A stretch of 64,000 bases of DNA from Macrostomum lignano (taxonomy: Eukaryota), in the NCBI GenBank assembly GCA_002269645.1, contig NIVC01000345.1, positions 1-64,000 on the forward strand, read 5' to 3'. This document shows positions 1-64,000 of the stretch, piece by piece. Under the pieces are notes generated by a model. That model was not told the DNA's origin. It saw only the letters and a program-made list of their open reading frames with translations, and searched no databases. The position numbers were made by a program, and so were the translations under genes. Each line of letters starts with the position of its first letter. Position 1 is the first letter of the stretch.

Positions 1-384
1 AGGCGACGCTAAAAAAGCTAAGGTGAAGAAAACAGATTGCAAATCCTGACCCTGAGCAGACATAGCCGCGAGCGGTGACGGCTGTAGGAGAGGAAAGGAA
101 GCCGAGGTGAAATAGGACACTGAGAAAGCTGCGTTCCCTGGGAAGGCAGATGGCTTTTCGTTGGGGGCAGATGCCGGTAGCACTGGATGTGATATAATCA
201 GCGCTGCACGGTCCGTGCCTGCGCTATGAGGCGCATGGCTCAAGCCAGCCTCGCAATCCCCGGAATAATACTGATCAGCTCAAAGCTGACTCACGTACTA
301 TCCCCCACTTCCACACTATCTGTCATTACAGCATTGACCAGGGATTTGCAACTCGAATATCTGAAATCGATGTGCAGAATATGC

Positions 385-514
385 TTATCAATCAATCAAT
401 CAACCAGTCAATCAATCAATCAGTCGAGGAATCTCAATCAATCAATCAATCTATCTATCTATCTATCTATTTATCTATCTATCTATTTATCTATCCATCT
501 AATCTATCCATCTA

Positions 515-557
<43 letters not shown>

Positions 558-565
558 CATATATA
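385..565. repeat. (ATCA)n/(ATCT)n microsatellite
   Basis: Direct reading. Confidence 0.9.
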
Positions 566-1074
566 AATAGCTTGTCATGCCTTTCTTTAAAGGCTTTCTT
601 CTTTCTTCTCTGAATACTTTTTCTCGAAATCTATCTATCAAAAAATCGCAGACCTCGATATAGAAAAGCATCGAGATATAGAAAAGAGTGGATAGAGACA
701 GACGGCAGACAGGTAAAAACGCTCACATCTGCAGAAGTCCAATAGGGTGTGGCTATGAGTACCGCGGGGGGGATAGGAAGTCTCTGGATTCAGTCTGATT
801 TAGTCTTGGCTTCCGTTGCTTTGGGACTGGGGCGTTACCTTTCGATTGATTTCGTTTCTCTTCCCATCTTTTTGGTGCAACTCTCACTGATGTCTGTGGT
901 TACATAGGAAATGCGCAGGTAATTCAAGCATTCATATTACAATATTTACTTCGAGTTTTTAAGAGCCTTTAATAATATTGTTAGATTCAGCTATTCGTAT
1001 CTATAGACAGGTTCAGAGAGATAAATTGGGGAAATTAGACGAAGATAGACATTGAAGGAGAGAGTGTGGAGAAG

Positions 1075-1512
1075 AGGGCTAGAAAGATAGAGGACGAGCA
1101 AGAGAGTGAGGAAGAGAGAGGCTGAGGAAGAGAGAGAGTGAGGAAGAGAGAGGGTGAGGAAGAGAGAGGCTGAGGAAGAGAGAGGCTGAGGAAGAGAGAG
1201 GGTGAGGAAGAGAGAGTGATGAAGAGAGGGTGAGGAAGAGAGGGTGAGGAAGAGAGAGGATGAGGAAGAGAGAGGGTGAGGAAGAGAGAGGGTGAGAAAG
1301 AGAGAGGGTGAGGAAGAGAGAGGGTGAGGAAGAGAGAGGGTGAGGAAGAGAGAGGGTGGGGAGAGAGAGGTAAGGAAGAGAAGGTGAGGAAGAAAGAGGG
1401 TTAGAAAGCGAGAGGGTGAGGAAGAGAGAGGGTGAGAAAGAGAGAGGGTGAGGAAGAGAGAGGGTGAGGAAGAGAGATGGTGAGGAAGAGAGAAGGTGAG
1501 GAAGAGAGATTG
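1075..1512. repeat. GA-rich ~18-bp minisatellite (GAGGGTGAGGAAGAGAGA)
   Basis: Direct reading. Confidence 0.9.
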
Positions 1513-4500
1513 AAAATGAAGTTGGATGATGCTGGGATTATCAGATTTAGAAGAGAGGGAATATGAATAGGGCATAGAATTACTGACACAGTCAATACAT
1601 ACGGAGAGAAAAGTAATAAACAGGAAGGGTGCAGAGAGAAGGATAATGGGTCTTAACTTTCCAATTCAAGCAAATTGCAGCACACAGTCTGCATAGACAG
1701 ACAACAGCATAACGGATCAAAGTTAATGTTGCATGAGAATAAGCGGCATCTGATATTCTTTACACTCCATTAGGATTGATGAGGGGTGGGTTGTAGAGGC
1801 GATATATGTGCGTCTCTACCTGTTCCGACTGTAGCTGAATTGGTTGAGAAGCCCGTATGCGCTCAAAGGCAGCTTCAAAGCAAAATTCTATATTGAAGAA
1901 CTGCCGTGTTTCGGTCGATGCAAGAGTCAATCGATGAGCCACTAGGAGCAGAGAGATATCCCACGTGCAGTTTCTATTTCTCGTCTCTGCTTTGGGAATC
2001 TGCAGAGAGCAGTCAGTATGTAGCAAATAGCTCACAAGGCTCCCCTGGGGGTGGATGATTAGGGTCTACGAATTACGATTGTTGCGGTCGAATGTGAGCT
2101 GAGGGACATTATAGCAGAGTCAGAAGATTGTTAAGGAGAGCAGAAAGAGCTTGCGAGCTAAGTAAGGTATAAAATCAAATTTATTGTATCAGATATCCAC
2201 TGCTATAACTAGTGCTATAAACTAGCCATCCGGGCCCTCTCCGGGGATTTAAGTAATATAAAAAATTAATAAATATATGATACACATAAAACAGATCAGT
2301 AAAAGATACTTTTTTACTATTTTAAATTGGGTTTTATTGTAGCATTGCAGAGAGATAACTTCTGTCAAAATATCCGTTTTGGAAGTATATAGATTTGGAG
2401 TAGACTAGCTTTTTACACTTTCGCTTAATAAACTTGTGACTCAAGTCTCGAACATAATTTGCAAGCTTAGCCTTCTTCTACTTTAGTTGTCAATGCAACT
2501 CAAACCAACGAAAATCCCGCCGTTGGCTTGTGTTGTAAATCAACAACCTCCTAGCTGATTATTTATCCTACAGTTTATAATCCGTCCCATCCACCCACTC
2601 ACCGAGTGTCATCGTGCGTCTCTCTTTAAGGCCCAAGCATACGGCTGTTTCTGTGCTCTCTTCTCCTCCGCCCCTCTCTCTCTCTCACTCAGCTTCAATT
2701 AAGCGATCGGCAGCCCGTGAATTGTGCGCGCGATTGTGTGAAGAGTGCACAGATTGCCTGCCTTAGCCTCAAGCTTCTTGCCCGGGCCGATCGGCCTGAA
2801 GCACCTATAATACGGCAGTCACGCTAGCTAGGGTACTGAATCTCCCTGCAAGGTTGCTTCGTGTCTCTTCCGATTGCTTCCAAGTCTTCTTTCATATAGC
2901 CAAGCTCTCTATACTGGCGCACGTAAGCACCAGCTGCTCTGCACCTCTCCAGGCTCTCCCTCGTCCGACGCCCCCTCCTCTTTTTTCTCTTTGCCTTCCC
3001 GTTGTTATTCATACAGTTATAGTTTGCTTTTTCTGCACGCGGATGATTGCTCAATTGAGAGTTGGCGTTCAGCCGAAAGGCATATATTCCGTTCTATTTC
3101 TCAAATATCCGCTTAGATACTACACAATCCGGTGCTTTGCGTTCTGTATCCATTTTTTCTCATAATATGATTCACTTGTTCTGCCTAAAGCCGTGGATGT
3201 TTAGATGTTTCTTAACCAGATCAAATCACGTGATCTGACGTTGTTTTGTCCTTTTCCTTCCTACGTTTGTTTCATCAGCCTTTTTGAAAATTGCTTTTTG
3301 CCCGGCTGTCAGTGCCAGGAGTTTTGAAATGGATTTGGGATGGTCATTGACGGAGAGTGGATCTACGAGTAGAAGACTAATCTTTAACAGATACAAGCCG
3401 TGCAACACTCCCGACGTCTACCGACGTACCCGACTAGCTCAACATCAGTGATGGAAAATTAATGTCTTTAAATTAGACCGGCGGATAACGTCATACGTTT
3501 AGTTTAACGTTGGTGTAATTTAAAATTACCCATTTACCCATAGACGTCGGCCAACCACTGTACTGACAAGTTGTAATGAAGTGATGGCATACAAGGCCCA
3601 GAAACGAGTTGATTGATTAACTGATTACTTCAAATAGTACACAAACCAGATAGAATCTGACTCAATTTTCATAAACCTGCCACAGGCGTAAACAGAATGA
3701 TTTTTTGGAAATTTATTCATTTCGGAAATCATAATAAAATGGTAATTTCTTGTTAGATCTACCGGCTGTAATCTATTGATCTGACACTAAATCAATTAAA
3801 GAAATTGCCTATTGTTTTAAATATTAAAATATACTGCATTATTCGCAGATGCAAGATCCCCAGTTTGTTATAAAAAACCATAACAAACTAAGAAAACTAG
3901 CTTTGAAATTTTTTATGAGAGCAAGCACAAACTCGAAACCGCTTACCGATGAGTAGAAAGGTAACCCTTCTGCAAGAAGACATGCTTCTATCAAGTGTAA
4001 GGCAAAGAGTTCGTGCAGTGGCAATGGCTGAGGTAGCTCAAAGGCGGTGGAGTGTTGCTGGCCATGGGCTAAATATGTGCAAAACTTGTGGGCTCACAGA
4101 GAACATCAATTCGAGCATGAACTCCTTCACCTCTCACCTCAGTGCATTCGAATCATACTCGTATTTGCACAGCAGCTCTCTGCTCTGCTCAGGTCTTTTT
4201 TAATTTTCCTCTACCCCAAACATTTTTACTCTTCCATACGAAGCACATTTGCTCAAAGTAGTACTTGTGTAGCCGTACAATACAACTTTGTACGAGTGAA
4301 CGCTTGCACGCGTTTGAACTTACCGCAGCCCATTCTAGTTAGAAAGGTTGCAATAGCATTTTTCAGACAGCCATCCGGCAGCGCGTTCATTAATAAAGCT
4401 CGATGCACACTTGTCTGACTGCAACAGAGAGACAAAACTCGACCAGATCGAGTGTTGAGAGTGTCGTAACCAATCGGTTTTTTGAAAAAGCGAGAATTCC

Positions 4501-6456
4501 ACTGCAGCCGTAGTATATCGGTTCCCGGTTCGAGGCGTTCATAGAAATACACAGACCTCCTTTAAATCTACCATTGGGCGAGGGAGGCTGCGGTTGGCTG
4601 ACAGAGCTGTGGGATCAGCTTTGCCATAGGACAGGCCATGGGTACTGGCAAATCCAGCTGCATAGGCCAACAGGCTATCAGTAATGCAACGCCGAGAAGT
4701 TTTAAGTTCGTTCGCACTTATAGTTAAGCACAAAAGGTGTGTCTAGGACATTGTTTTTCATACTATATTGTACTTGAGCTAAGTATAATAATAGAATATT
4801 GTAAGGCAACTTTCATGCATAATCGTAAATTAGGAATAGGATTTTTACTACGATAACAAAATGGGAATTAGTTTATTTCGATTTAGCTTGAAATCGTTTT
4901 ATATAAAGTGATATCGTTAAAGCCATCGCGATTCAACGGAAGTTATAATTTATTATGGACCTCAGAAGCAGTCAAATAGTAATTTCCTATTTGAAAGAAA
5001 GCATAAATTTATCAACAGTCGCTTCATACTGGATGCGAGTATATAGTTAATGAATTTGGAAGCACTTTTGGTTTGAGAAGGAGAATAGCGTCACTCAGTT
5101 CTTCAGCGTCTAGAAATGCAATACAGTGGCTTCGTGTGTTGCTCATTACTTTACTTGCTAAAGGGAGAAAGAAGCAATGGTTATTGAAACCTGAGCCCCT
5201 ATGAAGTGGCAAGTTTGCAGGCTTTCATAGCAATTCTTTAGCAGTCTGTGTTTCATCGCACCCAACAACTAAGCTTTGATTTTGTCCCCTGTTGCTTTGT
5301 CATTGATCTCATATAGCCCTCTATTAGATGCATTGGCCAAGAGAACTGCAATGGTTTAATTATAGCATTGAATTTAATTAAGATGTTTCTGAACTGAATT
5401 CATATAATCATTAGGTTTATTAACGTTATGCTTAATACTGTCTAACAATTGGGTTTAAAATGGACTGTCAATCATTCGTAGTAGCACTGTCAATCACTGA
5501 CCGCACGACCTAGTTAGGAACATGTAAACGCAACAGTGACTCACCTTAATTATGCAAGCCTTGCGTCAGAATATCGATAATAATGAAAACGTTTCGTGAC
5601 ATCTTTGCGATGTCGTGAAAGATATCTGAAATGTCGACGATTTGCCTCAAGCGCTATACTCGTACGCATTCAATGTAGAAAACAGATAAGAAGACATAAT
5701 TGCTTTCCTTCCTCCAATAACCTACTTGCAGTCAGACGGCCTTTGATATGCTAATAAGCCAAAAAGTACAACTTAATATGCCAAGAAGCTATATAAAAAC
5801 AACGGGGAAAACGTAAAAACTAACATATCATGGCATCCATGGGATTTATTTTCATCCATGGGATTTTTCCCAATTAGTTTGTTTATGGGGAAACCTACGA
5901 AAAATGTACATTCCTTACCTTCCTTATACTTCAGTTGTTTGTGTGCGTGTGTGACGTCTCTTGAAGTTTTACGAAACACAAACTGAACATCACGGATATC
6001 TTTGAGACCTATAACAAGATGCATGCATTAAGGTTTCCTTGAAAAAAGGAGTCAAAAGGACATCAAGCTCTTTTAAGCATCTTAAAGCCCCGCAGCCGCT
6101 ATATTTAAACAAAAAATAATCTACAAGTTGTACATAAGTTGCAGGAATAATCTACCGCAAAAATACGCGACACTACAAACGGCATGCTATTCTGTACGTT
6201 TACTTGAAAATAAGCCTTTCATTTCTGATTAACTTTAGTTCTTAAGTTCGATAAAGCAGTATAAATATTAAAAGGGAATAGTTCACACCTCTTGTTGAAG
6301 GTATCACTTCCAGTAACCAAAAAACACAAAAACTTTGACACTTCTAACTGACTTCGAAAGACAAGTAGGCCGTAACTAATAACACCTAGGCTAGATACGC
6401 TCGTGACGTACATGCAATAACTTTGACATTTTCAAGACAACGGAAATCCCTGCACG

Positions 6457-7548
6457 TCAACGAGCTCCTGGCGAATTCCAGCTGTTGCAGAGAGCTTCCA
6501 CATCCTGACACGCAGACAGAGAAGCAGCCGCCTTCTCTAGTAGCGCCATCCAGTACAGCTGGTACTCATTCTCCTTGGAAGAGCACTTGTGCAGTAGGTC
6601 GGCCGACAGGGCGCCGGGTCTCAGTCCGACCGCCGCCATCGCCTGCTTGGACCGTTTGCCCGACGAGTACAGCCGCTTGCTGAGGTCGATTCGTCGAACC
6701 GAGTCAGTCAGCCGACGCAGGTGACGAATAACGGCGAGTTTTTGCATGGCCAGGGCCGGCTCCTCAGTCTGCTGCAGGTCGCGCATTCGTTGGCTGAGAC
6801 TTTTGAAACAATTGACCATCACGAACTGCTTGCTGACCTCCCACTGCTTGGCCAAGCCTTTGCCAGCAGCTGTTTCGGCTTTGGCGGCGGTGAAGGCGCC
6901 GGCTCCGCCGGTCAGAATGGCTTCGGCAGTATCCTCCTGGGACTGGGACGCCGACTTGCTGCTGCCCTGCAAACCCTGCTGAATGGCTGCATCAATGTGC
7001 GGCTGCTGGTGCTGGCTCTTCCGGCGCCGAGACCTGCAGGCCAGGGCAGCGGTGGATGTCGCCGGCTGCTGGTGATGCGCGCTCTTGGCGCAGAACATCA
7101 GCATCTGGTCGATGAGTGACGAGTGCGGAGCCAGAGAAGTTGAATTGGCGTCGCCTAAGCCAGTCTGAGCGTCTTCTTCGTCAGCCACCGAGAAGGTATT
7201 CGTGTTGACGTCCTCGTTGGTGTCCTTAATGATATTACCGTCGGCCGATTGCAGGGGGTTCTTTTCGGCAGTGTGTTCAATGACGTCTCCGCCGGCCACT
7301 GCGCCGCCCTGATGGCGTCGTCGATGAGACGAGGAGCCGTGCCGCTGGGCCCGGCAGGCGTCGCGCTGATGATGCTGATGGTGGTGATGATGATGATGCT
7401 TTGAGTGATGCACCGACGATCTTCTCGTAGCGTTGTCGCCAATGGAGTTGGAGCAGGATTGCTCGGGCTGCTGCTGATGGTGCTTTTGATGCCGATGCTG
7501 GCGCGAGCGACCAGGCTGCACCTGCTGCGAATCAATTGATCTGATCAT
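6457..7548 (-). CDS. Uncharacterised protein exon, His/Gln-rich N-terminus and helical C-terminal half
   Basis: 381-codon stop-free frame with GC-rich coding-like composition. First ATG at 7548, with a TATATAA-like element at ~7604-7612 upstream. No family recognised. The 3' end may be spliced or frameshifted into downstream exons. Confidence 0.55.
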   Translation of the reverse strand: MIRSIDSQQVQPGRSRQHRHQKHHQQQPEQSCSNSIGDNATRRSSVHHSKHHHHHHHQHHQRDACRAQRHGSSSHRRRHQGGAVAGGDVIEHTAEKNPLQSADGNIIKDTNEDVNTNTFSVADEEDAQTGLGDANSTSLAPHSSLIDQMLMFCAKSAHHQQPATSTAALACRSRRRKSQHQQPHIDAAIQQGLQGSSKSASQSQEDTAEAILTGGAGAFTAAKAETAAGKGLAKQWEVSKQFVMVNCFKSLSQRMRDLQQTEEPALAMQKLAVIRHLRRLTDSVRRIDLSKRLYSSGKRSKQAMAAVGLRPGALSADLLHKCSSKENEYQLYWMALLEKAAASLSACQDVEALCNSWNSPGAR

Positions 7549-8039
7549 TTTCAAAGTCTTCAGTTTTTCCTGATTTGAAAAGCGCTGCAGCGGAGCAGGC
7601 AATTTATATAAGAGATCGTTTTATTTAGTGCACATTCATGCTAGCTTGAAATACGATTTTTGCCATAGAGTGCTGCATCGACATGTAAATTTAATAAATG
7701 AAATTACGCCCTGACCTGCTGCAAGGGAGCACTAATTCTTGTACGAGCTAAGTTGCTGTTTGTCTTTGTTATGCTGTTAGGTACATGTACGTACATCAAC
7801 ATGCATGTACTGGTAAAATAGGCCCACAGCTGATTGCATAAGTTGCTACTGACGCTTCGTTGAGTGTTGACGGACTGCTTGATTAGCACATACATCATGA
7901 TACATGTACATGTTTTTTAAGACCCTCGTGACTCGTACTTTATAATTGCATATTTGCATTGAATTTTTGTTTCATCACCTGATACATGCACATTGCACAT
8001 TATATATACATGTAAATAAACTGCAGTCACTGCCGGTCT

Positions 8040-9100
8040 TCTTTGGGAGGCAGTCCTAAAGAAGGGGGCCTCTACCAGCGACCATCCGTGCCGTTATCGC
8101 GGCCTGCAAGACCTGCCAATGCGCCAGTGTTGATCGTCTTCGTGGACTTCCGTAACGCGTTTGAATCGGTGCCCAGGCTTGCAGTCGCGTGGTTGCTGTC
8201 CTACTACGGCGTTCCCCCTGCACTGCAGTGATGGACCTGTACACTGACTCCAGACGAGCGATGGCCCCACCGAGGAGTTCGGCACAACCTCCGGCGTCCT
8301 GCGCGGGGGCGACACGCTGGCTCCCCGGCCTGCTTTTCAGTCGTGGACTATGTGCAGCGCCGCTCTCTTTAAGAAGACGACTGCAGCTACCTGCTGGTCC
8401 CACAACAAAGCTCCCGCGACATCCTGCTGTTCCGCTGCCTGCTCTAGTATATGACGATGACATTGCGCTCCTCTGTCGCGATCCAGCTGCATGCTCACCA
8501 ACGCGCTCTTTCAAGGCTCTGTGAGGAGGGCGCACGGGTGGGGCTGGTGGTCAACGAGCGCAAGGCAGAGCTGTGGTGCACACGTGAGCACTGACACCGC
8601 CCGGCACTTTAGCTGCCCAACGGAGACGCCATGCCATGTCCGAGGACTTCCGGTACCTCGGTCGCTAGCAACGAGTCCGGAATCGATCGTCTCCGACAGA
8701 AGGAATCAGGCGTGGCGCGGGGTGCACCTGCTCAGGAACGTCCTGCGAGGGACGGCCTGAAGGTACGCCTCTTCCGCGCGGCCGTCGAGCCGATCCTCTT
8801 GTACGGCATGGAAGCGGGGGTCCCTGCTGCGCTACGCCCTGGGCGCGTGCACTATCCCGAGAAGTTGCCGCGTCCAGAGACCTGATGGCCCGCGCGCCGG
8901 CGTTCCAGACCTGAGCGTTATCCTGCGCCGGCCGCGCCGCCAGATGCTGCTGGGCCACTGCCTTACGGAGTCACGGCCGCGGCGACCAAGTCCCGTTGGC
9001 GCTGGTCCTCCTGCACCAGCCGACGGAGCGGAAGCGCCATGCATGGCCAAGGGCGAACTGTGACGCTAACTGATTGTTTTGTGGCTGACTTGCAGGCGCT
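8040..9100 (+). pseudogene. Degenerate RTE-like non-LTR reverse transcriptase fragment
   Basis: Frameshifted motifs VFVDFRNAFESV, YDDDIALLC, KVRLFRAAVEPILLYGME in a GC-rich island. Confidence 0.75.
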
Positions 9101-9129
9101 GCTGGGTCTGCTCAAAATCCACTCAACCC

Positions 9130-9922
9130 TGTAAGATATCGAAAATGACCTGCAAATAATCGAAATTTCTAAAACTAAGCCAAATATAGTACAAATATTT
9201 TATCCCGTAGGTACTTGAAACATGAAATCTTCACAGAAAAATTTTCATTGTAGAAGTCAGCAGTTATCCTCGCGCGCGGGAAATGAATTGCTTCTTTTCG
9301 TTAGCATTTATATAGTAGCTAAAAATAGTTCCGCCCCCCCCCCCAAGTCTCGATTCAGTGCATCAGTCGTTAAATAAGTGATTTTATAAGTAGTGATCGT
9401 TTTAAAAAAATTTCATTACATATTTGCAATTAAAATAATTAAAATCCGGAGGCGCCATTCTAATGAATTAGTTACAGAGCACCAGGTGCTAATGCAGCCC
9501 CTGAAGAGTTTATGAATTCTGTTGGTCTACAGTAGATTTCTTGCAAACAAGCCTTTGAAAGCTGCTTCTACAGTGGGTTAAGCTAAATGTATAATCCATA
9601 CAAGGACGCTGCACAGGTAAATTGTGTCAACCTTCTAATTTAGCTATCCATGACCGTGGCGTATCATGATAAAACTTATTAAATCGAAAACAAAATCTTA
9701 TTCAACTATATTTATCACATTTAACATGGTTTCTTTCATTATTTATAGAAACTATGGAAACATATCGCAGTATATTTGGCACATGAAGTGCTTTAGTTAA
9801 AATTTCCCTTAAAATCTTGAAGTTAAAGTTTGAAGAAAATCGGTTCAGCCGTTTTTGCTAAAATCGATCACATACCTAGATAGATACCTACCTACCGACA
9901 GACCATTTTTAGTATATAGGAT
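9130..9922 (+). mobile_element. Putative Helitron/Helentron-associated non-autonomous element (HINE-like)
   Basis: Ends AAAATCGGTTCAGCCGTTTTT...(TAGA/TACC repeats)...CCGACAGACCATTTTTAGTATATAGGAT, the layout of invertebrate HINE/DINE-like elements. The TACCTACCGACAGACCATTTTTAGTA block recurs at ~55081. The left boundary is approximate. Confidence 0.45.
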
Positions 9923-11306
9923 TTCCCTTAAAATCAATTAATACGAGTAAAATGTACTTAACGGTGAATAAAATACACAGTTTATCAACAAAACCCACCG
10001 TATTAGGTGTTAACTATTAAACAAAGGGTTACAGCGCGTGTACGTTTTTAGTTCGACAGAGCAAAATATAGTAACATTTTTCATATCGTATTTTAAGAAT
10101 CTGTTTCAGCAGTAGTGAGTAGCGAAAAGCAAAGCATCTTTTTAAGCAAAGAGGCAAATTTTTAAATTAGAAAAAATCGTTTGATTATGTTGATTACATT
10201 GTTGGGTGCTTCTATAATTACTCTAAGGGCCCTAAAGTCGTATTCGAGGCGTGCTAGAAGAGTCTAAGAAAGAAAGACCATCTGTAAGAGTTTAAGTTAG
10301 AGCTGTAATACTTCGCAATTATAAAAACTCTATTTAGTCTACTTTAGTCAGTAGAAAGTTAAGCGCTAACACAACGACTTTTGGACGACTTTTTTGCGAT
10401 TCTTACCAGTGAGCTGCTCAATTTCATACTCAACTGACAATGTTAATGTTTTCTCTAAACTGTACTAGCCATCTACAATTAAAAATTGCTAATTTTTAGG
10501 GGGAGGGTGGATATATTCAGTCTTCTCATTGGTTCAAAAACTACTCATTAAAAATCTAAGTTTAAAATTCGGTCTTAATATTTTGCATTCACTCTACTGT
10601 TTTTGTATTCAAATTCTTAGTCATATTATGTATTTTCAGATCGTTTTGTACACCATTTATTGTGAATGTGTTTTTCAATTTAATTTGACCTAATTCTAAC
10701 TCATTAATTTCAATTGGTAATGGTAGTCACTTATTAAAAAAATGTTCCATTTTTTGGGGGGAGTGTCGCGACTTTCCTAGTCATTTCTTTAGTTCACCTT
10801 CACTTGTCTCTGTTTACTCTGTTTTCGCTCTCTCTGTCTAGCTCAATCTTGTTATTCTTATCTCTCTCTCCCTTGCTGCCTTCTGATTGGCTCCCCATTC
10901 TCGCCTCTATCTTCAGTCGCGCACTTCACCCCTCTCCTTATTATCTGGAGTCAACCCCCCTCTAAATTAGTCATATAAATATACTTGTTTGGGCCCTGCG
11001 CCCACTTACTGGCTGGCTTATCTTAGATTCAATTTAACTCTAATTTAGTGCTAGCTTTTTTAGTCTTAGTCATTTTCTCTACAGCAATGTCTCTTTAGCG
11101 GGCACCTAGGAACCTAGGAGTTGGGCAACCCCATTCTCCCACGGAACTGCTGATAGTTGCAGGTTTATTAGCAAAACTGATTACACTTACGGTGAGAGCA
11201 CAAAAACCGGGAAGGTGTTTTATAAAAAATCTAAATTCCAAACAGAAACTACACGATGTAATTAAAAAAACACTAACAGCTGGTGTCAAATCAATCAATC
11301 AATCAA

Positions 11307-20245
<8,939 letters not shown>

Positions 20246-20979
20246 CGGCGGTAAAAGTTTTGTTATACTGAAAAGAGGAAAAGCACAATTAACGAAATTA
20301 CGAGCTCGTAGTATTGCCGCCTAGGAATCACACAGCTAAGGCCATTTTCTAATTTTAGATCGTAAACTGATCCCATTTCGGAGAATTTAAAGCAAATAAT
20401 AAAGGGAAAAACAAGTTATGTCGTAACAGCCTCTAGCACAAGGAAAGATTCGGAACTTTTTCAGAGTTTTTAACAACAGCTGAACATATCTGCAATTCTG
20501 GAACATATGTACAAACAAATAATCATGCAAATGAAGATAGTATGTAAAAAATATTAGTAACGTATATTACTAATAACTCTTAATGAAACTCGTATATTTC
20601 TGCTCAAAATGGCATATGAATGAAGCAACAGTTTGTTATTTAAGTGCTACTATAAAAAATCGTAAACAACATCAAATCAAGAAATAATTGCAAATATTAA
20701 AAAAACAGCCACACTACACCTCAGCTGATGCTGGGTTATGACAATTTTACAAGTAATATTACAACAGAAACATGACATGTTTAATTTTATATTTTAATAT
20801 AAAAATGTATACCTGGATTGACAAGGTAATTCTTGGAATTTAAACATATTCTTTCAAACACATTTAAATTACGAGTATTAGAAAACAATAAGCACATTTC
20901 ACGATAAAGCTGTTCGATTAACCCGATTGAACTAAACAAAACCAGAGATTTCAAAGTGACTTAATTAAAACTCCTGTTA

Positions 20980-23900
20980 TTAGTAATCGTGCAGGGTCTC
21001 TCTAGGATCATATTCGTCGGCCTCGTTGTCGCAAGCGTTACGAGGATAATAGTTGAAATCGTCATCAAAATAATTAGTTAAATGAATATGAATTTCGTTA
21101 AAGAAGTCTTCATGAGATCTCTGGGCCGAAGGCATCGAATCAAATGCTATTTTCTTAGCTACTGCACTTGCAGTAGTACTGATGGCACCAACACGGCTAG
21201 AAGAGGACACAACTTCTAATGCATTAGCACCACCCGCTTCAACACGATTGTCAGAGGCATCACTAGCTGACATCTGTTGCATAGACGAATGTTCAACTTC
21301 AGCACTGTCAGCATGCAGTAGGTCTTGCACAAACATTCTCTCTGCTTCCATTCTCAAATTATCGCAGTCTCTCCAACAGTCGCAAATTGTATCGAAATCT
21401 GCCCGCTTCTCTGGCTCTTGATGCGCGGTCAACCTGACAACCTGCTTGACTGTTGATTGCAACTGTTCCAATTCTTCGTCTTTATCTGTAGCAACATCGA
21501 AACACTTTTTATCTAATAAATCTTCAAACGCTTTCAAATGGCGACCTTCTTTAACCATTGCAGTGTACTTGTCCACTTCTTGACCAACTAGCCGTTGAAT
21601 CGACTGTCGCGAGAAAGCTTCAACAACGCAGATGCCGTACAGATACCGGTCAGAATAAGCATCCGGTTGGCGTAACAAATCGTCGTATTTTTCTGGTACT
21701 CGACGTTCAATTGTTCGGCGTTGTTCCAGCTCAAGGGACTGCTGTGTCGCGATGGAGTCTGCGATGTTTTTAGCCAGACCGAAATCAGCAATCTGCAATA
21801 AAGCAAAATTTATATTTCGCTCATTATACAACGCTCAAAATTCAACGCTCAACTCAACACTCAAGCTTCCCTACGATCTAGACCAGACCTCTTCACTCCA
21901 CTTCACTTCCTTCTGACCGACCTTCCGTGTCCGCCGTCAAGCCTGCACATCCCGCAGTATGCTGATTACATCTCAATCTGTGCGCGCGGACCGTCTGTCA
22001 TCAAACTTCCTGAGCTCATCCAACCGTACCTTGACTAGCTCTAATACCTTTATCTCGAAAACAAAAGACTTCCGCTTTCACCGGGAAAATCTACCGCAAC
22101 TATGTTCGCTAGCACCACACACGAATTTCGTGTAGCTCGCCTGCACCAAATCAAAAATCCTGGGCGTCACGTTTGACCCCCTTTTCCGGTTTCATGAGAA
22201 TGCCAAAATTGCTCCATCCAATTTGCTCCATCCTTCATGCCCTGTGCAGCACTCACTGGAGGACAATTAAGATACAGAAACTCTCAATGTTACCTTCAAA
22301 CCAATTTGCAGGTCGCAAATAAACTACTGCGCTCCAGTCTGGTCACCCCTGCTCAGCGAGACCAGCTGGAATCTACTCCAGCGCTGCCAAAAACACTGCC
22401 CTGTGGAATATCACCGGGTGTCAAAGTTGCACTCGAATTGAGCACCTACACTCAGAATGCGCTGTGCTCCCTGTCAAAGCGCATTTTGAGCTCCTCGGGT
22501 CTCAGTACTGGGCCTGCTGCTCGACCCCCTGGCATCCCAATCATCAGCTTTTCCGCGACCCCCAAGCCACAGCGCTCGATCTGCTGCAATCGCCGTTAAT
22601 TCTGCTTCGCCATTTCCGATCGCATCGGTTACCATCTCGCGCCCATCTCTGATTTCGCATCTCTTCGCATCGCCCACTCGGCCATCCATACCGCAATCGT
22701 CCGCGAGTATCTCATCAAGCAGCCGCCCAACCCGGTTCTTGGGTCGCGACCGCCCACTATCAACTCCTCCGAGCGCCTCCTTAGCCTTTGTCAGCGCACC
22801 ACCCTCGCTTAGCTACACTCCGGTCACTGTAAAGTTTGATAATTACCTTTATGTCCAAAGCCTCGGTGACGAGAATATTGTCCAGAGCCAGATCCAGGTG
22901 AAGCAACGACCCAGACTCTCTCGTCTGCAGATAATGGAACCCATCGGCTACTTGAAGCATCCACTTGGCAGTGAGAAACGGAAACACTTTGTATTCCTCA
23001 GACTGAAATCAAACAGTTTATTGAAAGCTACAACAAATGTATAACACAATATTTTAACACTTGTGATTTTTTTTCAATCACTGAGTATATCCCAACAGTT
23101 TGGATACCTCCAGACTCGATTCCAAGTGCAGTCACATTAATTTGAGGCTAAATTGGAATCTCGGCTTGGCTCTGTTCGTGCAACTGACGTCCAGCTTGAG
23201 TGCCAACTACCAAAACACAGTGAAGTGAAATAACTAACGATAAATAAAGTTAGGGCTGCTGTACACTTCTATGAGTGTGTGTCTGCTCCGGGGAGTCGGT
23301 GGAATGGGCAGTATTTCCTCTCGCCGGTTGTGACAATGTCGCTCAAAGTGCGCCAGGGGGAAACAGCCGCTGCCTCTAAAACCCTCAGCATACGCTCATA
23401 TTTTACCCTACAAAGATCATATTCAACGAAATCAACTCCAAAACTCACAATGTTCTCAATTCGGTTAATGAATTGCCGTAGACTTCCATGCTCGCAGTGC
23501 TCCATAACATAGCCACAGAATATACCCTCCTTGATAAACAGGCAAAGCACTTTAACAAATTCGTCTCGCTCCTGGCTCAACTTGTGCATGGCTTGAACTT
23601 CTCGCATTAATCGCTTATTAACCCTACAATGTAGACAATTTATAGCCAATTTTATTTTGAAGAACTGCTTAAGCTAACAATAATAAGGCCTACAAATTTT
23701 TATTCACCAGTTCATACTGATGCCTTTAATGCTGTCTTTTACTGGCGATAGCAGCTCTTTTAACACTAGCTTAGCCTGCGACTCATCAGATTTAAGTGAG
23801 CAAAGCTGGCACTTAGCAAATGCACCTTGGCCTGAAATATTTGTTGTACAGACAAAACACTTTTAGGAAAATACTAACTGCATTGAATGGATGTCAATAT

Positions 23901-24002
23901 TCAACAAAATAGAGTTCAAGATACAAACATACCAAGGTATCCATTCTCATATAGAACAATATCCTGCTCTGTGACATTGTCTAAGAGATTTTTTGAGCTC
24001 AT
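20980..24002 (-). CDS. Gene B: single atypical TKL/RIPK-like protein kinase with acidic C-terminal tail, ~445 aa
   Basis: Exons 24002-23933, 23831-23708, 23623-23449, 23002-22847, 21792-20980 join in frame (1338 nt). An in-frame TAG lies two codons upstream of the ATG. Motifs: LGQGAFAKC, LVLK, LMREV, MEHCEHGSL, HLDLALDNIL, IADFG, RRVPE, SDRYLYG. Intron positions and phases match both kinase domains of gene A. Confidence 0.88.
21835..22775 (+). pseudogene. Degenerate I-group-like non-LTR RT fragment in gene B intron (antisense)
   Basis: Remnant motifs KILGVTFDP.F.FH and (L)HSECAVLPVKAHFELLGSQY; multiple frameshifts. Confidence 0.55.
23105..23375 (+). mobile_element. SINE copy in gene B intron
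   Basis: Same blocks as the other copies, including AATTGGAATCTCGGCTTGG. Confidence 0.65.
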
Positions 24003-25625
24003 TGTCTAATAGGCTGAAAATATAGATAATCAATACATACTTTAAATTTAAATTCAAAGCAAATTCATTATTCCACCAACAAAATATAATAATACTGTAT
24101 AATAATGAATAGTAAATGAAAACTATAATATCTTAAAACTAAAAACCAATAATTAAAATTCCCATATCATTACTATAACTAAAAGAAATAAATGAGAACA
24201 AAACAAATTAAAAGCAATTATTTTATAATTTCTAATTTTAGCATTGCCTTATAGAAACCATTTTGTAGGCTTTATCAATTCTATGGAATATTAGATTTTG
24301 GTAAAAATAGTTCTGTTTATGCCAATTTTAGACTGATACAAACTTTTTATACCAACTAAGACAATATCTTTTTGGCTTCCACATGTTATGCAAGAAATTA
24401 GACATAGACATAAACATTTAAATAAATAAAATTAAAGTGCAAATGTTTTTGAAAATTTAAGCTATTATCTTTTATATAATTGTAATAGTGCCCAATTTGA
24501 GTTCGCGTGCACTTCTATTATTTTCTCTTTCTTTCTCTCTATGTCAACCCGCACCCATGCGTATAGTCTTTCATGAAATTTCTTTTTGTTTCTCATTGGC
24601 TGTAAATGTGTGAATAACGAACCCTAACCAATGGAGTGCTTAGTGCCTACCCTGTTGGAGAAATCAGATTGGTTAGGATTTTCTAAGCTGTATCTTTCAA
24701 CCTGCCTCCCTTTCACACAGTCAAGTCTATAAATTCAAGCAAGCTGGCAGGCTAATAAATCAAGTTTCTTTGACTAACAAAGTCTTCTATAGTTGGCGGG
24801 AATTTGAACTCCAAAATATGTGGCTATATAATTATAAAACATTTGCAAAATAATTGTTAAACTATATACTAATAGTTAAATATAAGACTTTATGCTATGT
24901 ACAACTGACCAGGTCTTAAAAACTTTGATATACTCACAAATTCCAGGGTCTAGATTGTGTACTTATATATACTAGAACAAAATCCTATTTTAACTAAATA
25001 CATGTTAGTGTATATAAAAAATGGATTTTTAAAAATAAAAGTATACATCAAAATTTCTCACAAAAAGGCTATTATCATTTAAAAACATATAATAGCCTAA
25101 AAGATTAATGCATAATTAGTTTTAACTAATAATTTTTACTCATAATTAGGTATAAATCTTTAAGTCTTAGGGAGATAGCTATATACCTATAGTACAACTA
25201 AAATAGATGCTAGCTTCAGCTATAATGGAATATTGTATTAGGCCAATAATCATTCCCTTTGGGTTTGGTTTTAGTTTTTATTGTAGCCTGAGCTATAGAT
25301 AGGCCTATTCATCTATTAAATAATGCAAATAGCCTTATTTAGAGCACAAAATAAATTCCTTATTGCATATTTATCCTATTTTTGCAAAGCATTTTACCAC
25401 TATCAATGGTTTCTTGATAAATTGAAAGTGATAGATTTGATAGTTGTAATGTAACGATAGGGAATAAATTGGCACAAATACTGAAAAAAGTTATGTATTA
25501 TGGGTAAGGGTAATTAGTTTAAAATCTATCATTGTATCATTATTTATGAATATGATTGATTAAACATCAATGTTATTACATAATAATTAATATAAAAATA
25601 GTGCTATTAGGTTGCTAATTAATGG

Positions 25626-25626
<1 letters not shown>

Positions 25627-25671
<45 letters not shown>
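25627..25671. repeat. (GA)n microsatellite
   Basis: Direct reading. Confidence 0.9.
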
Positions 25672-25676
<5 letters not shown>

Positions 25677-27784
25677 GATATAATGGAGATTCAATATTGT
25701 GGCCATCTTGGTCTTACACCGATTTAAGAGCCAACTAAGCGAAAGTTTAAAGTCAAAAGCAATTGAATTTAATTATTTTACTAATCGTTTTAACTAGAAA
25801 CGTGCAAGATTTATGAAATGAGCAAAAATAGAAATTGCTCTTTTAGAGGCGATGCCGAAACAATGTTTAGATCATATTAGTGTATGTTAGTTCCTTGTAG
25901 CTGTAGCGAATCCACAAATCTAGAAAAAGAAGACTTTCGGAGAAAAAAATTGTACTTGAATTAATTTCCGCAGAAGAAATAAAAGAACACAGCATGTATG
26001 CATCAAATACTTAGCCACGTACACGTAATTTTTTAATAATTTACAAAATCATATTCTAAATTAATATTTATTATTCGCCGTTTTTAACCAGCATAAGATT
26101 TTGATTTAATGAGTTAATTTATTCCGTTCATTAACAAAACAAAATTTCACTTTTTTTCGGGTAACGACTACTCAATGTGCTAGTTATCGCCGAACGCAAT
26201 CAATTATTGACAAAGCAAACATTGAAGCGTACATAAAAATTACCTCAGAAGTTGTCCTTGGGATGATAAATTAATTTAAACTTTTGAATGAACTTAATTT
26301 TACATGCACATTGTAGTGTAGACTCTCACGTTGCCAGTTTCAGTAGCCCGGCCAAGGGCCGTTTTGACATACGGTACCAATCTTTAATATTACCAGTTTC
26401 GTATTTTCACGTCTGCTTAAAGTAGTGCCCTAAGAATTTTAATCAACTGCGTACAATTGTAAACTCTGCGTACAGCGCGCGATCGATAATTTCGATTCCT
26501 GTTTTTCTCAGTTGGCCAATAGAAATGCATCGCATTAATTATACTAATTTCTCTCGCGCGCCACCCCCAGCCCGGTCCTTATCAGTTCTGTCTGGCCGTG
26601 CGCTCGGGGCCTTTTCACTTTCGCTCCTCCTACTTTGCCTCATTGACTTTTGCTCCGCCTTCACTCCTGTCTGCCCTCCTGTTTGGACTTTAGCTCCGCC
26701 GCCACCCCGTCTGGGGCCTTCGCCTGTTTAGACTTTGTTAGCCTCTCGCACCCTTGCGAGCCCGTGTAGCTTTGTAGGCTCTGACTGCCTTTACTTGGTC
26801 ACTTGCCTTCTCTCCGCCACGGTTCTAGCCACGCCTCTGTCACTACCCGCCACGCCACTTCTACTTAAGCCGATTTCTTTATGGTTGTGTAGCCGCCAGT
26901 GGATTGTTAATCAAAGTACAAGACGTAATAATAAATTAAGTCTGCAGCCAGCGTCCGTATTAACGCTAATCCAATTTACTGCCAAGTGCTACCGCTACAA
27001 TTCCGCCTCTGCCACACTTATTTGTCTTCGCTTGTTCGCGAGGCCGCCACGCCACGCCAATATCGTCACAAGACGCTGCATGCAGCGTGTGTGTATATAC
27101 TCAGATACTCAGAAAAATCGAAAAGTCGCCATCACAGAAGATTCCGTCTGTGATTTCCACTTTTAGAGTGTGCAGGTAGTCTTTTAATCTTTTGCGAGTG
27201 ACACAACTTGTGCGAAAATGCGGTGTGCGAGGGGTTGGACGGATTAAATTTTGCTACCCCCGATCAGTTTTCTCGTATATTATATATTAGAATAGTCCAA
27301 CAGAAATTGCTCACTAGCGCATAGAGTGGCGACTTTTCAATGTTGCTGAGAGTATATGTATTTTACCGGCGGCTTGGCCCGCGGCCTCTTTCATATCAGA
27401 CGTTGATCTTCTCATACCCAACGCTATCTCACTCGCAGTTAGTCGACGTAAATAGCATTCCGTGTGGTCCCCATCTGACGCTGTGTTCATCCCATCTAGT
27501 GGACTTCAGTCATCAAGCCATAATGTCATTTAGTCAGCCAATTTTCTCCAAACACAACAGTTCTACATCATCAGCTAGGCGCATGCAGCAGCAACCTTCT
27601 GGTTGTTTTAATCACTGGTGAATTTTCTACAGTCACCGGGGCAACTAATTGGTACCTTGATTGGTAGGTAGATGCCACGGCTGAAGGTCCTTTTGCACCG
27701 CGTCAATTTGTACATAGTGGAAATTTGTGTGAAAGCCAAATACCATTGGACTTTTATCAATTTTTACTTGCACCTTTTTAAGAG

Positions 27785-28093
27785 GCAGGGACCCTGGCAC
27801 GCTCAAGCGGACAGTGTACACAACCAGCGAGAGGAATTACTGCCCATTCCGCCGACTCGCCTGAGCAGGCACACAAGCGCGCGGATACGTGCACAGTCAT
27901 ACGCACACGCAGACACTCACACAGGAGTGTACAGCGGCCCTAACTTCATTTATCGTTAGGGATGTACACTTCACACTGTGCCTTGAGAACCAAGCCGAGA
28001 TTCCAAATTAGCCCAAAATTAATGCGACTGCACTTGAAATCGAGCCTGGGCCGCTGGCACATCAGAGCGCCGCGTTAGACCACGACTACTCGT
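27785..28093 (-). mobile_element. tRNA-type SINE, most complete copy
   Basis: Head GTAGTCGTGGTCTAACGCGG (A-box-like) ... GGCTCGATTTC (B-box-like). The body (TAACGATAAAT.AAGTTAGGGCCGCTGTACAC ... GAGTCGGCGGAATGGGCAGTAA) recurs at ~19405-19610, ~23105-23375 and ~56640-56830. Confidence 0.65.
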
Positions 28094-28149
28094 ACAGGCT
28101 ACGGCTCACCAGAAATGTACTTGAGCGCAGTCCCAGCAGGTAGCAAAGC

Positions 28150-29090
28150 GGCAATGCAACAATAACAAAAAACAACAGAATACGCAGTTTTGCGTCACAG
28201 GGCGCGCTTCAGGGCCAGGTCGCGAATGAACGCCACGCCGCCGACGAAACCGGGGTGCCGGCGTCAGCCAGCAGGCAGTCGACGAAATGCCAAAGTGCGC
28301 GCCTGCCCCCGCCGGTAGGGTGCCTGCAGCGTTAGCAGCAGCACCTCCTGCACCGGCTCTGGGTAGTACGAATGATGTGCGAATGATGCGCGGATGATGT
28401 GGCCTGCCAGCTGTAGTCGCCGACGGCGCAACAGGTCGCTTGGACGGGCCAGGCCGGCGCAGCGATACAAAGCCGCGTTGGTCACTCGCTCGTAGCCGAT
28501 CTTGAAGGCGGCGCGCAGCAGGCCAGCTGCGCCGCGTCAACTTGCTGCTGGAGCGACCCCCGCAGCTAGCGTCCAGGTCTCGGCGTTGTACAGCAGGACG
28601 GTCTCAATCACCGCCTGGAACAACGCCGCCCTCTGGCGGTCAGGTAAGGCCTCGGACTGCAGGCTGCCCTCACAGAACGAAAGGCAGTCCAGGCAAGCCC
28701 GCGGCGACGCCGCAAATCCTCGCGGACGCCGTGAACCAGACCGCCGAGGTAGACGAACTGCTGACAACGCGGAAGCTCTGTCGCCTGTCCATCAGCGCCT
28801 CGGCATAAAATCGCAGCCTCGATGTCGTCCGGCCCGCATATCACGACGACGGTCTTCTGCGTGTTGACCACCAAGCCGACACTCGCCGCAACAGCAACTA
28901 GCTTGTCCAGTTGTCGCTGGGCGCCCTCGACAGTTGAGGACAGCAGGGCGGGGTCGTCGGCGTAGCCAAGCACGCTGAGCCGCCTCTCCGGTTGCCGTCG
29001 ACCCACGTGTCGCCGCAACAGAAAGCCGTTGTCGTTGGTCGTTAGTCCTCAGCACCCAGTCAAGCACCAGGACGAACAGGAACGGCTTTC
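28150..29090 (-). pseudogene. Degenerate RTE-like RT 3' fragment
   Basis: GYADDPALLS, GLVVNTQKT, FVYLGG, LFQAVIETVLLYNAETW, RLQLAGHIIR across shifted frames, followed by a TTG-rich tail. Confidence 0.8.
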
Positions 29091-29521
29091 TTTTTATTGC
29101 TTAAAAACAATAAATTGTATTGTTTTATTGTTTTATTGTTTTATTGTAAACACGTACTTTCTATAAATTCGACAATTTAATAGTACATTTTGCATTTTGC
29201 ATATAGTCTCGTGGATATATTTGAACGGTGTTACATGTACGCTCTACTTACACTGCAATAACACTTACTCAGCTTTTGAAGTACCGTACTACCTATAATG
29301 AAGCTCAATATCCGCTCAAAAATACGTGAATACCCTAATTGTTATCGAGGTATGGTTTCTCCGAGCTAAAGCGGAATTACCTTGGTACAGCCTTAGAAAA
29401 TCCTCTGGTTATAATTTACATTGGACTGCATGCCCTTTATCGGGAGCCTCTTCTTATAATCGCTTTGCTTGTACATTGTATCTAAAAATAGAACGGCGTC
29501 TCATGACTTCAAATCATACAT

Positions 29522-29677
29522 GCGCAACCTTGGGAATCACCCGGCCGTTTCTATTGGCAACACACACATGTAAGTCGCTATTGGCTGAGAGCAGTCACGT
29601 GACTACTATTCTGTCCAATAGCGAATTACGTGTGTGTGTTGCCAATAGAAACGGCCGGGTGAATCCCTAGGTTGCGC
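29522..29677. repeat. 156-bp imperfect palindrome centred on CACGTG, upstream of gene C
   Basis: GCGCAACC...CACCCGGCCGTTTCTATTGGCAACACACAC..GCTATTGG..GTCAC|GTGAC..CCAATAGC..GTGTGTGTTGCCAATAGAAACGGCCGGGTG...GGTTGCGC. Confidence 0.85.
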
Positions 29678-29860
29678 CCAAGCATGCTTCAAATAAACAA
29701 TGAATAATCCGTGGATTGACCGTGGAATACCTGTGGAAAATTCCGCCAAAACTCTACATCGTTGGCACCGAGAAGAAATGCTTCGAAAATTTAAAAATGC
29801 ACTTGTGCTTGTGCAGAAATTCAGAAAAATTCATACTGAAAGCAGACACTTGTAGGTGTC

Positions 29861-32800
29861 ATGAACTCAAAGAGCGTCAAATCATTGAATGTTAAACGAA
29901 GCGAGAATACAAGTATGTTAGGCAAATGTAAGTTACAGTTTACATATTTAGGTTCAATTGTACGTGTGCCTTAGGTCCTTTGCTACAAATGCTTCTATAG
30001 TAAATTTTCGATCTTAAATTTGAAACAGGTAGTGATACTTTTGCAGACATTCTTCGCTGCGTTCGCAGGCAAGTACCCTTCTCTGTCTGTCAGACTGTTT
30101 TAAAAATTCTCAAAACACTTACGAGTACGTGACGCTTTGGTATTTATACTATTTTTCACTTTCACTGATGGAAAAAAAGAGGTAAATTATAAATTACTAA
30201 GCTTGATAATTTTCAGATTAAATTCAATTATTAAAGCATTACGAGAGCGTATCCAGGACAGTGTGGCAGCAATAAAATGGTATGATCATCACATAAATCC
30301 ACTTGATGACAGAGTAGAATGCCACAATCTTGAGACTATGGCGAGTCTGCTGAACAAACTTGTAAGTCAATTTGAGAACTTTGATAGTTTTAGCAACGAG
30401 GGCTTCAACACCAGGGGCTTTAGCACCAGGGGCTTTAGCACCAGGGGCTTTAGCACCAGGGGCTTTAGCACCAGGGGCTTTAGCACCAGGGGCTTTAGCA
30501 CCAGGGGCTTTAGCACCAGTGGCTTTAGCACCAGTGGCTTTAGCACCAAGGGGCTTTAGCACCAGTGGCTTTAGCACCAGTGGCTTTAGCACCAGTGGCT
30601 TTAGCACCAGGGGCTTTAGCACCAGGGGCTTTAGCACCAGGGGATTTAGCACCAGGGGATTTAGCACCAGGGGCGCCAGCACCAGGGGCGCCAGCACCAG
30701 GGGCGCCAGCACCAGGGGCGCCAGCACCAGGGGCGCCAGCACCAGGGGCGCTAGCACAAGGGGCGCTAGCACAAGGGGCGCCACCACAAGGGGCGCCACC
30801 ACAAGGGGCGCCACCACAAGGGGCGCCACCACAAGGGGCGCCACCACAAGGGGCGCCAGCTCCTGAGTATTAGAACTTAGCATTAGATCTGCAAAGCTGC
30901 TGTAAAAGGGCGCCAAATGAGCTGGCAAGAGGTGCCACTGTTTGCCATCCTACGGAGTGGGGGCAGCCCCTTACTTTCCTTAAGCTTCATAATTACATAT
31001 ATGCATAAGCGCCAGCTTCATGCACATCCTATTATTTGTCTTTTACGGCTGCCTTTCAGTGCACAGTTCAGGAAGATATTCAATGCCTGACGGTTCAACT
31101 GGCAAACGGAGTGGCTGAGGCCTTAGATTATCTGCAGAGCATGCAGCATTCGGCTGACGAAGGCTGGGATGGAGAAGTCACTACGGACTGTGTACTTATT
31201 GACGAGCATCTGAATGCAAAGGTAAGGCGCAGTGCTCACGATTCACACACTAAAATCGGTTGTCAAGACATTGAAACTGACATCGTGTGACTCCCGATCA
31301 ATGCTAATTTTTCAGGTTTCACTAGCAACGGATTCACTAAAAGCTACGGGATTTCAAGATCGAACAGCTTCTAAAGAACATTGTCGAGACTCTTTGCGGC
31401 AGCGAAATCAGCTTAGGGGAATACTTTATAATTATACCATCTTTGTTTTGGAACTTTTCTCTAAAATCTTATTAAAGAAAACAGTAATGCCAGAGAGCTT
31501 CGAACAGCTGCTAAAATTGCGGGCGCGTCCGAAACGATTTATTAATCATCTGGACGAACTCTGGAGTGAAGCGCGAACTAAGGGCCGCAGAGACAGTACA
31601 GATCTGACTCGACTTAAGTCAACGATTGTTCAAGTTGCAAGCATCTCCTTGTCCGAGAAGGAAGCAACCATGGCCGAAGTGAGTCAGCTTTGGAAACGTA
31701 GCGGCTTATTAAAGCAAGCACTGATTGATCGAGAACTTGTACTTCAAGTACTCAAAGGTACAATTGATAAAAGCGTTGACTTGTGGTCTGGAGATTCGGC
31801 AGCTGGCACTCTTATGGACAAGAAAACACGGAGCTTTACTGAAACTGGAAAACCAACAGAGGAAGCATGTAAAATGGAGATTTTTTCAACTGCTACAGCA
31901 TCAACTAAGACATGCAGAGTTACCGTCATGAATCTCCCCGATAACCGACAGTTTTTCAGCGGTACGTCAAAGTCAAAGACGTTTTTTGTCTTGTCTAAAA
32001 GTACGCTTATGACGTGTGCTGCGCCACGAAAAAAAAGGGTTTCAGACAGTTGTTTTCCAAGATGTTCTTATCTATTCTAGCTAATCAGTTGCGTAATGCA
32101 GTCGGTAAGATTTAAAATAAAAAGGATTTAAAGTAATAGCGACATCTGTCCAATAGACATGGAGTAGTGCATGAGAAGAAGCGGTAAAGGAGAGGATGCA
32201 GGCTGCTTATTACTCAAATATGCGGTTCAACTTATCATTGATATGTTTCAAATTGTTGGTGTCCATATGAAAGAAACATATGGTGGTACTTCTGCCTGTC
32301 TCACTGGTACAGTAGACGAGCCATACATCTCATTCTGAAAACAGAAATAAATTAGAGTTTTAAAGTTTAGTAAGAATTGGTAATTTCCAAACATTTGTTT
32401 TAATTTCATCAAGCCATCAAAACTCTGTTCTAATATAAATTAGCAGCAAAATTTGATCCTTCAGAGCTTGGCTTCAGCGGGAGCTCAGGTGGCCTGAAGA
32501 TCAGCATCTCGTCGATAGCCAGTGACCTCTCGACTGCAGTAGTCAGACAGACTATTCCCGCTATGCTAGGCGATGAAGTTGACCTGCTAACTAGAAGCTA
32601 CTCAAGTGCGACAGTCAACCACGAGCTCATTAAACGACTGTGCAACTGCTCTGAAGTTGTTGACCGACTGAAACTGATTCTACTTGAGCTGGATAGCTTA
32701 ATGACGGTCAGACATTTTGGAATCGACTCGAGTAACCAAGCTATCTCTGGTGGACAAGCCGAAACAGCTCTAAGAAATTTGCGTGAAAGAGAGCTCATAT

Positions 32801-32886
32801 CGGCAAGAGATCTCGGATCGGCCTTTAAAAAGTGCGGCTGCTTAAATGGTCTACGAATTCTGCGAGATTTTGAGACGAGTAATTAA
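29861..32886 (+). CDS. Gene C: pseudokinase plus C-terminal death-fold domain (paralog of gene A), ~513 aa
   Basis: Exons 29861-29927 (alternative donor after 29912), 30029-30128, 30217-30361, 31060-31221, 31316-31961, 32465-32886 join in frame with the same 1-2-0-0 intron phases as genes A and B. The Gly loop is degenerate (SDTFADILRC), the beta3 Lys is kept (TVLK), there is no alphaC Glu, HRD is replaced (WDGEVTTDCVLIDEHLNAK) and DFG is replaced (VSLAT). The last exon aligns with the gene A death fold (LLTRSY..LIKRLCN / LLQRSY..LARRLCN; FKKCGCLNGLRILRDFE / LKRFGCLEGLKILREFE). Confidence 0.78.
30402..30862. repeat. 15-bp minisatellite (GGGGCTTTAGCACCA grading to GGGCGCCACCACAAG), gene C intron
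   Basis: Direct reading. Confidence 0.92.
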
Positions 32887-33886
32887 GCCGGGTTGTGTGC
32901 AGATGCCCATATGATACCCAAACTATATGTGCGTTTGATCATAACCCAGCAAAGCTAGCTAAGTCACGTAGGGTGCAGTGCTTGCAAATTTTATTGATTC
33001 GCATCGACCAGAAACACCTAGCATTCATATTTGGAAAAAAAACACACACATTAAAAAACAAACGAAATAAAAAGCTAATATATTGAAAACTCAGTAAAAT
33101 TGAATGGCCTAGAATTAATGAAGAGTCGAGTGTGATTAACATTTTTTAAAAAGTAAGCATCCAAGAAAAATATTCAGGTACGATTTTGTCATTGAAACTT
33201 CACATGAATAACTTTTTTGTTTGTGATAAAGTCTGATTTGTCTATTCTGCAACGATAAATGGCTCTGCTTAGTTTACATTTTGTAAACTTAGCCGGTACT
33301 TCGCAAAGTGACACTGTCTACCTATCAACGCGTGAAATTGTTATAACTGTGTAATTGTTATAATTGTTATACCATGTATATCACAAATACAAAAACGCGA
33401 TATATTAAACAAGACAAAACCAATAAAAGCACCCTTGATGTTAACTTTTCTTACATTAAAATGTTTTATTTTATTCAAGTAATACATTGTATACGATATG
33501 AACCTAAAACAGCTAGTGTATTTTATTGACAATGTAAACGCGCATGACTCGCACGAATTTATAACTCGCATGATTATTTCAATCCATTTTGATAACGGTA
33601 TAATATAACTATGTTGTACGAGTTTTCTTCAACCTAAGTCAGACTTTTCATTTCTATTAAACTTCTTTTAATACGTCTGCAAATATCTCATGAGAAGGAG
33701 GGTTGTAAGCTCAGCAGTATGAAAGCTTACATGTATATCTACTAGCTTTTGCGATCCTCGAACTCCGAGCACTGTTACAACCGAAGCAAGTAGCTACAGC
33801 GACCGCCACAAGCCGTATTACAGTGCAATAGCCAGTTACGTATTCTAAGCATAAAAGAGTTTTCACGACGGAAAGTCAACTCTCGC

Positions 33887-34560
33887 TCCTTAGATCTCCA
33901 CTCTCGCTCCCAGATCTCCACTCTCCCTCCCAGATCTCCACTCTCCCTCCCAGATCTCCACTCTCCCTCCCAGATCTCCACTCTCCCTCCCAGATCTCCA
34001 CTCTCCCTCCCAGATCTCCACTCTCGCTCCCAGATCTCCACTCTCGCTCCCAGATCTCCACTCTCGCTCCCAGATCTCCACTCTCGCTCCCAGATCCTCA
34101 CTCTCGCTCCCAGATCTCCACTCTCCCTCCAGATCTCCACTCTCGCTCCCAGATCTCCACTCTCCCTCCCAGATCTCCACTCTCCCTCCCAGATCTCCAC
34201 TCTCCCTCCCAGATCTCCACTCTCGCTCCCAGATCTCCACTCTCGCTCCCAGATCTCCACTCTCCCTCCCAGATCTCCACTCTCCCTCCCAGATCTCCAC
34301 TCTCCCTCCCAGATCTCCACTCTCCCTCCCAGATCTCCACTCTCGCTCCCAGATCTCCACTCTCGCTCCCAGATCTCCACTCTCGCTCCCAGATCTCCAC
34401 TCTCGCTCCCAGATCCTCACTCTCGCTCCCAGATCTCCACTCTCCCTCCAGATCTCCACTCTCGCTCCCAGATCTCCACTCTCCCTCCCAGATCTCCACT
34501 CTCCCTCCCAGATCTCCACTCTCGCTCCCAGATCTCCACTCTCGCACTCTCCCAATTTCC
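33887..34560. repeat. 20-bp minisatellite (CTCGCTCCCAGATCTCCACT)
   Basis: Direct reading. Confidence 0.92.
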
Positions 34561-35145
34561 GTTCCAGATCTCTCACTATTTAAGATCCCAATTGACACTC
34601 TTAGATCCCTTAATCTCACTCTCAAATCCCCAATCTACTACCTAGATCCAAATCTAAACTACATATCCATCTACAGTAAAAGATGAACGTTTTTTTGCAT
34701 TGCGAAAGGACGATTTTAAACAAAAATAGCTCATATCAGTGCGTTCTTCTTTACTGTAATTAGCACTTAAGTAATACCTTGTTTTCTAACCTCGCTCCTA
34801 TATTTTGCCCATTTTGTCAACTACCAAAAGCATTTATATAGCTTACTGCGGCAACTGTTCTCAGTACAAACTATTCAACAACTACAGGCTTCCGGCTCCG
34901 AAAAAATATGTTTCTATTTCTATATTTAAAAAAAATTGTCTGCTTTAAAGACAAAATGCAAAAGCGACTTCTTTAGGAGACCAGTAAAGATTGAATTGAA
35001 GCCTTTAGAATGAAAAGTGTTTCCACTTACTTAAAGTAGCTACTTTCTATTGAACATTTTGCTTTCATAGACAATTCGTTGTCAGGCGCTGCGACCGATG
35101 ATTCTTTGCATTGTTCTGCATAAAAAATACAATCAATGGATAAAT

Positions 35146-35240
35146 AATCAGCGGTCTCAGTGCGTGACAACGATTGTCTGGCGAGCGCCGGTAGGCGCGA
35201 GCCATAGACAAATCGTTGTCACGTGCTGCGACCGCTGATT
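35146..35240. repeat. Foldback/hairpin element
   Basis: AATCAGCGGTC..CGTGACAACGATT.GTCT..GAGCGCC-GGTA-GGCGCGAGCC..AGACAAATCGTTGTCACG..GACCGCTGATT. Confidence 0.7.
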
Positions 35241-36125
35241 CTTTGCATTGTTTTTCTGTTTGACGATTCTACAGACAATGCATTGTTTGTAGTAATGGAT
35301 TGTTCTGCATTAAAAATGTGAATAATGATCGTCAAATTGCTAAACAATTACAATGACCGTCAAATTGCAGCTAAACAATGGCATTCGATGCGAGAGACTA
35401 ACTAAAGTAGACTGCTAAAATATGGACCAACTTATTTAAATCGAAATTCATTTCAGAATGTAAAACTTCCGCATCTTTCTACCAGCTAGCTTTCTCGTCA
35501 GCCTTTTTTGCTTCTACATATACTGTTATCAGAAACTTTAAACAAAAGCTTACGACTAGCTAATTAAGTACGCTCGCACATGAAAAAAATGTATTATCGT
35601 TTTATAACTTTATATAGCAAAATATATAGAAAGAGCAAATCACAGAATACGGAGCAAATAGCCTAGCTGATTATGTCTCGGTACCATGCATGTCAAAAGG
35701 AGTTAGTATATTCACTCAAGTGCATAATGTCCACACACACAATGAGTTTGCATGAGTTTTTAGTTCGACAAGTTTCACAAAGCCGTGAAGAATTTCTAAA
35801 AAGTTAGTTATATTAAATTAAAGTAAAATAAAGTGCATACTAATTTCGGTCCAATTTATGAGTTAAAAATTTCTCTGAGTATTCAAAAGTGCATACGGAT
35901 ATATTTACCATCGATAGGCTCTGACTGAGCTCCACAAGGTCTTTGTCGGCAAATTTTACTACTTAGTTATCAACTGTGCTAATTATCGGCATACAAGCTA
36001 CATCAGCATCAACCAGATTACTCAACTACAGCTAAACTAACGTAGGAACCAATTTTGAATTTCGTTTTAGGATATAAGTATATTAAAAGCACGTTGCATA
36101 GAGAGAATACTTTCTCGGCAAGGAC

Positions 36126-36186
36126 ATGAAGATTGCGGGACTTCTTGAATGGGCTTTCGCTTGGACTTTGCTGCTAACCGTAATTG
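36126..36186 (+). CDS. Duplicated signal-peptide exon of the three-finger gene (alternative first exon or orphan copy)
   Basis: ATG...[21 protein letters not shown]|GTAAGT, 61 nt, phase-1 donor, near-identical to 38242-38302. The upstream region (~35695 onward) is also duplicated at ~37686 onward. No module exon of its own was found before 38242. Confidence 0.7.
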
Positions 36187-36606
36187 GTAAGTCATTTGTT
36201 GACTGTTAGTCCTTGGTATTTACTTATAGCAACGTAGGTTGGAAGTTCCATCAAGAAAGTAGACTACAGTACTACAAATTCACAAAGAGCCTTAGCACCA
36301 GGAGCCTTAGCACCAGGGGCGCCGGCAACAGTCATTAGGGGCACTACAAATGAGGGCAACGTATCACAATATACTTAAACTGGCACTTAAGGGACAGAAT
36401 TGGGAGAAATTGATCGGCTCTATTGTATTTGGTTTCAGCTTTACAATAGCTATATTTGTTGGGGGTTAAGTTATCGAAAAAATATAAATATTATTATCAA
36501 TAACCATCCTACACATACATATCACAATTTCACTATAACAGGTTACAGTAATACGCTTCTTTAAAAGCCTTCAACGTCTAAACTTCCGTATTAATTTCAT
36601 TAAATT

Positions 36607-37022
36607 ACTCTCGCTCCCAGATCCTCACTCTCGCTCTCAGATCCTCACTCTCGCTCCCAGATCCTCACTCTCGCTCCCAGATCCTCACTCTCGCTCTCAG
36701 ATCCTCACTCTCGCTCCCAGATCCTCACTCTCGCTCTCAGATCCTCACTCACGCTCCCAGATCCTCACTCTCGCTCTCAGATCCTCACTCTCGCTCCCAG
36801 ATCCTCACTCTCGCTCTCAGATCCTCACTCGCGCTCCCAGATCCCCACTCTCGCTCCCAGATCCTCACTCTCGCTCTCAGATCCTCACTCTCGCTCCCAG
36901 ATCCTCACTCTCGCTCTCAGATCCTCACTCTCGCTCTCAGATCCTCACTCTCGCTCTCAAATCCTCACTCTCGCTCTCAAATCATCACTCTCGCTCTCAG
37001 CTCCTCACTCTCGCTCCCAGAA
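36607..37022. repeat. 20-bp minisatellite (CTCGCTCYCAGATCCTCACT), related to the 33.9-34.6 kb array
   Basis: Direct reading. Confidence 0.92.
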
Positions 37023-37049
37023 CTCCCAGAGCGGGGCCATCAGCTGCTA

Positions 37050-37560
37050 ATTTTCTACTCCACTGTCATGGTTTTATGTAACCAGATGGAACCAAAAGCG
37101 GCCTGTGTCGCCCGCTATTCTAATGGAGATGTGACGACTAGTGGACGACTCCGATGGACTTCAGCTGGCCTGCTGGGCTGTCACCGTCTGCTGCTGGTGG
37201 GGGGAGGGTCCGGCACTTTCCTGTCGCGCTGACCTGCTTCAGCATCCAAAGGGTCTTGTTTTGCGCTGCGAATTCGGCAAGACCATCCAGTACAAAGAGC
37301 GAAGTCACATGATGCTGCTGCCGAGATTGACATGGCGGTGCCCGGTGAACGCAGTCGAGCGACACATCCAACGGATTGCGGTCAGCGGAGGGTGTTCGAC
37401 GAGAACTGTAATCCGCGCACAGTCTGCGTAGAGGAGGTGCCACCTGGGCGTCAGTGCTTGGCCTCCCAGTGTCTGACATCATGCGCACTGGTTACTGGAG
37501 GAGTGAGGCTGTGCAGCGACACCTCCCTCGGTTTCATCAGGTAGCTGAAAATTTTGCCAG
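37050..37560 (+). pseudogene. Very decayed non-LTR RT C-terminal fragment
   Basis: GC-rich island whose translations loosely resemble the C-terminal ends of the 8-9 kb and 28-29 kb fragments. Confidence 0.35.
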
Positions 37561-38164
37561 TAGTGTCTCAGCCCTGTTTTAGCTCCCCCTTTTCTGCTCC
37601 TATCTTCTTGCTTGCTTTGGGTTTGGGGGCCGCTTTGTGTATCGCCTCTCGATTGATTCTCGCCAAAAATAATATTGCTGATCACAAGGAGTTAGTATTC
37701 ACTTAAGTGCATCAGGTCAACCGTTTTTTGCACACGCAATGGGTTCCGTGACAATATTTGTGTTCTCCGGGATTTTATTTGGTAATATTCAATAATATCC
37801 CGTAAAGTCTTTATGTCTCTGGTTTATACGAGATTACACATGCCTTTTTCGGGAGTTATTTTCATAAATCCCTCGGGCCTCAGGCCCTCGTGATTTATAC
37901 AAATAACTCCCTCAAAAGGCATGTTTAATCTGATACTTAGTTCGAAAAATTTCACAAAGCCGTCTAAACAGTTAGTGATATGAAATTGTTTTGAAATAAA
38001 GTACATACTAAGTTCAGTCTAATTTATGAGTTAATAAGCACTTCTCTGAGTATTCATAAGAGTACAGATATATTTACCATAGATCAGCTCTGATTGAGCT
38101 TGACAACAGGCACTAGTCGGCAAACTGCGCTAATTATCGGCACACAAATTAATGTATCAGAATC

Positions 38165-38241
38165 AACCAATTTTGACCTTCGCTAGGATTTAAGATATAA
38201 AAGCACGTTGCATAGTGAGAATATACTTTCTCGGCAAGGAC
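38165..38241 (+). promoter_or_regulatory. Core promoter of the three-finger gene (CCAAT and TATA box)
   Basis: AACCAAT at ~38165 and TATAAAA at 38196-38202, about 40 nt upstream of the ATG. The paralogous promoter copy has AACCAAT (~36047) and TATATTAAAA (~36079). Confidence 0.55.
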
Positions 38242-41200
38242 ATGAAGAGTGCGGGACTTCTTGAATCGGCTCTCGCTTGGACTTTACTGCTAACCGTAAT
38301 TGGTAAGCCATTTGTTGACTGTTAAAATATTAGTCCTGGTGTTTACTTATAGCTAGTTACATGTAGTTACATGCAGAGGTCAATATAGTCGCAAACGAGC
38401 TCTAAAAAATGGGGTCGTGCGCACGGATTCAAATCTGGGGTTGTTTTGCGGGAGAGAGCGAGTAGCCTCGACCGTTAAGCAATTCTACCACTGTATGAAA
38501 TATTTACCATCTAGCTTTAGACCAGAGGCACGTCTTTGCATTAGGTTCACGATATTTCACAGATTGTGATGAGCAAATTCTCAAGTTAAATAAAATTTTG
38601 CGTTCGTGTCAACTACTCGTATATCAACGCAGGTTGGAAGCTGCATTGCAAAAACTTAAAAGTAGACTACTAATTACATGCGATGTAGCTATGAAACAAT
38701 TGATTTTCAGCCAACTATCAGCGCTTTTTGGTGTTTAATGATTGATACTTATAAAATTTTACCAGTGTATATTTAATTTTGACATTGCAGCGACTGCTGC
38801 AGGCCTGGAATGCCATGATCAAGAAAGCACAAATCACACAATAAAATGCTCGGATCATCAGAAAACTTGCGCTCGAAGCTACTTTAGCGACGGTGTAAGA
38901 ATTCTAACAGTGCAAAAGTGTTAATTCGAATCTACGAATTTTAAAGTCGGATTTTCAAAAAAATGTTATCTTCTCACTTCTAATTTTAGAAATTTATGGG
39001 TGCTTCCTGCGGCGGTTGCACCAAGTTTCATTTCGCCGCGCTCTCAGTCGGATTAACGGCGTTCTGCAAAACCTGCAGCGACGACAAGTGCAACTCTGCT
39101 AAGCTAACAAACGGCTTATGTAAGTTTTTTATATAATTTACTAGATGTTCTATCAAATTCTCAAAAAATAGCGTCTATGTCCCTAAGCTACAGAACTCAA
39201 ATTTATAAGCAACCCATGTTGGCTTTTTTCGCACAAATGACGAAAAACAGCGGTCGCACTATCTCTACTGCCGCAATACAAAGTGGCCTATCTAAGGGAA
39301 TAATTAAAGATCTATGGTAGCTACCAAAACACCAGCTTTTACAATTATATATACCTTTTTACGTTCTATTTGATAAAAACTGCAACCAATTTGGCCACGG
39401 CTCAGCCTGACCATAGACATAGAATTTTCCATAGACAGCCACCGCTAGCGGCAACCAATTTGGTAAAAACTGCGAGCTATTTTGCCAGCTTGAAGATAGC
39501 AGCTGCTCTGATGGCGAATCGTGGGCCGTACCAAAAGATAAGTCAGCTGGATCGAGAGCGAATCGTGAGAGCGTACAGGGGGGGGGAGTGGCGACGACTG
39601 GGGAGAGCTTGGCAGAATGATGGGGATGAAGAAACCGACAGTGAGGAACATCGTGACCACGTATGAACGAACTGGTAGAGTTGGCACTCTGCCAAAAGGA
39701 GGAGTGAAGAGGATGGCGCTGACGGAGGCTATGGTGGACACCATTGTTCAATTCGTCGAAGGTCAACCTACTGCCTCTCACGCCTCTCAAGTGCCTGCGC
39801 TGGATCAACCATTCCCAGACGTACTTCAATCCCATTCATTGAATCCCATTCCCATTCATTCCCAGACGTGCTTGAATGCTGAGGACATAATGTTCTGACT
39901 TCGTGCATGTATTGTTAACATTCTTTATCGTTATTGTTATGCTATTGAGCTGCTATCTTCAAGCTGGCAAAATAGCTCGCAGTTTTTACCAAATTGGTTG
40001 CCGCTAGCGGTGGCTGTCTATGGAAAATTGCTGCGGCTGCGTCAGGCTGAGCCGTGGCCAAATTGGTTGCAGTTTTTATCAAATAGAACGTAAAAAGGTA
40101 TATTTAAAGCCAGTTTTTTCCTGATCTTTTCTAATTGATAAAAACTATCTAGTACATGTACGTGTACAAGTAGCTAATAAAAAGAACAGGAGCGTCGCCA
40201 GGGGGGACAGGGGGGGACATGTCCCCTCCAGTAAAAAATCTGGGGGACATGCCAATGCTTTGTCTCCCCCTTACCCCACCTTTTGTATGACCCGTTGTGG
40301 AAATCAATCATCTTGCTGCAAGGCGACAAAACATAGAGCCTGCGGCGCCAAAATGAGTACCTGCGGCGCCAAAATGGTGCCTGTGGCGCCAAAATAAGTG
40401 CCTGCGGCGCCAAAATGGTTCCTGTAGCACTAAATTGAGTGCTGACAACACTGCTGATTCTGAAAATAATGTACATGCAGCAGTTTTGTAATATAATCCA
40501 CCATAAAATCCAATGCGACGTCCTTTGAAAATAAGCATAAGAAAGTCAGTTGTTGCAAAAGCCTATTTTATAATAACACTTCAGCTTTCAGCCCTCAATT
40601 CTCCTGCTCGGTCGGATCCAACTTGATTGTGCTCTGCAACACCGGGGTCAGCGTGTGTTTTCGAGCTAAATACAGCAATGGAGTAAGTTACGCTCGTATT
40701 TATTGCTAGAATTAGTGGTGTGACTAAATGAGCATCTTATTTCTTTTTTGTTATAAATACAGCGTACAATAAGCGGTTGCGGCGAGTGTGCCGGCATCAT
40801 GGCTGAGGCCTTGAAAGAGAAAAAAGCAGTCGCATGCAAAACCTGTTCGACAGCTAAGTGTAATACCGAAGTTCTATTGACTGTCGAAGGTAAGTAAATC
40901 TACATTTACTGTGCATAATCAGATTTGTTATTAGGTAATAAAGAAAGAAGCAAATTTCAATGACAAGTTACAAGTTACACAATATTAATTGGAAACGCCT
41001 TTAGTAGCAAAGGAAGTAGCAAGTAGCAAAATGACAAAATAAAGCCTTCACAAAGATAACTTTCTTAAATAGACAGCATCCCAATTACCGCAACTATCCC
41101 CCAGAATGAAAGCGTTCTCCAGATAGACAGTATCCCCCAGATAGAAAGCATGCCCTAGATACCAAGCATCCCAGATAGCAAGCATAGCAAGCATCCCTGA

Positions 41201-44200
41201 ATAGAAAGAATTCTTAGCTAGCAAGTACCCCCCAATACAAGCATCCCCCAAATACAATACTAGCAATTAAGCATCCCCCAGAAAGCAAGCATAATTTAAA
41301 TTGATCGAAAACTCTGTAAAAAAGATCAGGTTGCTGCGCCACAATGAAAAAACAGTATAACAAATTAATTTTAAAAAGCTTAGGCTCAGCGCATTCTAAA
41401 ACTTTCGTCAATTGTGATCGCAATCTTCAAGTCACCAGCATTTACCTTTGTCGCACTATCTGCAACGGATTTTGTGTCGTTAGAATTCATGTTTTGCTCT
41501 GTTGGCTAAAGTAAATTAAAAAGTAACAGCAAAATCATTTTGCTTGATTAGGGTTAGCATTTTATCGGTCTTAACAGCACTCAAGCTTGACAATGACTTT
41601 ATTAGCTATTTGTTTTAAATCATACACACTGATAGCAGTAGGTCTACATGGAATGTAAATGAATTCTTAGTTTTCTCACGATGCCTTAGAAACAAAATGC
41701 TGCTATAGAGGAAAACAATCTCTTATGAATATCCACCCTATATTGATTTCGAATGTTACATACGAATTGTTCCAATTGTTTGCTAGCGCCTACGCCAAAA
41801 ACGGAGTGTCAACCTAGCGCCGCTGTCGACCCGAAAATCCCGGCAAAATGCGTCTACTTTCAAAATGAGCACAGCGACGAGGTAAGTGCTCTGAACAACT
41901 CGATCTACTCAAGATCAAGTTTTGTACGAGCTATATACAAAGCCATCTTTTTTTACAGAAAACGATTGTTGCTACTTGCGGAGACTGTGTCAGCTTTTCT
42001 AAGTACGCCGACAAAGCGCTAATCTCAACTACTTGCCAGTCTTGCACTGCAGATACGTGCGCTGCCGAACCATCAATGGCGAAAGTTGGTAAGTATATAG
42101 CTGTCTTTTTAATAATTAAGGCTTTTAATCAGAATATACTTAATATGAGACGCTTTTTAATAATATTATTGAGCTTTTCGATTCTTATCCGACTAGCAGT
42201 GAATTTTCATGTCAAATACTAAAACATTCTGCTTATTGCAGAGCCAGCTGCTAAAGGCTTAAAGTGCTTCGTTAGTTTCGACCAAAAATCCAAAGTCAAG
42301 ACGCTAGCAATGTGCAAAGCAGGCGTGAGGCAATGTCACAGAGCCGAGTCTAAAAGCGGACGGGTAAGTCAGACAAACCTCTGTTGGAAGGCGCATGCAG
42401 TATTGTTTATTAGTGTATTATTGACAAAGAACATTCTTGTGTTTGCAGAATTTTCTACATTCGGGTTGTGGTGACTGCTCGGAAGCCAGTGAGGAAACTA
42501 AGAGTTTAGGACGCTTCGCGCGTGTTGAATGCAAATCCTGCAACACAAACGGATGCAATACGCCAAGCCTAACATTCGATAAATATGGTAATAAATATCT
42601 TCGCGGATTATTTATAATTTTTGGTAACATTTTTTTCGATTTTTATCGATAGGCCGGTAATTTTAAATTTTTTCAATCAGTTTCTTCACTAAATACGCAG
42701 TGTCCCTGGACAGAGTAGTTAGTAAATACGGCCAGGCAGTACTTCTTTCAGGAGCTGATTTTGTTTGATTAAGTAGGCTACAGTACTAGCAGAAGTATGA
42801 CCTGCACCTACAGCCAGGACTGCTTATTTTTAGAATGAATAATTTTCTCGAAATGAACAATTGAATAAAACTACTGTAAAGGCGACATACTGCTGTGTAC
42901 AAATACACAAAAGAATGAAAAAGCGACTTCATAGATATTAGTTTCGAAGCTTGCCGTACTTTTGTCACTTTATTTGTAATATTTTCCGTTAGGGTCATAC
43001 ATTTACGTACCTGTATACTAATATATTTTTCTCAAACATTTTCACTTTTTAGAATCACATTTACGATGACTTACTAATTAAAAACTCTTATTTATTACAG
43101 AAGAGGCTAGAAAATGTTATGAAGGCGAAGACAAAAGTTATACGATATTGTGCAAATTTTCGGTATGGACATGCATGCGAAGTTACTTCAGCGACGGGGT
43201 AGGTCAAATTAATTTATTGTATACTCTCGGTATGGCTAACAGTGCAGAAAGATATGCCCTGTTAGCTATCAGAATGCTAACAGGGCATATTGCAGGGCAT
43301 ATTAGAAATATATTATACATATTATACAACATACGCTCGTATTATAAAACATAATAATAAAACATAATAAATAATAATAATATTAATATTAAACTATATT
43401 ATTATATTATTAATAAATAATAATATAAAACATATTATATTAGAAATATGACAGGGCAATATAATAAAACATATTATATTAGAAATATGACAGGGCATAT
43501 TTCTGATTACAATAAATCAGAAAGCTAACTTCTACAGAAAGATATCAACAGTTTATATTTGTATCTGATTTATTGCAGACATTTATGAGCGCGGGTTGCG
43601 GAAGCTGCGACAAGTTGCATGCGGAAGCCAAAGCACTTGGAAAGACGGCTATTTGCAGAACTTGCAGCACTAACGAGTGTAATTCAGCCAGTTTGATGGC
43701 AGGTGTTGGTAAGTATAGCTTCAGTTATTATTTCCTCATTTTCTTTGATTTCTTAATTTCTTAATCCTTAGAGCGACGTCAGAAACGTTACACTCCGCCT
43801 AAAATGCGATTGCCACTTCCTAGTTAAATCAACCTACTTCTTCCAAGTTAGCAGCTATAATCAGGTAACCCAGAAGACGGAAGAGTTAACTAGGAAGACG
43901 GAAGAATTGTTTCGTTTACGCTCTCGTAATGATCGTCGCGGAATTTTAGGAGTCCTACTCGAATTTTTCTACTGCAGCTAGTAGCACCCAAAGATTTTTT
44001 CAGTAGTAGTGATTCAAATAGGCTATTCCGGATTTAACAATATTGTAAGATGAAGATTTAGTATATTGTGATAATTTGTTCTGATTATAAATGGCCTTAG
44101 AAGTAGCACGAATAAACAATTAAAGTATAGCTTTATTTAAGTGCTGTTAATTCAAATCGGATTTTTAACTAGGACACGATCTATTTCTTATTACTAGTTT

Positions 44201-47200
44201 AACCTTGAATATTCACATTGGCTTCAACTTATTTATGCGGGACTTTTTGTGCATGGGGGTTAATCCTCAGGTTGTTAATCGCAAGTCAACCCCATAGGCC
44301 AATTTTCTTGTACCCCCAAAGTATCAACTGATGCAAAATAGTGTTTGACATTTGCATTTTTCACTTGGGGCAAATAAAATTGGGTTAGCTACCGATCATG
44401 CTCAGTGCACAATCGGGTGCTACATGTAACATGCAATTACCGTCTAAGATTTCCGTGTAAGAAGTCCTGATATTTATGCTTATTTCCTGATTAATGTAAT
44501 TCAATATTAAGTGACGCAATTGTTTGGTGTCTACATTAGTTGCAGAAAACCCACCGTCAGTTTTCGTGCTGATTTACAATGAATGCCGTTTTCATTGCAG
44601 AATTCCGTGAGTTCTTTCGCTGCCACGTGGCTAATTTTGGCAGAAGATCTTCTACTTCAGTGTGCAATCATGGTGTTACTACCTGCTATGAAGCTGAACT
44701 TACTGATGGGGTGAAAATTTTTAAGCGAATTTTTCTATTGACAAAATTGAAATTAATTATTTCAACTTCCAAGTCAATTTGATTTTTTTCTTAAACTTGC
44801 AGGAAAGGATGGCAAACTGTGGCACCTGTGCAGAGGTTAATAAAAACAAAAAGACAGACAAAAATTGCAAAACTTGCAACACTCCACTATGTAATGTGGG
44901 CCTTCTAAAGCCCTCCCAAGGTACAGAAATTATTGTTGAAGGGACTTAATTTATTAGTATTCTAGAGACAGTGGCACCTACCAAAAGACAGGGGTGCCCA
45001 CCAATAGACAGCGACCAAGAGACAGTGACCAAGAGACAGTGACCAAGAGACAGTGACCAAGAGACAGTGACCAAGAGACAGTGACCAAGAGACAGTGACC
45101 AAGAGACAGTGACCAAGAGACAGTGACCAAGAGACAGTGACCAAGAGACAGTGACCAAGAGACAGTGACCAAGAGACAGTGACCAAGAGACAGTGACCAA
45201 GAGACAGTGACCAAGAGACAGTGACCAAGAGACAGTGACCAAGAGACAGTGACCAAGAGACAGTGACCAAGAGACAGTGACCAAGAGACAGTGACCAAGA
45301 GACAGTGACCAAGAGACAGTGACCAAGAGACAGTGACCAAGAGACAGTGACCAAGAGACAGTGACCAAGAGACAGTGACCAAGAGACAGTGACCAAGAGA
45401 CAGTGACCAAGAGACAGTGACCAAGAGACAGTGACCAAGAGACAGTGACCAAGAGACAGTGACCAAGAGACAGTGACCAAGAGACAGTGACCAAGAGACA
45501 GTGACCAAGAGACAGTGGCGCCCACCAAGAGGCAGTGCGCCCACCAAGAGACAGGGGTGCCCACCAAAATGCCTAATTTGTAGGCCCTTCCCTGGTAAAA
45601 TGTACTGAAATTAGGCAACTCATAGCTAGAGCAGCACATCAATAAACTTTAAAAGAAGATTGCATACTTTTTTATCCGATACAGACTTTGAGTGCTACGT
45701 GAGCTTCAATAAGTCAGTAAACGTTGTGGAAAAATGCCCGCCGGGAGTAAAAAGCTGTTTCCGAGCCCAATCCACTGATGGGGTAAGTCGGTTTGATAAG
45801 CATACTTGTTTTTTGATGTGTGTGATGTAAAGTGTGTAACTCATTTGTTTTCTAATTTTTAATGGAGCCCGTGAAAAGTCGGTTTAATTAATTTCATTGG
45901 CTAGAAATTTTCTTTTAAACTGATGGAATATACACGTCTTTGTGTCCGCTGAATCTTGACACACTTGACTTAGCTGCAGGGCTGTCCCAGAGGGGAGGCA
46001 CAGCGAGAAGACGCGAACGCCCATTCCGCTAATCCCTGAACGGCCGACGTGTCGCTATAGATGATTGATTATCCATAGTCGGCTCGAAGGCCATGATAAA
46101 AGGTTGGTGGGCTACCCTCGAAGGGGCGCGGTACCCACCCGGCCGCTCCACCTGATCGGGCAGTAGGCCAAAAGAACCCTCAAGGCTGGCCCGACACCAG
46201 GAGGGGGACCACTTGCGACCGGACAACTCCCCGGCCTTCCAGCCTATCGGCACGAGTAGCCTTAGGCATGCCTTAGGCCTTAGGCATTAGAGCGTACGTA
46301 CGATCACCCTGGCCGCCAGTCTAGCCGACCGCGCACGGCCGAGTCTCGACGACAGCGGAACATCCGCCGCAACCGTAAGCGGCAGGAGAAGCGGGCTGCT
46401 GCTGCGTCTGAGGAGGGCACGCAAGCCGCGGTGAGGCCTTCGGGAGCCACCGCAGCGGGGAGGCCCTCTGGGGAGTCCGGTGGCGCGGCTGGGCCGTCAG
46501 GAACCGCCGTGTCCTCGGGCTCTCAGGGGGGCAACCCTGCCGGCCTACCGCCTTCCAAAGACAAAGCGGCCCCGCTCAAGACCTCCGAGTCCTACGCGTC
46601 CAAGGTCAAGCAGCCGCTGCAACCCGCCGTGATGATCCTCGGCGGGGATTTCGACCTGACGCCCGAGCAGCTCGACGTCGCGTGGCGTACCATCGACGAG
46701 GGCTTGCTCAATCTAACCCTGGAGGGCGTCTTCGTGGACATCGTCAAGTCCACCAAGGCGAACGGGTGCATCCTACTGTGGTGCAAATCCGAGGAGAGCA
46801 CCCAGCTCCTGCGGGATCAGCTGCCCAAGTTCGACTGGCACAGCGACCTGGGCCAGCTGACCTTCGCCTTGGAGAGCGAGCGGCCGAAGACCATCCGCCA
46901 TCGGATTTGGGTCCCGGCCGACAGTGCAATCAAGTCCGGGGAGCAGCTGCGGCAGCTCCTGCTCAAGCGGCACCCGGATCTCGACGCCAGTGGTCTTGTG
47001 TACCACAGCACGGTCCGCAAGGGCACGACCGGGGCCACAGTCATCCTCGGCCTGACGGAGGGATGGGCCAAGCGGCTACCGCACGGCACAAACCTCCACC
47101 TTGGTCTCCATCAACTGACCATCCTCCGCTGTGAGGAGGGCAAGGTGGAGACCAAGAAAGACGGGAAGCGCGCCGCTCCCGGAGCTGGGGCTCATGCCCC

Positions 47201-50200
47201 GCCGGCCAAGCGGCAGCAGCAACCCGATCCCGAGCCTAACAAGGCTATTCGCGCTGCTGAGTCCGCCTCGCGCGGACGTAGACCCGCCCGCAGTAGCCGG
47301 CGGTCCGGTCTAATCCAGCGCGCACTTGACGAAGCTCAGTCTCTGAGACTTCACCTCGAGCAGACTCGTGCCGCTCGAAAAAACACTGAAAGCCAGCCGA
47401 GGGAACTGGACGACGGCACGGCTCAGCCTTCCAACTGGTGGGATTACCACCAGGAGGACGCTGCCGGCCGAGCTCAGACTCCCGACGGCGGGGCGCAAGG
47501 CGAAGGCAGCAGCCGTACCCCAGTCGCTGGGGAGGAGGGCGGTGTAGCGCGGCTAGGTGACTCACCTGCCGTGGGCGCCGTGTCCGCCTCCGCGGCGGCT
47601 GGGGAGGCGGCTGAGCCTGAGCCAATGGAAATTGGCGACTCAACTCTCACCGATGAGGCTGAGAATGAGTTGCTTTTCTCCTCCCCTGGACAGTAGACAT
47701 GACTGTCTCCCAGGGCATCCACTGCTTGCAGGTCAACCTGCAGCACAGCATTGCTGCTTCAGTCAACCTCTTGAAGCACACTGACCAATACGTGCCAGGG
47801 ATTATCCTTATCCAGGAACCTTGGACGCTTAGGGGCAGCCCCCAACATGTCCCCACCGGCTACCAGTGTTTAACCGCTGGTACCCGGGAGGGAAACCTGG
47901 CACCAAGATCCTGCATCATGGTGTCCAGTTCTATTAACGCATGGCTCAGATCAGACCTGTCCACCAGGGACATCTGTGTCATCCAGTCTGAAGACATACT
48001 CCCTGGGAGGACTACCCTCATCGCCTCGGTTTACCTACCGGGCGACGGCGAGATGATCCCAGTAGAGCTTGTCACACTGGTCGAGCTCTGCTCCACCAGA
48101 AACTATGAGCTGCTCGTGGCAGGTGACATCAATGCCCACCACACCCACTGGGGCAGTTCTGATATAAACCAGAGAGGTGAAGACTTCCTGGCTTATATTG
48201 CTACTACAACCCTTGAGTTCTGTAACTCGGGTAGTACCCCTACCTTCAATAACGGACGCCGATCGGAGGTGCTGGATGCCACCCTCGCCACGCCCAGGCT
48301 CTTCCAGAGCACTAGGGAATGGCGGGTGCTTCCTGAGGCGTCCCTCTCCGATCACAAGTTCATCTCTTTCACGCTGGCCAGCGCCCGTAACGCAGGCCAG
48401 CTTTACTGGAAACGGAATGCTAGGAATACCGACTGGACCGCCTTCAGGCTTGCCCTGGAGGAGACCTATCGTTGCACTAGCGCTCCAGTCTCCATCAACA
48501 CCTGCGAAGAAGCAGATGAATTTGCGGCCGCACTTACGGACTCGCTCACTGCTGCCTTCGAAGCCTCATGCCCACTAAAGGCATATAAAGGCAAACAGTC
48601 GGCCCCATGGTGGAACCCGCAGCTTGGCGACCTCCGTCGCAGAGCCAAAAGGCTTCACCGCAGGGCCCAAAAAACTAAAAACCCGGCCGACCAAACCGCC
48701 TACCTGAACTCTATCCACGAGTTCAAGAGGCAGGTTAGGAACGCCAAAACCAACAAGTGGCGCGAATACTGTGAGGAACTTGAGGGCTCCCGCCCCACCT
48801 CCAGAATCGTTAAAGCCCTCACCCTGGACAAAATGTCCAAACTCTCCTCAGTCAAGAGAGCCGACGGCTCGCTCACTGAGAACCCAGGAGAAACACTGGA
48901 AGCGATGCTAACAGCGTTTTTCCCGAACGAGCCAGCTAGGCCCGGCCCCCTGACCACTCAGTGGGCGGACACGTACTGGCTGACTCAATCATCACGGAGG
49001 ACCGCGTTACTAAAGCTGTCTCCTCCTTCAAACCCTTCAAATCCCCAGGACCGGACGGCGTTGTGCCAGCCTTCCTGCGGGAGGCGGTGAAATGCACCGG
49101 TTTCCTGCGGAACCTTTGCCGGCTTCTGAAAGCCTGCATTGTGCTCGGCTTTGTTCCGAAATCCTGGACCGAGGCCAAGGTGGTCTTTATCCCCAAGCCT
49201 GGCCGACCGGACTACCGGTCCATTAAATCCTTCAGACCAATTAGCCTCACCTCCTCATTGGTGAAGCTGTTAGAGAGACTGGTGCTCTGGCGCCTCCTCT
49301 CTGTGGAACTGAAGAACAAGCCGCTCAGTGAGAACCAGCATGCCTTTCGGGCAGGCAGGTCCACGGAGAGCGCGCTTCACGTTCTGGTTGACATGCTGGA
49401 GAAAGCCGTTCTTGGTAATGGCTACGCTCTCGCTGTCTTCCTCGACATTGTTGGAGCCTTCGATAATGTCCTCTTTGAGGCCTTTGACAGAGCTCTACGT
49501 GCTAGAGGAACCCACTCGCACCTCACCCGGTGGATCATGTATATGATCAGCCACCGTACTGCCACCGCACACCTGTTGGGCCACCAACGGACGGTAACCG
49601 TCTGCAAAGGCAGCCCCCAGGGCGGTGTCCTCTCTCCAGTTCTCTGGAACATGGTCATCGATGAGCTCCTCCAGGACAGCCATCTTGACCCCATCCTCAA
49701 GGTCGGTTACGCCGATGATGTCACAGCCGTGGCATCCGGACCGTCACCTGAAACCCTTAGAGATCTTTTGCAAAACTTCATTCGCTCTGCTGAACGTTGG
49801 GCGGACAGGTGCGGCCTCAGGCTCTCCGAGACCAAAACTGTCGCGATCATGTTCACCAGCAGGGTAAACTGGCGTATTCGCCCACTAAAGCTTTACGGGG
49901 TGGAAATTCCATCCTGCAAGCAAACCAAGTGTCTCGGCGTTACGCTGGACCACCGGCTGAGCTGGTCCACCCACGTCCAGGCCAAAACCAAAAAAGCCCT
50001 CGCGATTCTTGCGCAGCTGCGCAGAGCCGTCGGCACCACCTGGGGCCTCACCCCAAAGCGTCTCTGGTGGATCTATACCGCAATGGTCCGACCGGCCGTT
50101 ACATACGCCGGCCTGGTCTGGACCAGCGCCTTGCAGATTAAAACCTGCCACGAAGCCCTCAAAAAGGTGCAGGGACGTGCGTGCCGCATGATCCTGAATG

Positions 50201-53200
50201 CCCCGCTCTCTGCTCCCTTTGACGGCCTCAACGCCTTTCTCTGCCTCCCGCCTCTGGACATCTTTGTCCGTCGCGAGGCTGCTAAAACCACCCGCCGGCT
50301 CATCGAGGCTGGTGTTAGCTTCAAGCCACAAAGAGCGATGGCGAAGCGCAAGCTCCTGCCGCACTCTGACCTGTGCCTTAAAGTTCTGGAGGAGAGTGGG
50401 AGTGCGGCTGTCCTTTCGGACGCTGAACCGCGCTCCCTCAACCTCTACCAACGCTTCAAGGTCACGATCCCCTCCAGGGAGAACGCCAACGACAGCTGGG
50501 CCCCTCAGGAGGTTCACTGCTTCACTGACGGATCCTCCAAAGACGGTTTATCCGGCTTTGGAGTCTGCATCCTTATCAACGGCCGCGTGATTGCTACTCA
50601 CGCCCAACACACTGGCAGACTCTCCAGCGTCTTCCAGAATGAAGTCCTTGCCATCAGCTCCTGTGCAGCTGAGCTCCACCGCAAGGACTTCAAGGACAGA
50701 AGAATCTTCTTCCACTCTGACAGCCAGGCCGCTTTACAGGCCCTGTGTCACACCACTACGAACTCCCGAACAGTCCGCGACTGTATCGGGCAGCTCAACA
50801 AGCTGGCTCGGAGGAACACCGTCCGGCTCACGTGGATCCCAGGACACGCCGGCTTCAAAGGTAACGAGCTCGCCGACTCCCTCGCTAAGGCGGGCTGTTC
50901 CGGCTCGCCCCTTGGCCCCGTGCCCCTGGCCCCCATCCCCGCCACAGTCATTAATCGTCAGATTAACGACTGGGCGGACATCCTGCACTTGCGCAGATGG
51001 GATGGTATCTCCAACTGCCGCCAATCTCGTGCGGCAGTGCCCAATCCGTCCCTCAAGCTGCGGAGAATCCTTTTGAATCAAAATCGAAAAGATATCCGCG
51101 CTCTCACTATGACCTTCACAGGTCACGGTTGCTTTGCCAGGCACTGCTTCCTCCGATGTGTTCGCCGGAGTGAACTCTGCCCCTTCTGCAGCCTCGAGAA
51201 TGAAGATGCCATGCACTTCGTCTGCTACTGCCCGGCCTTCAACCGAGACCGGCTCAACCACCTCGGGCCCAACCCGTCCCTGGACGACGTTTGCCGGCCC
51301 GAGAACATCCCACGGCTCATCCGGTTCCTCCGGGCCACCAAGCGAGCCTCCGTCTTCCCCACCGAAGACAACGCTGCAGACAGGACCGGCAGACCTCCCT
51401 GACCGGCCCCGCGCCCTAGCCTATGCGGGTCTTTCAGGGATTAGCGGAATGGGCGACGCTCGCCTCCCCGCTGCGTCTTCGGACCGCCCTGCAGCTAAGT
51501 CAAGTAAGTCAAACGTTGTGGAAAAATGCCCGCCGGGAGTAAAAAGCTGTTTCCGAGCCCAATCCACTGATGGGGTAAGTCGGTTTGATAAGCATACTTG
51601 TTTTTTGATGTGTGTGATGTAAAGTGTGTAACTCATTTGTTTTCTAATTTTTAATGGAGCCCGTGAAAAGTCGGTTTAATTAATTTCATTGGCTAGAAAT
51701 TTTCTTTTAAACTGATGGAATATACACGTCTTTGTGTCCGCTGAATCTTGACACACTTGACTTAGCTGCAGGGCTGTCCCAGAGGGGAGGCACAGCGAGA
51801 AGACGCGAACGCCCATTCCGCTAATCCCTGAACGGCCGACGTGTCGCTATAGATGATTGATTATCCATAGTCGGCTCGAAGGCCATGATAAAAGGTTGGT
51901 GGGCTACCCTCGAAGGGGCGCGGTACCCACCCGGCCGCTCCACCTGATCGGGCAGTAGGCCAAAAGAACCCTCAAGGCTGGCCCGACACCAGGAGGGGGA
52001 CCACTTGCGACCGGACAACTCCCCGGCCTTCCAGCCTATCGGCACGAGTAGCCTTAGGCATGCCTTAGGCCTTAGGCATTAGAGCGTACGTTGAGCAGTA
52101 CCACGGCCCGCATACCCAAGTTCGGCAAAAGCCACTGAATGGTCCCCAGCGCCGGAGCCCAGTCTATCCGGCAGCCCTAGGGTCTGCCTTGAACACTCGC
52201 GGCCCGAACGGATACCCCTGAGTCGGCTTGCGAGACAGCGTGGAGGGGGGGTCTGCGGCTGCCAGCGGCAAATCTAGGGTGCAGACCTCCCACCAGTCTT
52301 TACCTGCTGAAGATAACGGCATGGTCTGTCTCATACTTCACTATCATGCTGAATATGCCCCTGCGAGCAAATCACTTCATAGAGAACCGTGAAAATGCAT
52401 ACAGGAAAAATAATATTTCCGGGTTTTTTCCTGGTAGAAATTAATATCACGATAAAATTAGTTAAAAACGAAACTCTATTTAAATATCTTGAGCATGCGT
52501 TCCACTGAATCGATGATAAAACGACACAAAAAATACGTATACACATGTATCTAGAACCAAATTGTCAAACTACACCAGTATAATTTAATATCGAAACTTT
52601 CCAGTAGTGTATGCACTATTCATATCGCAGTTTCTTTAAGAGTCTTACATTGATTCCTCATATTGTTCATGTTAAAATATATTTAATGTTCTTTAAGGAA
52701 TTTGACAGAAAATTTAATTGATAGTCAAATTAATTTTAAGGCGGTATTCATTGCTGCCTGCGGGAATTGCGAGCCGTTCAATTCTCACATCAAAGGAGCA
52801 GCCGAGGGTGTCACTTGCAAGGCCTGCGGCACGGAACGGTGCAATTCGGCCCAACCGCCGGAAAAAGCTGGTGAGAATTTATATTCAGAAACTGACATAC
52901 TGTAAAAGGAAATTTACACAAAAGCACATAGGGCATTCGTATCGTATGCAGTTTTATAGAAAATATTATAGATAACACACTTAAACCGACGCAGAGTTAG
53001 TCAATTAATTTGAGAGCGACTAAATCGGAAGATTTTATTGTGTCCAAAGATGACGTCATAATCACTAGTTGATGTTGGACACGTCAATAATAACGTCATG
53101 CATCACGGATGTACTAGTCCGTGTTTAACCCGTTCCATAGGGAGACAGCTAGCAGTCCGATGTCTAAATTGATATTTATAATCTTTAACCTAATTTATAC

Positions 53201-56200
53201 CACAATTTAATACGCGTCTATTTAACGTACATGTACGAGCGTATCTTATTATCAGCCACTGAAGGCATCGAGTGTAACATTAACTTTGGAACCGGCGCTA
53301 GCACGACGGTGAAATGTGGAGCAACAGTCCGGTCCTGTTTCCGAGCTGAGCTAAAGGACGGGGTAGGACTATTCGGGGTGTGAATTTTATTCAGCAGCAA
53401 AGCAACTATAGAAGTAATTTATCTACAAAAATTACTCTGCAATTTCAGAAGGAATTCGCCTCTTGTGGCGATTGCAATGGGGCTACTGCTCTGTTTGGGC
53501 GTATTGGAAATTTGGTCAGGTGCGATGCCTGTTTTACTGATCGATGCGGTTCAATGCAAGGTAAGAAGTACTATACTAGTAACAGTGTCCCCTGACTGAC
53601 TCGTATATTACGGTCGTAATTTTACCAGTAAAATACCGGTATCCATCTGAGTGATTAGCGATATGGCCAATGTGTAAATATTTTAATTGTTAACTGAAAA
53701 AACGATACCAATAATGAGGTCGCTACACTTCAGCCGTCAAACTTGCATCGAGACTCGCGTGTTACACCTATGCCAGCAAAACTTTAAGAACGGAGATAGG
53801 ATGCAGCCCCGGACAGACGAGCTGTTTTCTGGCTGAATTCAGTAGCGGGGTAATTCAAGGCCTACTAATCGCTGTTTCATTGTAGTAGATAAAGCTGTAT
53901 TGATAACTTTAGTAATTTCCAAGCAATTTTACCTTACAAATCTTTTCAGTCTGTCTCAGGTGGTTGCGGAGACTGCTCCCGTAGTAAGACTTTTGCTAAT
54001 GGTATGAGACAGTCTGTCAATTGCAGCACCTGTACCACAGACAAGTGCAATACGTTTTCGTCAACATCTGGAGCTGGTAAGTAGCTCGTAGTACCTAACT
54101 GCTTTTGGTATGCTATTTTAGAATAGAGATGATAAAGTAAAGATAGTTTGAGCCATAGACAACATGCAAATTTTTTACTGAGAAACCCGCGACTGAAAGA
54201 CAACAATTTTCAAGCCTGCATACGATTGGGCATCAAAATTGAGAGTCACTATGATTGAATACCTCAAGGAGCATCTTCGGTTGATTGCAAGCAATTTTTG
54301 TTCTAGGAATTAGCAAAAGAAGTCACTAGTGCAGACTGATGTTTATCGAATCGTTTGAAAATATATAGGAACGGATATCCTTGTGTTCTAGAGTCCTAGA
54401 GATGTGCTAGATTAGATTTCTCAGTAGAGTTTCTCAGTTAGAAATGTGCCTGCTAGGGTGCAACCCTTTGGTTATCTGTTTTCTTAATTAGCACAACGGA
54501 AGTAATACTCATTCTTTAACTCTTTCTTTAAGCCGATTAACTGGCATAAAAGTCTATTAATTGCCTCCCACGTTCTTGTAACGGTCATTATCATGTACTA
54601 TAAAAACACGTTTTCAGCCGCAGCTGGCCCAGCACCTGTACTGACATGCTATGCACACTCAAACACTGCCGCAAAAATCGAACAGAGCTGTCCTGGATTC
54701 AATAAGTGCTATTTGGCTATTTACGGTAGTGGGGTGAGTCGACGCACAGATGTCAACGCGCATTGTTATTTAAACAGAAAGTCAGTTGTTCGATGTGTTT
54801 GATTTTTTTTCAGGCGGAATCGGGTAATTGTGGAGACTGCTCCCTGATCGAGTCTGCAGCTAAACTTACAGGACAAACAATCAAATGTAGCACCTGCAGC
54901 ACAGACAAGTGTAATGCGGGCTCGTCTACAGGTGCCATCGGCGCCGGCGGTGAGTGCCAATATACGATAATTTTTTAACTAGCTATGGGAATGGAGACAA
55001 TTATCCTATATACGTCTAGAACCATTCCCTAGGCGCACTTATCTCGGTTTTAAAGGTTCCTTAGCATGAAAACACGCATATACCTACCGACAGACCATTT
55101 TTAGTACTTGGAAGTTGGGCCTACGAGCTAAACTTTCTTGCCTTCTCACTGCCTTTGATTTGCGGTAGTGCAGAGTGCTCACCTACAAACTAAAATATTT
55201 CCTGTGGATAAAAAAACAACAGTTTCAGGGCCTGGAAGTGCATCGGCCCTCACGTGCTACTTATTTGACTACAAAAGCAACGGACAACCCACTGAGCAGA
55301 AATGTTTTACAGGTCGAGAGTGTATGACAGTTTTCCATGATAAAAAAGTAAGTCAGCCTAAGTCTTCAAGGAATGAATAAAGATACTTCAAGTTAATTTT
55401 CCTTTGTTTCTTTGCTATTATAGGCCATGTCGGGTGCTTGCGGAGACTGCTCGATTATCAATAGTGCAGTCAAGAAGATGGCGGTAAATTCGATAACATG
55501 CACAACCTGCAGCAAAGACAAGTGCAACTCAGGCTGGTCGAATAGCGGAGCTGGTGGTGAGCTTATCAGACGTTCGGGTGACATGTTCAACCTTTTTTTC
55601 AAGAATAGTTGGTAAAAACAAACAATACGTGCATGAATTGCAGGATGCACCAGGGGCTTTAGCACCAGGGGCTTTAGCACCAGGGGCTTTAGCACCAGGG
55701 GCTTTAGCACCAGGGGCTTTAGCACCAGGGGCTTTAGCACCAGGGGCTTTAGCACCAGGGGCTTTAGCACCAGGGGCTTTAGCACCAGGGGCTTTAGCAC
55801 CAGGGGCTTTAGCACCAGGGGCTTTAGCACCAGGGGCTTTAGCACCAGGGGCTTTAGCACCAGGGGCTTTAGCACCAGGGGCTTTAGCACCAGGGGCTTT
55901 AGCACCAGGGGCTTTAGCACCAGGGGCTTTAGCACCAGGGGCTTTAGCACCAGGGGCTTTAGCACCAGGGGCTTTAGCACCAGGGGCTTTAGCACCAGGG
56001 GCTTTAGCACCAGGGGCTTTAGCACCAGGGGCTTTAGCACCAGGGGCTTTAGCACCAGGGGCTTTAGCACCAGGGGCTTTAGCACCAGGGGCTTTAGCAC
56101 CAGGGGCTTTAGCACCAGGGGCTTTAGCACCAGGGGCTTTAGCACCAGGGGCTTTAGCACCAGGGGCTTTAGCACCAGGGGCGCCAGCACCAGGGGCTTT

Positions 56201-57151
56201 AGCACCAGGGGCTTTAGCACCAGGGGCGCCAGCAGCAACAGTCGCTTTAGCACCAGGGGCGCCAGGAGCAACAGTCGTTAGCAGCGACAAAGCTACAAAA
56301 GGAGGGCAACGTATTCCTTTATCAAATTCATTGCTCTCACCTCGCGATTCAGCCCCTTCGCTTTAGGTTTTTGAGCACTAAATATTGCTTAGTGTTAATT
56401 CGATGCGTATTTACATTTTAGTGTCTGCATCGGCTCCAGGATTCAAGTGCTACGTGTTTAACAACGGCAGTGGGAAAATGACTGATAAATGCAGTTCGCC
56501 TCTTAGCTGCCTGCTTTCCAAATATAATAATGGGAACGGTGATGTAAGTCACAAGTGTCCTGTCGGAGTATTGTGATTTCTACAAGTAAAAAATCAACCT
56601 CAACTCCCTTTAAGCTTGTGCTTGATAGTTGGATGGAAGTTTTCGTATGATTCCATCATTGAGGGCCATTCCCCAAATGCACAGAGGGTACGTCACAGCC
56701 TGACGATTAGAAAGCCGGGGCCGCTGTACACTTGTGTGAGCGTGTCTATGAGTGCGTGCCTGCGTACAGTATTGAAGCACTTGGTATACGTGTAGGCAGG
56801 AGTCACAGGAATGGGCAGATATAAAAGCGCTGCTTTTGGGACGATTCATTTACTGTGGGAAATGTATATAGCGTCGAGACGTCTCATTTATTAGCAACAT
56901 GAATGTCTTTGCAGATTTTTGAAGGCAGATGTGGAGACTGCGCCGCGATAAACGCCATGGGCAAGATAACAGGAGTGAAAGTCGAGTGTCACAGCTGCAA
57001 AACTGACCTGTGCAACTCTGTTGAAGAATTCAAGAGAATCAGCAGTGCCAAGTCTGATGAGCAAAGCAGCGCTTCCTCGGTACAATACGGCAATATTGAA
57101 ACCATTGGCATAAATGTATTTTTGGCTGTAGCTGTATTTGCTTATGCTTGA
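38242..57151 (+). CDS. Secreted, probably GPI-anchored protein with 12 tandem three-finger (Ly6/uPAR-like, CxxC-x4-CN ending) modules, ~1004 aa
   Basis: Signal exon 38242-38302 ([20 protein letters not shown]). Module exon pairs: 38791-38894/38990-39119, 40585-40682/40763-40889, 41787-41881/41959-42088, 42242-42363/42449-42587, 43101-43198/43579-43708, 44601-44710/44803-44920, 45685-45782/52741-52870, 53256-53362/53449-53560, 53734-53849/53950-54076, 54618-54733/54814-54949, 55229-55347/55424-55556, 56422-56543/56915-57151. All are GT-AG and in frame (3015 nt). a-exons carry 3 Cys; b-exons carry CGxC...CxxCxxxxC(N). The last exon ends in a Ser-rich spacer and hydrophobic tail (SSASS...[15 protein letters not shown]). 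Confidence 0.85.
39352..40100 (+). mobile_element. Tc1/mariner-family internal-deletion derivative
   Basis: ~150-bp terminal inverted repeats (TACCTTTTTACG... / ...CGTAAAAAGGTA) with TA on both flanks. Internal HTH transposase remnant from ATG 39511 ([19 protein letters not shown]... [17 protein letters not shown]), frameshifted in a G run and lacking the DDE domain. Confidence 0.82.
45012..45517. repeat. 14-bp minisatellite (GACAGTGACCAAGA)
   Basis: Direct reading. Confidence 0.93.
46302..47696 (+). CDS. LINE ORF1 (gag-like nucleic-acid chaperone), N-terminally truncated
   Basis: Stop-free frame from the 5' junction with no ATG start. Basic N-terminus ([16 protein letters not shown]), central globular core, and a stop 2 nt before the ORF2 ATG. 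Confidence 0.8.
   Translation, partial: DHPGRQSSRPRTAESRRQRNIRRNRKRQEKRAAAASEEGTQAAVRPSGATAAGRPSGESGGAAGPSGTAVSSGSQGGNPAGLPPSKDKAAPLKTSESYASKVKQPLQPAVMILGGDFDLTPEQLDVAWRTIDEGLLNLTLEGVFVDIVKSTKANGCILLWCKSEESTQLLRDQLPKFDWHSDLGQLTFALESERPKTIRHRIWVPADSAIKSGEQLRQLLLKRHPDLDASGLVYHSTVRKGTTGATVILGLTEGWAKRLPHGTNLHLGLHQLTILRCEEGKVETKKDGKRAAPGAGAHAPPAKRQQQPDPEPNKAIRAAESASRGRRPARSSRRSGLIQRALDEAQSLRLHLEQTRAARKNTESQPRELDDGTAQPSNWWDYHQEDAAGRAQTPDGGAQGEGSSRTPVAGEEGGVARLGDSPAVGAVSASAAAGEAAEPEPMEIGDSTLTDEAENELLFSSPGQ
47699..51402 (+). CDS. LINE ORF2 (APE-RT-RNase H), split by one frameshift
   Basis: ORF-track entries 47699..49090 and 48961..51402 join if one C is added to the C5 run at 48946-48950 (giving ...[19 protein letters not shown]...). 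Confidence 0.88.
51511..52091 (+). repeat. 581-bp direct duplication of 45719-46299 flanking the LINE
   Basis: The two copies look identical by eye at offset 5792, from AAACGTTGTGG to GAGCGTACGT. The segment includes the 3' part of module-7 exon a and its donor. Confidence 0.93.
51747..52347 (-). mobile_element. 601-bp non-autonomous retroelement (SINE-like) sharing the LOA LINE 3' tail
   Basis: Flanked by GCTGAAT direct repeats (51740-51746 and 52348-52354). On the minus strand it ends ...CAGGGATTAGCGGAATGGGCG...GCCCTGCAGCTAAGTCAAG, matching the LINE 3' UTR (~51435-51504). No coding capacity. A partial copy lies at 45955-46299. Confidence 0.8.
55647..56280. repeat. 15-bp minisatellite (GGGGCTTTAGCACCA), same unit as the 30.4 kb array
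   Basis: Direct reading. Confidence 0.93.
56640..56830 (+). mobile_element. Diverged SINE copy in last intron of the three-finger gene
   Basis: GGGGCCGCTGTACACTTGTGTGAG ... GGAATGGGCAG match the SINE body. Confidence 0.5.
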
Positions 57152-58409
57152 ATTAGTTTAAAGCATCAAGACTAAAAATGTGCTTGGCTCTAAAAAAGAT
57201 AAAATGCAAATTTAAATTGTTTTTTAACAGTCTACCAATATATATGCTATGCTGCTCCCTATGTTGCACTAAAAAGGTAGAGATTAACATAACTTCTTTA
57301 AGCTACATCTTTTGCACATTACGAGTATTCACACATACCTGTCCTACATGGACGTAATGTACGATATAAACCGTTACATAACACCACCCACATAACAAAG
57401 TATATTTTTTCGTAAAAAATGTTAAATGCAAGGTTTTCGAGACTGAACAACTGCTAACGCTGTATGTAATTTAGTAAATCTATTGCAACCAGTTCGTATA
57501 CATATAAATGTACTGCTTTTGTAACTTCTGTCCGAAACAGTTTGTTTAAACTGCTAATAAATATCTGCAAGCTTGCTATCTACGTACATGGTATGGTTAC
57601 ATGCTAATAGATGCGACAGTATATGCACACAAGGCATACTTTTCCTACACCTTGCATGTATGCTCGTATGCATGCCAATGATCTTAACTTTATCAATTTG
57701 ATGCTTAATGTTCGTACAACTGGACATAATCAATTGGACGAAGTTCTCTGTTATACCCCAGTGGGGCAGATTTTTGGGGCGTAGGGTCTGGGCGGCATGC
57801 GCGCAGGTGTCGCCCCGGGCGCGGCTCGATTTTCCTATCCCCACCTTGTACGCTCGGGCGCCGGTGTGGCGCATTGCTGATTTAACCTTGTTTTATTATG
57901 TTTTTAGTGGCGTTTCGTGAAGGAAATGTGATTTGTAACGTAAAATAGTATCTTCCACTTTTCATTTGAATAATTTTTTCTGTTTAAACGAAGTGTAAAA
58001 TTCCCTACAAACGCGATACAATTTTTCAATTTTCAATTGCTCTTTTTTAAGCGAACTTATGTTAACTCGTCCTATGCCACTGGTAGTAGGATAAAAAGAT
58101 GTGCTTCAGACATCGATTTTCAGGTACAGAAAAATATTTATTTTTAAGCGTGTGTATTTCTCCAGCTTATAAGTCGAAAGTAACTAACAAGTTCGCAATT
58201 GTTGTGTATTCGCAATTAAGCTATATTCGAGCTATGTAGGTGTTAGCTACTTTCGGGTAGCTAGCTACTGCTAATTGTTTATTCATTCGATTAAGGTGAG
58301 TGCCGAAAATTGGACTTTCCAAGTCATATTGACTTGACTTTCGACTTTTTAAGTCAAAATTGAACAAGTAAATTTGTATACGTATAATCCCAGTGGAAAA
58401 AGAAAATCT

Positions 58410-58442
58410 GGCGACTCGGGGCGACGGTCGCCCCGAGTCGCC
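58410..58442. repeat. Perfect 16-bp-stem GC-rich hairpin
   Basis: GGCGACTCGGGGCGAC-G-GTCGCCCCGAGTCGCC. Confidence 0.9.
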
Positions 58443-58835
58443 TCGCGTCAGGAATAGTATATAGGCTAAAATGTTTTGCTTCGAAGCGTCTTCGATCGTG
58501 TTTCGGAATTACAGGTATTTAGGAAAAATTATATAATTCTTCATTTACTGTATTCTGATTTTGCTGTCCCTACTGATAATCCGCTCCAAGTTCGCCCACC
58601 GGACGCCATGCACCCTTAGATTTAGCATTCGCAATTTCTATTGTGGCCTTAATTTATCATGCGCAAGGAATTGTTCCAAATGGTATAAATTGCATAGAGA
58701 GATTCCATTTTGAAAGCTACGGGTAATATGTGCACCCGATTTTAAGTACGTGTAAAAATTGATTCTGGCCTTCACAGAAAATTGTGATGTTCTTTTTATA
58801 TTTTTCCTAAACCCAGGTCCCACCTCATCCCCGCA

Positions 58836-61128
58836 CTCAGATATGAGATTGTACACATCATTAGAGTGTGCCAGTCGGTGTCACCCGCAGAAAGAATCGT
58901 GTGTCTAGCTTAATCTGCTTTCCAGATATTCGCAGGCGGAGATTCCGGAAAATTCCTATACATTTAAATGGGGAAATCCAGGAAAATCAATCAAAAATTG
59001 CCAAGCTGTATCAATAGACTCAGATATGAGATTGTACACATCATTAGAGTGTGCCAGTCGGTGTCACCCGCAGAAAGAATCGTGTGTCTAGCTTAATCTG
59101 CTTTCCAGATATTCGCAGGCGGAGATTCCGGAAAATTCCTATACATTTAAATGGGGAAATCCAGGAAAATCAATCAAAAATTGCCAAGCTGTATCAATAG
59201 ACTCAGATATGAGATTGCACACATCATTAGAGTGTGCCAGTCGGTGTCACCCGCAGAAAGAATCGTGTGTCTAGCTTAATCTGCTTTCCAGATATTCGCA
59301 GGCGGAGATTCCGGAAAATTCCTATACATTTAAATGGGGAAATCCAGGAAAATCAATCAGAAATTGCCAAGCTGTATCAATAGACTCAGATATGAGATTG
59401 TACACATCATTAGAGTGTGCCAGTCGGTGTCACCCGCAGAAAGAATCGTGTGTCTAGCTTAATCTGCTTTCCAGATATTCGCAGGCGGAGATTCCGGAAA
59501 ATTCCTATACATTGAAATGGGGAAATCCAGGAAAATCAATCAGAAATTGCCAAGCTGTATCAATAGACTCAGATATGAGATTGTACACATCATTAGAGTG
59601 TGCCAGTCGGTGTCACCCGCAGAAAGAATCGTGTGTCTAGCTTAATCTGCTTTCCAGATATTCGCAGGCGGAGATTCCGGAAAATTCCTATACATTGAAA
59701 TGGGGAAATCCAGGAAAATCAATCAGAAATTGCCAAGCTGTATCAATAGACTCAGATATGAGATTGTACACATCATTAGAGTGTGCCAGTCGGTGTCACC
59801 CGCAGAAAGAATCGTGTGTCTAGCTTAATCTGCTTTCCAGATATTCGCAGGCGGAGATTCCGGAAAATTCCTATACATTTAAATGGGGAAATCCAGGAAA
59901 ATCAATCAGAAATTGCCAAGCTGTATCAATAGACTCAGATATGAGATTGTACACATCATTAGAGTGTGCCAGTCGGTGTCACCCGCAGAAAGAATCGTGT
60001 GTCTAGCTTAATCTACTTTCCAGATATTCGCAGGCGGAGATTCCGGAAAATTCCTATACATTTAAATGGGGAAATCCAGGAAAATCAATCAGAAATTGCC
60101 AAGCTGTATCAATAGACTCAGATATGAGATTGTACACATCATTAGAGTGTGCCAGTCGGTGTCACCCGCAGAAAGAATCGTGTGTCTAGCTTAATCTACT
60201 TTCCAGATATTCGCAGGCGGAGATTCCGGAAAATTCCTATACATTTAAATGGGGAAATCCAGGAAAATCAATCAGAAATTGCCAAGCTGTATCAATAGAC
60301 TCAGATATGAGATTGTACACATCATTAGAGTGTGCCAGTCGGTGTCACCCGCAGAAAGAATCGTGTGTCTAGCTTAATCTGCTTTCCAGATATTCGCAGG
60401 CGGAGATTCCGGAAAATTCCTATACATTTAAATGGGGAAATCCAGGAAAATCAATCAGAAATTGCCAAGCTGTATCAATAGACTCAGATATGAGATTGTA
60501 CACATCATTAGAGTGTGCCAGTCGGTGTCACCCGCAGAAAGAATCGTGTGTCTAGCTTAATCTGCTTTCCAGATATTTGCAGGCGGAGATTCCGGAAAAT
60601 TCCTATACATTTAAATGGGGAAATCCAGGAAAATCAATCAGAAATTGCCAAGCTGTATCAATAGACTCAGATATGAGATTGTACACATCATTAGAGTGTG
60701 CCAGTCGGTGTCACCCGCAGAAAGAATCGTGTGTCTAGCTTAATCTGCTTTCCAGATATTCGCAGGCGGAGATTCCGGAAAATTCCTATACATTTAAATG
60801 GGGAAATCCAGGAAAATCAATCAGAAATTGCCAAGCTGTATCAATAGACTCAGATATGAGATTGTACACATCATTAGAGTGTGCCAGTCGGTGTCACCCG
60901 CAGAAAGAATCGTGTGTCTAGCTTAATCTGCTTTCCAGATATTCGCAGGCGGAGATTCCGGAAAATTCCTATACATTTAAATGGGGAAATCCAGGAAAAT
61001 CAATCAGAAATTGCCAAGCTGTATCAATAGACTCAGATATGAGATTGTACACATCATTAGAGTGTGCCAGTCGGTGTCACCCGCAGAAAGAATCGTGTGT
61101 CTAGCTTAATCTGCTTTCCAGATATTCG
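58836..61128. repeat. 183-bp tandem satellite, ~12.5 near-identical copies
   Basis: CTCAGATATGAG starts at 58836, 59019, 59202 and onward; units differ by only a few substitutions. Confidence 0.95.
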
Positions 61129-62381
61129 TATTTCAAAGGCGGCGTTTTTATTAATTTGTTTATTTTTATTTATTTACAAATTCGCGCTGCAGGCGCTGAT
61201 TTGTTGCCCTGCAGCAAATGCATGTGTGCAAAGCAGTAAAAACCAAAAAAAAGAGTAAAAAAATAAGCAAAAAAGTGCAAAATGCGGATGGGCCAGATAC
61301 CATTGCTGCTTCCCACTTAAAAAAGTGGGGGAAGCCATGCCTTACTGTCCTCGCCCCGTTTCCTCACCTAAAGTTTGGATTTAATTATTATTTTTAATTT
61401 TTATTTTAATTTTAGATTTAATTTTTAGTATATTTTCATTGACAACTTACTGTCTCTTTGCATGCCCACAAACAGTTTCTGACGTTGGGTTGTAAATTAC
61501 AGAAACAATATGCATGGTAAGAATAGAGAATATACTATGAAAATGAAGCATTTTTGGAAGTGCTGTGTTTGTTACAGGGGCATTGCAATCAATATACATA
61601 CAAACATACATTCGTGCTTTAAGTGTGCTGCGTTCGAGAGCAGTAATTTGTCTACTCGTGTACACACAAAATTCGCAGTATACTTCGAATTGAAATATAA
61701 TTTTGCATTACTGAAAAGTAACAAGGGCGAACCTCGTTGGACTCACAAAAGTGCTGACTTTTTCCCCTCTGCTTCCTAACTGGCACCATAGATGCTATCT
61801 TTAGAAGAACTCCTTTGCTTTGGGGCCCAAATCTAAGTTGATATTGCTATTCCCATGGCCTCAAATTTTTGACATCTACTCTGCCCCCCCCCCTGTATCT
61901 ATCTGCCCTCATAAGTATGAGCACCGAGTGGCAAAATTTATCAAAGCAGAAGCTTTACAACTTTAAGTCAGAGGCAGTCTAGTTGTATGTGCTATCAGAA
62001 TAAAAAGGGATACTTGGATTGGGCCTGTCCAAGGAATCCTCTATACCTATTTCTACCTTTCCTTTTAAATCTTGTAAAAGAAGATTTCTTTGAAGCATTT
62101 CTAGAGAAAGGGCTTCGGTATAGACGATTCATTAGCCTGTCACCACTAGCCCTGTCCCAGGGAAGAAAGCCTGGAGTGGAGTGAACAAAGAGGCAAGCCT
62201 GGGAAGGGGGCACTAAGGGTCCCATAGTATTTTTTGCCGTTGGGCAGATGTTACCTCTAGTCAAGCTCGCAAATAAAGTGGAAGAATGCTTTATAATATT
62301 TAGACTAAGCTAAGCTGGTCTGTGATTTAGACTGATGAAACGAGCACACACAACAAACTGGGGGCTGAGTGGGGGTTGTGG

Positions 62382-62697
62382 CACAGACCATATAGAATAT
62401 AGACTGCGAATCTCGGTGGCCTGCCCAGGCGCGTTGTGGGACAAAAAACAACACAAAAATGGTCCTTCCCCCAAAGCCCCACTTCGATCGATATGTGGTA
62501 CAAAAAATTAGGCTGTCTCTTTTCTAGCGGGCCAGTGCTTGAAATTTACTCAGTATAAAGGGTGTTAAAACCCCCGGGGAGGCAAAAAAATAGTTCCTTG
62601 CAAAAAGGGGAAGGACTTTTTTTGTGTTGCTTTCTTGTCCCACAACGCGCCTGGGCAGGCCCCCGAGATTCGCAGTCTATATTCTATATGGTCTGTG
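62382..62697. mobile_element. MITE with ~85-bp terminal inverted repeats
   Basis: CACAGACCATATAGAATATAGACTGCGAATCTCGG...GCCTGCCCAGGCGCGTTGTGGGACAA is mirrored at the right end. TSD unclear. Confidence 0.75.
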
Positions 62698-64000
62698 GGT
62701 TGCAGGAGGCTTGAGAGGGGAGGGAGTGAGGGAAAAAAAGGAAATAGAGATCTAGAACTAGAACCTAGAAACTAGAGAAGAGAAGAGAAGTAGAGAAGAG
62801 TTCTAGATCTCTATGGAAAAAAGCACACTCGAAAACAAGCTTGTAAAAGAAACTAGCTTGGGCGTGATTGTACCCAATACGAATGATTTATGTGATAACT
62901 CGAATACGAAATTGAATGCTACAGTGCTTCTCAGTCCCAAATATGAATGGTATGACTGCTCTGGTTCTCACTTCTCAATCCCTGATTGAACCACTCTTGC
63001 CTTCGTTGATCGTTATCGCTCCCTTCTTTCTTTTCACAATGAAGTAAGAAACACAGCGAACACTCCCAGTGCACAGTCACTGCGAACCCTGGACATTGAC
63101 AAGGCTTATATTCGTTATTTTGGGAGCCAGACTCCACACTGTAACGTTTCTGGCCTGGCCCACAAAGGCAATAAATCACTTCTAAATAAAGAAGTTTGTG
63201 GAAACATATCTACATATTTACGCATGGATCGAATGGATTCAATAGTCAAATAGGTACGCCATGTCTGTTGTGTAGTAGAATTGAGGCAGCGATTCAACAA
63301 AGCGAAACAAACTCACTTACTCACTCACTCTTGTTCACTTATTCTATTTCTTTTCCCCATATAGACAGCTATTTTGAAAGCAACATCGATACATCACATC
63401 AATGAGACTTTTTTAGCACAGCAAATCTGCATGCATTTGTGTATAAAAATATAATTCTCATTTTCGTTAGCGCTTTGTTTGTGCTACAGGCCATCTGGTC
63501 CTAAAGCTTCTGGGAGTTCTTTGCCTCATAAACTGAAGAGTTGTAGGTCTTTGTTCCAAATACGATATATGGAGAGCGGGAGACTGATTCAAGGAGATCT
63601 AAATTTATAATTTTTTTCTAGTTCAAGATTTCTTTGACTGATTATATCGTGACCTGAGCGGCGGACCCGCATTTTTTGGTTTATAGCTGCCGCGGGCGTC
63701 AACCAGGCAAGCTCTGGCAATGCGCGGTCTCTTGAAATATCCTAGTCAATCTGGACTTGCAACCAAATTCTGAGTGGGCTTTTTCCTCAAGCTGGGGCCT
63801 GGCAAACTGTGGGAAGGGATGCGGGTTGAGGAAAAGGCAATGCACCGACTAGCTATGCTGCATTTGCATATGCTATACGAAACTATAGCTTTTTCTTTTC
63901 GTAATTTTTTCTTTTGAAACGTGGAGCAAACAACCCAGCAAGTTTAAACCTGGAGTATTTGTGAATAGAAGATGCATGGAGCATGGTCAATTCAAATGCA

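Follow-up and report, generated by a model that had tools for sequence, protein, structure and literature searches.

The window, by which we mean the whole 64,000-nucleotide stretch that was analysed, is identical to Macrostomum lignano contig NIVC01000345.1. On its + strand, from 38242 to 57151, lies a gene that we rebuilt from the sequence as 25 GT-AG exons, with an ORF of 1004 aa, or 1006 aa with an alternative acceptor for exon 11a. With the 11a acceptor at 55223 our model is exactly PAA85130.1 (GenBank, BOX15_Mlig015647g1, "hypothetical protein"), and the gene is already in GenBank as an annotation, yet uncharacterised. The features of the locus are as follows.

36047-36208, +: second copy of the signal exon with proximal promoter; ATG and GT donor intact; about 90% identical to the used copy
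38242-38302, +: exon 1, start codon and signal peptide, phase 0 to 1; TATAAAA about 40 nt upstream
38791-39119, +: module 1 (exon 1a 38791-38894, exon 1b 38990-39119)
39345-40107, no strand assigned: intronic TIR element, inverted arms 39345-39504 and 39948-40107; found in this copy only
40585-40889, +: module 2 (exon 2a 40585-40682, exon 2b 40763-40889)
41787-42088, +: module 3, degenerate (exon 3a 41787-41881, exon 3b 41959-42088); 7 Cys, CA end
42242-42587, +: module 4 (exon 4a 42242-42363, exon 4b 42449-42587)
43101-43708, +: module 5 (exon 5a 43101-43198, exon 5b 43579-43708)
44601-44920, +: module 6 (exon 6a 44601-44710, exon 6b 44803-44920)
45685-45782, +: exon 7a of the rebuilt gene model
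45957-51510, +: non-LTR retrotransposon in intron 7, sense; not in paralog L001
51511-52091, +: 581-bp perfect duplicate of 45719-46299, which takes in 64 nt from the 3' end of exon 7a and its GT donor
52741-52870, +: exon 7b of the rebuilt gene model
53256-53560, +: module 8 (exon 8a 53256-53362, exon 8b 53449-53560); CG end, not CN
53734-54076, +: module 9 (exon 9a 53734-53849, exon 9b 53950-54076)
54618-54949, +: module 10 (exon 10a 54618-54733, exon 10b 54814-54949); AlphaFold pLDDT 92.6
55223-55556, +: module 11 (exon 11a 55223 (GenBank) or 55229 to 55347, exon 11b 55424-55556)
56422-57151, +: module 12 (exon 12a 56422-56543, exon 12b 56915-57151, with Ser-rich stalk, hydrophobic GPI-type signal and stop)

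Gene model and locus

The exons fall into three classes: a signal exon of 61 nt (phase 0 to 1), 12 a exons of 95-122 nt, every one phase 1 to 0, and 12 b exons of 112-139 nt, phase 0 to 1, exon 12b being longer at 237 nt and carrying the sole stop codon together with the hydrophobic GPI-type tail. This is the architecture given by an earlier sequence-only reading, with one signal exon, twelve modules of an a and a b exon, and stop and GPI-type tail only in the last exon, and the rebuilt model confirms it. Exon 2a must start at 40585, as an acceptor 7 nt further downstream breaks the frame. For exon 11a there are two acceptors, 55223 and 55229, separated by 6 nt, and GenBank takes 55223, which gives an extra Val-Ser. 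A six-frame search of the 64 kb with the pattern CxxC-x(3-5)-C[NGADS] matched exactly the 12 b exons and nothing more, and the module pattern is far above chance expectation.

The full-length, all-exon product is annotated at three near-identical loci, each with one 1006-aa CDS, with about 98% identity among the three database proteins. Paralog L001 has the same 25 exons in the same order. The GenBank annotation derives from transcript evidence only (StringTie/TACO, Trinity transcripts and TransDecoder; PMC5730564).

The intron between exons 7a and 7b is 6958 nt long and holds a LINE and, within the 581-bp duplicate, an exact repeat of the 3' 64 nt of exon 7a together with the donor, so that there is a decoy GT donor at 51574/51575. 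The retrotransposon has an ORF1-like ORF (46431-47696), an APE endonuclease (47699-49090), and RT and RNase H (48961-51402), a frameshift separating the endonuclease from the RT and RNase H. The second promoter and signal exon copy lies about 2.1 kb upstream of the gene and has a counterpart in L001 at 7828-7989. No LU exon was found between this copy and the gene in a six-frame motif scan of the 64 kb, and the copy probably serves as an alternative first exon or is left over from a duplication. With regard to the "death-kinase cluster" earlier noted beside the gene, the kinase and death-domain genes are real, but nothing ties them to the LU gene.

Twelve modules and their fold

The modules are 66-76 aa long and 11 of the 12 have 8 Cys, the protein having 95 Cys in total (12 x 8 minus 1); LU domains typically have 60-90 residues and 8-10 Cys, in an order that gives four core disulfides. 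Only module 3 lacks one, the third. Across the module alignment eight columns are invariant, namely seven Cys and the Gly of the CGxC motif, and identity of the remaining modules to module 10 is 23-46%. Ten of the twelve end in CxxCxxxxCN, module 3 in CxxCxxxxCA and module 8 in CxxCxxxxCG. In place of the canonical C-terminal CCxxxxCN motif there is thus a CC doublet split by two residues, which is a variant of the LU motif and not its loss. A second variant in spacing is CGxC, which stands at the place of CGC in short-chain neurotoxins. This ending and the reduction of the N-terminal CxxC to one Cys had both been pointed out before, and the alignment bears them out, the loop-1 disulfide being missing. 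We infer that the disulfides pair as Cys1-3, 2-4, 5-6 and 7-8, which would leave the four core bonds without the loop-1 bond.

An AlphaFold2 model of module 10, made from an alignment whose 12 rows were repeats of the protein itself, has a pLDDT of 92.6 and the strand order E-E-E-E-H-E. In a Foldseek search of the PDB with this model all 50 matches listed are three-finger proteins (erabutoxins, short neurotoxins, uPAR, CD59, Prod1), with query-normalised TM-scores of 0.5-0.75; the probability is about 1.0 for the top 20 and never falls below 0.72 among the 50. Modules 3 and 4 modelled together came out poorly (mean pLDDT 57.8), with module 3 essentially unmodelled and module 4 at moderate confidence, and the predicted three-finger assignment rests on the one confident model, that of module 10.

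Sequence comparison gave weak matches to a single Pfam clan: DUF753 for 6 of the 12 modules, cobra-type toxin for 3, and CD59 and TOLIP for 1 each. None reached the curated threshold in Pfam or PDB sequence searches, the best being DUF753 at E 0.014 (about 15 bits, where the cut-off is 24.7), and the full-length protein had no Pfam match. When a module profile was run against the PDB, short-chain neurotoxins alone aligned along the whole profile (E 0.004-0.2, sub-threshold). Alignment to erabutoxin a by hhalign gave a probability of 84%, and over the 43 aligned columns the first four Cys line up. When 1.84 billion proteins were searched by profile, only M. lignano relatives came up. The check proposed earlier, of single modules by Foldseek and Pfam, thus comes out in favour of the fold for module 10, but the UPAR_LY6, DUF753 and toxin profiles stay below threshold. 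UniProt names one model of the older ML2 assembly "DUF753 domain-containing".

By hydropathy the protein has a single signal peptide and a single hydrophobic tail at the C-terminus, and no hydrophobic segment in between is comparably strong. The C-terminus, read by eye and by hydropathy, has SSASS, then VQYGNIET, then a hydrophobic stretch of mean Kyte-Doolittle 2.2, which fits the order of small-residue omega region, polar spacer and hydrophobic end in GPI signals. On these features the protein is most probably secreted and GPI-anchored, and the earlier claim of one gene for a secreted, probably GPI-anchored protein with twelve three-finger modules is supported.

Origin of the exon array and the question of splicing

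LU genes generally have a signal exon and two exons per domain, with phase-1 flanking introns and an internal intron at the tip of loop 2, and multi-LU genes keep this two-exon, phase-1-flanked layout for each added domain (PMC6600238). In the model of module 10 the a-b intron maps to the tip of loop 2, between strands 23-28 and 33-37, and the 25-exon gene has the signal exon, exon pairs, phase-1 flanks and loop 2 intron of an LU gene. The clearest kinships among modules (1 with 5, and 9, 10 and 11 together) are the same in the a and b halves, which fits duplication of whole cassettes. We suggest that an ancestral two-exon LU cassette was duplicated repeatedly in tandem, and the a exons would run from phase 1 to 0 and the b exons from phase 0 to 1 for this reason. 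As the phase layout is generic to LU genes, the phase compatibility is inherited and no explanation in terms of splicing is needed.

The sequence-only reading had gone from phase compatibility to a Dscam-like diversity, in which exon pairs of a variable-cassette array are spliced combinatorially, by skipping of modules and by joining of an a exon to the b exon of a later module, to give many receptor isoforms. By phase arithmetic both whole-module skipping and joining of any a exon to any downstream b exon do keep the frame, and the fixed Cys positions with highly divergent loops speak for such a system. There are also two gene models from the older ML2 assembly that omit exons: UniProt A0A1I8GNK6 joins 4a to 7b and 8b to 10a, and A0A1I8GG40 likewise goes from 4a to 7b, and from there by way of a cryptic acceptor within 10b to 12b. 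The 4a-7b and 8b-10a joins are a hint of alternative splicing, and exclusively constitutive splicing is therefore not proven. However both come from gene prediction, and in the ML2 assembly 32% of bases are error-free, as against 95% in Mlig_3_7 (PMC5730564), and the cryptic piece of exon 10b is out of frame, which is typical of frame rescue by a predictor. The phase pattern, being kept in all multi-LU genes (PMC6600238), is uninformative on splicing, and the transcript-derived annotation has 25 of 25 exons at three loci. In the database searches no further GenBank (NCBI) protein of this family, such as an alternative isoform, came up. Nine of the 12 a-b introns are only 76-100 nt long, as against 153-1465 nt between modules, and such short introns would favour pairing of each a exon with its own b exon. 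Intronic k-mers of 8-10 nt, shared or complementary among introns, showed no excess over shuffled controls, so that docking/selector-type elements were not found by this means. Selection had been put forward as a further check on the diversity model; pN/pS is 0.28 between copies and all Cys are retained, a divergence that shows the mark of purifying selection between the gene copies and lends the model no support. The step from phase compatibility to combinatorial diversity is thus unsupported, and we consider it very improbable that the array serves as such a system, and equally so that it is alternatively spliced in vivo by module skipping or to give chimeric three-finger domains. If it were, one gene, in three near-identical copies in a neopolyploid genome, would give a repertoire of distinct GPI-anchored receptors. 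We know of no description of exon shuffling by splicing for three-finger proteins.

Two other readings are even less probable. The locus could be several tandem single-domain Ly6 genes that have been mis-joined, or be split by internal promoters, trans-splicing or poly(A) sites, given that tandem clusters of three-exon LU genes are common (PMC6600238), that M. lignano has polycistronic precursors resolved by trans-splicing (PMC5730564), and that there is a duplicate signal exon upstream. Yet inside the locus there is a single signal exon and a single hydrophobic tail, the a exons all start in phase 1 and have no start codon or signal peptide of their own, among b exons only 12b has a stop, and an annotation pipeline that cuts units at trans-splice and poly(A) sites still gives one 1006-aa CDS at all three loci. 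The least probable reading is that the modules are not three-finger domains but CxxC repeats, of the Giardia VSP or high-cysteine membrane type, or zinc ribbons. Automatic UniRef names ("Variant-specific surface protein", "High cysteine membrane protein") point that way, and there are matches of the b half (CGxC…CxxC) to eS27 zinc ribbons (E about 0.004-0.3), weak and at the level of the toxin matches, and to some zinc-ribbon Pfam models (E 0.03-0.35). These zinc-ribbon matches span the b half only, full-length alignments being found only with three-finger toxins; the confident model of module 10 has the three-finger fold, and the intron position is of LU type. The signal peptide moreover makes the protein extracellular, and extracellular Cys are expected to form disulfides and not to bind zinc. 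Identity with Giardia VSP, a type with CxxC repeats, a transmembrane helix and a CRGKA tail, was rejected, as there is no Pfam VSP match even at E up to 10 and the C-terminus is a GPI-type tail without CRGKA.

We thus probably have a single M. lignano gene for a surface protein of about 1000 residues with a GPI-type anchor and twelve tandem LU domains, built by cassette duplication and with a constitutively spliced 25-exon mRNA as its main product. The protein would probably string twelve loop-presenting binding modules on the outer membrane leaflet and, by analogy with other GPI-anchored LU proteins, may act as a multivalent receptor, an adhesin or a surface-coat component.

Multi-domain LU proteins are few, and a 12-domain, all-8-Cys, probably GPI-tethered example in an early-branching free-living flatworm widens the known range of architectures and illustrates the extent to which copies of the two-exon LU cassette can accumulate within one gene. 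In uPAR, the best-studied multi-LU protein, the binding site is assembled from several three-finger domains. Symmetric exon phases in a tandem-domain gene are an expected by-product of cassette duplication and are not evidence of programmed diversity. M. lignano is tractable by transgenesis and RNAi.

Comparison with known systems

The likeness to Drosophila Dscam1 is only in having many homologous phase-compatible exons in series. A Dscam array offers several copies of an exon as alternatives, and each mRNA receives exactly one of them, by docking/selector RNA pairing. In contrast the annotated mRNA here contains all exons, and docking/selector-type motifs were not found in the introns.

The GPI-anchored multi-LU proteins (uPAR/PLAUR, C4.4A/LYPD3, Haldisin/LYPD5, CD177 and those of Drosophila) share with the flatworm protein a signal peptide, tandem LU domains only and, probably, a C-terminal GPI-type signal. 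They too have an exon pair per domain, phase-1 flanks and an intron inside the domain at the loop 2 tip. Structures of uPAR are among the fold matches of module 10, with TM up to 0.75. The flatworm protein differs in having 12 domains against 2-4 (3 in uPAR/PLAUR, 2 in C4.4A/LYPD3 and Haldisin/LYPD5), in having CxxC instead of the CC doublet, and in that all twelve domains lack the loop-1 (2-3) disulfide, whereas in the mammalian proteins it is the 7-8 bond that is absent, and from the first domain only. There is no detectable sequence homology (Pfam sub-threshold; profile search of 1.84 billion proteins). For Drosophila LU proteins a review states a figure of "from 2 to 44" LU domains (PMC6600238).

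The best structural and profile matches are short-chain snake alpha-neurotoxins (erabutoxin a/b, neurotoxin II, cobrotoxin), which have the 8-Cys, four-disulfide core without the loop-1 bridge that is predicted here, a similar length (60-70 aa), GCGC corresponding to the CGxC of the flatworm modules, and a terminal CN. The toxins are secreted single venom domains, unlike the 12-domain, probably membrane-tethered flatworm protein. A helix in loop 3 is common to CD59 and the flatworm module and is not in the toxins. The toxin likeness is at the level of fold, and nothing points to toxicity.

Within the phylum there are GPI-anchored LU-fold surface proteins in SmLy6/SmCD59 of Schistosoma and FhLy6/FgLy6 of Fasciola. 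The module profile recovered none of the Schistosoma or Fasciola Ly6 proteins among 1.84 billion proteins. These tegument Ly6/CD59-like proteins are single-domain, with ten Cys and an initial CxxC, whereas the M. lignano protein has twelve 8-Cys domains.

Exon layout of the LU gene

The LU (Ly6/uPAR, three-finger) gene of M. lignano, BOX15_Mlig015647g1, was rebuilt from the raw window sequence and compared with its GenBank protein, PAA85130.1. The window is the first 64 kb of contig NIVC01000345.1 (assembly Mlig_3_7), and 28242-64000 of it agrees with that record at every base. The GenBank gene call has exactly the coordinates 38242-57151, coinciding with the rebuilt gene; its product is named "hypothetical protein" in GenBank and carries the automatic UniRef name "Variant-specific surface protein".

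Exons of the rebuilt LU gene, all on the + strand
38242-38302, +: exon 1, 61 nt, with the start codon (ATG) and coding for a hydrophobic signal peptide, ending in phase 1
Twelve a exons, +: 95-122 nt each, phase 1 to 0
Twelve b exons, +: 112-139 nt each (12b longer), phase 0 to 1
Exon 12b, +: 237 nt, with the sole stop codon of the gene

Every splice site is GT-AG. Two of the acceptors are tandem: those of exon 2a (40585/40592) are separated by 7 nt, and the frame is kept by the upstream one, 40585, alone; those of exon 11a (55223/55229) lie 6 nt apart and are both in frame, giving a product with or without Val-Ser. With the upstream 11a acceptor at 55223 the rebuilt protein is identical to PAA85130.1, residue for residue. 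The sequence-only reading had described a signal exon, twelve exon pairs of constant phase and a single stop in the last exon, and the rebuilt model confirms that layout far beyond chance. When the six frames of the whole 64 kb are searched for the terminal CxxC-x(3-5)-C pattern, the matches are the 12 b exons and none elsewhere. The modules were also considered as separate genes, and this was rejected.

With regard to the cysteines, the protein has 95, or 12 x 8 minus 1, the eighth Cys being absent from module 3 alone. The aligned modules share 8 invariant columns (7 Cys and the Gly of CGxC), and identity to module 10 is 23-46% for the other modules. The fixed Cys positions and uniform ending that had been claimed thus hold for most modules but not for module 3, which has 7 Cys and a CA ending, nor for module 8, which ends in CG.

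Fold of the modules and architecture of the protein

Pfam matches of the modules are all sub-threshold yet group within a single clan, namely DUF753 (6 of the 12 modules), cobra-type toxin (3 of 12), CD59 (1 of 12) and TOLIP (1 of 12). When the twelve modules are combined into a profile, the only PDB entries to which it aligns from end to end are short-chain three-finger neurotoxins (E 0.004-0.2). Matches to eS27 zinc ribbons have comparable E values but involve just the b half, and a zinc ribbon reading of that half was considered and rejected. In an hhalign comparison with erabutoxin a the module profile scores a probability of 84% over 43 aligned columns, in which the first four Cys are in register; human CD59 gives no match (probability 0.9%).

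Module 10 was modelled with AlphaFold2, using the other eleven modules as the alignment, and the model (pLDDT 92.6) has the order strand-strand-strand-strand-helix-strand. In a Foldseek search of PDB all 50 of the 50 listed matches to it are three-finger proteins, including erabutoxins, short neurotoxins, uPAR, CD59 and Prod1, with query-normalised TM-scores of 0.5-0.75 among these 50. A two-module model of modules 3 and 4, built on six alignment rows, was poor and of low confidence; module 4 has moderate confidence and the same order of elements as module 10, and module 3 was left unmodelled. The proposal that these are three-finger domains has thus survived the structural check, on the module 10 model and with profile matches that stay sub-threshold. 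Given the poor result for module 3 together with those for modules 10 and 4, the fold is well supported by modelling for a typical module, the degenerate module 3 excepted. By alignment, the eight Cys would form the four core disulfides; what the modules would lack, compared with LU domains of 10 Cys, is the loop-1 bridge, which short-chain toxins lack too.

In the protein as a whole a single signal peptide precedes the twelve LU-type modules, which are connected by short linkers rich in Ala, Gly, Ser and Pro. The protein also has four N-glycosylation sequons and a Ser-rich stalk, followed by a terminal 15-residue hydrophobic stretch with small residues before it. This tail is consistent with a GPI signal, in which case the protein would be anchored in the outer membrane leaflet and would display 36 variable loops, perhaps as a multivalent binder, an adhesin or a coat component. 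We propose such a display role because other GPI-anchored LU proteins work in this way, including the tegumental Ly6 proteins of parasitic flatworms. No expression data for Mlig015647 or Mlig019351 were found in the M. lignano full texts and supplements examined.

Origin and splicing of the exon pattern

In LU genes a signal exon precedes two exons for each domain, the introns flanking a domain are generally in phase 1, the intron within the domain falls at the tip of loop 2, and in multi-LU genes this structure is kept for each extra domain (PMC6600238). In the module 10 model the boundary between the a and b exons lies at residue 31|32, between strands 23-28 and 33-37, and is the modelled tip of loop 2. 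As both this position and the exon phases match those in the review, the locus is a canonical LU cassette amplified twelve times, a history that itself makes all modules compatible in phase. The clearest kinships among modules (1 with 5; 9, 10 and 11 together) are the same in the a and b halves, an agreement that duplication of whole cassettes would predict.

The sequence-only reading had seen in the phase compatibility a potential for Dscam-like combinatorial diversity. The Mlig_3_7 annotation is built from transcripts only (StringTie/TACO, mapped Trinity contigs, TransDecoder) and splits units at trans-splice and poly(A) sites (PMC5730564); its TACO isoform filter was 0.75, so that minor isoforms would be lost from it. 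The all-exon product, of 1005-1006 aa, is annotated at three near-identical loci, and the paralogous locus L001 has 25 exons in the same order as the window gene. Nine of the 12 a-b introns are only 76-100 nt long and the inter-module introns are 153-1465 nt, lengths which suggest that each a exon is tied to its own b exon. There was no excess over shuffled controls of 8-10-mers shared or complementary between introns, and so no signature of docking and selector sequences. The window copy and L001 differ at 16 synonymous and 16 non-synonymous positions (pN/pS 0.28), which are scattered across the modules and affect no Cys, and this indicates that selection between the copies has been purifying and not diversifying. 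The threefold all-exon annotation, the intron lengths, the lack of a motif and the pN/pS together leave Dscam-like diversity without support.

Two UniProt protein models from the older ML2 assembly could nevertheless be taken as a hint of real exon skipping. A0A1I8GG40 runs from 2b to 4a, joins 4a to 7b, then uses a cryptic acceptor inside 10b and ends with 12b; A0A1I8GNK6 runs from the signal exon to the same 4a-7b join, then 8a, 8b joined to 10a, and 10b. The chimeric 4a-7b join (42242-42363 to 52741-52870) is thus common to both, the 8b-10a join occurs in one, and the exon skips are in frame. However, only 32% of bases are error-free in ML2, as against 95% in Mlig_3_7 (PMC5730564), and the 10b piece in A0A1I8GG40 is out of frame. 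A predictor can rescue the frame by omitting symmetric exons, and we therefore take both as gene predictions in which the joins are probably artefacts.

Surroundings, relatives and known LU proteins

Intron 7 carries a non-LTR retrotransposon in the sense orientation, its 5.2-kb body (46300-51510) flanked by a perfect 581-bp direct duplication.

Features of the intron 7 insertion
45719-46299 and 51511-52091: the two copies of the 581-bp duplication
47699-49090, +: retrotransposon APE
48961-51402, +: retrotransposon RT and RNase H, with a frameshift between the APE and RT parts

About 80 nt at the 3' end of the element are an imperfect inverted copy of its own 5' end. The final 64 nt of exon 7a, with their splice donor, lie within the duplicated stretch, and this places a decoy donor inside intron 7. 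L001 has an 'A-B-E' arrangement without the retrotransposon body. The duplication could be a long target-site duplication, a product of recombination or an assembly artefact.

The intron between 1b and 2a holds an element of about 760 bp (39345-40107) whose terminal inverted repeats are near-perfect, with an identity of 100% over 82 nt and 99% over 67 nt; it is missing from the matching L001 intron and is thus a recent MITE-like insertion. There are two intronic minisatellites, a 14-mer x37 (45000-45517) and a 15-mer (GCACCAGGGGCTTTA) x~41 (55647-56260), the latter family seemingly present again near 30.2-30.9 kb of the window, as judged from ORF translations, and also matching L001 2943-3233. 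At 36047-36208, 2.1 kb upstream, lies a second proximal promoter and 61-nt signal exon, about 90% identical to the used one and with intact ATG and GT donor; L001 has this copy too, at 7828-7989. The second copy may serve as an alternative first exon; as the start of a separate LU gene it was rejected, as no LU exons follow it. Tandem paralogous ORFs at 11307-23649 (-) and 31232-32080 (+) match a kinase C-lobe (PK_Tyr_Ser-Thr, E 4.6e-6), with a weak death-domain match (E 0.0045) in the cluster. These ORFs are the neighbouring "death-kinase cluster" of the sequence-only reading, and nothing ties them functionally to the LU gene.

When 1.84 billion representative proteins were searched exhaustively with the profile, the genuine relatives came from M. 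lignano only: three copies of the LU gene, the ML2 model, and A0A1I8HQT5, a paralog of 195 aa with two modules (CGxC…CxxCxxxxCN) and with a signal peptide as well as a hydrophobic tail. Two other proteins returned by the search (P0005, P0006) are unrelated repeat proteins, the match being confined to a 30-residue stretch. On these data the subfamily is lineage-specific, and A0A1I8HQT5 shows that M. lignano has a small family of genes of this LU variant.

Twelve domains are unusual but perhaps no record, as a review (PMC6600238) quotes "2 to 44" domains for Drosophila LU proteins from Hijazi et al. 2009. The M. lignano protein groups structurally with the GPI-anchored multi-LU proteins uPAR, C4.4A, Haldisin and CD177 and would work as they do, but it differs from them in domain number, in its uniform 8-Cys pattern and in having the CC doublet split. 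The tegumental Ly6 proteins of parasitic flatworms are GPI-anchored, as we infer for the M. lignano protein, but are single-domain.
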